Source: Octopus sinensis (lineage: Eukaryota). Taken from it: 64,000 nt of DNA. The DNA is taken from the NCBI RefSeq assembly GCF_006345805.1, contig NW_021832606.1, positions 1 through 64,000 of the forward strand, read 5' to 3'. The notes under the pieces were generated by a model. The model saw only the letters and a list, made by a program, of their open reading frames with translations, was not told where the DNA came from and ran no database searches. Shown piece after piece: positions 1 through 64,000 of this stretch. A program made the translations under genes and the position numbers. Numbering within the stretch: position 1 is the first letter of the stretch; each line of letters begins with the position of its first letter.

Positions 1-93
1 TCAAAATAATTAAAATGGTCTTAGCATTTTGATGTAAATCAGCAGAAAGACTAAAAATTTGATTTAAAAAGCAAGTTTGACCAAATAAGCACA

Positions 94-1033
94 TCAATAA
101 AAATATTGGGGATCATATGTTATCCAATTAGGTTTGAGTTGATTGGCTGCCTTCTCACTCGTACTAAATATAGACTTGTACACCTCCGTGGACTCCCCCT
201 CCTGAATACTCCTCGTCTCACTCCTCACTTCAACTCCCCGAGTAGTCCGGTCGGAATCCTCGTTCACAATCCTCTTTGTGGCAGACGACAGTTCCAATCC
301 ATGCCTGTGTTTCTCAGACTTACACTTCCCCGACTTTGCCCTCCGTGCCAACATGAGTGCCTCCAACCTCTTGAACTCGTCCACGTCTGGAGAATTGATA
401 GTAATGACATCCACATCCCCCTCAAACACAGCAGAACACTGCATAGGCCACAACTACTCAAACTATAGGACAGGACGACTGGTTGATTGCGTCCAACGCC
501 TTTCTGCTGAGAACACAGCCACAGGGCCTCAAATATACGAATCTGAGTAATGAAGACAGCCTACTTGTGGTGACCGTTCATTTCCACGTTGGTGATTGGA
601 CATTTGAAGGGAGAGACGTGTCGGTCGTTGTATCCATTTCCCAGGATTTGTTGCTTTTCGTGGAATAAATCGTTGTCACATAAATTGAGTTCGGTGACAT
701 GCTGGGATATAGTCAGAAAATAACTTTTAGTCGCTTGATGTGGTCAAATTGGGAGGCGAGGGGAGAGGATGTCTTGTCGAGAAGGAGGGCAATCACAGCC
801 TCCTTATTATACAGTCTGATACTCACCAACGGAATGCCAACCTGCCCAATTCACAAGACACTATTGGCTTCTTTAAGGTGTGCTGAGATATTGAGCAGGT
901 TCGCCATTTTGTTTCGTGGACGGACTCTCTGTCTTTCTGTTATGTATCAGATTGTTTAACTTACTATCGGTGGCTTGGGTTTTTCTTTGACCATCTCTGT
1001 CCTATGTGGTATGCTTCCTCCATCTCCTCCCAT
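94..1033 (-). CDS. RTF2: Replication termination factor 2 (RTF2/C20orf43), multi-exon
   Basis: N-terminus reads MGGDGGSIPHRTEMVK from ATG at 1033; internal IVSCELG..RLYNKEAVIALL; C-terminus EVYKSIFSTS...NWITYDPQYFY* (ORF 94..453). All match RTF2 family motifs; exons are separated by short GT-AG introns. Confidence 0.88.
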
Positions 1034-1399
1034 TTGCTTAAAACCACAACGAACAAAAAACACAAATTGATATTTTTTGTAAATAAATTATTTTTTATAT
1101 AAATATCATACAATTTTATAACTATTAATAAAATTCATTCAAATTAATAGATGAAAATCAATTTTTCACTGCCACCAAATTTCTGTTAATATTCATTATC
1201 GCAAGTCTCTTATTATGCTTTATTGCATATTTTTGGATTTTGAATTATTCAGAAATTTCTTTTTCCTTCATTCGAAAGCAGCTCTTGTTTATTTAAAGCG
1301 AATGTTTATAAGAAAATTCATTCTCCGACACAGGCACCATTTCAAATTTGTTTTGTTTTTCTTTTTTAGACAACTTGGCAAATTTTCCGAAATAATTTG

Positions 1400-2792
1400 A
1401 TGAATCAACAAGATTTTAACTTTCTTTACTACTCCCTAACTTGTTCAGTCCAGCTTCAAAATGTTATTTTGGGAAAAGATTTTTCAGATGTTGCTCAAAT
1501 AGATTTAAACTGCCTCGAGTTATTGTGAGAGTAAATAAAGATTTGATTATTTAAAACATAATAAAGTATCCATAGCAATGAAAACAAAGCAAGCACACGA
1601 TGGGAGAGTATCCTCCTGCCAGTTTGGAGGTGCTTGTGACGAATTGATTCTCTCCTCCTCGCACGATGGGAAAGTGCGGCTGTGGGAGACGGACAATCTC
1701 GACTTGGTTTCCGATTTGGACACAGCCCACAACAAAAATGTCTGCAACGCAAAATTCTCACACGACTACAAAAAGTGGATTGATACAATTTATTGCAGAG
1801 TCTATTCAGGGGGTTGGGACAAGACAGTGTGCTGTACTGATGTGGAGACTGGGAGACCTCTGGTGAGAGTAGCTAAGTAAATTGCAGTGGAGAACAATTC
1901 ATCCAGGGATAGTGACGTGGGTGGATGTCGGGGAATGGCTTGTTGCCTCTGTTTCAGATCCCGACCTTGTGTTACGAGTATGGGACTCCCGAAGTGGGAC
2001 ATGTGTCCATCAAACATTTGGTGGGAGTATATTACCCTCAGCATAGGTCTTCATAACTCCACCATCTCGTCTTGTTCTATATCGAAAAGTGGGGATAAAA
2101 TATTCACCACCTCATTTGACTATACCGCGAAATGCTACGACCTCATTTCTCAACGACAGACCATGGATTTGAGGTATCGATGACATCACTTAGTCATAGA
2201 GGTCACACGTGTGCCATTTCTCGCGGGACACTCTCGGAGAACGCATATGTCACTGCTGGGTGTGACAGGAATCTGTGCTATTGGACGATAGCTGGAGGGG
2301 AGTACAGGTGGTTCTCGGTTTCTGAGTGAAGGCATGCGGGACCTGCCCAAATGAATGGGGGACATTATAGTTGTGTCTCCTCCTGTGTTTTTTCCCACGA
2401 CAGTGAATGTTTTATTGTCAGATCTAGACCAATTTATTATTTCTTGTGGATTTGATCAGCGTCTAGTTTTGTGGGATGTGCAGACATGTTCACTGGTCAA
2501 TAAATGGACAGTCAATGTCGGTCTGATACACGACGTGGATGTAAATATGGACAACTCTCAGTTCCTAATTGCATCAGAGGTACAATTCTTCTCTCATTTA
2601 TAGAACGGAGCCATCCACACAAAGCAATTTAATTCTCCAGTCCACGACCATGTCCAAAAGAGAAGAAACACAGTTCATGTTATTCTTTTTACTCGATTTG
2701 AGTAGTGTCGAACCTGCAAGTCTTGCGTCGTGTCGACTGAACTAATCCATGACCAATGCATCGACTGTCGATTGGAAAACTGCACTAATTAG
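1400..2792 (+). CDS. WDR88: WD40-repeat protein, WDR88-like, multi-exon
   Basis: WD40 repeats in ORFs 1578..2603 (AHDGRVSSCQF..SHDGKVRLWE, GWDKTVCCTDVETG, CGFDQRLVLWDV). The spliced last exon reads CRTCKSC...DQCIDCRLENCTN*, resembling the CxxC...CxxC tail of WDR88. The start (1400 or 1578) is uncertain. Confidence 0.6.
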
Positions 2793-3324
2793 GATTTTTT
2801 AACACCAGAATTGAATTCTGATTTATATTGTTATTTTGCACGAAACACAAAAAGAGAACTTTCAGTTTTTATCGTCGGTTGTGGCGTACTATCAGCATTT
2901 TCTAGTAGCATTCGACCATTTTCAGGTCATTTGCAAGGATAGTGAGAGGGTTGTCCATGGTCTCCGTTGAAACCAGGCGGTGCTTAGGGAATATGACTCC
3001 ATTATGTAGGATTCATCCTCAAAATACATCCAAATACTCTTTATTTGTTGTCTAAGGTACTGAAGTCCCTCTATTGAACAATGTTTAATACAAATAGTGG
3101 AGAACTTGGATTAATGACACTCATGATCGGGGGAATTTCTGCAAAGAACAAAACTTACAGATTTGCTATGTAGTATCTATATCCTGCCTTCAAGAAACAA
3201 AAGTAAAAAATAGAAACTTGATAAAGACGTGAAAGCATACAAAATTATTCTACTGAAGCCAAAGTGGAGATAATATAAATAGGTATTTTCTATATTTCTT
3301 TTCTGACATTTAATTTTCTATTTT

Positions 3325-3457
3325 GACAGCTGTTAGCTCCAATATGCCAAAAGCATGATTGAGCCTAATCTTTTCGATGTTTTCTGAAACAAAATCTGCG
3401 TCATCCGAGTAAATCAGTTCTGTAGTCGAAATTGCTTTAATTTTCGCTTTTATTTCC
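3325..3457 (-). pseudogene. Possible small reverse-transcriptase remnant
   Basis: Minus frame reads EIKAKIKAISTTELIYSDDADFVSENIEK, resembling the non-LTR RT ELxYADD motif; short and isolated. Confidence 0.3.
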
Positions 3458-3699
3458 TAGAAGGCAGCCTCAAGGTATATAACAAATAAGAGCCTGTAAG
3501 TCATCATTCTAATCTTGTCGCCTCTTGGCTTATTTTCTTGTCAAATGAGTTACTCAAGGTAAACATAAAGTAAAAAGTGGAATTAAAGAAAATCCAACTT
3601 TAAGTTATTTTTAGTCAAAACAGTTAAATTCAGTCTATGTTAATTTTTTTTTATTCAAAAATAACAATTGTTAAATGATTATATTCGATACTGGAGTAG

Positions 3700-4009
3700 C
3701 TAAGAGTCGTTTGAAATGAGATCGAGGAATTCTGTTGAATGAAAATTAAGTTGCACCTTTAAAATTGATATTTCCATCGCTATCCTGGTCGCAAGATTTA
3801 ATTAGATTTCGACATTCTTCTTCTGTACAGCAGACACCCGCAAGATTAAAAACTTTGCTGAGTTCTCTGGCGTTTATTTTCCCGTTGCTGTCCAAGTCCA
3901 ATTGGTCAAAACATTTTTTGACATCTAACAAAATGACTGGAAAAAAACTCTCGAGATCGGTTGAAATGAACTTTCTCGACTATTAGACATTAACCAAATA
4001 CAAAACCAT
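3700..4009 (-). CDS. Small calmodulin-like protein with two EF-hands
   Basis: EF loops DLDSNGKINARE and DQDSDGNINFKE. Splicing three 23-27-nt GT-AG introns gives MSRKFISTDLENVKKCFDQLD...EFLDLISNDS*, with an ATG-only first coding exon (4007..4009). Confidence 0.8.
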
Positions 4010-4235
4010 TCAAAGATGACCGAAATATTTGACATTCTCTTTTATTCATGCTGAAGGTCTGAACAATGTATATTTCACTTATGAATTGACTTTATTTTAA
4101 TAAAAATACACGTTTATATACAATGACGCAGAGATTCATTGGTTGTGAATCATCTCGCTGAAACTAAGAGTGCTTAGAGCAAATGCGAATGAATGAACAA
4201 AGACTCGAAAACGTTCCAAATGATGAGAACAGTGA

Positions 4236-5159
4236 CTATATTTTGCTAACTAAAACGAGAAAAGCAACTCCAGCCAAGGCAGAAAGCAATATTTGGAAAG
4301 TGTGTCGCATTCCCCCGACTTGGTGGGAGCCCTTTGTGAGCGGCCCGAGCATGTTTACAGTGCCGATGTATATGAACCCCCCGGTGCAGAAGGGAATCAA
4401 AACTCCCTCAATACGCGAACTCAAATTGCCCAAAACAAATGACAGGATGACGCCAAAAATGAAGCCCAGTGCCGTGACGAACTGAAGGAGTATTGCCTAT
4501 CATAAGACATGGAAACAAGCCTGCTTTTTGGTGCAATTGGCGTTGATTAGACTGACAAAGTCCCCAATCTCGTTGGGAAATTCGTGGCACAGAATAGAAA
4601 ATGACGAACTCAGTCCGAGAGATGTGCTGTGCATAAACGACGCGCCGATGATCAGCCCGTCAGTGATGTTGTGCACAAAATCCCCTACGAGGTTGATGAA
4701 TCCTTGCGCCTTCATTGAAATCTGCTCTTTCGCACTGTGCTCTGCGTCACTTTTCTCTTTCGTTCTGCGACGAATGGTTGTCGACTCCGTGACAATCGGC
4801 TCCGAAGGTTCCTCTGGGGCGTCGGTCGGGGATGCTTTGAGAGTCAAATTGAGGACTTTTTCCATAGCAAAAAAGCCATAGAGTCCCACTAAAATGAAAT
4901 ATCTGTTGTTGGCAGTGTTGGCGGTGGTGAATATTTCAGGCATCAAATGGAAAAATACGTCCGACAGCAACCCCCCGGAAGCAAAGGCGAGCAGAATCTA
5001 CGAATAGGACATTATCCATGTCACCTCCAAGGACCCGTCCCAGTTACTTTTGTTTACGCTCACGAAAATGAGGAGAAGTGCAGGCAAAATGCCGACTGTG
5101 ATTGCTGCGAGAATTGCCTGGACGATCGGGAAGTCGAGAAGGAGGTGGAGAGTGACCAT
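4236..5159 (-). CDS. LIV-1 subfamily ZIP metal transporter (SLC39A7/A13-like), multi-exon
   Basis: LLSFASGGLLSDVFFHLMPE, GDFVHNITDGLIIGASF, LCHEFPNEIGDFVSL and FYIGTVNMLG motifs; several hydrophobic TM segments. The 3' end is approximate. Confidence 0.88.
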
Positions 5160-5669
5160 TGTAGACTGGCTGTTGAAAATTAAATTCTGCACTTTTCTAC
5201 GATTATATATCTTTTTGAGAATCAATAAAATAATTTAAATCAGCTCATTAGTGTTTGGGAGTTGTCGTAGAATGAATCAAATTAAAATTATTCAATCGCA
5301 ATTACTCCTTGAATGGCTGATAATTATTAATTTACTTTTACCCCGGATAAATTGTTCTCTTTACACACACATTGACAAATCTTGTTCAAAAATTCAAATT
5401 TCTTATATTTCACTACTCTTAGATCATGACGTATTACTCGGAGTGTCGTTACTATCATTCCGTGTTCTGAGCTTTTTTCTTCAAAGTAATTTTTATTGGT
5501 CACTTTGATTAACAATCGCCTCAAAATTCACAATTGTCGCTTTCCTGTCCAAATAGTCAACCACCAAGTAGTTACTTCTATGCAGATAATCAAATTATTT
5601 GACAATAGTGTTTTTATAAATTGTTTGAGTAATACAACAAAAAAGCAACATCACAATTTGTTTACAAAA

Positions 5670-7184
5670 TCATCGTAAAATATCAAACGTGTCACCATCC
5701 TCAATCATTTCACTGCAAAATGTGCGCGGCGGAGACTTGATCGGTATTTCTTCTACGACCTGATCGTCCGAATTTACAGGACGGTGGAATGTCGCATCAA
5801 TCAGAGACTGCAAAGGCGTTTGTTTCCTTTCATTGGTCGTTGAATTGAGTTGACTATTCAGCGAAGGGAGGCTGTTGAGCATTGCGAGTGGCGTCGGCAA
5901 TTTTTTAGAAACTTTCTGGATGGACTGCTTGTCTTCCATTTTTCGTTTCCTTGGCCGATAAATCGTAGGGACAGCCCGTTTATCAGGCACAATAAACGCA
6001 TAGTTCTGCTGAATCTCATTTATCTCGTCCTGAGGAGCCTGAGGAGTGGCCGGTGGAGACACTCGGTCACAGAGAATGCAGGGTTTCTGAAAACGAATAA
6101 TCGCCTGCTTTCCCGACGACTTGCGTATTTCATGCTTAAGCAACTCCGAACGTGCCATGTCCACCACACAGCTCAAAATAGAACGAGGAAACTCATCAGA
6201 ACTCCCCATTTGGGACGAAGGGGCCACCCAGTCGTACATAAGTTCGATCGGGGACTTGGAGCCGAGCATTAAGTAGACCTCCACCACCGAGAGCTGTCCA
6301 GCCTTGCCGACAGAAAGTCCTCCTTCCCACAGGGCAGTCACACTTTCGAGAGAACCAGAGAAATTGGACAAATTGCGACTCAAATTGTTGGTATTTTGGA
6401 GAATACTGGACGTGTGGGAGTCCGTGTTGTGCAGTCGAATTCTCCCAGAAGAGGACACCAGTTGGTATGCCACAGCACTCTTCCCACTCGGAAGGAACAT
6501 CCTCATGTCCCCATTCCCCAACCGTTCTCCCAACAGTTCGAGCAGCACCCCCATTTGCTGTCCGTGAGGCACTCTCAACTGCAGATTAGCCACAAAGCCA
6601 CTGCGTTGGACAGTCAGGAGAGCCTGGACAGACCGAGGACGGAGGGACAACATCAAAGTGTCAGGAAGGAAACTTGAGAGGACAGTTTCGTGTTTTTTGA
6701 ACAATTCAGAGAGAGCATTGCTTCTGGGCATTTTGACCTTCAAATACTTCTCTTTGTGGGGGATTCCGAGTCTGGCGAGTGTGTTTTTGCCCACGAGGAT
6801 GCTCCGATTAAAGACCAGTCCGTTCAGGAACTTGAGGAAATGTGGAGAAGAGTCCACCTTGCCCAGTCGACGGTACAATTCTCCGTAGGCGACGAGCACG
6901 GAGACTTGGCGAATGTCGGTGGGGACATCAGACCCGAAGGAGACATGTCCATCCAGTCGACGGAAATTACGGAAGAAAAATAGTCGAATTTGACGGACAC
7001 TTTTGGGGGGTCTTGGCCGACGTGCATAATTTATTCGTGCAGTCAGTTTGTGGAAGTCCTTTCCGTATTTGCACAAGAGTGAGTAGAAGGCAATTCGGTC
7101 CTCAGTGTCCCATATCTTGGCCACCTTGGGAGGGGGGTCTGTGGTTTGTGGGGCAGTATCTTCCGTCTTGTTGACATCCTCCAT
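5670..7184 (-). CDS. CRAMP1: Cramped-like SANT-domain chromatin protein, apparently single exon
   Basis: 506-aa ORF with WDTEDRIAFYSLLCKYGKDF...QIRLFFFR and LVAYGELYRRLG, matching the cramped SANT region; later LSLRPRS..ALLTVQ..G..ANLQL block; first ATG at 7184. Confidence 0.8.
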   Translation of the reverse strand: MEDVNKTEDTAPQTTDPPPKVAKIWDTEDRIAFYSLLCKYGKDFHKLTARINYARRPRPPKSVRQIRLFFFRNFRRLDGHVSFGSDVPTDIRQVSVLVAYGELYRRLGKVDSSPHFLKFLNGLVFNRSILVGKNTLARLGIPHKEKYLKVKMPRSNALSELFKKHETVLSSFLPDTLMLSLRPRSVQALLTVQRSGFVANLQLRVPHGQQMGVLLELLGERLGNGDMRMFLPSGKSAVAYQLVSSSGRIRLHNTDSHTSSILQNTNNLSRNLSNFSGSLESVTALWEGGLSVGKAGQLSVVEVYLMLGSKSPIELMYDWVAPSSQMGSSDEFPRSILSCVVDMARSELLKHEIRKSSGKQAIIRFQKPCILCDRVSPPATPQAPQDEINEIQQNYAFIVPDKRAVPTIYRPRKRKMEDKQSIQKVSKKLPTPLAMLNSLPSLNSQLNSTTNERKQTPLQSLIDATFHRPVNSDDQVVEEIPIKSPPRTFCSEMIEDGDTFDILR

Positions 7185-7230
7185 GACCACAAGACTTAAC
7201 TATTTAATAATTTTATTATTTTATTGAATA

Positions 7231-7307
7231 TTATTAACAGGTTTGTTTGAATTTGTAATTACTACTGTCACTGTGATCATAAATGAGAAAACTTTTCACT
7301 AAAAATT
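7231..7307 (+). repeat. Left copy of imperfect direct repeat flanking the R4-like retroelement
   Basis: TTATTAAC...ATTTGTAATTACTACT-GTCACTG...GAGAAAACTTTTCACTAAAAATT recurs at 8931..8997. Confidence 0.8.
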
Positions 7308-8930
7308 GTTTTATACGTAAATCACATAGCTGATCCCTAAGAAGGACGTGTGTGACTCCCCCAAGGATTTGAGGCCAATCTATGCCGAATTTATATAAGT
7401 TGACAACGAAATGTGTAAACATAAAGTTGTCAGAGTATATTGATGCTTTCGGATAAGTGACAATCAACTGGGCACAAGAAGAATGTGCAAAAGAACAAGC
7501 CATAATCAATCAGATCATGTTTTCTTAGACTATTTGTTACAAAAGTCTGGACTTGCTTATTGGATTGTCTGCTTTATTCAGAGTCTTATTAACAAATGGA
7601 AAATACGATTGACTTTTGAAAATAAATCATTGGGTCAAGTAAAAATAAGAAGAGGAATTTTGCAAGGAGACTTTGTCGCCACAGATCTTTGTGTTGGTAT
7701 TGGACCCTTTGAGTCGAATGTTAAATGGAAAATGCCCGAAAGTAACAATGGGGAATCGGATACCGATACTTAGGAGTTCTTGAAGATATGAACAGTAATG
7801 TCCTTAAAAAAGAAATTATGGGGAAAATTTATAATGAGGCATCCACTCGGATTAAGACGGAATTAAACTCTGTGAATTTATTTAAGGCGATAAACGAATT
7901 TTCACTCTCTCTATATAAATGATTGATATCGAGCCAGGGGAATTTGAACAAATTGACAAAAATGTCAGCAGAATTCTTACGGAGAGCCATATTCACATGC
8001 AACCGGCAAACAAAGAAAGACTATATTTACCAAGAAATAAACTTGGAAGAGGTCTCGAGTGTGTCAGTAACAAATCTGAACGAATGCTATTCCAATTTTA
8101 TCATGACTTGAAGCATAAAGCCGATTACTGCCTAAGAAGAGAGGGAATTCTACGGGTCGTCAATTCACAGAAAACTCACATGGCCACTATCGTAGAATTC
8201 ATATCCCGAAAGTACAATATCAAAAATATAAATGAACTGACAATAACTAAATTGGTGGAATTGAACATGAATATCTAATGAGGCAGATTGAAACTAAGCC
8301 ACTGCATTCTATTCTTTTCCAGTGTTTGAAGGACACTGAAGTTAATGAATCGCAGGATGGGTAGTTCATGGAAATAACTCGCCAATTAAGTTGTGGAAAT
8401 TCGAGTGGACAGAACTATTTCTACGGATACGGCTGTTTCAAACAATAAACCAGATATTTTTGTCCATGACAAGATGAGGAATACAATTACACTCATTGAA
8501 GTTGGGATTACCTCACAAAATTGCCTAAAGCAAGTTGAAGTGGAAAAGTTCCACAAATATGACCTTTGGCAAATGAATTAGGGGCGATTCATCGGGCTAG
8601 AGTGAAGATAATCCCTGTTGTACTTACTCGGGATGGAATTGTCTCAAAATTCTTCAAAAGTAATCTGGATTCTATCGCAGTGGAAGACAGAGTGAAGGCA
8701 TATATTCAAACACTCGTTTTAAGAAAAACATTGGAGAGTATGCAGGTGGAGACAAGACATGGAATATCGGTTCCCGGAGAGGAGCATGCAGTGATTGAAT
8801 GTCAACCGAAGGATTCTTCTCTACCAGGAATACGTGTACCGACTATGATAGTTGGGCATAAGAGACGAAGACTGTCCTAAATATAGATGCTTAAAAAAAT
8901 GCTATTATAAATTTTTATTACTCAATAAAA
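7308..8930 (+). mobile_element. Degraded 5'-truncated R4/Dong-like non-LTR retrotransposon (RT plus restriction-like endonuclease)
   Basis: LIPKKDVCDSPKDLRPI..PNLYKLTTKC, IRRGILQGD, RLYLPRNKLGRGL, NNKPDIFVHDK..ITLIEVGITSQ..EVEKFHKYDL, KIIPVVLTRDGIVSKF; many stops and frameshifts. Confidence 0.88.
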
Positions 8931-8997
8931 TTATTAACCTATATGTTAATTTGTAATTACTACTATATGTCACTGAGAAAACTGTTCACTAAAAATT
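8931..8997 (+). repeat. Right copy of the flanking direct repeat; contains the kinase start codon
   Basis: TTATTAAC...ATTTGTAATTACTACTATATGTCACTGAGAAAACTGTTCACTAAAAATT; ATG at 8967. Confidence 0.8.
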
Positions 8998-10279
8998 CCA
9001 ACCAACGCCAATCTCTACCCAAAAACAAAATAATTGTGTTTGATTCCGGCCCTGTCACAATTGACAGTGTGATTGGCTACGGTGATAAGAATATGTGTTA
9101 GTCACAGGCGGCTATTCGGTCATTTTTGCTGCCAAACGAAAGAAAGGCAATACCATGGCCCTCAAACAGTCCAACGTGAACACGGAAGCCAATCTAAACA
9201 GCTGCATTATGGAAATAAACGTGATGGTTTGTCCATTTCTTCATCCCAGAAAAAGTGCAGTCATCCCAACATCATTAAATACGTCGACAGTCATTACACC
9301 AAAATCGATTCCTTTCGTTCAGAAGTCTTTCTTTTGATGGAGTTGTGCAAAAGTGCTGGTTTTGTTTATTTTGTAGAAAGTGTGTTTCAGTTGTTGGAGG
9401 AGAATGCAGTCAAAGGACTCAAAGACGACCTCATTCTTCGAATCCTCAGAGACCTTTGCAGTGGACTGTCAGTCCTCCACGACAACTCTCCGCCAATCAT
9501 CAACCGAGACATCAAAGTAGTGTTTCCCTCGTGTCCAGGCCGAGAATGTGTTGATAAACTCAAAAGGAGATTTTGTCCTCTGCGATTTTGGGAGTGCTGT
9601 GTACGAGACTCCCCTCGACGAGAATATGGACATTTCGGACATTTCTCAACTGGAGGAAGAGATCGCCCAGTTGTTGTGTGTCTCACAGTCGCAGAGCCAC
9701 CACCTCGGGGTACCGACCCCCGGAAATGGTCGATTTGTACAGCGGAGAACACATTTCCTGCAAAGCTGACATTTGGGTTGTGCAGAGTTGTTGATTCGAC
9801 TAGGCTGTGGGGTGTCTGCTCTTTCAGTTATGTTTTGTCGCCATGCCCTTCCAAGAGAACAAATTGGCCATTTTGTCAGCCAAATATTCGTTTCCCAAAC
9901 CCTGCAATGCCCTGTTTGAGAGTGTCATTGGTCAGTTCTGTGGTCACTCACTTCCGTAGGGGACTGTCTCCAGGTCTCTCCCGCGAGTAGACCAAGTGTG
10001 GGGGACATTCTCAACTGCCTTAAGACTTGCACTTTGTCGAAGAAAGGCTCGAAAAAAACTAGTTTTCGCTTTATAAAACAAAAATCCGTTGATGTGAATG
10101 TTTATTGGTAGTTTGATCAGAAGCAAGTCCCCGATGATGTTTTTGAAGCAGCTCCTTTTGATTTTCCTCCAAATCCGTGGCCTTTGGACGAATCGGAGTT
10201 TGTGGCACAGGATGAGGGTGGACTCAACCCGTTTATGAACGAAGATGGATGTGTGAACGAGTCATTTAAAGATTCATGA
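8967..10279 (+). CDS. AAK1: NAK-family Ser/Thr kinase (AAK1/BMP2K-like), multi-exon
   Basis: MSLRKLF...VTIDSVIGYGGYSVIF (26-nt intron 9082..9107), MALK, HPNIIKYVDS, PPIINRDIK, VLCDFGSA, TTSGYRPPEMVDLYSG..ISCKADIW, C-terminal LNPF; stop TGA at 10277..10279. Confidence 0.85.
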
Positions 10280-10809
10280 CCTAACTTGACATATTTGTTT
10301 TATTAATTATATTTGTTATTTTTATTGGAACATTCATGTTCTGTTGACGCGACTGTATCCCTAACAATATAACGGAGTCCATTGGCTTATATAGTCATAG
10401 GAATGGAATAGTTTTTTAAGACTCCGGGTTCGGGCACGCTCGTTTTTAGGCCAATTTTCTGAAATAAGTAATTTTCAAAGGCAGACTAGATATTTCACGA
10501 CCCGGAACGGGGAATTTTTAATATTCAATTTTGCATTTTTAAAATTTTTTTAAAAAATTAACTCAAATGTATGTTGGTAACATCAATTCAATAATCGTTT
10601 AATATTTGACGATAAAAAATGAAACAGTTAAAGTAACGAGAAAATTGGATAAATTAAAAATTGTGACGCTATAATAACAGAAAATTGGGTTTCTTGTAGG
10701 CTTAAAACCACGGAAATTCCTTCAGTTCAAAGGAACTGGGATAATATTTATTGCTCACACATACTTGAAAATATTCGATTACACGTCGAACAGTCTTAAT
10801 TGGCAAGTA

Positions 10810-11040
10810 TTAATTGAGTTTGTCACCGATCTTGACAGCCGGTATGTTTCTGAACAACGAATCAGTCGCCATCGATATACGCTTTGCATTGAGATTTGCC
10901 AGCCTCATCGTTGCAGGTGTGGCAAACTCGTCGACAGGAGAACAATACAATTGTTGCTTCATCCCCTTGGCCTTCGAAACCAGTCGGATAATTGATGAAA
11001 AAGCCCTCAAGCTTTTCTCAGAAATTGGTTTAATCAATTT
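10810..11040 (+). mobile_element. CRE-like non-LTR retrotransposon 3' remnant
   Basis: Frames give ICQPHRCRCGKLVD (zinc knuckle) and FIPLAFETS..ALKLFSEIG, typical of CRE-clade endonuclease C-termini; the middle part is deleted. Confidence 0.55.
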
Positions 11041-11349
11041 TGAAAATTATTAGTCAATTATCCATTTTTTTCAATTTTTACATTTTTTGTAAAATTAATC
11101 CGAAAGTCGTTTTTTATTCATTGAGCCGAAAATCGTAATTTTCGTAAAATGAAGGAGATACTTGAAAATTTTCTTAACATTTCGTTTACGACATGTTTAT
11201 TAGTTCTTTATAATGGTGTCCTCAATTGTTACGGGATCACAAATCTTTTCAATATGATTCCAACAGTTCAATATTAAATGTTCCTCTACTCTTAGAAATG
11301 AATTCATCATAAATTCAGTATGTATAAATTAGAATTAGTTGCTCCTAAA

Positions 11350-12640
11350 AACAACCGAAATCTCCTCAAGGCCTCGCTATCTCTCAATGATCTTGTTTTT
11401 TAAATCAGAGTGATTTCCCGATAAATCCCGAGGTCTCTACCGTAATCGGCATGAAAGGGTGATCTTTTGATGAATATTCAACGGAGACTACTTTATTTAT
11501 AGAGGAGTGTCCCCACGTCTTATTAAGATGCTACGGAGGGTTGAGTTTATTAGCAGTTAATAGAGGGTGTGATCTGCTGGTCGTCGCTTCCCTTCCCCAG
11601 ACAAGTAGTGTTCACACACCTGCTTCCGATTAGACAAATTTTGTTGTCTTACTAATGCACTCGTCTAACCAAAACTTTTATTTAAAGTACGACTCAGAAA
11701 CAGTTTTATTGCTTTTGGGGTGACCAGAGTTGTGAAGTATCATTTTGAACATTTTATCAACGTATAGTTTGTTATTGTTGTAGTACTCCTCTCTGCTTTT
11801 TGCAGTGTCACTACAATTACTCACAGACATACATCTGCTGGGTGATGTCACGCACTTTATTTCCCTGTTTTCTGCTATGTTTCAACTCGTCTCTCAATTC
11901 GCGTATTTTCTGACGAATTTTCATTTGGCTCTCCTCATTGTCCGACTCTAACTCCGCCATTTTGGATGCCAGCCGGTCTCTTTCCTTCCTGGTCCTGATT
12001 TCGTCTTCTCGTAAACTATTGAGTTTCTTTCTGTGCCACATTTGAGAGCGTTGGATTGCATTCTATTTATGCCCGTATCCATGGAATATACCACACCACT
12101 ATTCTTGGTTGACTGGTTATTTTATTGGTCATTAATCATGTGCTTGATCAAGTGAGGACAGAGGTTGGCTTCCGCCTTTATTTATATGAAATCAAAGACC
12201 GCCGTCAGTCCTGGGATTCCCTCAAGCAAACATACCAAATCCAAAAAGATGAAGCATAGCTAACAACATTGAGACACCACAGTCTCTCCAGAATAGTAGA
12301 AGGCCAGCAAAAGTGCCCCATCATCCTCGACTTTCGGGGAGGACATTGTCAAAGAAATCTGTCGGAGGAACAAATGTTGTCCCACTCTCTCTTTATGCTA
12401 GTATTTAACCAGATTTGTTGAGCGCTGATCTGGCCGATATTACACAGGATGACTAAGCACCTTCTTTTCGAAAAAGGAAAAAGGGAAACTTCCCTGTCCA
12501 ACTGGTGTGCTCCCGAGAAACTATCCTTATTAAATGGCAATAGAATATTCTGTTGACCTCATACCTTAGAGTAGAACGTCTCCTTTCTCGCGTTAATGTC
12601 TGACCTCATATCCCTGGCTATATAATGCTAGTTTATCGTA
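11350..12640 (-). CDS. Putative multi-exon coiled-coil protein, unknown family
   Basis: ORF 11817..12041 is strongly heptad and charged (REDEIRTRKERDRLASKMAELESDNEESQMKIRQKIRELRDELK). Flanking GC-richer blocks have GT-AG mini-introns. Boundaries are approximate. Confidence 0.4.
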
Positions 12641-12688
12641 ACAATTAGCAGAAGAGTTTATTAAATAAATTGAAAATATAAAAAATCA

Positions 12689-13559
12689 TCATTGAGAAGG
12701 ACGACAGACAACGTGAAGAAATCCGTCTGGGTAGAGCATATTCTCAACCAACCACCGAATACTCACAGTGAGGGGGACGATTACTCCGTGAATCAACCAA
12801 TCCAGACCTTCCCCCTCCAACTGGACTAAAAATAGTCACAACTAGTCTACAAGTCCGGATAATCTCCCCAAATGTAGACTCATCGATGCGATGGGAGATC
12901 TGTCGGTACTCATCCCTCCCCGTCTACTCTCTCTCCACACCACCAACCCTGTAAACTCGGAGGGGCACCCGAGAAGTGGAATGGTCGACAGTCCTAATCT
13001 GCCGAGCCAGTGTGTTGTACCCTCCAAAATCACCTGGAAATAAAGACAGACAACCAACCCTGCAGAAGGCAGTGCCACAACTGACTCTTGTCGTTGAAGG
13101 TCATTCTGTTTTGGACAGCGAAGGTGTCTAGAAGGCAGGCAGCCTCTTTGAGTGTGTGGAAATACAGTCGGCTCATTGCCTCGTCGGACTGGACGTAGAT
13201 TATGTTGGCCAGTGGGTAGTTCTGGAATACTCGGAGACCACCACCTCCACATGCAGTCGGAGACTCCACACGGTGGATCCGCCGTACAGGTCGTGGAGGA
13301 GACCGGTCGGGTAGTCCCAGCGGATTGCCCTCCCTTTCCATTCCAGCCACATTTGCTTGGAATATTCCTTCAATTTGTCTTCTCTGATGGAATGGAAAAA
13401 GTGGGAGAGCAGTTCCTTCTTGAGGAGGACGAGGTAGGACACTCGGGGGAGAAGAGCAATGTAGGGAAGGCACATCTTGGACTCGACTTGGTTGCTGAGG
13501 TTGATAGAAACTGTAATTCTCTGATTCCAAATTTCTGTTTGTATTTCAGTGGAGTCCAT
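12689..13559 (-). CDS. ATG5: Autophagy protein 5, multi-exon
   Basis: EIWNQRI..PYIALLPRVSYL..WLEWKGRAIRWDYPTGLLHDL, LKEAACL, VPLRVY, C-terminal LIHGVIVPLTVSIRWLVENMLYPDGFLHVV. Confidence 0.93.
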
Positions 13560-13637
13560 TTTTGGTCAAACTAGATAAACCGAATAAATTATATTTATTT
13601 AAAAATATATTAATAACATTATATTAAACTCGTGGTG

Positions 13638-16600
13638 ATGGATAGACTGCTCTATGCAATTTCTCTCCTCAGAAACGAGGAGACCGACGAGGACATTGAT
13701 CCCCGTTTTTTCCGTCGTTCGCCCAATTCCTGGCACTCCTTCTCCACTCACCTGAGAATGTCCTCGTTATTCGACCGCACATTCCTGGAAAGGGCACTCA
13801 GGGACATACTCAATGTGGCACATCAAAGTTAGTTCAGTCATTTCAAATTAGTTTCCACCAACCAAGTCGAGCAAGTGGCACTATTTATTGCCCACAGTCT
13901 GTGGACCGTCGACTTTCTCTCTCCACAAGTTCTCCTCTCAATCAACCAGAATGAGTATATCCACCACGTCTCCGCCAAACAACTCGAATCTATTTTTAAG
14001 GACATCCAAGTCCTCAGAAAATGTCCACTTCCAGCCTCAAATGGACCGAATCCCACAAGTAAGGTCACTGACCAACCCAGTCGAGACCGGACTGAGGGAC
14101 CGCACCTTCCACGTGACCGACATTGGTCTCAGTTCGGAGTCGGAAGAGTCGGGGACGGAAAACTGCGGAAAAGGGTGGCTGAGGTCGTCGCTCGAGGAGT
14201 TCAAAAACGTCGACTTTTCCGCGGAGGAACTCCACGGTTTGGTGATTGGTATTCTCTCGTCGACGGAAAACGTGGAGGAAATACAAAATCACGTTTTTTG
14301 AGATATATTTTGGTAGTTGTTTGATCTGTTGGGGTTTGAGGGGTTTGATTTGATTGTGAGAATTATCTCAAATCGTGATTCTCTCGTCAGTCCCCCTGAA
14401 GCTGTTTCCAGAACTAAAAAAACCAAAAAACCCATCAAATCCCAGCCAAAAAACAAGCAAACTTGTTCGACCATTCCTTCACTCCTCGAAATCCGGTTTT
14501 CCTGTTTTGAATATTCCAGAAAGTACATTTCCCAGACAGGCCAGGTGTGTCTGCCGAATGTGTTCGATTCGAATGTCTACCAACAAAACGACCTCGTTTG
14601 TCCATGTGGTAAAACTGACAGAAACTGCCCGTTTCGTCAGTCCATCGAAACACTGAGAAATACGAACGTTTTGACGTGTTTCCCCCCGAATCAGCCGGGA
14701 AGGACCAATTTTCAATAACGAATGTTCCACGGCTGTTGATAGAGGACTTGGATGATGTATTGGACGAGTGTGACTCCCAGATGGTGCAGAGGGCATTCCA
14801 GGGAGTGCCAGCTCTCAACTGCATTCAGTCGACTGTCTTTGAGACTGTGATGAACAGTCAGGAGAATGTGCTCATTTCTGCCCCCACGGGAGCTGGAAAG
14901 ACCAACATTGCCCTGTTGGCCATCCTCAGTAGACTCAGGGATCACATAAATCACCGGAAACTGCCCATCGAGGATTTAAAAGTGGTCTACATCGCCCCAA
15001 TGAAGGCCTTGGCTTCCGAGATTACTGCCAAATTCGCAGATCGACTAACCCCGTTTGGATTGTCAGTCCGCGAGTTGACAGGAGACATGCAACTGACGAG
15101 GAAAGAAGTGTCTTTGACTCAGGTGTTGTCCAAATGTGGATATTCAGGTATTTGTGGTCACCCCGGAGAAACTGGACGTGGTGTCGCGGAAGGACGTGGA
15201 CATTGGAATGACGGACAGTCTCTCTATTCTCTCCAAAATGACTCTCCTTGTCATCGACGAACTTCAACTACTGGCGGACACTCGTGGATCAGTTTTGGAG
15301 ACACTCGTCGCCAGAATTCTACGACTGGTGGAGAGCAGTCAGCGTGTGATCAGGATTGTGGGACTGTCGGCCACTCTCCCCAACTATTTGGACATTGCTT
15401 CCTTTCTGCGAGTCAATTTTAGTAGTGGACTGTTCGTGTTTGATGGGAGGTTTCGTCCTGTGCCCCTCACGCAGTCCCTCGTGGGGGTCAAGACGCATTT
15501 TCCCCGAGAGACTGAGAAGAATATAAACCACATCTGTTTTAACGAAGTCACTCGTTTTGTGGGGGGAGGCCATCAGGTTGGGCAGTGGATATACCCAAGG
15601 TCATGGTTTTTGTCACTTCGAGGAACGGAACTGTCAAAACAGCCACCACTCTTCTGGAAATGGCCGAAACTGGAGGCCAGACTGGGCTGTTCGTTGTCCC
15701 TCCGTCTCCAGCACTTGCCCTGGCCATTAAACACGTAGAGGCTAATCTGGACTTGTTAGATGGACAAGTCTCGAATGAGTGAACTTGGTCGTCTGTTCCG
15801 AGCTGGGTTTGCAGTCCACCACGCGGGGATGAGTCGTTCTGACCGAAATGCAGTAGAAAAGTACTTTCGAGAAGGACTGGTGAAATGTCTCGTGTGCACT
15901 GCCACGTTAGCTTGGGGAGTCAATTTGCCTGCCCACGCTGTCATCATCAAGGTTGAGAGACCTGCCTTGAGTGGAAGGGAACTAACATTTATGACTCAAA
16001 GTCGAGTTCCTTTGTGGACATGAGTGTTCTGGATGTCCTGCAGATATTCGGGAGAGCAGGGAGGCCTCAGTACGACGAGTCCGGACAGGGGATACTCATC
16101 ACTGAACACTCCTCACTCTCCTCCTACCTGCAGGTGGTTGGGGCCAACTCCCCCATCGAAAGTCGTTTCCTCGAGACAATCGACGACAATTTGAACGCAG
16201 AAGTATTGAATGTGTCCAAAGGGGACTAGATTGTGTTGGGGACAGTCACCAATGTCAGTGAAGCCATTCAGTGGCTTAAATACAGCTATTTCTACGTCCG
16301 TCTTCTGGCCAATCCCACCGTCTATGGAGCTTCCTATGCCCAGTTGCTGGTTGTCTCCTGTCCTCAACTCAGATGGACAACACACTGTCGGACCACTGCA
16401 GACAAATCATCACCAAGGCAGGACACTCTCTGGACGGAGCTCAAATGATTCGATTCGACGAGGTGCACTCTTATTTCTTTTCGACTGATTTGGGGCGGAC
16501 TGCCTCCCATCTGTACATCAGCACTGCCACTATTCGAGTAGAGTTGGCAGTTCAGTGTAGATCATCAATGACACTTTTAATGACAAGGTCGACCAGAAGG

Positions 16601-19600
16601 GGGTTCTTTCCGTCATTGCCTCAGCCACGGAGTTTGACCAGATCAAAGTGAGGGTTGAGGAGTGCGACGAACTGGAAATGTTGGAAAAGTGTTGTCCCTA
16701 CGCTCTCTCCACATCCGCCCTGTCCAAGGAGGGGAAGGTCAACCTGTTGTTGCAGGCCTACATCTGCCAATTTGACCTCAGGACATCTTCTCTCCTTTCA
16801 GACCAACAGTATTGTGTGCAGGTATTGACAGTGGTCGACCTGGAAGAACGCCAGTCGACTAGCCCGGGCACTCTTCGAAGTTGCCGACCGAAATGGTTGG
16901 GCCAACTGTTCGTGGATTGTCCTCTCGTTCGGACAGTGTCTGGATCGAAGGCAGTGGACATTTGAATCCCCTTTGAAACAATTCGACGAGTTGTCCTCCA
17001 CTGTTTTGGGACACATAAGGCGGACCAGACTCGACTATGACCGAATTGAGAGCATGGAAGCAAAGGAGATAGGTTGGGTGGTGTATTGAGGACAGGCGTG
17101 GTCGTGCATAATGTCGACTGTGGTCGGGTAGTCAAACAACTCAACTCGTCATTGCCCATGGTTGAGGTGGAGGCGACAATCCAGCCAATCACCCACACAA
17201 TTCTTCGCATCCGAGTGGACGTCACTCCTTCTTTCCGGTGGAACGACAAGGTGAGTATTCTCCACATGTCCAGTTTCATGGAATAGAGTCGGCTTCCTCT
17301 GAGATATATCAGATTTGGGTGACCGACGTCGAGAGCGACCGTATTTACCACTCGGAGACACTCTGCATTAAAAAGAAGCAAGTCATTTCGAAGGAGGTCG
17401 TCCATTTGGTGTTGACTGTGCCCATATTCGAGCCAATTCCTCCGCAGTACTTTGTGCATGTCGTCTCCAATCGGTGGATTGGGGTGGCCACGACTTGTCC
17501 CGTCTCCTTCGACAAGCTGATTCTCCCAGACTCGTCGTATTCCCACACGGAGTTACTCGACCTCCAGCCACTGCCTGTGACTGCCCTGGGAAATAAGGAA
17601 TTCGAGTCTCTGTACACGTTCAGTCACTACAACCCCATCCAAACACAGGTCTTCCACACAGTCTACCACACCGACCACAATGTGCTTTTGGGGGCACCCA
17701 CTGGCTCGGGGAAGACCAATGTGGCTGAAATGGCCATTTTACGTGTTTTCCGCAAATACCCTTCATGTCAGGTATTCCTTTCACTGTAATATAGTGCGTG
17801 TATATTGCCCCTCTCAAAGCACTTGTCCGAGAGAGATTGGCTGACTGGAGTGGACGAATAGGCCAAAAATTGAACAAGAGGTGGTGATTAGACTGAACAT
17901 TGACAAGGGTGGTGGAATTGACGGGAGACACCAGTCCCGACGGGGATGTCCTGCGACGGGCCGACCTGATTGTGACGACGCCTGAGAAGTGGGACGGGAT
18001 TAGTCGTAGTTGGCAGTGTCGCAGTTATGTCCGGAATGTGGCACTCATTTGCATTGACGAAATACACCTGCTTGGTTGGCTTCTCTGTTTTCCTACTGAA
18101 GGGGAGGAGAGGGGACCAGTCCTCGAAGTCATTTTGTCCCGACTTAATTTTATTGCTCACGAAACACGTCAGAATGTGCGTGTTATTGGTCTGTCGACTG
18201 CCCTGGCTAATGCGATTGACATTGCCACTTGGCTGTCCATCCCCAAACAAGGATTGTTCAACTTCCGGCCTTCCGTCCGTCCAGTCCCCCTGGAAGCACA
18301 CATCTCCGGGTTCCCAGGGAAGCACTACTGTCCTCGCATGGCCTCGATGAACCGAGCCTGTTTCCGGGCCATCCAAGTGCACTCCCCCAACAAGCCTGTC
18401 CTCATTTTTGTGTCCTCTCGGAGACAGACTCGACTGACTGCGTTGGCCTTGGTCTCTCTTCTGGCCTCCGAGTCTGATAACCTTCGATCGTGGCTGCATA
18501 CGTCTGAATCGGAGGTTGTTGGGGAGTTTGTGAGTACTTAGATCGAGTCTCTCAAGGTGGAGGACGCCAACCTAAGTTTAACACTCCCCTTCGGAGTGGG
18601 AATCCACCACGCAGGGTTGGTCACCTCGGATAGGGAATTGACAGAAAGACTGTTTGTTAGTTCAAAAATCCAAGTTTGTGGGATGTTTGATTGGCAGATT
18701 CTCGTGTCGACAGCAACTCTGGCCTGGGGGGTCAACTTCCCGGCACACCTCGTCATTGTGAAGGGGACGGAATACTTTGACGGGGCGACCAAGAAATATG
18801 TCGATTTCCCCGTGACGGACCTCCTCCAGATGATGGGGAGGGCAGGTCGTCCCCAGTTCGACCAGTGTGGAGTCGCCTGTATTTTCGTCCAAGATATCAA
18901 AAAGATTTTTTATAAAAAGTTTTTGTACGATCCTTTCCCGGTCGAGTCAAAGTACTCTTTTTTATGTCACAAAGTCTTTCCGCCGTTCTCCCCGAACATA
19001 TCAATGCAGAGGTCGTGGCAGGGACAGTTCGTAGTCTTCAAGAAGGAGTTGACTTTCTGACCTGGACGTACTTTTACCGTCGAATTCTGAGCAACCCAAA
19101 GTTGTTGTTCTTTGGCTATTCAAGTTATTATGATCTGAATTCGGTCGAGCCGGAGAACGTGAGTTCCCACTTGTCCCAACTGGTGGAGACGTCTGTGTCG
19201 ACTCTGTGTTGTCATCATTGCGTGGAAGTGGACGAGGAGGGAGGGTATTCCCCTCTCCCGGCGGGGTCGATCTGCTCGTTCTACTACCTGGACCACCGGA
19301 CGATGGGCATGTTCGTGGAGAATGTGGTGGAAGACATGTCCTTTGACTGTCTCATATACACTCTCTCGGTTGGCTTCTTTCACTCACACATAAAGATGGC
19401 CAAAGAGTTTGATGAGATTCCAGTGAGACATAACGAGGATAAACTCAATGCTGAGTTGGCCGGGGAGTTGTCGTTGAGTGTGAAAGACCCAGAATCCCCC
19501 AACACGAAGGCCTTTCTCCTCCTCCACGCCCATTTGACTCGACATTGCTTTTCCTGCGTGGATTACGTGACGGATTGCAGGACAGTGGTCGATCAGACTA

Positions 19601-20313
19601 TTCGAATTCTACAAGCTCTTATTGACTGGTCTGTCCACGAGGGGTACGTTCTAACCACCCTTCGTTCTATTCTTCTTATTCAGTTGATTGTCCAAGCACT
19701 GGTGCCATACGAGAGGAGTATTCTGAGTATTCCCAACATTGATCATTCGAATGTCGCCTTTTTCATGTTTGTCATTCCATTCATTACTTCTAGGCAGTGT
19801 TTCAAAGGAAGAACTGAACTGCCTATTCTGTTTGAGTGTTTAAAGACAGACCGACATCATTTTGTCGAGTTGGTGGGCAATTGTTTGTCTCAAAGCAAAT
19901 GTGTCAAGGCAATCGAGTTCATCGAGCGCCTCCCAATTGTGGAGACAATCATACGAGTGAATAACACTCCACTGATGGAGGGAGGAGTGTCTGTTGTACA
20001 TGGAGACGAGTGTGTTCTCCGTGTTAAACTTTATAACATTAACCGACTTGTATTTTCTGTCATATTGACTGTAGGTTCCTGGGTTGGAGATGTTTAGTCC
20101 TCGCATCGGTAAGCCAAAGAGTGGTGGCTGGTTTCTTTTATTAGTGGATGGAACGAGGGGGACTGTTCTCGATGTGTTAAACGGGAGAGGTATGTCAGTG
20201 AAACAGCCTCGGTTATGTTTACTGTCAAGAATAAGCATTCTGTCTTGTACGTATTGAGTGATACTTTTGTGGGGATTGACCAGCAGTATGATATATTCGT
20301 GGAGTATCACTAG
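13638..20313 (+). CDS. ASCC3: ASCC3 (Slh1/HELIC1) double-cassette Ski2-like helicase, many mini-introns
   Basis: Two helicase cassettes (APTGAGKT and APTGSGKT) with Sec63 domains. ASCC3-type strings: [52 protein letters not shown]; ends [18 protein letters not shown]. Confidence 0.93.
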
Positions 20314-20614
20314 TTGTGACTTATCATTTATATTACATTTACTTGCTTTCTTTGTATTTAGAGCTGGCCTTAGCATTATATCTGAGAATTTAGGTTTGCC
20401 ACTTGGAAAACTGGTAGACTATTTTGCTCAAATTGTATTAAAATTCACCAAAATCCAATTTTAATGAGATATTTTCACCAAAAATCTAAAAACTTTCTTT
20501 TAAAATAAATGTTTATAAATGTTGCTACACTATTGACACGCCTTTTTAACTTTCAGCCTCCCAAAGGATAAAAAAGCAATTAAGTTGAATTTCAATTTCT
20601 GAAACGAGTGGTGT

Positions 20615-20720
20615 CATAGGTTTCTTTCTGAGATCGGAGCAAGGATTTTTACCAAGAGTTATGATCTTCGTAAAATCAAAGCGTTGTCCCAAAAAATTCA
20701 GTTACAATTCTTTGGAGTAA
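20615..20720 (+). mobile_element. Possible CRE-like 3' tail remnant
   Basis: Frame reads FLSEIGARIFTKSYDLRKIKALSQKIQ, resembling the CRE C-terminal FLSEIG..I...D.R...L.QRIS pattern. Confidence 0.3.
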
Positions 20721-20883
20721 TTCAAGCTTATCTTTTCGCAAACTCCATCTTTAATACTTATATTATTCAATTAATTAGTTAATAAGTTCCAAAAAATATT
20801 TAAATGGTATTAAAAACAATAAAAAGAATTTATTTACAAGTATGATTTGTATTTAAATTACTAATTGCCACGGTGTGAACAAA

Positions 20884-23619
<2,736 letters not shown>

Positions 23620-24655
23620 ATTTTTCAAGATTATAAATAAGATTATAATGAGTATTTCGTGATTCGCGTTGTTAATTTTAGGAATACTCCTTATATTTTC
23701 TAAGATATAACATCCGCCTGGAATCTGTCATTTGAACTATATTTATTTCAAAATAATTTTAATACCTCGGAAAATTTAAAAATTTCAGTCTTTTAATTTG
23801 CTGAATAATTGGGAGTTTCATATGGAAATAGAATTCACTACACTTTTTACCAAGTTTTGTATTCCCCAGTGACATTTTTGGCGAATAGAATTTGTCAGTC
23901 TTCATCTTATTTTATTGTTCAATCAGATAGCTAATTTTTGTTTAGGTTATTGGATAAATACTTTAGTTAAGTGTAGTAAATATACCGATCATCAATAGTT
24001 ATAAATTGATTCGCTTTTTTCATATGTTTATATTTTTCGGATTTAAATGTATTTGTTACTGGTTGGGGCAGTAGTACAAGATTTTAGTATTTACTATCAT
24101 TTTCAAGTTACCTAAGGATAGAAATTATAAATATATAACATCATTTTCTTAAAATGAATTATTTGCCTTTATGCCAAGTGAGAAAGTTGCCACACTGGTC
24201 GCCAAAATAGAGACAAGACTATTAGCATGGTTTGAAAATGGAAATAAATTTGCTTACTTGGGATAGAAAAGAAACTAAGGCAAGGTTTCTAACAAGTGGA
24301 TTGTTCTAAATACAAGTTCTTGTGAGGTTATAAAGTCCCAAAGACAACAGTCCTGCCCCATATCGTTAGGAACGGGCATCCACGACACCCGATCAAACAA
24401 CATGCTTTTCCAAACTATTATAATTTTCCGAATAGTGAAAATAGATGATCTCAGATTAAACACTGAATAAAAAACACGTAACCACAATTTGCACAGTCAA
24501 GAATAAATTAGAATTTAAAAGATTATATAAATTTGTTGAATACAATATATATTTTACTCTAAATTAAATTTTTATAATTAAATATAACTTTCTCGTTTAA
24601 ATAAAATCATTAAATTAAAACGTGCAGTTATTGTGTTGTCAGCCTATAACAAAAA

Positions 24656-26535
24656 ATGGAAAAACTGCAAAAAAAGAGAATCAAAAATTCAAAAAAGGAT
24701 AACAATCTCCAAGTAAAAAGAAATTCAAATCGGAGTGATGATCTAGTATGCTGATTAAACCATTTTTCCAGAACAACTTTATCACAATGTGCAATGACTT
24801 TTACGCAGCTTCCAACAACAAAATGGAGAACAAAAACGACTGCAATTATGAAGGTCGTCACAATAAACTTATTAAAGATTCTAATGAGGAGATAGTTGCC
24901 CGAATAATCCACAAAATCTACCCTTTGGCAGTAAAACTGTTCAAAATCGACACATTTTATGAGCACATGAACATTAACAACCTCAAATCCTTGCTGACCA
25001 GGTCCTCGGGGGTCAGGGATGCTCTCAAATCCTACCTATCCGCCATAATCTCGGTAAAATAACCAATAACACAAAAGCTAATGGAAAACTCGAAAAATAA
25101 TGAGAATTTGGAAGTCTATTTAAAACATTGCTGGCAATTTTCTTGTTTTTTTGTAATTTTCAAAAAACTGCCTGATTTATTGCTTAAAGTGAGGATAATC
25201 GGTTTATTTTAGATTGTTGTTAACTTTTGGGGGACCATCGACGTGGAAGCCGTCAGAGTTCGAGCATTCTTGTTGGGACATCGCCTCGTCCGCCTCGGAA
25301 ACCAAGACTTTTGTAAAAAAGCCTTAAAAGTATATAAAACACAAAAAAGTAGAAATTTACGGCATGTTATGTTCAAAACAGTAAATTTGTAAATGAACGT
25401 TCCCTTCCCTTCATCAATTTCATGATGAGGTCCCTCTGCGAGTTGTTTGCTCTCGATCACGTCCTTGCCTATCAGTATACATTCGTGTATGTCAGACAAA
25501 TGGCAATCAGACTGCGGACTGCTACAATTGGCCACGACTCAGTTTATTGGTCGTTTTATTTGGTAGAAAGATCTTGAGGTTGTCCGTGGTTGGCAATTTG
25601 TGTGTTCTCTCCGTCTTTGGACTCGAGTTGTGTCTTGTTGGTGTTCGGCTAAAGTCTCGTCCAGTCAGGAAATGAAACTGTTAGTGCACCCATTAGTTCA
25701 GATCATAACTTGTACTATAAAGTAAGGTCAGTGTGATCTACCAGGCTGTTCAATTCTGTTCGTTATGTGCCACTGAGGTTACATTTGGTGGATTTACTGA
25801 ATGAACTAAGCAGAGCGAGTGGGTTGTTTATTCCAACCCTCGGACTTGTTTTGGAGGTATTTCTTGTGTTGGATGTGAGGTGTTTGATTTGGTCGATTTT
25901 AATAAACGGCAATCAAGTTCGTCGGTCAAGAAATTTGATTTGTGTGGAATGATTCATTTTTCTGACCAACAAATGAAAGAAAAGGTGTTTTTGGAGTGTA
26001 TTGCCGACTGCATTGAGATGGGGATTGTTGAGTCTCTTCACATCCACCAACAGTCCATGGGATTCCCCGAATTGGTTGTTCCTTTGACGATGAAGGTTAT
26101 TCCGTGTTTTTACGAATTAGATTCGGAAATTTTTGAAGAGATGTCGTGTTCCCAACTATTTCCGTCGAATAAAAAGCTTGCTTGGGAAAATTGAGGAGAA
26201 CTCGTCCTTTATTGCACACAGACGGTCGTCTAAACCTCGATTTGATGTCAGGATTGATTTTTATTTGTAGAGTGATAATACATTGGTCGAATTGAGTCCT
26301 TTTTCTACTTTTTATGAGCAATGGAAGAAGGAACGTGGCGATAAAGCTCACGATTTTGATGAAAAGAAATTGGTTTTCCATTATCTGTAATCAGCAGACT
26401 CGTTTTGAGAAGCAAGTCACGGGGAAGAGGAAAGTGGGTGGTAATACCTCTCTTTCTACAAGAAATAAGAAGGCTAAATTAGATGTTAAGTTGGAGTTGA
26501 ATGATTCTGATATTTTGGTGAATATTAAAGAATAA
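24656..26535 (+). CDS. NOC2L: Nucleolar complex protein 2 homolog, multi-exon
   Basis: AYQYTFVYVRQMAIRLR, WQFVCSLRLWTRV, LVHPLVQII, YVPLRLHLVDLLNELSRASGLFIP and MGFPELVVP match Noc2 domain motifs. The 3' end is approximate. Confidence 0.88.
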
Positions 26536-27095
26536 TTTGCTGTTGCTTTTATTGAACTGCTTCTTTCGAATAGATAGTTGTATTTAACATGTGGGGTGAT
26601 TTTATTTGGCTTTTTCTGTTTTCTGGTTTGAGAGGGAATAATAGTATGATTCATTCAAAAAAAATAAAGAGAATGATCAAACACTCTAGGTACAATGAAT
26701 TTTTCATCATCGTTCTCGACCTTCTCGCTACCTTGACATTTCTAAAGACTCTCTGATCACAGAATGCCGTTTGTCCGTTATATGGATAAAATCAATGACG
26801 TGGCAGCAAACAACTCGGCATTGCTTTAAAATAGTCTGCTTTCATAAAGACTCACTCGTCGTTGAACACCAGAGATCTATCTGTCATATGGGTCTCACGA
26901 TTAATGAGAACCCGAGTTATTTATATCTCAAAATAAAGGAAAAAACCATAACATTCCTCTGTTTCTAAGATATGAATCTGGACCCGAAAATCTTTATTTT
27001 TTCCTATCCCACAGTTCTCTTTCCCAGGCTTCTGTTTGGTCTGGCACTACTCTAAGCAGTACTAGAATATTGGCTCAAAGTGAAAAAAATTGCCG

Positions 27096-27290
27096 TTACT
27101 CGCCGCACTTGAACGGGAAGAGCGAGACGCCGTCCGGCCTCTTGCCATCGCCCCTGTTAAGGCCAGAGGGCTCCAGCTGGCACGGGATGCCGGTTGCCTC
27201 GAGCAGACGCTTTATTATGGAATTAAGCTGTCCGTGCCTGGGGAACCTCCCAGGGCATTTGGGGCAGGAGAGCGGGTGTAGACCTTTGCT
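27096..27290 (-). mobile_element. CRE-like non-LTR endonuclease fragment (GC-rich island)
   Basis: Open frame KGLHPLSCPKCPGRFPRHGQLNSIIKRLLEATGIPCQLEPSGLNRGDGKRPDGVSLFPF: end of the CCHC knuckle plus the RPD motif of a restriction-like endonuclease. Confidence 0.8.
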
Positions 27291-27304
27291 TTTCTAAAAC
27301 AAAA

Positions 27305-27749
27305 ATCTCCAATGTCCACTTCAATTCATAGAACTAAAAAACGACGAAGAACTGAAAATAAAATTTAAAAATGAAAACCTGACACAATTCTGGGGATAAA
27401 AATCTATAAAAATGAAATTCTCGAAATTATGGGAAAAAATGATGCCAATAATATTATGTTTTCCTACGTCATACTGCGTAGAGAGAGGATTCAGCACTCT
27501 GAATAGTATGCTCGGAAAAAAAAGAAACAAACTAAATATAGAAGAAAGAGGCGACATTAGAATTACACTTACGAAAAGAAGTACAAATTTTAAAAAACTT
27601 GTCAATCTTCATCAACCACAAGGATCTCATTAAAACTCTTATTTTTTAAATAAAAATTTTTACTAATGAAATAAGGGGGCGATATAAAAATTGGAGGGGC
27701 GAAAAAAAATCCAAGGGGGCGATACAAAAATAAAGGTTGAGAACCACTG
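27305..27749 (+). mobile_element. hAT (Buster/Charlie) transposon 3' fragment with TIR
   Basis: Dimerisation domain FPTSYCVERGFSTL...KRNKLNIEERGDIRITLT..LHQPQGSH*; GGGGCGA subterminal repeats; ends GGTTGAGAACCACTG. Confidence 0.85.
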
Positions 27750-28559
27750 AGTTAGTTAATGGATAATAGCAAATGCAACAAGTGATTGGCTTTGGAAAAG
27801 GAAATGTTTATCCAAGAAGTGAAGCACTGTATTCTTTATTCCAAAATACCAACTTGTTTTTTAACTAAGGGAAAATTATATAACCACTTTATGAGAACAA
27901 AAAAACTTGGTGGTTATTTCCCGTTATTTTCTCTGGTAAAAACCATATTATTCTCAAACAGATAACAAGTGAATTAATTAGTTTTAAATTGACTGCCTTT
28001 AATTAGCCATTAAGTTGTTTTAGAATTATATAAACTATAATTCGATTAGTGCCGCCCATGTAAGATCATTGAAAACTAGTTTTCCAACTATCTCATGTTT
28101 GGTGTGAGCGTTTCATCGTCCTTTACTGTTATTTTCATTGGGTCATTTTAGATAATTATTTATTTTACTTTGATTCTTTGTTTAACATTCAGCTATCAGA
28201 ATAGATTTAAGATTTGTGAAATGTGTTTAAACATTTTCTCATCTAAAATTTAAAGCGAAATTTCATGAGTTATTATTTTTTTCTGGCATGATTATCTACT
28301 AAACCAATCAAGGATTTAATCAAGTTTAAATAAAAAATGATGAAATGAGTGGACAATCGTATTCAAGGAGTATTAAATAGTGGTGGGAGGATACCACAAT
28401 GTCATGGGTCAGTCAGCCTGTCTTTATCAAGTAAACGATAACTTTGCTCAGAATTCGTTCAATAAAAAGATAGCCAGGCACTCTTTTTAATGTGAGCAAA
28501 TAAAATCAATGTGGCCAATTTCTCGTTAAAGAGTCCGTTCATTTAAAGAATCTCCTTCC

Positions 28560-29310
28560 CCGTGACTATTATTGTTTTTCAGCCTTGCGATATTCGACAT
28601 TTCTGAATAATTTGACTTGTTTAAGTGTCTCAAAGTGAAGGTTAAAAACAATCTCAGCCTTAAATCTGCTTTGGAGGATATCGAGAGCCTTGTCGTTGAG
28701 TGACTGTCTATCTGTAGAGAGGTAGTTAATCATTTAGGAACCTTGATTTGCAGCTGTGTTCTTACGTGGCGTAATTCTATGTGCTGTTTAACCCGTCAAA
28801 ACTCCGTTGACAACTCTAGAAGTTGATGTTGGTGACTATACTCCCAATGTTCCCCACGTTGGTTACAAAGATGAGGACCTCGATTAAAAAATCAATGACC
28901 ACAAAAAATGTTCAAAATTAGTGACAGGTCAAGGGACTTGTCCAATATTAGTCAAAATGAGAGTAAAGGTGTATATATATCAACTGGCTCACACATACCC
29001 ATCGGGCAGAATAAAATCCAATCGAATTGCTCACTGAGAAGTACACACAGGCATTTCAGTAGATAATTATCAAAATGTAAGAGACCAGTCTAACCAAGAA
29101 ACTTAGTTTTGTTCTCCACCACTTAAAGTATTTGACATGTATTTATAGAATTCTCTTTCCTTGCATCTCGGGAAAGTAGTCGTCGGACAGTCCTCCATAA
29201 AAGTAGTGGACGGGGATCATTGAGATGATTTCAAATTTAAACTGGAATGTCGCCCTGTACTTTATTCCCAACTTTTTAGGTCAGTTGACTTCATCACGAA
29301 GAGACGGACT
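28560..29310 (-). pseudogene. Cyclic-nucleotide-gated channel alpha-subunit (CNGA-like) pseudogene
   Basis: Across frames: KYRATFQFKFEIISMIP, LVSYILIIIY*NACVYFSVSNSIGF, TLILTNIGQVP*PV, FVVIDFLIEVLIFVTNVGNIGSIVTNIN, KVPK*FNYL, FKAEIVFNLHFETLKQVKLF. These are collinear with CNGA S3 to C-linker; there are several stops and frameshifts. Confidence 0.8.
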
Positions 29311-29862
29311 TGCAATCACTTTGCAAATAAAGGAAGTCGTGGATAGATGGAAAAGATTATTTAATTAATAAATATTTACTTATTTAAATTTGTCGTTAAA
29401 AGAATTAAATCAATTATTCATATTTAAAGATTTGTTACATATCAGTAATTTAGGTTTGTTGTGCCGAAATTAATTTCAGGTTCTTACATATTCGATTGGA
29501 GCAAAAAGATCATTAAAAGTGATCTTTCAAAGTGATCTTTTATCAAATGCTCAGACTAATTGTAAGTTCATTTTGCTGATATGATTCCTCATGATTTGTA
29601 AAAACCATTTCTATTTTTCCTAACTTTTCGTGTAATTGATTGAAAACATTTGGGACAAAGATAAGTGACAAGATTACGAACATGACTCCCCATTAAACTT
29701 AATTTATATTGCAATAATAAAGTTATTAAATGCGAATTCTTGACATAGTTCCTGATTAAGCCATTTGATTTTTTAAAATATCAGTTCAAAAGTATTAAAA
29801 ATAAATATTAACACAAGACTCTTTTTAGCAGCCTGGGCAACCCACATATTGTCGTTATCAAC

Positions 29863-30270
29863 GCCAATGGCTGAAGAGTTTGCTATGGCCGTTGTGGGTT
29901 CGAATCCCAATGAGGCCACTTTCTAGGTGGGGTCAATTCTGGCTAACGTTTCCTTACCCGTGAGTTGACGAGTCTTTGTGGGATGACACAGTTGTTGAGT
30001 GGAGATCTCCAACCTTTCCAGACCTTAGCGTGGAGTTTGGGTTCACCAAGTCAGTTGGAACTTTCGGAAGTTTCAATTTGATTTCTAAAAGTTCAGGGGG
30101 CACTTAATACCCACCGAAAAAGGACTTCTAGAACTCTGACCCAGGGAATATCGTCTTCTCAAGTCGATCACTTTCTGCAGGATCAAACTTTTTCGGAGGA
30201 TCTTGGTCGCTTGCAAAGTGTATCGGGGATTATAATTAACTGGTTTACCCTTTGGTCAACTTAATAAATA
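29863..30270 (+). mobile_element. tRNA-derived SINE-like element (most complete copy)
   Basis: A-box-like TGGCTGAAGAG, B-box GGTTCGAATCCC (29897..29908); body and 3' end GGGGATTATAATTAACTGG shared with copies at 53973 and 60967. Confidence 0.65.
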
Positions 30271-30399
30271 ACGTGGTTGAAGTATTGGAATAACTCAGAA
30301 TGATTATTATCATATTTGAAGGATAGGAATTTCTTTCAATAGTCAACAGAAACATCGGAGTGTAAAATATCGAAGGTCTGCATTAAAGTGGATACCCCA

Positions 30400-30680
30400 A
30401 TAAGCACCTCGATTGTTACTCGAGATTGTGGTCCACGAAAAGGATATTACGGAGATCGTTATCGTGGAGGTGAAATCACGTGACTAGACTGTTTGCAGAC
30501 AGTAAAAGGAGGAAGCGAGCTAGGGCTGATTCACTAAAGTCCATGTCATTTTGTGTGTGATGACATGGGATGGACTGATCACTAAATACCACATTGGGTG
30601 TAGATAAGTCGTTACAGGCATATTGGCAGTCAGCTGTACTTAAGATAACTCTGGAGAGTATTTCGTTTGATGCTGTTCTT
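30400..30680 (+). mobile_element. Highly degraded R4-like endonuclease fragment
   Basis: EIVVHEKDITEIVIVEV, VHVILCVMTWDGLITKYH, AYWQSAVLKITLESISFD; same domain as 8393..8880. Confidence 0.65.
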
Positions 30681-31179
30681 TCCTGACATTTAGTCGGCGA
30701 TAGGCGCTGGATCGCATCTTCTCGGAAGTTTTAAAATCCCGAGAAGAGGAGGAAATTGGTGTAGTTCGTTTGATCTCTACCGGATACCTCTTGAATGGCA
30801 AATCCGTCCGGATCGGGATTTTTGGATCTCAAAGGATTTTTGGATCTGCTTGTTGATGCGAGAAAGTTGTCGATTCTAAGTACGTGACTTTCTCTCTTGC
30901 AAATTATGTACGGGTAGATTCTCCATTCACCCAGGTTAGACTTCGCTCTTTTCAAACACCTTAATGTTGGGTGTATTTACGAATCGTATTTGAAATATAG
31001 TACATTTAATGAATAATCTGCAGGTACAAACTCGGAGAGGAAATAACGAATCATTTTCCAACATGGATGAGTGTGCCCATCGAAGAGATTGGCTTTGCCT
31101 GGAAAAAGAAGAGAATCAACTGAGAAAAGAAGCATTAATTAAAAATTAAACATTACTCGTTGTTCTGTTCAATAAATCA

Positions 31180-31325
31180 GATATTTCAAGTCGATCTAAT
31201 AATATTTTGTTTGAAAATCTAAATAAAAGTAATTTTGAAGTGATCAAAAAACTAGAAGAAATTTTTATGGAGTACGGCCCATGTAAATATTTGCAATCGG
31301 AGAACGGCACAGAGTTCAAGAACAT
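31180..31325 (+). mobile_element. Integrase (rve/Ginger-like DDE) core fragment
   Basis: FQVDLI and NKSNFEVIKKLEEIFMEYGPCKYLQSENGTEFKN resemble the integrase D...LQSDNGxEF region. Confidence 0.5.
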
Positions 31326-31703
31326 TTATATTACGTAAAAAAACATATAGAGAAAAAAATATACTTCCTACCTTCAATTGATGTCACAATTATCGAAGAA
31401 TGTCCGCCTAAAAAACATCCAGTTATTGAAACCCCACAATAAATGTCAGTTGATGGTATGTTTAAACGTTTATTTAACTTTTTAGGGGAGCAGATAGAGA
31501 TAAGTACAGCAGAGAAAAAAAATCAACAAATTGTGATCATCTTCTCATTTATAGACATTATTCCTTGCTACCTATTTTCTTTTGTGAATTCTGTCTTTTT
31601 CCATCTGCTGAATATTTCGAAATGATTGAATTTTATTTTGCCCTCAAAGTTTGAACTGCATCTGGTCTTGTCGTCCCGAGGAAATTCTGATCAAACAATA
31701 GTA

Positions 31704-32517
31704 CAGTGCTGGTGGAAAAAAACCGGTTTTGCAGTTACTAAGTTTTTTTGGCAGATAGCATTCAATTTTCCAACTGAATTGAACTCTTTGGAGTTTATTA
31801 GATTTATAATTTTTTTTGTTTATAAAAAATTTCATTAATCGTTTAAAATTTTGAAGATTTAAATTTTTGCGTGTGAATAAAAAACCGATTTGATTTATTG
31901 AATGATATTTTATTTGTTGAATTTTAAGTTTTATAAGCAAATGTTAAATGCAATAATTAAAGGAAAGATCCTTGCTCTTTTTGAGTTAAATTGGACGATA
32001 AAAGATATCGCAAAACATCTAAATACTTTAAAATCGACAATCAGAGATTTTTTCCGAAAATTCAAAAAATATGGAATTGCTGATAGGATTTCTGATTCCG
32101 GACGTCATAGAAAGCTTCAGAAAACAGACATTGAAATCCTATTACATCGATCCAAAAAAATCTTCTACCACGTTGAGAAATGAAATAAAACATTTAACTG
32201 GTAAGAGTGTCTGTAGAAAGACAATTGGAACTTATTTAAATTCAAATTTTCTCTTCGGAAGAGTATGTCAACGTAAACCGTTGCTTTCGAAGAAAAACAT
32301 AATAAAAAGATGTGAATTGTCAAAAATTTTTATTCGGATGAACAATGACGCATGGAAAACTATTATTTTCTCTGATGAAGCATCTTTTCAGATTTTTATA
32401 AACAAAAAAATTATAAATTTAATAAACTCCAAAGAGTTCAATTCAGTTGGAAAATTGAATGCTATCTGCCAAAAAAACTTAGTAACTGCAAAACCGGTTT
32501 TTTTTCCACCAGCACTG
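31704..32517 (+). mobile_element. Non-autonomous Tc1-like element with long near-perfect TIRs and TA TSD
   Basis: TA|CAGTGCTGGTGG...CCACCAGCACTG|TA, TIRs of about 125 bp; transposase N-half (HTH, GRHRKL, RKPLLSKKN, TIIFSDEASF) truncated after the first catalytic Asp. Confidence 0.93.
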
Positions 32518-33145
32518 TATTTCCAATGATATTCGAACGCTTTAAAGATTATTTTCATCATCTTTGGCTAAATCATTAATCTAAATTTAATAATCTTCTA
32601 ATTTTATGCATCCGTTGTTTGCAAACAATCGAAGTTATCATTAGTTAGTTAATAGCACTTCCGATTGTCATAAGCACATAAGTGTCTCATGCCGTACTCT
32701 CAACTATCATTCCGGTCAGTCTTTTCTAACCGGCCTTGTTACTCGCGCGTAGAACAAGCTATCATTTCGATTCGCGAAATCTTTCTATAAAAAGGCTATT
32801 TAAAAAAGCTACTAATTCCTTAAATGTCGGAGTCTTAATTTCAGACTCAGAACGTTATATGACATGTGGATATCTATTTCATTAATTGTAGCTGGGAATT
32901 CGTTAAGAATCTTTTATCAAAATCTTGAAAAATTTTAAATAATAGGTACTATTTTCACTGTTTCATGAAAAATAAATTAATTTTAGCTCATTAGATAAAG
33001 AGTCGCATTTTCTAATTTTATTTGATTTCCACATGCTGTAAATTTTGAAATGATGAATCGAAATTTCAGCTAAAAAATGATTTCTTGTTAATTGAACAGG
33101 AACAAATCAAATTTATTTTTATTCTGTTTAAATAAATGTGTCATT

Positions 33146-33264
33146 ATCGCACGATCATGCTTAGTCGTAAATACCCGTTCCCATCCGAACACGGCAGTTA
33201 AGCGATTACAGGCTGTTCTAGTACTTGGCTGGGTGACCGCCTGGGAACAAACAGTGTCGTACAA
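33146..33264 (+). rRNA. 5S: 5S rRNA gene, solitary
   Basis: About 119 nt with CCGAAC, GTTAAGC and TAGTACTTGGCTGGGTGACCGCCTGGGAAC conserved blocks; helices II-V pair; followed by TTTTT. Confidence 0.9.
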
Positions 33265-33269
33265 TTTTT
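33265..33269 (+). terminator. Pol III oligo-T terminator
   Basis: TTTTT immediately after the 5S 3' end. Confidence 0.75.
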
Positions 33270-33899
33270 CTATTAAATTAAATATGTATTTTTTCGAATA
33301 TAGATGTATAGTATGAAGAACATTTATAAATAATTTTATATCATTTGGTGGCTCTTTAAGTCTTGACTCAATTTTATTATTTTTTTACCATTATTTGTTT
33401 TTATATATGATTTTTGTAAAATTATGTAAAATTTTACATATTCAGTCGTAAATCTTGCATATACGATATAGAATGTATTACAAGCTTCGTATAAAAATGA
33501 CTCTTTCAGAGGACCACGTAAGAAATCGAAAATCGTAAAATACTGGGACTTCTGATTGATATTCATAGCCGCAGAGATTGGCGGTATTCTTTGAACGTTG
33601 GCAATTCATATATTTTATTCAATAAAGAATGACAAATTGTCCAATTTCGATAAAATGTATTTAAGGGCTTATATTGGGACTCTCCAAAAAGCAAATTATT
33701 TTATGGCGTGGTTTCAAGACACTACTTTTTATGGTTTAAAATGAGTTTACATTGCGTTTCACAACGCTTGCTAACTAAGAATTGTTCTGGAAAATCTCAC
33801 AAAAATTAAATAAATTGTCTAAAAACTAGAAATAGGCAATTTCTTAAATAAATGTAGCAAGACAGTCTATATTAGCATATTTAATGCCAAATCAAATAT

Positions 33900-34991
33900 T
33901 TCACATCACAAATCACAAAAATGATCGTCCACAACACTCCCATCCACACTAAACATATTTCTCAACACAATAATTTCCGACTAAAAATAAACAAAGCCAA
34001 ATAACCATCAAAGCACGATTTTCCGCCACAAGCTTCTCATTCTCGCTTTGCTGTCTCTGAATCACCTCCGCCTGCGACTCAATCATGCAATTACTGTGGA
34101 CCAAACTATCCTTCAAAACCTTAAGACTCAAAACCAGTCGAAACCTCCACGAAATCCTCACTTCTTCCGCTTTTTGAGGGAGAAATCGACTATTTTATTA
34201 ACAAAACTAAACTCGATCCTTCAATGACGAATTTGCCCTCACAAATTCACAATTTTGGAAGAACTGATCTTTCTGGCTAATCTGGGCACTCATCAGCAAA
34301 ATGATCTCGTCTTTGGAGGTCACAGAAGCACGAAGAGACCTGATTTCGTCCACAGCTTGTTCGCCTTGTGGGGAAATATTCCAAAACATACATTTATGTG
34401 TGAGACTAATCCTCTGTTGTTCTAATTTTTGCAAATCTAAGGCGTGGGTCATTTGTTTGTGTTGTATTTGTTCAATCAGGCGGTCGACTTTGATCTTGAG
34501 GTTTTTGGAAATGACTGCTTGGTCCTCGAATTGGCTGTTTCTCAGTTCGAGATCTGCACATTTGATTTGCGAGTTTTTCAGACTGTCGAGAAGAATTTTG
34601 TTCTCATTTTCGAGGGATTTTGTTGTGCTTTCGTGCTGAAGCTGCACGTGAATAAACACAAAATACCAAAACGTTGGCGAATTTGAAGGATTCGAGTTCC
34701 CTGTCTCTTTGGAACATGATTTTTTCATCTTGGTGGTTTTTTGAAATTTTTTCGACTGTTTTTCGTTCGTCTCTCTAAAAAGATAATATTTATAATAAAT
34801 GATACAAGTATATTTTCAAGTTCGTGTTTTTTCTCTAATAGTGACTTGAGTTGGGATTCCTGCTGTTGTTGTGTGAACTACAAATTAGACGAAAGAGCTT
34901 TTTGTACTCTGCGGTGCTGGAGTTCTTCGATAATTTCAGTTATTTTTGATTTTAGGTTATTATAAGTATGATTTAAATTTTCTTCTCCCAT
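33900..34991 (-). CDS. Multi-exon coiled-coil protein (weak CCDC73-like N-terminus)
   Basis: ATG at 34991; spliced reading MGEENLNHTYNNLKSKITEIIEELQHRR...QESQLKSLLEKKHELENIL...ENENKILLDSLKNSQ, with 19-31-nt GT-AG introns keeping frame. The 3' end is approximate. Confidence 0.55.
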
Positions 34992-35698
34992 GGGTGAGCG
35001 AAATAAACACAAACAACATAAACTGTTTATTTTCGCGCAAAATTTATTTCATAAAATTAAATTTAAATTAATATTAGAATAAACACTTTTAAATTAAACA
35101 ATAATTATTGATTCTTATGAGATTTTAATAGTAAAATTTACTAATATTCCCCAATACTCAATTTTGTGTATACAATTTTGTATTCAATGCCAATTCACTA
35201 GGAGGAATAAATGCTGTTGTGAGACAATCCTCGTGGCTTTTCCGACTCGTCTTTTAAACGCCCGATATTTAAGTAGAAGAGTTGGTTACTGTGTATCAAT
35301 TTTTTCAGATTTATTGGAGGTGATTGTGTATAACTTCAAGAATCTAAGTAGGTCTACAAAGCTCTGTCATTTCAGAGATATTGAGATAATAACAGAATAT
35401 GCCAACATCGACCCTGACAACAGTTTATTAATTACATTAAAAAATTATGTTTTTTTAAATTTTTTTATAATATAAAAGTAAATATTTCTTAATTTGGTAA
35501 TAATAATTTTTCCATGCTATATCGGAACTGGCCTAATTTATAACGCACATATACTTCCTTTTAAAAATGTTTTCTTCATTTTTAGGACTATTCCTAGCTT
35601 ATTTCTTTACATTTGGTTTATTCATAATAAATTAATATTTATTAGAATTATTAAAAAACCCAATAAATAGACTATCAATTCCACTGATTAATAACGAC

Positions 35699-36037
35699 GT
35701 GGATTTGCTGTCCATCTTTCCATGTTCCAAGGCACAACTATTTTATACCTTCCCCTGGGACAAAAAGGAGACAGTCCTTATCATCAGAGCTGTCGAGGCA
35801 GTCAGGGACGGCTGGTATTTGTTCAGGACCCTCAAGACCAGGACTCCGTATTACATTGGGACACCAAAGAGCGTCCCTGGATCGGCAGGAAATGGAATTT
35901 ACATTCATAAGAGAAAATATGGATTGGAGGAAATTGTGGTTTTTAAACATTTTAATGAGACAAATGTACTGAATCAATGCATTCGCATGACTGTAGAATT
36001 AAAGTGCCTCGAACTTATTAAAAATGATTTTTTATGA
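35699..36037 (+). CDS. Possible coding segment, unknown product
   Basis: 112-codon ORF with locally higher GC in an AT-rich region; no recognised motif. Confidence 0.25.
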   Translation: MDLLSIFPCSKAQLFYTFPWDKKETVLIIRAVEAVRDGWYLFRTLKTRTPYYIGTPKSVPGSAGNGIYIHKRKYGLEEIVVFKHFNETNVLNQCIRMTVELKCLELIKNDFL

Positions 36038-38271
36038 TGAAATAATGAAATGTGATATTACATAAATGTGTGATTGCATTTTATTCTTTAAAATTATTTC
36101 TAAACTTATACTTTCATAAAATTTGGAATCGTGACATCTATTGATTTCAAGAAAATATCTTTAGTTCAAATTAATTTAAAAATTCGATTATATTTATGAA
36201 CTGAATGAACTTTATAAATTTTTGTTTTTTTTAAAAATCAATGCACGGCATGTCAATGTTCAATTAACAACTCAATAATGATTTAAAGGTTTCTTCTTTC
36301 ATTCAACTTCGTTCTTTGACCAAGTGGAATTCATAATTGAAAATATTCTTTTTACAGGACCAGTAGTGCCAGGTAAGCAAAAAACATATTCGATAATTTT
36401 AACAACTTTAATGACTCAGAAATAAGCATACGGACACAATTTTAGAATATCTTAATTTTAAATACAAAATTGAAATTTATAGATGAATCGGTTAAAAAAT
36501 GCTTAAAAAGTGTCTGCATTCAATATTCGGTAATTGATAAATATAGACCAACATTAACGTTGTATGTGGTTGTATGTTCAATTGTGATTATTTCCCAAGA
36601 CAACAAAGTAGGTCAATTTATTAATATGTATCTCTGTTAACAATACGAAATCAAAAACGCTCAAGGCACATTCCGTAAAATCTGCAGTAGGTAGTGAATT
36701 TTTCGAGATGGATGCTCCCCGAAATACCAATATCCAGAACAAAAAAATATTTTTATGAAAGACAAAAAACAATAACCTTAATTGCGGTTGAGATCATTTA
36801 TCAAAAATTATTAAATAAAAAAATGGTAAATATTAATTTTGGAGCCAACCTGAAATGTTATTGTAAGCAATTTCATTAAAAAATTGAAAGTTGAAATGAA
36901 AGTTTTTTGTAGATCTTGAAACCATGAGGAACCTGCAAGGACGGCGAAGAAAGCTCAACAAGAAGACGTCAAAATTCTATCGAATTCTTAAACTTCGTAC
37001 TGTGGAACTCGTCTAAAACGGCCCCTGAATATACCGAATATCTCGCTATACCAGCTTTATTCTTCAGTCCAAATTTTTTACAGTTTTTTCAATATAAATT
37101 TAACCTCTTTACGATTAAAAATTTAATTTACTGACTTGATATCGTAATTTACGTTAATATCGATAATGGGTCTGCTGATAATCGAAAATTCAATAAATAT
37201 TTAATCATTAAGCAAAATTTAAGAAATATGTTTAAGATTAAAAAAAGGTATGGTAAAATAGTTAATTTGTCGAAATAAAACCTGAACTGTAAACATATAA
37301 AAAAATAAAATTTTAAAGAGAGTTCTGATATTAAAATGATAAGCCAATTAAATTTTTAAGATGTCTAGCAATCTCTAAACTTGAATAAAATTTTGATGAT
37401 TGTTATAAGAGAGGTCGTTTAGGAATAAAAATAGATAAATAAGTTAAACAGTATATATGCCACCTTTATCACGTGTCGTGAATTGTTGAAAATTATTACT
37501 ACGATGAATAGCTCTATGGATGTGGTTCCGTCAGGGTTCGATTTGGACAAGTTTCACTATATATGAAAAATGGTATATCAGATCGTAATTTTAATTAAAA
37601 TTCCATTAAATTGTTTATTCTTGATTTATTTGTTAATAAATTTCTTTACTATCCCTTGATTCTTATTTTCTCGTGAGTCACCCAAGAAATTATTTTCATT
37701 GTTATGCTTATGGAAACAATTACAAGCATGTGTACCCCATGCAAATACTAAGATATAATTTCTCTCTTTGATTATGAAATTTCCTACTTTCTTTTTGAGT
37801 CGATATTTTCTACGCTAGATTGACCTTCTCTAAAGATCAAATTATGTTAATCATGATCTCTCACAAACAGAGGCCAAGATAACATAACAAGAAAGAGACA
37901 AGATTCTGCTAGCCATAAATTCACTTAACTGAGTTTCTTGCAATGTCATTATATAATAACATCTCATTAAATTTTTTTTTTTTTTTGAGGAAGTTATATG
38001 TAATTGACAAATAGTTATTAACTAACTAAATTTCCGGCCTCGTAAATGGAAACACAGTTTCCACGTACTATGGCCAAGGAAATCCTTTCGAAAAGCCACT
38101 TGGACTCGCGTGGGTCTCCCCGTTTATGGGAGATCATGCGGCCAAGTAAAATGTTTTCAGAGTACAGTTGTATTGATGCATCTTACCTACGAAACTCCAC
38201 TGCCAATTACCAACATAAATTGAAATATTTGTACCTGTAAACTATAAAATTTCTAACACTCATGTTTAGAC

Positions 38272-39139
38272 CAGGCATTCTCAACCTTTTTTTGTTCATC
38301 GCCCCCTTAGATATTTTATCGCCCCCCTTTGAAATTTTATCGCCCCTTTGTCCATATACAATTTAAAAATTTTTGGGCATTGTCCCTTAATTGGTTGTTT
38401 TTTGTATATAACTCAAAAATCAAAATATAAAATAATAAATCAAATGTAAAAAATTGAATTTTTATTAAAAATTATTAGTGAGACTTTTGATATTGATGTT
38501 TACTCGCTAAATATTCTATGTCGGGTTTAAATCCCATTAAAACAGCTTTACTATCTACAATGACGCTTTCATCAATTTGTAATGAAAACTTACTTCGCTT
38601 CAGTCTTTCAATAAGGATTTCCTCTACATTGTCACCCATTTCATCAATACTTTGACGAATCACCTGAACGTGTTAGTTAATGATTAAGACGTTGTGCGCA
38701 CCCACAACTACATATAAATAAATGTTAAATAACCATCATGTACTGGCTTTGTGAATAACGATTTGATCGTTTTCTTATTTTCAAAATTGTATTTTAAATT
38801 TTGAAAATATTCAATCGGCTTTGACATTTTATCCGGGTGCTTGCGTTTTAGATGATCCTGTAATCGTGATGGCTTCATCGCCTCATTTGAGAAAGAACAT
38901 TGACAAATAAGACAATAAGGCTGTTTTGTATCTTCAGTACTTTGAATAAACCCATATTTTAAATATTCGTTTTGATAATGACGACTTTTCTTATTTGAGC
39001 GAAAAGACATCTTAGATACCAAACAAGAATGTAAAAACAGCGTGCTATTTTAAAATCGCCCCCTTGTAAAAAATTATCGCCCCCCTGTACAAAATTTTCG
39101 CCCCTAGGGGGGCGATTCGCCCCCGGTTGAGAACACCTG
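38272..39139 (-). mobile_element. Internally deleted hAT Buster element with TIRs and perfect 8-bp TSD
   Basis: TSD GTTTAGAC on both sides; TIRs CAGGCATTCTCAACC / GGTTGAGAACACCTG; ATCGCCCC subterminal repeats; BED finger (YLKYGF..PYCLIC..MKPSRLQDHLKRKH) and FSLQIDES joined directly to the C-terminus. Confidence 0.95.
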
Positions 39140-39817
39140 GTTTAGACTATCACTTTGAAAATTATAATTGTACCTGAAGAAATTTTCGTCTTCAAAAAAC
39201 TTTGAAAATTAAAATACATACCCTTACTTTATAAATTGATAAATAAATGGGTTGATACTAAACTATAGATGCAGTCGTAAATAAAATCTTTCGATCTAAA
39301 TAACATCTCCTGCTTACGCGGATGCATTTTCGACTAACAGAGAGTATATATATCTAGAGAGAGGCGTACGTTTATCTCGGTTCTGAACAGGAGCATTCTT
39401 TTGAAATTCATTGGTTGCAAAAGGAACTTCTCCTCAATCTCTCAGACTGGAATGATGAAGAAAACCCACCTGGGCATTATTACAAAATTTTAAAAGCATA
39501 AGTACTCTTAAAAAAATTCAAAATTTAATCTTCAATTGTATGAATGATCCGAATGCTAATTTATTTACTTCCACGGATTGGTCATTAAAGGAGATAATGA
39601 TGCAAAGCATGGAAATCCTGACGCATATTTGAGGATAGCTGGAAACAAGATAAACAGTGTCACTCGTCGGCTTATTTTCAAATAATTAAATCTATCAGGA
39701 CATGTTCTCGTGATTAAATAATGTGCCTCCGAGTTACCCGAATAGTCAACTAAAGTATGTAAGTGTCTTTATTCACGTAAAGTTAGTTAATTGACGGTTT
39801 GTGCTGAATTAGTGCTT

Positions 39818-40199
39818 TCATTGGAAAATTCGACTGCCAATAAAGGCATATGCAGTCCCCACCATTCCCCACGACAACATACCCCTCAACCCGTTGAGAA
39901 AACATCCCATTCCATGCACAGCCAACGCGTGCTTATTCCACACGTATATAAACGTGCTGAACGGCCCATAAAACCTGCCTCCCATAAACTTCTGTGTTCT
40001 GATCCGAACTAAATCGAACGGATAGAACAACACGCCCAAAATCCCCCCAACCAACACTCCGTAAAAAAGCCCACTGGGAACACTTTTCTGGACTGAGACA
40101 CCACCACGGCCTGTGAACGTGAAGTAAATCACATTTCCGAGAGAATTTCTAGCTGCAATGCTGGTCCACCCACGGAAATACTCTTTCACACCAAATCGC
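39818..40199 (-). CDS. Divergent duplicate of the SLC25A51 terminal exon (putative alternative last exon)
   Basis: TAG| acceptor at 40200, then RFGVKEYFRGWTSIAARNSLGNVIYF...FYPFDLVR...LRGMLSWG...*, open for about 126 codons and collinear with 40245..40647. Confidence 0.7.
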
Positions 40200-40244
40200 C
40201 TACAATGAATTGATTTTATAAAATTTTTATTAAAAATATAATAT

Positions 40245-41142
40245 TTATTTATGCAGTTTAAACTGGCTACCCTGATGGATTAGTAATTCAAAAAAAGCAT
40301 TAGTGAGAGACCAGCCTAGAACAGCCCTAAAGGCATTAGTACTCACTCCACGGAAGAAGAGAGCCTTGGACATGTCTCTCTGCTGAATGATGATGCGATA
40401 CACAGCGAAAATAGACAAGAAAGTGCCGTCTATTCTCTGCTGCATATTCACCCTCACCACATTGAACGGGTAGAAGACAGTGCTGATGAATCCCCCACAA
40501 AGAGCACCGTACCACAAACTCCTCCAAATAGAGTACTCCTCCCCCATAAAGTGCTCTCGTGGTACAAAAAACATGACATTGGACAAACAGTTCCTTGCAG
40601 CAATGGCCGACCAGCCACGGTAAAACTCACTCAGTCCTGCACGCCGCCTAGCACATGCGCCAGCTGAGGATACCGAAGGACGAGGGCAGTGTGGAGGGTG
40701 TTCCTCAGCCGACTGTGGTTGGCCCGGTCTTGTAGGAGTACTTGGATTCGTTCGAACGGGCACAGAATCGACTCAATCAGTCCGGCCGATGAGGCTGCCA
40801 GTGCCTGATTGGCCATGTGGTGTCGTCCTTGGCTTAATTTGTCCAGTTTTTGTAGCAGGAGATTGTAGAATCCGAACATGAGGGTCATTGAGGTCGTTTT
40901 CTGGAGAAGAGGGGGCATTAGGCCTGGATTGTTGGTGTTTATGGCATACCTCTGTACAGGAGAGTGATTCCGTCTTCTTTCACGTTACGGAGGGCCTTGG
41001 AAATGGAATATCCGTGCATTTGTTGGCGGGCCACTACTTTGGCCACCGGGTAGGTCACGATTATGCTGAAGAAGGATGCCCCCATTCCGCAGAGAAAGTG
41101 CTGATGGATGTTGTCGGCTTTCTTTCGAGAGATGTCACTCAT
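40245..41142 (-). CDS. SLC25A51: Mitochondrial NAD+ carrier SLC25A51/MCART1
   Basis: HFLCG..TYPVAKVVARQQMHG, PPLLQKTTSMTLMFG, CPFERIQVLLQD, EFYRGW..ARNCLSNVMFF, YPFNVVR and FRAVLGWSLTNAFFE match SLC25A51. Confidence 0.92.
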
Positions 41143-41441
41143 TGTGACAGAGAATACGTGATACCCACGTCACTATAATGTGACTCGATATTTATTATAT
41201 TTATTAATGTATATTCAAATTTATTTCAACTATGAACTAAGTATAGCCATTTAATACCATTCTTGTTATAACTATGTAGATTTATTTACACATGTGTTTG
41301 AGGGGACTTTAATAAACAATTACCCGTTTTCTAAAAAATAAGAACAGTTTTGAACTGATTAGTTTCACTTTAAGTTGTTAAATTATTTAAATTAAATCAC
41401 TAAAACCATAGTAATATTTCTGTAAACCAACCTTAATAAAA

Positions 41442-41764
41442 ATGGAGGAACCTTCACTGCCAGCTCAATCAAAGAACCAAGACCAAAATGATTTGATTCC
41501 TGAGAGTCTCAAAGTATGGGCGAAAGTCAAATTAAATGATAGCTGTTGGGGTCACAGGATCAGCCATCAGGAAGACTGTCACGTTTAGAACTGCAATCCC
41601 TGCCTACGAGGGACTACATCAACGCAACTGTCGTCCCTATTTTGATTCACGGAATTACTGCTTTGTCAAGAGAAAGGTTGTGTCAGTTCTCATTTTAAAG
41701 ACCGACCGACCCAATCGAGTTTTTATGTGCTTATTTAATGAAAAACAAACACAACTATTTATAA
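41442..41764 (+). CDS. DPY30: Dpy-30 (COMPASS subunit), 3 exons
   Basis: Spliced [47 protein letters not shown]; 24-nt intron 41677..41700. Confidence 0.93.
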
Positions 41765-42602
41765 CTTTTGCATCTACTAATAAACTAATTCTAACATATT
41801 CGTATTACATTTTTGCAATTCAAATAAAACCACACAACAACGGACTGTTTGTTTTATTTAACCCAAGAATCACCAACAGTTAATTAGGGTAATTAATTAA
41901 TTAGGTGATTCCAACAATCCTCAAGATCTTTCTCGACTTTTCCCGATGTTGGACTCTGGACCCAACGCAAGTGCGGGACGGGCAGAGAGCAGTATTAATA
42001 TTAATTATAATTCCAGTTAATTTAGACCTGATTACAGCCAAGTGAGTGCTTTTAGTGGGGTGTAGATTAACCTGCTATATATTAATGCCTTTAAAAATAA
42101 CTTTCTATCGCGATATTCGACGGATTGAGACTGTCCTAATTTTAATATGTTGCCAAAAAGCCGCCATGTGGAATTCAGAATGTCCCTGGAAATATATGTT
42201 TGTAATTCTCCTTAGTTGGTTTCGATCAAATTGTCAAAACTGTTCATTTCAGCTTTGATGATTCCCAATTTGGATCCGTTATACGTGTTATAGATCCATA
42301 ATTTTGTCTGTATTTAGCCTTCTTGGACGCCGAATAGTAAGAGTTTAATAATGGGTGACATCTTCAGATTCACCTAGCACTGATCCGACTTTTTATGGGT
42401 GCGCTTAGCTGTGTCAAATTTCGTGTATTCTGCTTTGTTATGATTGAGTGTCTGCTTGCGTACCTCTGTTTGACTTTTCAATCATTAATTAGTTCAAGAT
42501 TGAAACTTAATTGTCTGTCATCCATAAGTTTTCGCAGTCGGTTGTGTGCCTTATACAAGTGGTTTGTTGGTTAAAATTGATAATTTGAAAAAGTTATTAA
42601 TT

Positions 42603-45354
42603 CTATTGGTCAATAGTGGGAATGACAAAATAATCTCCGATTTTCGGATCCGCCAATCCCCCGTATAAGTAGCACACATATCGATGACCCAACTCCAACA
42701 ACCTCGTCGCAAACTAGCAATAACAGGACTACACACCCACCACAGAAGATAAACTACCCTCCCTGCACATGCAGACCTTCAGACTATCCTCATTCTGCCT
42801 GATCAACTCAACCAGATAACTCGGAACCCCCTCATTGGGCATCTCACACTGCACTGCCCCAGGCAATGTCCCCTTGTAAAATTCATCCATTCTTCTCAAA
42901 TCGAAAAAACACGGATTGGTGTTATTGAAGCGAGTTTTTCCACTCAACAAGTCAATCAAATCCTCTGGAGTGACCCGAGGACATCTCCCCGTGCCCAATT
43001 TGAGTGTCCTCGCCAACTAAACTAAGATTCAGCCCACTACAGTCTCCTGACAGGACGACTTGATAAAGTCGGGATCCAGCAAGTTGGAAAACGTTTTTGA
43101 ACAACCAGAGGGAGTCAGACTGGCAAAGTGCTTTGCCTGAGCAATCACAGACTGTGGATCAAATTCTACAAACAATCAAGAAGGAGAACTGAGTGGCTCA
43201 GAGAAGAGGATAATACAGTCATCGAAGGACGACCGAATGATGTTGTCCCTTCTCAACATGAGCAAAGAGAAGGCAATAAAGAGGGGGAATGAGTTATCTC
43301 GAAGGAGAAGAGAGTCCCACAAATAATACACAACGGGCAGTGGATATGAATCTACACATCAACTCGAATACAAACGTGAGAAGACAGTCATAAACCAGGG
43401 AACAGCATAGAGCTACTACTATCAGACCACACTTATTACCTCGGGGAAGAACTCGATTTGATGGATGTGATTGGCCAGTCCTGGGTCGTGGAACCCCACA
43501 AGCTGGGAGAAGACAGTCATGTGTTCTTGCACTCAGGACAGACCACTACCTCGAATGACGACGGAATTATTCTTGAGGAAGTAGTTGGGGAGAAATGTTG
43601 TGACAAAACTGTCAAAGCAGGCAAAGGCCAGTGCCTCGTCCGAGTGGAGCATACACACGAAGGGGGCACACAGGGAATCCAGTCCTTGCCAGTACGAATA
43701 GTCCGGGTGGGACAACACCCACGTGGATAATACCCGCTTGAGCATTTTCTGTCCAAAGGGAGATCTGAGCAAATTCTCATATTGGTGACATCTCTTTACA
43801 TCCAAATCAATCTGCTGATTATTGGCAATACCTGTCTGTCAGTGTCACTGTCGAGGTGTGCCAAGTCCACTGCGTTATAGACATGCACATAGTCGGCCTA
43901 TGATAGAGAGGACACACAACCCGCACATTGAGGAGTGTCGCCCACACGTAGGGACGCACAGCCGGGGGAATGTCAATCAATGACTCCTCTTTAATGCGAC
44001 TTTTACTGAATGGAAACGACTTTAAAAGCCTCGTAAATAAGACCAGTCTCTTCTGCTGGTAGTCAAAGTCAGCCTCTCTAATCACCAGTGGCAGAGGACA
44101 TGTGTCAGCCAACCGAGTCCTCATTAGTGGGTTAAGGTCGACAACTGAAGCCGACATGAACCTCTAGGACTGTCTGTACAGCCCGACCTCGTGAAAAGTA
44201 GTGTAGTCAATTAATTCTATTTCGTCCGAGTAGAGAAACCGTTTAAGAGTGGAATGAACTACATCCCCGTTCAGTCGTATTCCACTGTGGTTAGAAAATA
44301 CACATACACAGGCATATCCCACAAATTAGTAGTCGACTCTGTCTTGTTTCCCTGCATGATCTTCCATAGGCTGTAGCACTCCTGTAGTCCCACATAGTCT
44401 GATTAAACGACCAGATACCAGTCAGTCCATTCCTTCTCTCCTCTCCTGAGTAGGTCTGGTTCATGAAACTGCCCGGCGACCACATTGAGGGTTGTTTTGA
44501 GGACAGCACTGGCAGTTGGGGAGTTCTTTTATTGACATCGACAATAAGACATGATTTTATCAACTCCACACGTTCTGGTGGGTACTACACGTGGGAGGAA
44601 ATGGAGTACCTCAGTCCCCACTGGACTGTTTTCCCTCAGAATAATGTCCAGAGGAGAACACTGACAAATCAAAAAACGCAGGATTTTGGCCACACATACA
44701 CTCAGACTGACATCCCTCCACAGTTCTTTGTGCTGGGAATTGACCACACAGCCATACAATCAGCACTTCGGCCAGAACAATGCCCAGTGCCCAAATGTCA
44801 GTCGAATAGTCCAATTTAGGGCGGTCGGGGAGGGGCAGTGATTCGGCCAAATACACGTCCGGGGCAGTGTAGGAGGGCTTCCTGTCCAATAAGTACAGAA
44901 AAGACCCGATTGGGAATGAAATCGTGGAGGAGTCGACTGCCTGGAATGTCCCGTAGTTGGCCAGTTTGACAACCCCCTGCCATTACGCCCAGAATTACAT
45001 TTTTATCAAAAAGTGTATTTTCTGAACACAGTGTGCGACAGACGATTCCATTTTGGTGTAGAAAGTGCAAAGCAGAACTCAGACCTTCGACTACGGCCGT
45101 CCAGTAGTCACAAACCAGGCCACTGAGAAGTAGGTCGTGGAGGGAGTGGTCGTAATGTTCTGTCTTGTATATTATTCCGGCTGGAGTGAGGAGGGAGGGG
45201 TACCGTCAGGGGTGATGTGGATGTCCAGATATGAACAAATGTTTGAATGGCTTAGTTTTTTGAGTTCACAAAAGTTTCCATACAATCCAAAGAGACTTGG
45301 CGAGCTTTTTAGATTGGAGAGACTCAATGTACTCAGAGTGCAAGAACCGAACAT
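42603..45354 (-). CDS. TBCK: TBC1 domain-containing kinase (pseudokinase-TBC-rhodanese), multi-exon
   Basis: LKKLSHSNICSYLDI, TDIWALGIVLAE, IDIPPAVRPYVWATLL, QIDLDVKRCHQY, YWQGLDSLCAPF, rhodanese FDLRRMDEF..G..PGA; ends YVCYLYGG..*. Confidence 0.92.
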
Positions 45355-45553
45355 CACAAGAAGCTCAGTTTATTTCACATTAATTACTTTTTATTTAAAA
45401 CTTGGTTTTTTATTAAAAAATAATTCTTATACAAAAGCATTGGTTATCCAACATAGTCCACATGAATAGCAGATTAGTAACACGTGATGGGGGTTCAGTG
45501 TAGTGACCACAAGTCAATTATTTTTAAAAGACAATATTTTATATAAGAGAATA

Positions 45554-47136
45554 TTATAAATTAGAAGTTGGGGAACGTCCTTCTTCGTAGGGACCTCGTG
45601 TGAGTAGACGTACCCCACTCTTCTGTACCAACACTGCCCCCAGTGGGGCTGTCAAAACAATGCAAATCACAGAAACGTGGAGAATCTGAACATGAAGGAC
45701 AGCCTCAACCAGTGTTGCATATTCCAAGTTGTGTCGATATTCCAACCCAGAAGGCTGAGTGGCCTCCACCATTTCCAGAGCTAAGGCTCCAATCGAGGCC
45801 TGCACAGAGGCCTTAGGGAACCAGGCAATGGCCACGAAAAGTCTTTCCTTTCTGGTCAGTTTAGCCCGAGCAGTGGCAAGGAAGGCAGTCGACATTCGAG
45901 CCACCAGACAAGTGAGAATAATCCCCACAGCCTTCCCTACAAGTTAGTCCAACGGGACATCACCTCCCACGTCCACAGGAATGTTCGAGAAGACTATAAG
46001 ACTCCCAGCAGTCCCAAATAGGAGAGGCTGTGCTGCAAACCAGCATAGTCTAAGACAATATTTAACCGAGTCCTAAGAGTGAGAATATAAGCATACAAAA
46101 GTGTCCTTGTCCTCTCTCCATTTGTGGGACAGGATGATGGACAGAGTGAGACAGCCGAGTGGTCCCCCACCCGAGTAGCCCACCTTGCCAGTTCCGTAGA
46201 GAATGGAGAGTGTGCTGAATATGAGCATACTCACTCTGAGAGGCACCACATTGTCCTATATATACACACGTGTGTACTGCTGTCTTGTCGGGAATAACCC
46301 ACATTATTCCAGCCAAAACAGACCCCACAGTCAGTCCAATCAACACATTGATAGGCCCACTCAGAACGACTAGACTTGTACTTCCTAGGATGAGGGATTA
46401 GGGAACCACCAGTGGAGAACACTGTGGAGAAAAACACGTTGAAGAGAGTGATGCCGATTATGTTGTCGACAGTGGCAGTCCCCACGAGGAAGGAGGGGAT
46501 CCCCTTCCACCCACCGTACCCTTCTTCTTCCAGGGCGACAAGTCCGGGGACGAGCACCCCCAAGGAGACGTTGGCCACCATAAAACTGGTATAAGAAGGG
46601 AGACAACCCCATCATCAATGCCCACAGCCAGGGCAGTCCAAAAATGAAGTGAGTCATCAACATCACGGTGGTTCCCTCCACCAGACAAGGACTCACGGAA
46701 AGAAGGAGGACAGACAGAGCCATTTGTCTCACTTTTTGTATGTCGAGTCCCATTCCTGCGAGAGTGAGCACAAACGTGAAGGCCAGAGTTCTAGAATGGA
46801 CAAACTGTGCTCACCGTAGTGCAGAGGCTAGTTTAGAGTCGAGTTGGTAAATTAGTTTTATTCCATTCACGTTTCCAAAGATGAACCCGACTAGGAGCAT
46901 CCCTGCTGTCTCAGCACATGGGGACCTGTTAGTGAAGGCAATCCTCCCAGACTGGCCAATTTGCCTCCCAATGTGGAAAAGAAAAAAATAATTATGATTG
47001 ATGATAACTGCCACCCCAGGCCAGTTGTGACGTCAAAGAGAGACCACGTGAGTAGGTAGAGGAGTCCGGTTCCTGCTACAAAGGCAACCAAGTTAGAGAA
47101 GGGTTTCCTCAGCTTTTTCCTCAGCTTACTATTCAT
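45554..47136 (-). CDS. NHA/SLC9B-family cation-proton antiporter, multi-exon
   Basis: GMLLVGFIFGN, LTLAGMGLD, PCLVEG, EEEGYGGWKGIPSFLVGTATVDNIIGI, FGTAGSL, LTRKERLFVAIAWFPKASVQASIG, ICIVLTAPLGA. Confidence 0.9.
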
Positions 47137-47277
47137 TGTGGTTATCCGTTAATTCAATTAAATTTATGACGTATATTTATTTAGGGTTATTTATTTTGAA
47201 TTAATTAGTACAAGATTTCATGTTTTAGCCACAAATTATTAATAAAATATTTGAAAATAAGCGCCAAATAATTTGTA

Positions 47278-47677
47278 ATGAGCAGTGACAGCAACTCAAT
47301 GACTGGAGACCAAGATCAAAGGACCAAGACCATATTACAAACCAAGATCAAAGGAGCGACAAATATAATAAAGAAAGCACTAGTATTGGTGAATAAACAG
47401 TACATAATTAAGTATAGTGGAATAGAATAGACGAGGGGTCCTGCTATAACATGGACGACAACAGCCATGAACTACTCAACCATCTCCAACAGGCACTCCT
47501 AATATTGTCGGACGAGTCGTGCAACTCTAAAATGTCAGTGACATCCTGTTCAGTCACAATAACACCAGAGAACAGGCTGTCCTTAAACTATAATATGGCA
47601 GTGACTCGACCGACTGCGGACTCTGCCAGAAGGTAGTCCCCCTAACACACAGCAGTACTACGAGGGATTCGGGATAA
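47278..47677 (+). CDS. Possible small orphan gene, head-to-head with the NHA gene
   Basis: ATG at 47278 opens MSSDSNSMTGDQDQRTKTILQTKIKG; ORF 47451..47636 follows; candidate GT-AG mini-introns; no motif recognised. Confidence 0.3.
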
Positions 47678-47771
47678 GACCCAAGAACTGCAGTGGGCGG
47701 GAGAGTGGGAGGAGTGTGTGGCACCTGGACTGAGCGTTAATAAGAATGTGTCTTAATAAAAGAGAATTGTT

Positions 47772-48110
47772 TTAAGCAGTCCCCCCACGGAGAGAGAGAA
47801 CGAGGTGGATCATGCAGCCTGCGTCTATTTTGTAGAAACTGGCCACTTTGTCGTTCTCCCTGAGTGAGTTAGGGAGTGGGGTACATTGCCTTGCCCGCCA
47901 CGATCAGTCGCTGTTGGTCTGGGTGGATGCCTTCTGCCTCGTATATCTTTTCCTTTATTTCTCTGGTCTACCATATTAGTCCGTGTTGGCAAACAGTGCA
48001 GTCTTCCTGAATGCTGATGTTGATCTGCCAATATTATCCACAGTTATACCTCTCGACCTGTCATTGTCTACAATTTTATTTTTTTATTTTACCTTCACTT
48101 TGATCATCAT
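47772..48110 (-). CDS. NEDD8: NEDD8 ubiquitin-like protein, divergent, 5 exons
   Basis: Spliced MMIKVKTMTGREINISIQEDCTTREIKEKIYEAEGIHPDQQRLIVAGKAMENDKVASFYKIDAGCMIHLVLSLRGGTA*; non-Arg residue 72; introns after codons 6, 12, 22 and within codon 50. Confidence 0.82.
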
Positions 48111-48219
48111 CTTTGTACAACAAGAACACGATTTCTTGGTCTATATACACTATTTTTAAATATAGTAATGAACGAACAAATAATTTTTTATTAATTATAT
48201 CTAACAATTAGGTTACTTT

Positions 48220-48425
48220 TCAAGGAATCCAACTCAAGACAAGCACTTTCAGGACACTCAAACTACCTTCATAAAAACACACTCGTTTTATTTGTGAGTT
48301 TATTTTTGAGAAAAATGGTCCCCAGTTGGGTCGCCGTAACTTGACTGAAAAGACAGTTGGTCTCGGAATGGTTCCTATATGTAGTTCTGTAAATTTTTGT
48401 ACATAAAAATAAGTGTCGTAATATG
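48220..48425 (+). repeat. Dispersed repeat, inverted homolog at 62990..63215
   Basis: Shared AAGACAGTTGGTCTCGGAAT, TTCTGTAAATTTTTGTA.ATAAAAAT and GTCGTAATATGTGA blocks. Confidence 0.7.
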
Positions 48426-48544
48426 TGATTTAATTGGATAGTTTGTTTTGTTTTAACAATATTTCATTATTGATTACATATTGATTGCCTATTTAACAGT
48501 TCTACCTAAAAGCTCTAACATTGAGTTTTAGGATCCAAGTGGCA

Positions 48545-48740
48545 GAGAAACCTATAAAATTGCAATGATTATGGCAAAAATAATTGTTCTCACGTTTCTG
48601 GTGAATATCTCATAAACCATCGATATCAATAATTCTATCAGATCTGAAGGGTTTAAATCTTGAAGAAATTTTAAAACCAGTGCCAATAGTAATGATTCAA
48701 TTCCCCACAGGATTGACGAAATGTCGGAAAATGTTCCATA
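48545..48740 (+). mobile_element. hAT Buster transposase fragment
   Basis: KIAMIMAKNNCSHVSGEYLI and SNDSIPHRIDEMSENV; about 45 bp is nearly identical to 53235..53280. Confidence 0.55.
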
Positions 48741-48759
48741 ATTCAGGATAAACCTAAAT

Positions 48760-49240
48760 GTGGAGTTATCTAAAAGAAATGAACGAAGTATTGTTTATCT
48801 TTTTAAAACAACCAATCAAGTTAGATCGGATCTCAATTTGTCATCATCCGTTTCTGTGGATACGATAAAACGATGTTTAAGGTCGAATAATCTTCATGGT
48901 AGAATAATAGTAAAAAAACCGAAACTTTTAATAATAAATTTGATGTCAAGATTAGACTGGTGTTTTGAAAAACTTACATTGGGATTTGAAGAATAGAGTA
49001 ATGTATTTTTTTCTAATGAATGTCGATTATGTTATTCCAATTGTTGGAAGATGTTTAAAAGACCAGAAAAATGTAGAGAAAGAGAATAAAATAATTCATC
49101 CGAAAACTGTAAAGTTTCTCCGAATATCGTGGTATGGGGTTGCTATCACTGCAACTGGAAAAGAGCATTGGTTTTGTGTAGAAAAAATGTTTATTTCAAT
49201 AAATACCAAAGAATTCTAGAAGAAGGATTAGAAAATATTC
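48760..49240 (+). mobile_element. Degraded Tc1 transposase fragment (second family)
   Basis: VSVDTIKRCLRSNNLHGRIIVKKPKL, NVFFSNECR, HPKTVK, VVWGC, YQRILEEGL. Confidence 0.7.
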
Positions 49241-49319
49241 GAACAAATTGAAGGAAACGCAAAAAAGGTTTAACACCACAAAATATTAATGCAATTTGTT
49301 AACCGGTTGAAAAGTATTA

Positions 49320-52300
49320 TGTCACAGGGTGATCAGACCCCTATGGGCAACCTGGCCTTTACGTGTTTCCATGGCAACTACATAGCAAATTTACAAAAGG
49401 CCACTAAAATAAAGGCAATCGATCCGAACTAATGATTGAACTTTAAATTTTTGAGAAAATGATGTTTTATATTTGAACCATGCTTGCTTTAAAATAATAA
49501 AATTCTTTACAACATTAGCAATTATAACGTGAATATTTTTTATTTTTGATAATATAAATTGCAACTTAGCAATTATAATTTACATCAATTTTTTGCAAAG
49601 TTTGTAACAACTTTAACTCTAACCCAAACCCTAACGTTGGCAAGTGACAACATAAATATTCAAAATCTAACCTAACCTAATCCAAACCCTAACGTTGGCA
49701 AGTGACAACATAAATATTCAAAATCTAACCCTAACATTAATCCAAACCCTAACGTTGGCAAGTGACAACATAAATATTCAAAATCTAACCCTACATTAAT
49801 CCAAACCCTAACGTTGGCAAGTGACAACATAAATATTCAAAATCTAACCCTAACATTAATCCAAACCCTAACGTTGGCATGACAACATAAATATTCAATC
49901 TAACCCTAACCTTAACCAAACCCTAACGTTGGCAAGTGACAACATAAATATTCAAATCTAACCCTAACATTAATCCAAACCTAACGTTGGCAGTGACAAC
50001 ATAAATATTCAAAATCTAACCCTAACATTAATCCAAACCCTAACGTTGGCAAGTGACAACATAAATATTCAAAATCTAACCCTAAATTAATCCAAACCTA
50101 ACGTTGGCAAGTGACAACATAATATTCAAATCTAACCCTAACATTATCCAACCCTAACGTTGGCAAGTGACAACATAAATATTCAAAATCTAACCCTAAC
50201 CTTAATCCAACCCTAACGTTGGCAAGTGACAACATAAATATTCAAAATCTAACCCTAACATTAATCCAAACCCTAACGTTGGCAAGTGACAACATAAATA
50301 TTCAAAATCTAACCCTAACCTTAATCCAACCCTAACGTTGGCAAGTGACAACATAAATATTCAAATCTAACCCTAACCTTAATCCAAACCCTAACGTTGG
50401 CAAGTGACAACATAAATATTCAAAATCTAACCCTAACCTTAATCCAAACCCTAACGTGGCAAGTGACAACATAAATATTCAAAATCTAACCCTAACCTAA
50501 TCCACACCCTAACGTTGGCAAGTGACAACATAAATATTCAAAATCTAACCCTAACATAATCCAAACCTAACGTTGGCAAGTGACAACATAAATATTCAAA
50601 TCTAACCCTAACTTAATCCAAACCCTAACGTTGCAAGTGACACCATAAATATTCAAAATCTAACCCTAACATTAATCCAAACCCTAACGTTGGCAAGTGA
50701 CAACATAAATATTCAAAATCTAACCCTAACATTATCCAAACCTAACGTTGGCAAGTGACAACATAAATATTCAAAATCTAACCTAACATAACCAAACCCT
50801 AACGTTGGCAAGTGACAACATAAATATTCAAAATCTAACCTAACCTTAATCCAAACCCTAACGTTGGCAATGACAACATAAATATTCAAAATCTAACCCT
50901 AACATTAATCCAAACCCTAACGTTGGCAAGTGACACATAAATATTCAAAATCTAACCCTAACCTTAATCCAAACCCTAACGTGGCAAGTGACAACATAAT
51001 ATTCAAAATCTAACCCTAACATTAATCCAAACCCTAACGTTGGCAAGTGACAACATAAATATTCAAAATCTAACCCTAACCTTAATCCAAACCCTAACGT
51101 TGGCAAGTGACAACATAAATATTCAAAATCTAACCCTAACCTTAATCCAAACCCTAACGTTGGCAAGTGACAACATAAATATTCAAAATCTAACCCTAAC
51201 CTTAATCCAAACCCTAACGTTGGCAAGTGACAACATAAATATTCAAAATCTAACCCTAACCTTAATCCAAACCCTAACGTTGGCAAGTGACAACATAAAT
51301 TTCAAAATCTAACCCTAACCTTAATCCAAACCCTAACGTTGGCAAGTGACAACATAAATATTCAAAATCTAACCCTAACCTTATCCAAACCCTAACGTTG
51401 GCAATTGACAACATAATATTCAAATCTAACCCTAACATTAATCCAACCCTAACGTTGGCAAGTGACAACATAAATATTCAAAATCTAACCCTAACCTTAA
51501 TCCAAACCCTAACGTTGGCAAGTGACAACATAAATATTCAAAATCTAACCCTAACATTAATCCAAACCCTAACGTTGGCAAGTGACAACATAAATATTCA
51601 AAACTCTAACCCTAACCTTAATCCAAACCCTAACGTTGGCAAGTGACAACATAAATATTCAAAATCTAACCCTAACATTAATCCAAACCCTAACGTTGGC
51701 AAGTGACAACATAAATATTCAAAATCTAACCCTAACCTTAATCCAAACCCTAACGTTGGCAAGTGACAACATAAATATTCAAAATCTACCTAACCTTAAT
51801 CCAAACCCTAACGTTGGCAAGTGACAACATAAATATTCAATCTAACCCTAACATTAATCCAAACCCTAACGTTGGCAAGTGACAACATAAATATTCAAAA
51901 TCTAACCCTAACATTAATCCAAACCCTAACGTGGCAAGTGACAACAAAATATTCAAAATCTAACCCTAACATAATCCAAACCCTAACGTTGGCAAGTGAC
52001 AACATAAATATCAAATCTAACCCTAACATTAATCCAAACCCTAACGTTGGCAAGTGACAACATAAATATTCAAAATCTAACCCTGACCTTAACCCAAACC
52101 CTAACTCGAATTAAATGATGTTTCTGCTGACGATTCTTCAGACATTTTTTACAAAAATTGGAAGCCTTTTTGGCCACCGGTGTTTGCTTCGAGCATTCAT
52201 ATCCTCCGGGAATATCCCGATTAACGCTTCCTTAATTTGATTGTATTCGTTATATATTTCTGACGTAACCCTTAAACCCAGACATCACAAAGTGTGAGTA

Positions 52301-52516
52301 ACCACGCTGTTAAAATTAATATACTTTTGGTAAGCCATTTTAAAAGATATTCAAATGTAATTTTAATTAGAATAATTGATTTTTTTTTTTTTTTTTTGAT
52401 TAATCTACACTCTTCCATATATAAATTGCTATATTCAATATTTAATACCTTTTTCTGCGTTTCCATAGAAACGTAAAAGGACTGGCTGCCCTAGCGACAT
52501 AGTCGCCCATGTGACA
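49320..52516 (-). mobile_element. Non-autonomous Ginger-like DNA element carrying a satellite array
   Basis: TATTA|TGTCACA...TGTGACA|TATTA; about 60-bp imperfect TIRs; transposase-like N-terminal remnant on minus at about 52150..52330. Confidence 0.75.
49612..52105 (+). repeat. 60-bp tandem satellite, about 42 copies, half telomere-like
   Basis: Unit TAACGTTGGCAAGTGACAACATAAATATTCAAAATCTAACCCTAAC(A/C)TTAATCCAAACCC; exact 60-bp period over 51001..51300. Confidence 0.98.
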
Positions 52517-52766
52517 TATTATCCCCGAGTTACTCGTGGTGAGGACCTTTATGATTTTTTAATTTAACAAATAATATTTGTTCTGTTTCCCATAGCATGA
52601 TTACAATTAGTATATACAATATTTTGATAAAATGCAAGCTTGAATTTCAAAATTGTACATTTGAAATTTTCAATTGCAATTAGAGATTTTAATTATAAAT
52701 TTGAAATTTATAATTGACAAATTGACTCGAAAATGGTATAGACACGCACGTTTATATACTTACTTA

Positions 52767-53235
52767 CAGTGCTGGTGGAAAAAAACCGGTTTTGAAGTTA
52801 CTAACTTTTTTGGCGGATAGCATTTATTTTTTAACTGAATTGAACTCTTTGTAGTTGATTAGATTTATAATTTTTTTTGTTTATACAAAATTTCATCAAT
52901 CGTTCAAAATTTTGAAGATTTAAATTTTTGCTTGTGAATAAAAAACCGGTTTGATTTATTGAGTGATATTTTATTTGCTGAATTTTAAGTTTTATAAGCA
53001 AATGTTAAATGCAATAATTAAAGGAAAGATCCTTGCTCTTTTTGAGTTAAATTGGGCGATAAACGATATCGCAAAACATCTAAATACTCCAAAATCGACA
53101 ATCGGAAATTTTTTTCGAAAATTCAAAAAATATGAAACTGCTGATAGGATTTCTGATTTCGGACGTCATAAAAAGCTTCAGAAAACAGACATTGAAATCC
53201 TATTACATCTTATTGAGTGCGATCCAAAAAAATCT
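52767..53235 (+). mobile_element. 5' half of the same Tc1 family as 31704..32517
   Basis: TA|CAGTGCTGGTGG TIR and a near-identical MLNAIIKGKILALFELNW...DPKKS frame; stops abruptly at a hAT fragment. Confidence 0.9.
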
Positions 53236-53750
53236 AGTAATGATTCAATTCCCCACAGGATTGACAAAATGTTAGAAAATTAACATATTTTATGAAAAAG
53301 GCTTAAAAATACTATTTTTTGCTTCAAATCGACAAAAGTCATATATGTGACAACCGACCAATTCTAATAAAATATGTCAGGTTAGTATTATTAAAAGCTA
53401 ACTTTTTAAGATATTTTGACGATCATGTTTTTCTTACAGAAGATTTATTATTTGTCAAATATTTGGAAATTGGTATATTTTTACGTAATCAAATGATTTT
53501 TGGATGACAAAAAGATTCTATTTTGAAATTTGGTTTCTTGCGCCACAAATGATGCAATGTCTATGGTTGGGAAGTATTAAAGATTTGCAGCACAATTGAA
53601 AAAATTGTTCAAATGTGATTCATATGGATTGGATTCTACATAGACATTATTTGGTTTCAAAAGCTTTTTCGTCAATTCTACATGAAAAGTGAATTATAAT
53701 CATTAAAATCATCAACAAAATTAAAGCAAACAGCAATTAGAAAATTTTGC
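53236..53750 (+). mobile_element. hAT Buster transposase internal fragment containing a putative mini-intron
   Basis: SNDSIPHRIDKM, LQIDKS..ILIKYVR|YFD..EDLLFVKYLE, CATNDAMSMVGKY. The 3' end is approximate. Confidence 0.65.
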
Positions 53751-53972
53751 GATGAGAGAAACATATGTTCGTCTTGTGCTTCGCAATAAGATTATAGTTT
53801 TGAATTTTATTACATTATAACGACTTTCAATATTATTTGACACAATCGTAAATTTTTTAACTTCCGAGGGTGATATGAATTTAACAGATTTAAATGTATC
53901 AAAAAAGAAAGAAATTGTTTATTTGACGTGGATTTTTGGAAAATTTAATTAATTTTTTTAATTTTTAATTTT

Positions 53973-54112
53973 TACTGACTAAAAGACCGGGGAAAGCCAG
54001 TTAATTATAATCCCCCGTGATCCACGATTTATGCAAGCAAAGTAGATCCTTCTGAAAGGTTCGAGTCTGCCCACAATGATCGGACTGAGACATGATGTCC
54101 CAGGGTCAGAAA
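53973..54112 (-). mobile_element. 3' fragment of the SINE family
   Basis: Reverse complement matches 61090..61240 (CCCTGGGACATC..TCTCAGTCCG..CATTGTGGGCAG..GGGGATTATAATTAACTGG). Confidence 0.75.
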
Positions 54113-55028
54113 ATTTAATGAAAATTCATTAGAGCTTCAGGGAAAGTATGTGACCTTAATAGATTGTAAAAGAATTTTTTAAATATTTATCGAATAAATT
54201 GAGCTATATAAATATAACTTGAAAAATTATTATAACATTCCCGAGTTCCACTTAATTGGTCAAGCATTTAATAATAAAAATATTAACAATTTTTTTGCAA
54301 AATTTATTAAGTATAGAAAAAGAAAATTTCATCTTGGATAATGAATTCTTTGTTGTCAAATCCAGAAGAAAATGAAAATATTCAAGTGAATTAATTATTT
54401 TAATATTCAATTTAGAATTAAAGCTATATTACAGTGCAACCCCTTATTGGAACGATTCTAGATGTGGCCTCTTCAGGTTTTGGGGCACTTTGAATTTCTA
54501 TTAGGAGTTTGTTTATTGTTGAAAAATAAACCCCGTTTTGGGGCATTTAATATTATATATTTTTTTAGTTCGAGTTTCTAAATTTTATTTTATAATAAAA
54601 AATAATAGACTAAAGAAAATTTCTGTCGAAGACAAATTAGAGATTTGCGAAGACTTTAAAAACTAAAAATATAAATCGATTATTTGAATTGATTAATATA
54701 GATTGATTAACTTTAAAAAGTGGTTTTTTGAGCAGATATTCCTGCGATAGTACGCTTCTGTAACTGTTTCTTGATCGCGTCAACCTCTCTCGCGGAGAAC
54801 TAGACACGCACGTTTATTAACTTAATGTCGCACCTTTAAGTAAAACTTACTGTTATAAAAAAAGAAATAACTTTAAAAAGTTAAAGATTGATCGATTAAT
54901 TCAAAAGTTCAAATTTGAAGACGAAATGTCAGATTTATAAATTTATTAATTGTTATTTTATTATAGATTTATGCTAAGGTACAAACCTAACATCGGGTTT
55001 GATTATTAACAATGAATTCTTTTAAATA

Positions 55029-55430
55029 CAGTGAACCCTCGCAAATTGGCCATTTTTGGTACATGAAAATTTTATGGCCAATTTAAAAAAAATCAAAACA
55101 TACACGTTTAAATTTAATTAATTCCTAATTCCTTTTTATTTGCCCGTTTCTTGCCGTTTTAGGTTTGTTTTATATTTTCTTATTGCAGTAATGAGCGAAG
55201 CATCATTTTCATTTTCCGCATTACATTAAGGTTCCCTTTCTATTCCGGTTAATCTTCTTGAAATGTCTTCTATCAAATGGATATGTGATTTTTGTATCTT
55301 CGTCGCTACTTTCTGGATCTTGATCTTCTTGTAAACAAATTTCGTCTATATTTTGATCTTCTCTGTTTGATTCGAAAAGTCTTTACTCATTAAAGGATCG
55401 AAAATATTAGTTCCATTTCAGTATCATAGT
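55029..55430 (-). mobile_element. Possible pogo/Tigger-like terminal fragment
   Basis: TA|CAGTGAACCCTCGC terminus; acidic minus-strand remnant EDQNIDEICLQEDQDPESSDED. Confidence 0.35.
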
Positions 55431-55517
55431 TAGTTAATGCACGTTCGCGTTGCCAGTAAACAAAGTTTATGGTTTCGCTTGTGCCATGTTTTTAACTATT
55501 TTTGTCGTTAGCCCCTT

Positions 55518-55930
55518 TCATCCCTTCCGTCGTCTTGCCCTCTTTCTGATTTCGTCCAGATCGTCTGCATCCTTCAATCGGCTTCCGATCGTAGCATATT
55601 CCTTTGTAAGTATTCCCGGAAGACAGTCTATTGGACGTCCTCTATATTTAGAGTATTCAGTATGGCCGAAAAATTCTTCCATGGCCATATTGCAAGGTGT
55701 TTCTTTCTTCATTCGTAAAATATGTCCAAACAGACGCCAGCGGGTTTCAAGTATATTTAGACTTATAGGCCCACAATTAGCTAATCTGTATAATTTATCA
55801 TTTGATATTTTCTTCGGCCACGAATAGCCGAGGAGTTTTCTCAGTTGACCCCTGTGGAAAGAGTCAAGTTGCTCCATGTTTTTCTTTGATGTTCCCCAAG
55901 TACCTGCGTTGTACATGAGGACATGTTCCT
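55518..55930 (-). mobile_element. RTE-like non-LTR retrotransposon 3' fragment
   Basis: YNAGTW...LDSFHRGQLRKLLGYSWPKKISNDKLY...RWRLFGHILRM...RGRP, the post-RT domain of RTE-type LINEs. Confidence 0.8.
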
Positions 55931-55981
55931 AAACATGTTCGTATCATAGTGTCCAATTATCAAATTTTCGTGATTAGATTC

Positions 55982-56404
55982 TGTCGCGACCCACGCTGGC
56001 GACCATCCTACGCTGGCGACCAGAGCGACCTTCATTGTTGACAAGCTTTCGTATTCCCCAGTGGGATTCTTGGTGAATGGCGAATGCTAGTGTCCTGATC
56101 TCCAATTCATTGTCCAGACAAATGACCAATTTGTGTTTTTGATTATTCTCGTCCTTTAGATAAAGACTATGAGTTAGGAGTCGCAAATATACCGATCATT
56201 AATAATGATAAATTGAGTCGCTTTTTTCATGCTAACATCTTTTGAGAGAAACTATAATTTTTTTTCTAAAATGACGCTAAACCATTTCTTAAAATGAATT
56301 TTTTCCGGTTTAAATATCAAACTAATCACCTGTCAAACTGAAGGTCATAACCTGTCAAACTGATGGTCGCCAGCGTGGGATGGTCGCCAGCGTGGGTCGC
56401 GACA
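55982..56404 (-). mobile_element. Ginger-like MITE with TGT...ACA termini and 5-bp TSD
   Basis: GATTC|TGTCGCGACCCACGCTGGCGACCATCC(T/C)ACGCTGGCGACCA ... ACA|GATTC; TIR of about 41 bp with one mismatch; internal integrase Zn-finger-like remnant IHQESHWGIRKL. Confidence 0.85.
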
Positions 56405-57599
56405 GATTCATTTAAAATATTAAAACAATTTTAAATTGTTTCAGTAGATACGTCACCCCAACCCATATTAACAAACAAAATTGCATCTTTTAATGTTAAA
56501 TTTTGTATAAATTGTATACAGAAACATTTTTAGTTTCGAGTAAATCATTTAAGTATTGTAGCTTTCTTCTCATGAAATGAGTTTTGAATGTTTTTATAAT
56601 TCCGATAGTAATCCAGTAGAATTGTAGTAAAAATAAAATCTTAATACAATCCAAGTTTTGAAGAAAACAATGTGCAGGACAGTGGTCTATTAATAATAAA
56701 ATTTTCTTCTTTTTAATTTTAAGCTGAATATTAAGCTAAAAATCCATTCAATAAAAATAGATGAGGTCATCTAAGATTTCTGTGAGCTGTAATGAGACTA
56801 GACATCCATAGTCAAAATTTCTAAAGAATCTAGGCATTTTTGATTTTTAAAACTGGTTTTAATTTATGACTTCCGGTCATATTTGAAAAAGCATAATAGA
56901 CACACGGTCTTTAAAATTTTTATATTCTTGAATCAATTTTTAGATATGCTTTACGGTGGAATAAGCTTGTAGTATTGTGCAGTTTCATCCAGATCGGTTA
57001 AAGGTTCCATGCATGCGGATGTCTTAATCGGCCATAAAACAAAAATGGGGTGACAAGATAGAGCAGAAGAGACACATGACTTTGTCTGGATTAGTTAGTT
57101 CTTTGGTAAAATGTTCTCTTTCTGTCTTATTTTTTGTTTACATTTGCGGTAGGGCTATTTAACGATTCAGATAATAGATTTGATCAGTCTTATACAATTT
57201 AGCAATTTCTTAAAATTCTTGACGAAAAGAATTAATGCCAATTACTTTATCAGTTCGCATCTATCTGTGTAATTTTAGCATTCTAAAATCATGCCTCTTT
57301 TTGAATTTTGCCAGAAATCCGTTATAATTTTTAAAGTAGTAACTCTTCGGCAAAATGCGCAGCCTTACACGATATTAAAAAATCATTCAAAAAACCGATA
57401 GAAATTAATACTTTTAGACTCTATTGTATCCATCTATTCGACCAATTTTTCTTTAAGCGTAGGAAATTTTGGTTTGTGAGCAGCTTTAAAAAAATTTGGA
57501 TAGATTGTCGAATCCCGTATAATAGACATTCAGGCTAATCAAAAAGATACACTCGAATATCGAATCATCACATTGTTGAATAGTATAAAATAATCATAA

Positions 57600-59342
57600 C
57601 TATCCCTTAATAACTGCAACGGGACACAACTTGACACACTTATTGCTGATTTTAGCCGCATGACACGTGTCGACGACAGCTGACACATCCTTATATGACT
57701 CGGGGGCCTCCTCCATCACCAGCTTGGGAGAGGCAACACGGACGGCTATCCCCTTCCGCCTCATCGCCTCCAAAACGTCCTCAAACGCCAAACACCTCCT
57801 GGCCTTGGAGCGGGAGAGAGCCCTGCCCTGCACACTCACACACAAGGCAGACCGCCCCGTGACATGTCGTCCCAAATGTCTCCTCAAACCCCGTGTCCGT
57901 GCCCGTGAGGACATAACTGCATGTCCCCATCGTCCCCCCTATCAGAATGGGCTGGCCAGTCAGCTGATAGTCCACGGGGATGAGAGGGTGGTGTGGCGGG
58001 AATGCCCTCGTCGACCCCTTCCGATGGACCAACAACTCCATTTGTTTGCCCTCAACCACATGTTCTTCCAACTTGGCAATATTGTGGGACACATCGTACA
58101 CCACGTGCATATCCAAATCATCCGCGGTGGTCGAAAATACTTTAGAAAATGCCTCCGACTAGTCCACCACCACAACCTGTCTGGCCAGGAATGTCATGGT
58201 CGACCGATTGACCCAGGCATAGTTGGCAGCCCCCGCCATGGCCTTCAAATAGTCCTGTCCTTCCGACGAGTGGATTCTCGCACACGCCAACTGTCGGTCA
58301 TTCACCTGAATATTGTCCCGCCGCATTGACTTGTCCATCTCCACCAGGGCGTCTACAGTCAGTGGAGGACACACCTGTGGCCACTTGGTGACCCAATCCT
58401 CGACTCCCACTGTGAATCATCACACAGATCTGCCCCACTCGCCCAATCCCCATCTTCGAGGCACTCCACTTGTCGTATATCTCCTCCACACACTGAATCT
58501 CCGCGTAGTGATTCCCAGCCCCCAATGTCCCCAACTGAGGCAGTCCCCTCTTCTTTGCCTTCGAACTGACCTTTCCCGGGTCTGCCTGCAACATCCGCCC
58601 ACTTTCCTCGCAATGTTCCTTGTCCTCTGCCCACGAATAGCCTTGTCGGACACTCCAATCCATCCCCATCAGCAGAGAATCCTCCAAATCTCTGGGATTA
58701 ACCAGAATGGCACTTTGGAGTCATTGGGACAATTCCACGTGACCCCACCCCCACTGGGATGTGGTCGAACAGTGCTTGGGCCAGTTGTTCCTTCACTGGT
58801 TCCACGTCCTCCACGCTCAGATTGGTTCGTATTAGCCGAATTCCGCAGTTTATGTCGAAACCAACTCCGCCGGGAGAAACGACTGCTTTTTCGTCTTTCA
58901 CGTCGAAGGCTGCCGTGTTTCCTAGTGGGTTATTTGTTTTTTAAACCAATTGCAAATCCATATCCGGAATGGACGTCTGGGAGTCCTATTGACCTCTAAA
59001 ATAATAATGCCCCACATCGAACAAAATAATTTAAATATTTATTAAATTAATTTTTGTATAAAATAAATAACTTACCCCTACAATTCCTGGAAGGGATGCG
59101 ACATTGGCTATTTGCTTGATGGAAGGCAGGAACCCCCCGACTCCTTCGTACTGGCAGAAATGTCTCAATTCTGACAAAACCAACTCTTCGAGTGATTTGT
59201 TGACGTAGAGGAGACCTTCCACCTATTTGTGAAGGGGGTTAATAACATTCATGTTGGGCTGCATTCCTTTCAATATACGCCAGGAATAATTGTTCTTCTT
59301 TTCTAGATATTTAAGTTCTTCCTCGTATGTGCGCACAACCAT
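57600..59342 (-). CDS. RTCB: tRNA-splicing ligase RtcB (eukaryotic RTCB/HSPC117), multi-exon
   Basis: [111 protein letters not shown]. Confidence 0.97.
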
Positions 59343-60041
59343 CAAGACCACGACATTTTATTATAAATAAATATTTTCATTTTAATTAAATGAAAAAATA
59401 ATTTTCAATATCTACAGGTTTTGAAATTTCCACCAAATACTTTTCCACGTTTATTTGAAGTTCTGTTTTTATTTGAAATTCGTTTATTTGAACCACTCAA
59501 TGTTAGAACTTTTGGTAGAACAATGAGTAATGGAGTATATTGTTGAAACAAAACAATCCCAATTAAATCATATGTGACATTCGTTACGCATGGGCTACAT
59601 TTTTTGACCTTATAGATTCAAAATCTGATTACCACAAATATTATTTTTATATACCAATTCAATATGGCGTCGTTGAGTTGACTCTGACTACTCTCTCTTA
59701 CCTACCCTATCTGGCATCTAACCTTAGTCTTAAATTCCATATAACGCCAGGAATCAAAAATGGCGGATTCGAGAGAGTTTACTTCAACTATTTTTTGTAT
59801 TGATTTAAATTATTTTTGTTCATGTACTTCAATAATATAAAAAGTTGCTTTTAACGTTGGTGAACCTAAACCGATTGCAAAAATTTTTAGCATTCTACAT
59901 TTGATTCGCGTAATGGTTTTTTAGAGCAGTCTTTCTCAACACTTTTTTAATTGTGACTCCCAAAATGCTCCAAAAAAATTACAGAGACCCCCTATATCAA
60001 TTTTATCTTAATCAAGAATTGAATCAAATCTAATAATTATA

Positions 60042-60492
60042 GGGTTTTCGGATCAATATAATAATTTTTCGAACCAATATAATAACTTTTCGAATCATAT
60101 AAAAATTTTTCGAACCAATATAATAATTTTTCGAATCAATATAATAATTTTTCGAATCAATATAATAATTTTTCAAATCAATATAATAATTTTTCGAATC
60201 AATATAATAATTTTTAAATTCAAAGAAATTCAAAGAAAAAAAGATCAAAAAGAGTAAATTATCGTTATTCTTGAATCACTTCAGAATTTGAGCATCTATT
60301 CAAATACGTTAACATCTTTCTGTAGAAGGATCCGCAATGTTCACTTGTTAAGCTTTATCATTATGCAAAGCTTCCAGATTTCTAAAATTTGTTGCATATT
60401 GTCTTCTGCTTTCTATAGTTGAAACTGAGTTTCTTCTTGGTTCGAACAATTATTATATGATTCGAAAAATTATTATATTGATCCGAAAACCC
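60042..60492. mobile_element. Nested foldback-like element whose TIRs are built from 21-bp repeats
   Basis: TA|GGGTTTTCGGATCAATATAATAATTTTTCGAA...TTCGAAAAATTATTATATTGATCCGAAAACCC|TA; 8 units in the left arm and about 2-3 in the right. Confidence 0.75.
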
Positions 60493-60966
60493 TATAATTA
60501 AGCTGCCTAATGGACTTTTGTTTTTGCATTTTAGAGATTAAAATATTAATGTTCGGTTTTGTCTCAGATAGGCATACGCAAATCATCTACTTTAAGACGG
60601 TTTCGATACTTTGACTTTTATTATGCAAGATGTGACATTGGCATTTTTCACATTTTATAACTTCTCTGATGCTATTGAACTGAGTAGTGGATATACAGTT
60701 CTTAGTTTTTAAACGATGTCAATGCACTTTGGGAACTTTTTAATTCAAAAAGGGATTCTTGAGTTTTGAGATTGTCATCCACATTTATGGGAGAAAGGAA
60801 GAGATTTACAATCCAATCAGGAACAGAATTTTGTACAGGAAAATAATTTTCAAATTTTTCAACAAGATTTGCATGATGTTCATCAATAATTTCCAATAAA
60901 GAATTATCGGATCTGTATTTTTATAAAAAGTTTCAGCACGAGGATACATTGATATATTTAATTTCA

Positions 60967-61265
60967 AACCTTCCTTCCTTCCGGTCTTAGCGTGGTCTTA
61001 GTGTGGCGTTATGGGGTCCACCATGTCAGTTGGAAAATTCCATTCGGATATGGCAACGCTCAGGAGGCACTTAATGCCTACCGAAAAAGGACTTCTAGAT
61101 CTCTGGCCCTGGGACATCGTCGTCTCAGTCCGTTCATTGTGGGCAGGATCGAACCTTTCAGAAAAGATCTCCCTTGCATGAATCGGGGGATCACGGGGAT
61201 TATAATTAACTGGCTTACCCTGGTCCTTTGGTCAATAAAAAAGTGTTAAAAAGTGTTAAAAAAAG
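60967..61265 (+). mobile_element. 5'-truncated SINE-family copy
   Basis: Shares GGCACTTAAT..CCGAAAAAGGACTTCTAGA and GGGGATTATAATTAACTGG with 30090..30260; tail (AAAAAGTGTT)2. Confidence 0.75.
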
Positions 61266-62299
61266 TTTATTTCTCCACAATATAATTTATTTTTGAATGC
61301 AATGATTTTTCATTTAATTCAATTGAAGACATATATTTGCTCATAAATTTATAAATATAGTTAACTTTGCAAAGATAAATTAAAATCATTCAAAATAGAA
61401 AAAAATGTCGGTTAGATAGAATAATTTTTTTGGAATTTCATTAATTTGAATAAATAAAAATGATGATTATCTTTCAAAAACATTGGAATAGCATCAGACA
61501 ACTCAACAACTCTTGTCAAAGTCTTTCCCGGGAAAGTCATCTGACTTCTGAATGATATAACAAAATTGAATGTTCTGAACCAAGTTCTTGTGACAGCTTT
61601 TGAAAAATTTCATGACTAACTGCTCTTGAACAAATAGTATTAATTATTTTTATCATTTGATCAAGGACAATCTTCTTTTTTACATGTGCAACAAATCCTG
61701 ATCGATATCCAGGTATTGAAGGAGCTCCGTCAGTACAAATTGATCCGAATTTATTCTATTCAATAGAATTAAGTTCTACAACAAAAATATCCTAACCTCG
61801 TCTTCTTCCATTAAGTTCGATACAAAAAAGAAAATCCTAAACGATCTAGTTTGCCTATATAAAAACTACAAAAGAAACCAACTGACAAATCCAAGTTATA
61901 TCGATCGATTTATCGAACTGGATGCTTTTCAGGAAAGAACTGCAGTTAATACGATGAACAATCTGAGACAAGATGTCACCAGAAATATCTTGAATTCTTC
62001 GAGAAATTGTATCATTTGACAAAGAGACCTCCTTGAATCTAAATATAGAATCGGAGCCAAGTAAAATTTTGGTCATTGAAATAATAGAAGGTTTTATTAC
62101 AAGTTTCTAGGAATGCAAATATAGATTTGTGAAAAAGATCGAGAATTTTACAATAATCTAGATTCACTTGATTGTTAAAAATTTTACTTCTTTTCTGAAT
62201 GAAAAGTTTCATTTAGATCTTCAAAAGGTACCAATGGCCTGACTGAAAAAATAATTAATCTTAATATTTTTTTGTAAAAATACATTATTCTTCGAGATA

Positions 62300-62750
62300 C
62301 TTCACAGGATCGGCTCAAGCAGAGGGAAGTTGAAAAGTATCACAAGTATGATCTACTGGCAAGTGAGCTTTCGCTTCTGTATAGTTGTAAGTTAAAATAA
62401 TTCCTGTGGTTATGAGATGGGATGAAGTTGTCTCGAAATGCTTCAAAAATTATATGAAGAAACTATCTATTGGAGCAGGAACGAGGACATACATCCAATC
62501 CGTTGTACTGAAAAGAACGCTCGAGAGTATGATGATCGAACACAAGCACGGAATGAAGGTATCTGGTGAAGAATACGCTTTTGTTCCAACCGGCTTGTGG
62601 AGATGGCATGCAAAAATGAAGACAACCTAATGAATGCTAAAGAAGATGCAATGGTTAAATCAGATGTGGTAATGGGGAGTAAGAGACAGCTGGAAATAGG
62701 CTCTTCTTCCAAGAGAAGGAGAGTGGATATCAGCAAGCTGGAGTGAGATC
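62300..62750 (+). mobile_element. R4-like retrotransposon 3' fragment
   Basis: LKQREVEKYHKYDLLASEL, IIPVVMRWDEVVSKCF, TYIQSVVLKRTLESM; same family type as 7308..8930. Confidence 0.8.
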
Positions 62751-62989
62751 TGTTTAGTTTCTGATTTACTATTAATTTATTATTGTTCATTGTTGCGTTT
62801 AGAAGAATAGGTTCTTCAAGTTAATCTATTATTAAAATAGTATCATTTGTTCAAGGTTAAGATTTGTCGGACTGACCTTCAGGTCAATGACAGCCTGAAT
62901 CGATCTACACATATATTTTGACTTCCTAATTCTTATCTGGTTTAAAAAATTAAGATTTTCCAAAGTAAAATATAATCGGTTGCCCACGT

Positions 62990-63215
62990 CACATATTACG
63001 ACAATCATTTTTATTTACAAAAATTTACAGAAATAAATATAATCCCCCGGGAAAAGTCAATGGGAACTATTCCGAGACCAACTGTCTTCTCGGTCAAGAA
63101 TACGACGACTTTATTAGAGACCATCTTGCTCAAAAAATAAACCCACAAATCAAACTACTGTCCTTTTATGAAAGTCAGTTAGTGTCCTAAATGTGCTTTT
63201 GATTCCTCAAAAAGT
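62990..63215 (-). repeat. Dispersed repeat, inverted homolog of 48220..48425
   Basis: ATTCCGAGACCAACTGTCTT and flanking blocks match in reverse complement. Confidence 0.7.
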
Positions 63216-64000
63216 ACATAGAAAGGAATTTTTGACATAATAATACTTTATCACTACATCTAATATCAATGGTGTCACTAAAAACCGCATTTTTGATTTA
63301 AATTATAGTTCTGAATAAACTGAGTGCATTTAATGGAGAATCAAATCCAGTCATGATTTTTACCAAAAAAAGCCGAACAGCGTCCAGTTTATTGGCTAAA
63401 CAAATCCTCAATTTACTTGAAATCCGATAGATCCAAGAATATTGACAGGTCACTTGTGTTAGTCATCAATCAATCAAAAACAAAAAAGGCGGAGTTTCTT
63501 TCAATAAGAAATGTGACGCGAGCATGTTCGTTCGAACTGAGCAAAATCAATCATATAAACACAATTGTTTCAATTTAACTTTGATTAATGACCTCGAAGA
63601 ATTAAATTATCATAATTACTTTTTATCTCAAGTTACAAATCCATTCACATTTTTGAAAATATCTTATCCAGCAAAATCAAAGATAAAAAACAATTCAGAA
63701 ATGATCAAATTACTGTTTCGATGAAACAAACAAATTAAATTAGCGAAACATCCAGCAGAGAAGCTATTGATTTTGACAATATCGACAAAACAGACTGCTA
63801 CTAAGGACTAATTAAACTTGAAACGAACCAAATAAAACTGCCACAAGAGTAAAGAAAAGAATAATATTAAGAAACATTTGTCATATTAATTGACAGCACA
63901 ACATGAGTTATTTGTTCTCCTCTTTTTTTGTTTTTTTGGAAGAGGATTTACTGCATTTTCATCAGGGGGGTTTTGAGAGGCGTCATTCTCTTCTGCGGGC

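Follow-up and report, generated by a model that had tools for sequence, protein, structure and literature searches.

A candidate long target-site duplication around a truncated LINE between divergent CRAMP1-like and AAK1-like genes

LINE-1, an element with an APE nuclease and a poly(A) tail, is known for 5'-truncated insertions joined at microhomology. LINEs of the R2, R4, NeSL and Utopia type are characterized by a precise 3' junction, a variable 5' junction and target-site duplications that range from 0 to 20 bp among lineages (PMC4640811). Much longer duplications, of 126 bp for R9 in bdelloid rotifers and with a median of 900 bp for Dualen-4b in Chlamydomonas, were reported and attributed to how far apart the two strands are cleaved (PMC9977147).

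In the present study a window of 64 kb was analyzed (positions 1 to 64,000 of contig NW_021832606.1 in the Octopus sinensis assembly), in which a CRAMP1-like gene on the minus strand and an AAK1-like kinase gene on the plus strand diverge, with a decayed LINE between them (Table 1). The host is a tiny-genome parasite with a genome of dicyemid type and introns of 20-23 nt. Dicyemid-like sequence is present on unplaced contigs of this public octopus assembly. On both sides of the LINE lies an imperfect direct repeat, which we regard, with a probability of roughly 0.7 on the sequence evidence, as a target-site duplication that arose from staggered nicks when an RLE-type LINE was inserted by target-primed reverse transcription.

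Table 1: Features of the locus, with coordinates in the window, strand and remarks or basis.
CRAMP1-like ORF	5670..7184	minus	504 aa from ATG 7184..7182; open to 7190 (ORF list)
Spacer adjoining CRAMP1, unduplicated	7185..7231 (to 7243 if element ends at 8943)		repeat coordinates
Left repeat copy	7232..7307 (core 7244-7307)	plus	ends exactly at the 5' truncation point of the element
Orphan start	7283..7333	plus	ATG AGA AAA CTT TTC ACT AAA AAT..., reads MRKLFTKNCFIRKSHS*, runs into the LINE
RLE-type LINE remnant, 5'-truncated, degenerate	7308..8931 (probably to 8943)	plus	six-frame translation and relatives
Right repeat copy	8932..8997 (core 8944-8997)	plus	last 23-35 bp before the kinase ATG and first 31 nt of coding sequence
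In-frame upstream ATG	8943..8945	plus	MLICNYYY-MSLRKLF...; ORF 8943..9101; at the element/target junction
Kinase exon 1 (MSLRKLFTKNSNQRQSLPKNKIIVFDSGPVTIDSVIG)	8967..9077	plus	reading frames

Both neighbours turned out to be what a first-pass annotation, made from the sequence, had taken them for. A phmmer search with the CRAMP1-like reading frame, placed by that annotation on the minus strand with its ATG at 7184, returned 124 matches (best E = 1.6e-14), and residues 18-230 of the query aligned to roughly residues 110-330 of proteins annotated as 'protein cramped(-like)' or 'SANT domain-containing'. On the plus strand the ATG at 8967 opens MSLRKLFTKN... and leads into a kinase domain, whose exons come after exon 1 and introns of about 20 and 23 nt and extend to about 9960; the joined exons match Pfam Pkinase (E = 1.5e-32), and the best relatives are AAK1-like with 36-51% identity. 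By domain content and best match the two flanking genes are a NAK/AAK1 kinase and CRAMP1. As animal NAK kinases start with MKKFF..., the RKLF start of this kinase is presumably old host sequence. Both host reading frames are intact, whereas the LINE shows stops, frameshifts and a deletion of about 250 bp, hence the insertion must have been tolerated for a long time. At present the two start codons are 1,782 bp apart; before the insertion the distance is estimated to have been about 82 bp (98 bp if calculated via the left repeat copy), that is, divergent starts within the 1 kb by which bidirectional promoters are defined.

The remnant holds a reverse transcriptase from its first motifs on, a PD-(D/E)XK part and a 3' UTR with AATAAA at 8924-8929; the internal deletion at about 8380 has removed the CCHC finger and left the nuclease part in place. 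Its translation is 81-91% identical to uncharacterised proteins on Octopus sinensis contigs, and at the nucleotide level it shows 83-96% identity to L001, L002, L004, L005 and L007, which are copies of the same family on dicyemid-like contigs of that assembly. RVT_1 was detected in the copy L008 (E = 2.8e-20), PF00078 is precomputed for the relatives P0006 and P0013, and the window itself reads ...RGILQGDFVA.... The relatives read C.HC...K.TVDHLATRC ... KPDIFV.DK...ITLIEVGITS...EK..KY, in which a PD-(D/E)XK nuclease comes after a C-terminal CCHC finger. A profile of the family gave weak matches to R2 proteins, including the nuclease region of R2Bm (E = 0.003-0.05), and P0013 alone had no match in PDB. 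In L008, the one near-full-length copy examined, which belongs to a sister subfamily, the 308-aa ORF upstream of the reverse transcriptase gave no Pfam match, APE included, and the literature on microsporidian transposons yielded no clade assignment for the LINE. The initial description of the element as 'R4-like' is appropriate at the level of an RLE-bearing LINE, given RVT_1, the CCHC finger and the nuclease motif KPDIFV.D...IEVGI...EK in its relatives, and we accept it as 'RLE-type' alone, without a narrower class.

Where the element ends determines how much of the repeat is host sequence. Positions 8902-8931 represent the conserved 3' terminus of the family, nearly unchanged at five unrelated places on related contigs, and the 3' end ...TTATTACTCAATA(AAAT) is common to the window, L001, L002, L005, L007a and L007b. 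The LINE probably runs on to 8943, as judged from 8932-8943 (TATTAACCTATA), which resembles the sequence after ...CAATAAAAT in L007a and L007b at 9-10 of 12 positions. The A-run at 8893-8899 was considered as a poly(A) tail followed by a duplication of about 96-108 bp from 8902, and this was rejected in view of the conservation of 8902-8931 as element sequence at other loci; by the same comparison the run is an internal part of the LINE and not a poly(A) tail. At the 5' end, coding homology to the longer copy L001, which extends beyond this point by about 150 bp on the 5' side and stays in frame, is unbroken at 7308, and L008 is near full length. The LINE thus combines an intact 3' end with a truncated 5' end, as is typical for non-LTR insertions. 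Just upstream of the truncation point, 7275-7307 aligns weakly with the L001 element (anchored p ~0.012), across the 12 nt that are found in the left copy only, which a simple stagger model would not predict. A LINE 5' end at 7275 was nevertheless rejected as the principal reading, because 7284-7307 fits the kinase start (23/24) far better than L001 (about 15/22).

The direct repeat is real and far above chance: local alignment of 7200-7307 with 8902-8997 gave a score of 87, compared with 21 +/- 3 (maximum 36) for shuffled sequences. A 17-mer (AATTTGTAATTACTACT) and a 24-mer (TGAGAAAACTKTTCACTAAAAATT) each occur exactly twice in the 64 kb, with about 0.05 and 0.00 matches expected by chance, respectively, and the repeat sequence is absent from the rest of the window and from 153 kb of related contigs. 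Once 8902-8931 is left out as element, it is unique host sequence that belongs neither to the LINE nor to another repeat family. Since these positions are the LINE's own 3' end, the host duplication is limited to 8932-8997 and 7232-7307 at maximum (66 and 76 bp, 57 of 62 aligned bases identical), and the size of about 100 bp considered earlier has to be reduced to a host part of 54-66 bp. The probable core comprises 8944-8997 and 7244-7307 (54 and 64 bp, 49/50 aligned bases identical), whose copies differ by three indels of 2, 4 and 12 nt; setting the boundary at 8943|8944 removes a cluster of 4 mismatches in 5 nt, and the left boundary is ambiguous between 7232 and 7244.

The coding part of the right copy amounts to ten kinase codons and one base. 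The left copy carries the orphan ATG that had been noted; it lies at 7283 and has the translation MRKLFTKNCFIRKSHS*. The A of this ATG is the final base of the 12-nt segment unique to the left copy; orphan and kinase ATG stand at non-homologous positions, each within a copy-specific indel (12 nt on the left, 4 nt on the right). At the place that corresponds to the upstream ATG at 8943, the left copy has no ATG.

The repeats are placed as in a target-site duplication: they abut both ends of the LINE, at 7307|7308 on the left and, on the right, straight after the family 3' end, where the repeat begins at 8932 or 8944 and hence 0-12 nt from the shared terminus. Under the preferred reading the RLE-type LINE would have entered a spacer of about 82 bp between the CRAMP1-like and AAK1-like genes by target-primed reverse transcription. 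We infer a first nick in the bottom strand, 23-35 bp before the kinase ATG (a position that now corresponds to 7231-7243 in the left and 8932-8944 in the right flank), and a second one in the top strand, at a distance of 54-66 bp from the first and 31 bp into the coding sequence of the kinase. Filling in of this long stagger would have duplicated the interval, resulting in 7232/7244-7307 and 8932/8944-8997. The truncation at 7308 is proposed to be due to an early stop of reverse transcription, the 5' join would have been made via a microhomology of 3 nt (ATT), and a longer imperfect match between target end and element may also have aided it. With the second nick inside the kinase gene, it would therefore be the duplication alone that kept the first ten codons on the kinase.

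Duplication lengths in other copies, the measurement of which had been suggested beforehand, were surveyed in nine further copies or fragments, with L002 and L008 being usable. L002 possesses a perfect 12-bp duplication and the near-full-length L008 a candidate of about 18 bp, while four further copies showed no recognisable duplication; the flank repeat score is 62 at the locus and at most 34 in all other copies. With 3-5 times the length of the other two measured duplications, the one at the locus disagrees with the family length, and either duplication length varies in this LINE group or the locus is an outlier (n = 2-3). The claim of an unusually long target-site duplication is supported in so far as the repeats abut both element ends, include the kinase start and are long for the group. 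Precedents exist, however, with 126 bp in R9 LINEs and more in Dualen LINEs; the footprint is long but of a known kind, and the mechanism is not new.

One feature of the left spacer counts against this reading, namely its likeness to the LINE 3' end, which is somewhat above a comfortable chance level. Compared with the LINE 3' terminus, 7200-7231 reached an anchored p of ~0.03, and 7200-7238 scored 32 in a sliding scan, in which maxima of AT-rich background were 33-37; a significant 3'-end match at 7200-7231 was consequently treated as unproven. The likeness could have arisen if the LINE had been inserted beside an older, almost fully truncated relic of its family (7200-7243), or at a site pairing with its 3' end. 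We consider this unlikely, albeit the best placed of the alternatives; if it applied, the 54-bp repeat would still be a target-site duplication, so that the main explanation would be refined, and part of the CRAMP1-proximal spacer would be old LINE sequence. Sequence similar to the 3' end indeed precedes L007a (score 41, abutting) and L007b (19/21, about 55 nt upstream), and T[AT]TT[AT]AC[CT]T[AT]TA follows straight after ...AATAAAAT in 3/6 copies. However, the copies are few and the sequence is AT-rich, L001, L002, L004 and L005 lack such upstream sequence, and the flanks of L007 appear rearranged (P a Q ... Q b P), which may have another cause.

The same stretch could be taken to mean that the repeated unit is about 100 bp long and includes the LINE 3' end, the element and the first host bases having been duplicated in tandem after a plain insertion, before most of the upstream element copy was deleted; the left side would then retain 3' end and host bases, and the right side the element with its 3' end and host bases. 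The best local alignment does span 7200-7307 and 8902-8997, and the score of 32 for 7200-7238 against 8902-8938 lies far out in the distribution over 5,114 window positions. Yet the two parts differ strongly, the '3' end' part having about 80% identity and three gaps and the host part 98% identity, whereas a single event should have left them equally diverged; scores of 33-37 are reached at unrelated AT-rich sites, the anchored p is ~0.03, and two precise rearrangements would be needed instead of one, which makes this course of events improbable.

Still less probable is an origin of the left copy from kinase mRNA, in which a 5' piece was joined to LINE cDNA by template switching and the chimera was inserted without any duplication. 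Reverse transcriptases of this LINE supergroup, such as that of R2, are known to jump between templates, the left copy ends in a 3-nt microhomology with the element, and the copied piece is intron-free, so that DNA and mRNA as its source are indistinguishable. The chimera, however, would have had to be inserted precisely where transcription of its own source gene begins, because otherwise the right homology would not begin at the LINE 3' end, and the jump must have led to an internal point 54-66 nt from the mRNA 5' end. Least probable of all is an older tandem duplication of the 54-66-bp segment whose exact junction was hit by the LINE, as nothing specific favours it, insertion had to strike 1 position in about 120, the element had to leave no duplication of its own, and no further local tandem duplication was seen at the locus in the window.

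Neither an empty site nor an orthologous locus appeared among the sequences searched. The CRAMP1 ORF had no relative in a word-indexed protein search and its product no exact match on record; protein collections held nothing closer to the kinase than 51% identity, a metagenome scan for the locus gave no match, and the related LINE-bearing contigs showed no homology to the host genes.

Regarding regulation, the first-pass annotation had proposed that one promoter of about 100 bp was split into two copies, rescuing both genes. This misdescribes the locus, because only part of the spacer is duplicated: 23-35 bp (about a third) of some 82 bp, in addition to 31 bp of coding sequence, whereas the 47-59 bp next to CRAMP1 are single. 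The outcome would be asymmetric, with CRAMP1 keeping its entire former upstream region and the kinase 23-35 native bp behind the LINE 3' end. A promoter 'rescue' of both genes is suggested solely by the fact that both reading frames are intact while the element decayed. The palindrome GTAATTAC is kept in both repeat copies; as these are its only occurrences in the window, it does not qualify as a general promoter motif. It is conceivable, though we regard it as rather speculative, that the insertion of 1.6 kb into an 82-bp shared control region of an ultra-compact genome was survivable only via an unusually long staggered cut, with the left copy serving as distal promoter of CRAMP1 and the kinase being transcribed from within or just behind the LINE 3' end, possibly with the junction-made ATG at 8943. 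As an added layer, the LINE family may choose its targets by pairing of its AT-rich 3' end with DNA, and the presence of 3'-end-like sequence ahead of three copies would be accounted for in this way.

If true, the locus would be a natural example in which a by-product of LINE integration decides on the survival of an insertion into essential, packed control DNA, the duplication having preserved the start codon of the kinase and the upstream region of its neighbour. A non-site-specific RLE LINE would join the short list of those with long target duplications, and minimal promoter requirements in dicyemids could be read at this locus from transcript data.

Compared with known systems, the locus resembles R9 and Dualen-4b in that an RLE element lies between host duplicates far longer than the usual 5-20 bp. 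In contrast to R9, which is site-specific for 28S rDNA and always produces 126 bp, the target here is a unique spacer and the length is not constant within the family; in contrast to Dualen, which carries an APE domain, the near-full-length copy L008 gave no APE match. With elements of the R2, R4, NeSL and Utopia type the LINE family has in common a single ORF that contains, after the reverse transcriptase, a CCHC finger and a PD-(D/E)XK nuclease, as well as a precise 3' and a variable 5' junction. Those elements, however, mostly insert into specific targets (rDNA, spliced-leader genes, U2, microsatellites), and here no more than a loose AT-rich motif is shared among the six 3' flanks that were compared. 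The 5' truncation and the ATT shared at the junction of upstream target and element are reminiscent of LINE-1; unlike L1, the LINE has no poly(A) run and terminates in ...CTCAATAAAAT(+/- 12 nt). Finally, as in transposon insertions into compact bidirectional promoters, the starts have moved from an estimated distance of about 82 bp to 1.78 kb apart with both reading frames intact, and the putative promoter here differs from those cases in that only about a third of the spacer is duplicated.

The LINE remnant lies between two host genes whose identities as CRAMP1 and an AAK1-like kinase, proposed in the first-pass annotation, were borne out by database searches. In a full HMMER search the minus-strand ORF found 124 distant relatives (best E = 1.6e-14), and its residues 18-230 align with ~110-330 of proteins named "protein cramped(-like)" or "SANT domain-containing" in the source, so that the CRAMP1 label holds. 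The plus-strand gene carries introns of ~20 and ~23 nt, followed by a protein kinase domain (Pkinase, E = 1.5e-32), and its best database relatives are AAK1-like (36-51% identity). Its catalytic loop (~9490-9520, plus strand) reads INRDIKVEN, in which Asn takes the place of the His usual in HRD; the kinase retains DFG and the VAIK-type lysine. Orthologs of the CRAMP1-like ORF or the kinase were found in none of the searchable collections. The gene neighbourhood is normal, compact and eukaryotic.

Features located in the window, with their positions on the contig
Feature	Position	Strand	Basis or remark
CRAMP1-like ORF, 504 codons	ATG 7184..7182 down to 5670	minus	ORF list and HMMER search
AAK1-like kinase start, opens MSLRKLFTKNSNQRQSLPKNKIIVFDSGPVTIDSVIG	ATG 8967	plus	reading frames and Pfam
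ZIP zinc transporter	4500-4970		neighbouring host gene
ATG5	13030-13530		neighbouring host gene
Brr2/SNRNP200-type helicase	14676-20097		neighbouring host gene (DEAD, Sec63)
Mitochondrial carrier	40245-40763		neighbouring host gene
Second, distant LINE 3' fragment of restriction-like endonuclease (RLE) type	62296 to ~62840	plus	~48-69% amino-acid identity to family
Complete 5S rRNA gene	33147-33265	plus	Rfam 95.6 bits; AT-rich, gene-poor stretch
60-bp satellite	49620-52105		42 copies, 94% identity; unit with two AACCCTAAC motifs (telomere-like CCCTAA); accounts for GC skew of -0.51 at 50-52 kb
21-bp tandem array (8 copies) and inverted partner 220 bp away	60045-60215 and 60437-60489		pair also present in contig L002, 8589-8889
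Three short arrays of ATCGCCCCCC or complement	27669-27733, 38298-38346, 39055-39104		

The remnant itself is a plus-strand reverse transcriptase and nuclease sequence rich in stops and frameshifts. Its relatives encode RVT_1 and, C-terminal to it, a C.HC...H....C finger and then a KPDIFV.DK...ITLIEVGITS...EK..KY nuclease motif; a profile of these proteins weakly matches R2 retrotransposon proteins in PDB, including the R2Bm nuclease region, and in the near-full-length copy of contig L008 the 308-aa ORF that precedes the reverse transcriptase gave no match to APE or any other Pfam domain. Judged by these predicted protein features, the element is a LINE with restriction-like endonuclease. The window copy, which is 5'-truncated and changes frame at least four times, lacks ~250 bp at 8380, and the finger with them. 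The A-run at 8893-8899 was ruled out as a poly(A) tail, being internal by comparison with other LINE copies; an AATAAA signal is located at 8924-8929, and the same comparison revealed no poly(A) tail at the element 3' end. In L008 the near-full-length LINE (8079-11682), of a sister subfamily and with largely open ORFs (three ORF segments), is situated just downstream of a Tc1/mariner transposase (6635-7640; HTH_Tnp_Tc3_2, DDE_3), and its 5' start (TATTCTCTCTTATTCT) is repeated near its own 3' end.

The remnant had been described as flanked by an imperfect direct repeat of possibly ~100 bp. This repeat is genuine: 7200-7307 aligned locally with 8902-8997 at a score of 87, as against 21 +/- 3 (maximum 36) for shuffles, and of its two perfect or near-perfect blocks the 17-mer and the 24-mer each turn up just twice in 64 kb (expected ~0.05 and 0.00). 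The length, however, has to be reduced, since 8902-8931, the left third of the supposed right copy, belongs to the element, whose 3' terminus ...GATGCTTAAAAAA(A)TGCTATTATAAATTTTTATTACTCAATA(AAAT) is common to the window, L001, L002, L005 and both copies in L007; a ~100-bp host duplication from 8902 was thereby ruled out. On the other side, the likeness of 7200-7231 to the element terminus does not exceed that of AT-rich DNA (anchored p ~0.03; sliding-scan score 32, unrelated maxima 33-37). Assignment of 8932-8943 (TATTAACCTATA) to element or host is ambiguous: 9-10 of 12 positions are like the sequence after ...AATAAAAT in L007a (TTTTAACTTTTA) and L007b (TATTTACTTATA), and L001, L002 and L005 differ from the window across these 12 nt. 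If the element ends at 8943, the duplication comprises 8944-8997 and 7244-7307 (54 and 64 bp, 49/50 identical, indels of 2, 4 and 12 nt); if it ends at 8931, the copies measure 66 and 76 bp (57/62 identical). The shorter reading is favoured because four of the five mismatches in the longer one sit within 5 nt at the boundary. Under either boundary the host duplication is 54-66 bp, not ~100 bp.

At the 5' join, the left repeat stops at 7307 and the element begins at 7308 (GTTTTATACG...), co-linear from there with the longer copy in L001, whose reading frame extends ~150 bp further upstream (...REIINGDFTLNDWFYTGITYLLPKKD...) than the truncation point; ATT is common to target and element. A weak alignment of 7275-7307 with L001 just upstream of that point (24/33 with gaps, anchored p ~0.012) takes in 12 nt (TGTGATCATAAA) found in the left copy and absent from the right, and is not shared by the more distant copy in L008. 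Because 7284-7307 matches the kinase start at 23/24 positions and L001 at only ~15/22, the likeness of 7275-7307 to L001 is not taken as a sign that the left copy is element sequence; it is read either as coincidence or as imperfect homology that helped position the 5' join.

We regard the footprint, with a probability of about 0.7, as the long target-site duplication (54-66 bp) left by an RLE-type LINE that has since decayed, made by target-primed reverse transcription with staggered nicks, since the 3' end is intact, the 5' end is truncated and a unique host repeat abuts both. The first, bottom-strand nick would have fallen 23-35 bp upstream of the kinase ATG and the second, top-strand nick 31 bp within the kinase coding sequence. 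A tentative, rather doubtful refinement takes 7200-7243 as the remains of an earlier member of the LINE family, or the site as picked by pairing with the element 3' end; 3'-end-like sequence likewise stands upstream of both L007 copies. These copies (9712-10586 and 17566-17802) lie 7 kb apart with swapped flanks, TATTTACTTATAAC standing ahead of L007a and behind L007b (14/14 identical) and TTTTAACTTTTAA behind L007a and ahead of L007b (13/13 identical), for which tandem dimers, target preference or rearrangement are possible explanations. A post-insertion rearrangement that duplicated a ~100-bp unit including the LINE 3' end agrees with the raw alignment, but is improbable, as identity is uneven (~80% vs 98%) and two precise events would be required. 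A chimeric retrocopy of the kinase mRNA 5' end is a very improbable source of the left copy, since it would have had to land exactly at the kinase's own transcription start, and a tandem duplication older than the LINE is likewise very improbable, as the insertion would have had to strike its junction exactly.

Given a target-site duplication, the repeat alignment places the ATGs of the two genes ~82 bp apart before insertion. On this reading the outcome is asymmetric: CRAMP1 retains its entire former upstream DNA together with a defunct duplicate of the kinase start, whereas without the duplication the kinase would have lost its first 10 codons, and its native upstream DNA now amounts to no more than 23-35 bp, behind the LINE 3' end. 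The proposed "rescue" of both genes is a conjecture to which a single observation points, intact ORFs beside a decayed element, and the splitting of one 100-bp promoter into two copies is hypothetical. The event is of an ordinary kind, in an unusually tight spot.

The ATGs of the two repeat copies (within 8943-8969 and 7268-7290) occupy non-homologous positions: that of the kinase falls within 4 nt present only in the right copy, and the orphan ATG 7283 closes 12 nt present only in the left. Supposing that both stretches were ancestral, the site would have read ATG TCA CTG TGA, a three-codon upstream ORF, and then ATG AGA AAA... (MRKLF), and loss of 12 nt from the right copy would later have joined the upstream ATG in frame. 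Animal NAK kinases start with MKKFF, which is reminiscent of this hypothetical MRKLF start. Another in-frame ATG, at 8943, formed exactly at the LINE/target junction and would extend the kinase by MLICNYYY.

The closest LINE relatives (81-91% amino-acid, 83-96% nucleotide identity) are all on unplaced 27-850-kb contigs of GCA_006345805.1. Those examined, L001-L008 (VCDQ01003768, VCDQ01000770, VCDQ01000515, VCDQ01012182, VCDQ01005537, VCDQ01012903, VCDQ01011117 and VCDQ01002782), share the LINE family and repeats of the window and contain very compact genes, one of 292 aa in 1,017 bp; the window genes carry 20-23-nt introns. Dicyema japonicum inhabits the renal sac of O. sinensis and has a genome of 67.5 Mb with 49% repeats, a mean intron of 38 bp and 36.7% GC (PMC6736024). 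For these reasons the window is most likely dicyemid sequence, and the octopus contigs carrying LINE relatives are most likely dicyemid (renal parasite) contamination annotated as octopus. After the dicyemid-like copies, the next closest LINE relatives are from microsporidia (Hamiltosporidium, Vairimorpha apis, Enteropsectra; 33-63% identity; database proteins P0011, P0015, P0021, P0026-P0051), which hints at an element common to parasites of invertebrates.

Within the LINE group, duplication length was measurable at only two other insertions, a perfect 12-bp duplication in L002 and a candidate 18-bp one in L008 (17/18 identical), and no flank repeat at other LINE copies scored above 34, versus 62 at the window locus. 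Hence the window duplication is long for its group, though not by the standard of RLE LINEs at large. Utopia produces duplications of 0 to 20 bp (PMC4640811); those of R9 (126 bp) and Dualen-4b (median 900 bp in mutation-accumulation lines) exceed the 54-66 bp of the window (PMC9977147).

Follow-up and report, generated by a model that had tools for sequence, protein, structure and literature searches.

A putative non-autonomous transposon enclosing a 60-bp satellite with a short telomere-like tract

Features of the locus and its surroundings

The window (by which we mean the whole 64-kb stretch of DNA that was analysed) contains, in a transposon-rich intergenic stretch of 30% GC lying between genes, a segment of 3197 bp (49320-52516) that wholly encloses a satellite array, as established by direct reading and TRF. 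The left flank of this segment is the decayed remnant of a Tc1-like transposase (HTH_Tnp_Tc3_2), and a second Tc1-like copy starts 250 bp to the right of it; the Tc1-like family of the window begins CAGTGCTGG, not TGT. No mention of the neighbouring Tc1-like TIR was found in the literature, and the other Tc1-like copies of the window provided no paralogous empty site, as none of them spans the junction. Elsewhere in the window we observed a 506-aa ORF with no homologue at E<=1e-10, an ASCC3-like exon and an RtcB exon, the last of these being approximately 80% identical (counted on the printed alignment) to a eukaryotic 'RtcB homolog' PDB chain. In addition, a stretch at 31150-31335 on the plus strand appeared integrase-like by eye (...YGPCKYLQSENGTEFKN); it gave nothing in Pfam at E<=10 and was not counted as evidence. 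The segment itself has no second copy within the 64-kb window, and an autonomous partner was found neither in the window nor in metagenome, viral and prokaryote collections.

The coordinates of the features are collected in Table 1. Direct reading of both junctions showed that the segment begins with TGTCACA (49320-49326), ends with TGTGACA (52510-52516) and is flanked on both sides by an identical TATTA, the insertion site having the context ...AAAAG[TATTA]TCCCC... on the sequence as printed. TA is present at both junctions and the match runs over the full 5 bp, with no identity of the flanks at TSD lengths of 4, 6, 8 or 9 bp; joined across the element with a single TATTA, the flanks would read ...TTGAAAAGTATTATCCCCGAGTTAC.... 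We also tried Transib- or hAT-style termini starting with CAC or CAG, and rejected them because the flanks would then become inverted, not direct. In the inverted alignment of the two arms, 44 of the 61 columns are identical (72%) with four gaps, and a perfect 7-mer is followed by a diverged stretch and then by a conserved inner block (nucleotides 21-59), which is identical at 30 of 39 positions and has the same offset from the terminus in both arms. These data clearly show inverted repeats of approximately 60 bp with TGT...ACA ends, TATTA flanks and a satellite placed between the repeats, all of which the initial annotation had described.

Table 1. Positions of the features of the element in the window
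Feature	Position	Strand	Basis
TSD left copy, TATTA, 5 bp	49315..49319		read directly
Left TIR, 59 nt, begins TGTCACAGGG, includes conserved inner block CTATGGGCAACCTGGCCTTTACGTGTTTCCATGGCAAC	49320..49378	+	alignment and null tests
Left non-repetitive backbone, AT-rich, non-coding	49379..49619		no Pfam family in any frame; single copy in window
Satellite array, 60 bp x 42.3, unit CTAACGTTGGCAAGTGACAACATAAATATTCAAAATCTAACCCTAACMTTAATCCAAACC	49620..52105	+	TRF, unit list, telomere-tract alignment
Right non-repetitive backbone	52106..52458		no Pfam family in any frame; no Rfam match at E<=1
Right TIR, 58 nt, reverse complement begins TGTCACATGGG	52459..52516	-	alignment and window-wide scan
TSD right copy, TATTA, 5 bp	52517..52521		read directly

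Leaving aside the array, the backbone of the element amounts to approximately 0.7 kb (0.71 kb) and includes a run of 18 T residues at 52380-52397 in its right part. The region 49511-49619 bears a weak resemblance to two decayed monomers of the satellite, scoring 46 against a maximum of 43 in the null, a score of 46 also being reached by DNA outside the element. Neither backbone segment contains a Pfam family in any of the six frames with stops masked, and a permissive Rfam search (E<=1) over the element returned nothing. Near the right TIR, a minus-strand remnant of a Ginger/GIN1 transposase N-terminus (52141-52284) had been proposed, and this we had to abandon: the corresponding peptide EYNQIKEALIGIFPEDMNARSKHRW, an open stretch of 48 codons, matched no Pfam family at E<=10 and none of 1.84 billion representative proteins at E<=1e-3 in an exhaustive HMMER search. 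Open stretches of 48 codons are unremarkable in AT-rich DNA, and the alleged remnant is no evidence for any superfamily. The element is non-coding, in agreement with its earlier description as non-autonomous.

The satellite and its telomere-like tract

The array, which is the dominant tandem array of the window, was resolved by TRF with a period of 60, 42.3 copies and 94% matches, and when cut at a fixed anchor it yields 41 complete units with a partial unit at each edge. Two unit variants occur, AACATTAAT and AACCTTAAT (...CTAACATTAATCC... and ...CTAACCTTAATCC... in the array), and the remaining differences between units are nearly all single-base deletions in homopolymer runs, which look like long-read consensus noise, not divergence. 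Both edge units carry AACCCAAACC whereas the interior units carry AATCCAAACC, which would agree with the interior having become homogenised in situ. A protein search found no homologue of the open frame encoded by the satellite, a literature search with a 16-mer of the satellite on either strand found no mention of it, and the exact satellite-core and TIR-core patterns had no matches in the metagenome, viral and prokaryote genome collections.

Each 60-nt unit comprises a degenerate (CCCTAA)n tract of 29 nt, CTAACCCTAACMTTAATCCAAACCCTAAC, together with 31 nt that are unrelated to it. This tract agrees with (CCCTAA)n at 26 or 25 of its 29 positions, bearing in mind that CCCTAA may not be the telomere motif of the host. 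CCCTAA occurs 75 times in the array, always on the plus strand, against 15 times in the remaining 61.5 kb with both strands summed; these hexamers are isolated within the 60-bp unit, and the perfect tandem dimer CCCTAACCCTAA is not found anywhere in the array. Since there is no perfect dimer and 29 of every 60 nt are telomere-like, the array is a satellite whose unit holds a short decayed telomere-like tract, and is not a telomere repeat. Of the initial annotation's 'telomere-repeat satellite', the telomere-like share of each unit is upheld, but the name does not suit an array that lacks CCCTAACCCTAA and has 31 unrelated nucleotides in every unit.

The array resembles interstitial telomeric and subtelomeric satellites in that its degenerate TTAGGG-type hexamers all point the same way and lie at a distance from any chromosome end, with genes on both sides. 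Unlike interstitial telomeric sequences, it has no tandem perfect hexamers; its telomere-like tract always occupies 29 nt of the 60-bp unit and was amplified together with the rest of that unit. Judging from the sequence, this tract probably did not arise through telomerase addition or chromosome fusion. Myb-type telomere proteins bind cores such as TAGGGTT, and if the telomere of the host is TTAGGG, each unit would present two candidate TAGGGTT cores to such proteins. The putative telomere-protein target sequences within the unit are GTTAGGGTTTGG and GGTTAGGGTTAG.

Chance expectation and rival explanations

As the earlier reader had been free to choose any positions near the array, we tested the whole picking procedure. 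The minimal configuration asks for an exact 6-mer inverted repeat accompanied by a direct repeat (4 bp or longer), placed anywhere up to 440 bp outside a gap the size of the array, on each side. It proved to be common: of the 450 control loci taken from real sequence in the window, 219 had it (49%), as did 75% of Markov simulations; taken alone, it is worthless as evidence. When the extended inverted-repeat score also had to reach 30, the value observed here, none of the 450 control loci qualified, their maximum being 27, and five of 4000 Markov simulations did so (0.1%), which places the full combination at approximately once in 1000. The inner block of the TIR on its own was matched by 0.02% of random 60-mer pairs (p ~2e-4). 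When both strands of the window were searched (128 kb of strand), the top non-self match of each TIR arm was the other arm, with a score of 30 compared with 25 for the next best. In addition, identity of the 5-bp flanks would be expected by chance with a probability of ~0.002 at the local base composition, and a 5-bp match given TA alone with a probability of ~0.004. Since the extended inverted score is rare in both controls and simulations and the arms are each other's best match, we take the TIRs and the 5-bp duplication to be genuine marks of an insertion, and it is highly probable that the insertion is that of a TIR element.

The same tests bear on the possibility that no mobile element is involved, the array having grown in place and the ends and TATTA being the product of coincidence, local rearrangement or misassembly. 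The frequency of minimal configurations in control loci and simulations, the many 1-bp deletions typical of a noisy long-read consensus and the single copy in the window would all be compatible with such an origin; however, the scarcity of the full configuration in the same controls and simulations, and the reciprocal best matching of the arms over the 128 kb of searched strand, make it very improbable. A retroelement would explain the ends differently. The locus would then derive from a Gypsy- or BEL-like retrotransposon, either as a solo LTR or as a piece of an LTR, with repeats that expanded in U3; its TGT...ACA ends would serve for recognition by the retroelement integrase, and this enzyme would have made the 5-bp TSD. 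LTRs carry short inverted repeats of the form TGTTRNR...YNYAACA, conserved over ~7 bp, and their U3 often has tandem repeats (PMC3601003), and the TSDs of LTR elements measure 3-6 bp (PMC10045372). The perfect inverted repeat observed here is exactly 7 bp, the TSD lies within this range, a 0.7-kb backbone is plausible as the length of an LTR and tandem repeats would be tolerated in it. However, the inverted similarity of the present arms reaches ~59 nt, and its block at nucleotides 21-59, with a matched offset and a probability of ~2e-4, is not predicted by LTR biology; moreover, the window contains no direct-repeat partner, no gag-pol sequence and no second copy. We therefore regard a solo LTR as very improbable.

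A TIR element of some other kind is a substantial contender, although in our estimation less likely than not. It might belong to another or an undescribed TIR superfamily, the TGT/ACA ends being coincidental, or it might be a Tc1/mariner element whose TA duplication merely looks like TATTA. The insertion signature is solid, but its assignment depends on three to five terminal bases and one TSD, and the lineage, that of a eukaryote and probably of an animal, is unsampled in the databases searched, the best protein match (that of the ASCC3-like exon) being 43% identical. For Tc1/mariner in particular, both flanks begin or end with TA and the surroundings are rich in Tc1-like elements. In contrast, the local Tc1-like family starts CAGTGCTGG where the present element has TGT, and the low chance of a 5-bp match given TA, as calculated above, likewise argues against Tc1/mariner. 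As for other superfamilies, the only one described apart from Ginger2/TDD that unites TIRs and TGT termini with a TSD of 5 bp is IS481EU, and this in parabasalids alone (PMC2836005, PMC10045372).

Superfamily, possible origin and significance

Ginger2 elements have TGTNR...YNACA termini, TIRs of 50-180 bp and AT-rich targets (PMC2836005), and the TSD of Ginger2/TDD is 4 or 5 bp (PMC10045372). In animal Ginger2 the TSD is 4 bp, typically TATA within RTATAY (PMC2836005, PMC3845634), whereas 5-bp TSDs are known within Ginger2/TDD only from Dictyostelium TDD-4/5 (PMC2836005, PMC10045372). Of the other groups, Ginger1 has a 4-bp TSD of CCGG or CCGT (PMC2836005) and Polinton a 6-bp TSD (criteria from PMC2836005, PMC10045372 and PMC3601003); Ginger1 was rejected, the TSD here being TATTA. 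Non-autonomous derivatives of Ginger2 also exist, namely MITEs of 0.5-0.65 kb in Bombyx and Rhodnius (Ginger2_NA) with a 4-bp TATA TSD and the TIR TGTTACGGTAAAAGTA (PMC3845634).

Compared with these, the present element has TGTCA...TGACA termini, TIRs of 59/58 nt that fall inside the 50-180-bp range and a short TSD in an AT-rich target, GTATTATC, which fits the RTATAY preference in part. Its TSD is inside the range of 4 or 5 bp, but it differs from the 4 bp of the animal families, 5 bp being shared with TDD-4/5 only, and it represents a single instance. In addition, the likeness of the TIR to the published Ginger2 MITE TIR stops after TGT, and no integrase-like partner was seen here. The earlier 'Ginger-like' label thus retains three supports, namely ends of the TGT/ACA type, TIRs of suitable length and a short AT-rich TSD, whereas the transposase remnant fell away and the TSD of animal Ginger2 measures 4 bp, not 5 bp. 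We place membership of the Ginger2/TDD type at slightly below even odds; as far as its ends and TSD can indicate, the element would behave like a Ginger2/TDD-type MITE.

Our preferred explanation, to which we assign a probability of roughly 55%, is that the locus is a non-autonomous TIR DNA transposon with a mobiliser of the Ginger2/TDD type, an internal repeat of which has grown into a satellite. We infer transposition, the type of transposase and the manner and timing of the array expansion as follows. A cut-and-paste DNA transposon would have inserted into AT-rich, transposon-rich intergenic DNA, duplicating 5 bp. Any movement would have taken place in trans through a transposase recognizing the TIRs, because the element encodes nothing. 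The most likely mobiliser would be a DDE transposase of the retroviral-integrase type (Ginger2/TDD), since TGT...ACA ends combined with a staggered cut of 4-5 bp are the integrase-type signature among described eukaryotic TIR elements. An internal segment with a short decayed telomere-like tract may then have expanded into the 60-bp array by slippage or unequal exchange. Counting against this explanation are the single copy, the 72% identity of the arms and a TSD of 5 bp instead of 4 bp; in AT-rich DNA there is also some chance that only TA was duplicated and that the other three bases match by accident.

Transposons that bear tandem repeats are already well documented, examples being DTC84 of bivalves, a MITE with internal repeats expanding into satellite (PMC3879986), and the MITEs miDNA4 and Xstir of Xenopus, whose internal repeats likewise expand into satellites (PMC12628747); Tetris of Drosophila virilis is a further element with internal tandem repeats (PMC4079207). 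Together with pearl of bivalves, these share with the present element a short non-coding backbone, inverted ends, a TSD and a variable internal array, and by its structure it belongs to the class of tandem-repeat-containing MITEs, its 3.2 kb exceeding the usual size of a MITE. It differs from them in several respects. Whereas they are pearl-like (with an AA TSD), Tc1/mariner or foldback elements, the present one has TGT/ACA ends and a 5-bp TSD; they usually contain 1-5 repeats in the mobile form, compared with 42 units (2.5 kb) here; and half of each unit here is telomere-like. In a non-exhaustive search of the literature we met no report of satellite cargo in a Ginger2 element, and the combination of integrase-type ends with a 5-bp TSD in an animal and a telomere-like half-unit may be new.

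As a single well-formed insertion, the element is of value for the repeat annotation of this genome and would not surprise a specialist. With ~75 CCCTAA hexamers in 2.5 kb, it would, if the host telomere is TTAGGG, be a putative internal binding site for telomere proteins. It is a long shot that it represents an animal Ginger2/TDD-type non-autonomous family with 5-bp TSDs, in which a telomere-like satellite would be mobile cargo seeding TAGGGTT-type arrays; were this true, the seeded arrays could bind telomere-repeat proteins or be fragile or healing sites. If other copies exist, the element would be a further example of a satellite that arose within a DNA transposon and was possibly spread by it, and possibly the first example for an integrase-type (Ginger2/TDD-like) element.

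Transposon-derived sequence around the insertion

The 3197-bp element, a non-coding unit bounded by TIRs (terminal inverted repeats), lies between transposon remnants, its left flank being an HTH_Tnp_Tc3_2 remnant. A Tc1-like transposon family, with TIRs that begin CAGTGCTGGTGGAAAAAAACCGG, is present in the window; it includes one short, internally deleted copy with TIRs of ~125 bp, the 5' part of a second copy immediately to the right of the 3197-bp element, and the remnant on the left flank. ORF fragments that, judged by eye only, resemble C-terminal parts of non-LTR retrotransposon RTs gave no Pfam match for the pieces tested; they add to the nested transposon debris surrounding the insertion site. 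A 62-codon open stretch may resemble the region of the third acidic residue in retroviral-type integrases; this stretch had no Pfam match even at E<=10, and no connection to the 3197-bp element was found.

Positions of mobile-element fragments, tandem repeats and genes in the window
Feature	Position	Strand
Tc1-like family members	31702-32519; 52765-53300; 48760-48996	
62-codon open stretch, ending ...FEVIKKLEEIFMEYGPCKYLQSENGTEFKN	31150-31335	+
ORF fragments, non-LTR retrotransposon RT C-terminal-like (by eye only)	7919-8877; 55518-55916; 62391-62627	+; -; +
Foldback or MITE-like element, ~460 bp	about 60037-60497	
Short tandem arrays, 20-21-bp period	27669-27733; 38298-38346; 39055-39116	-; +; 
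5S rRNA gene, single, full-length (95.6 bits)	33147-33265	+
ASCC3/Brr2-like Sec63-domain helicase gene	13900-20100	+
RtcB RNA ligase gene	57700-59000	-

Host and RNA genes

The 5S rRNA gene is solitary in transposon-rich DNA, with no tandem 5S cluster. Both protein-coding genes have very short introns; the helicase shows only 43% identity to its best database match, and one exon of the RtcB gene is ~80% identical to a PDB chain of a eukaryotic RtcB homologue. The host seems to be eukaryotic and is probably an animal, and the protein collections searched contain none of its close relatives.

The satellite and other tandem repeats

Length differences among the 60-bp units of the satellite inside the 3197-bp element (49620-52105) are nearly all 1-bp losses within homopolymer runs (AAAA to AAA, CCC to CC and TT to T), and 51034-51273 forms one error-free stretch. 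These deletions look like uncorrected long-read consensus noise, so that the copy number of the satellite (42.3) and the exact length of the array may be approximate.

The foldback or MITE-like element is a second case in the window of an inverted-repeat element with tandem repeats inside it: tandem copies of a 21-bp unit make up both arms (TTATAGGGTTTTCGGATCAATATAATAAT... and its reverse complement), 8.2 of them in the left arm and 2.6 in the right. The arrays of 20-21-bp period have in common the motif ATCGCCCCCCTT (8 sites compared with 0.5 expected) and occur in opposite orientations with ~11 kb between them. They adjoin ORF pieces that appear hAT/Buster-like by eye and gave no Pfam match, and these arrays may represent subterminal repeats belonging to large DNA transposons.
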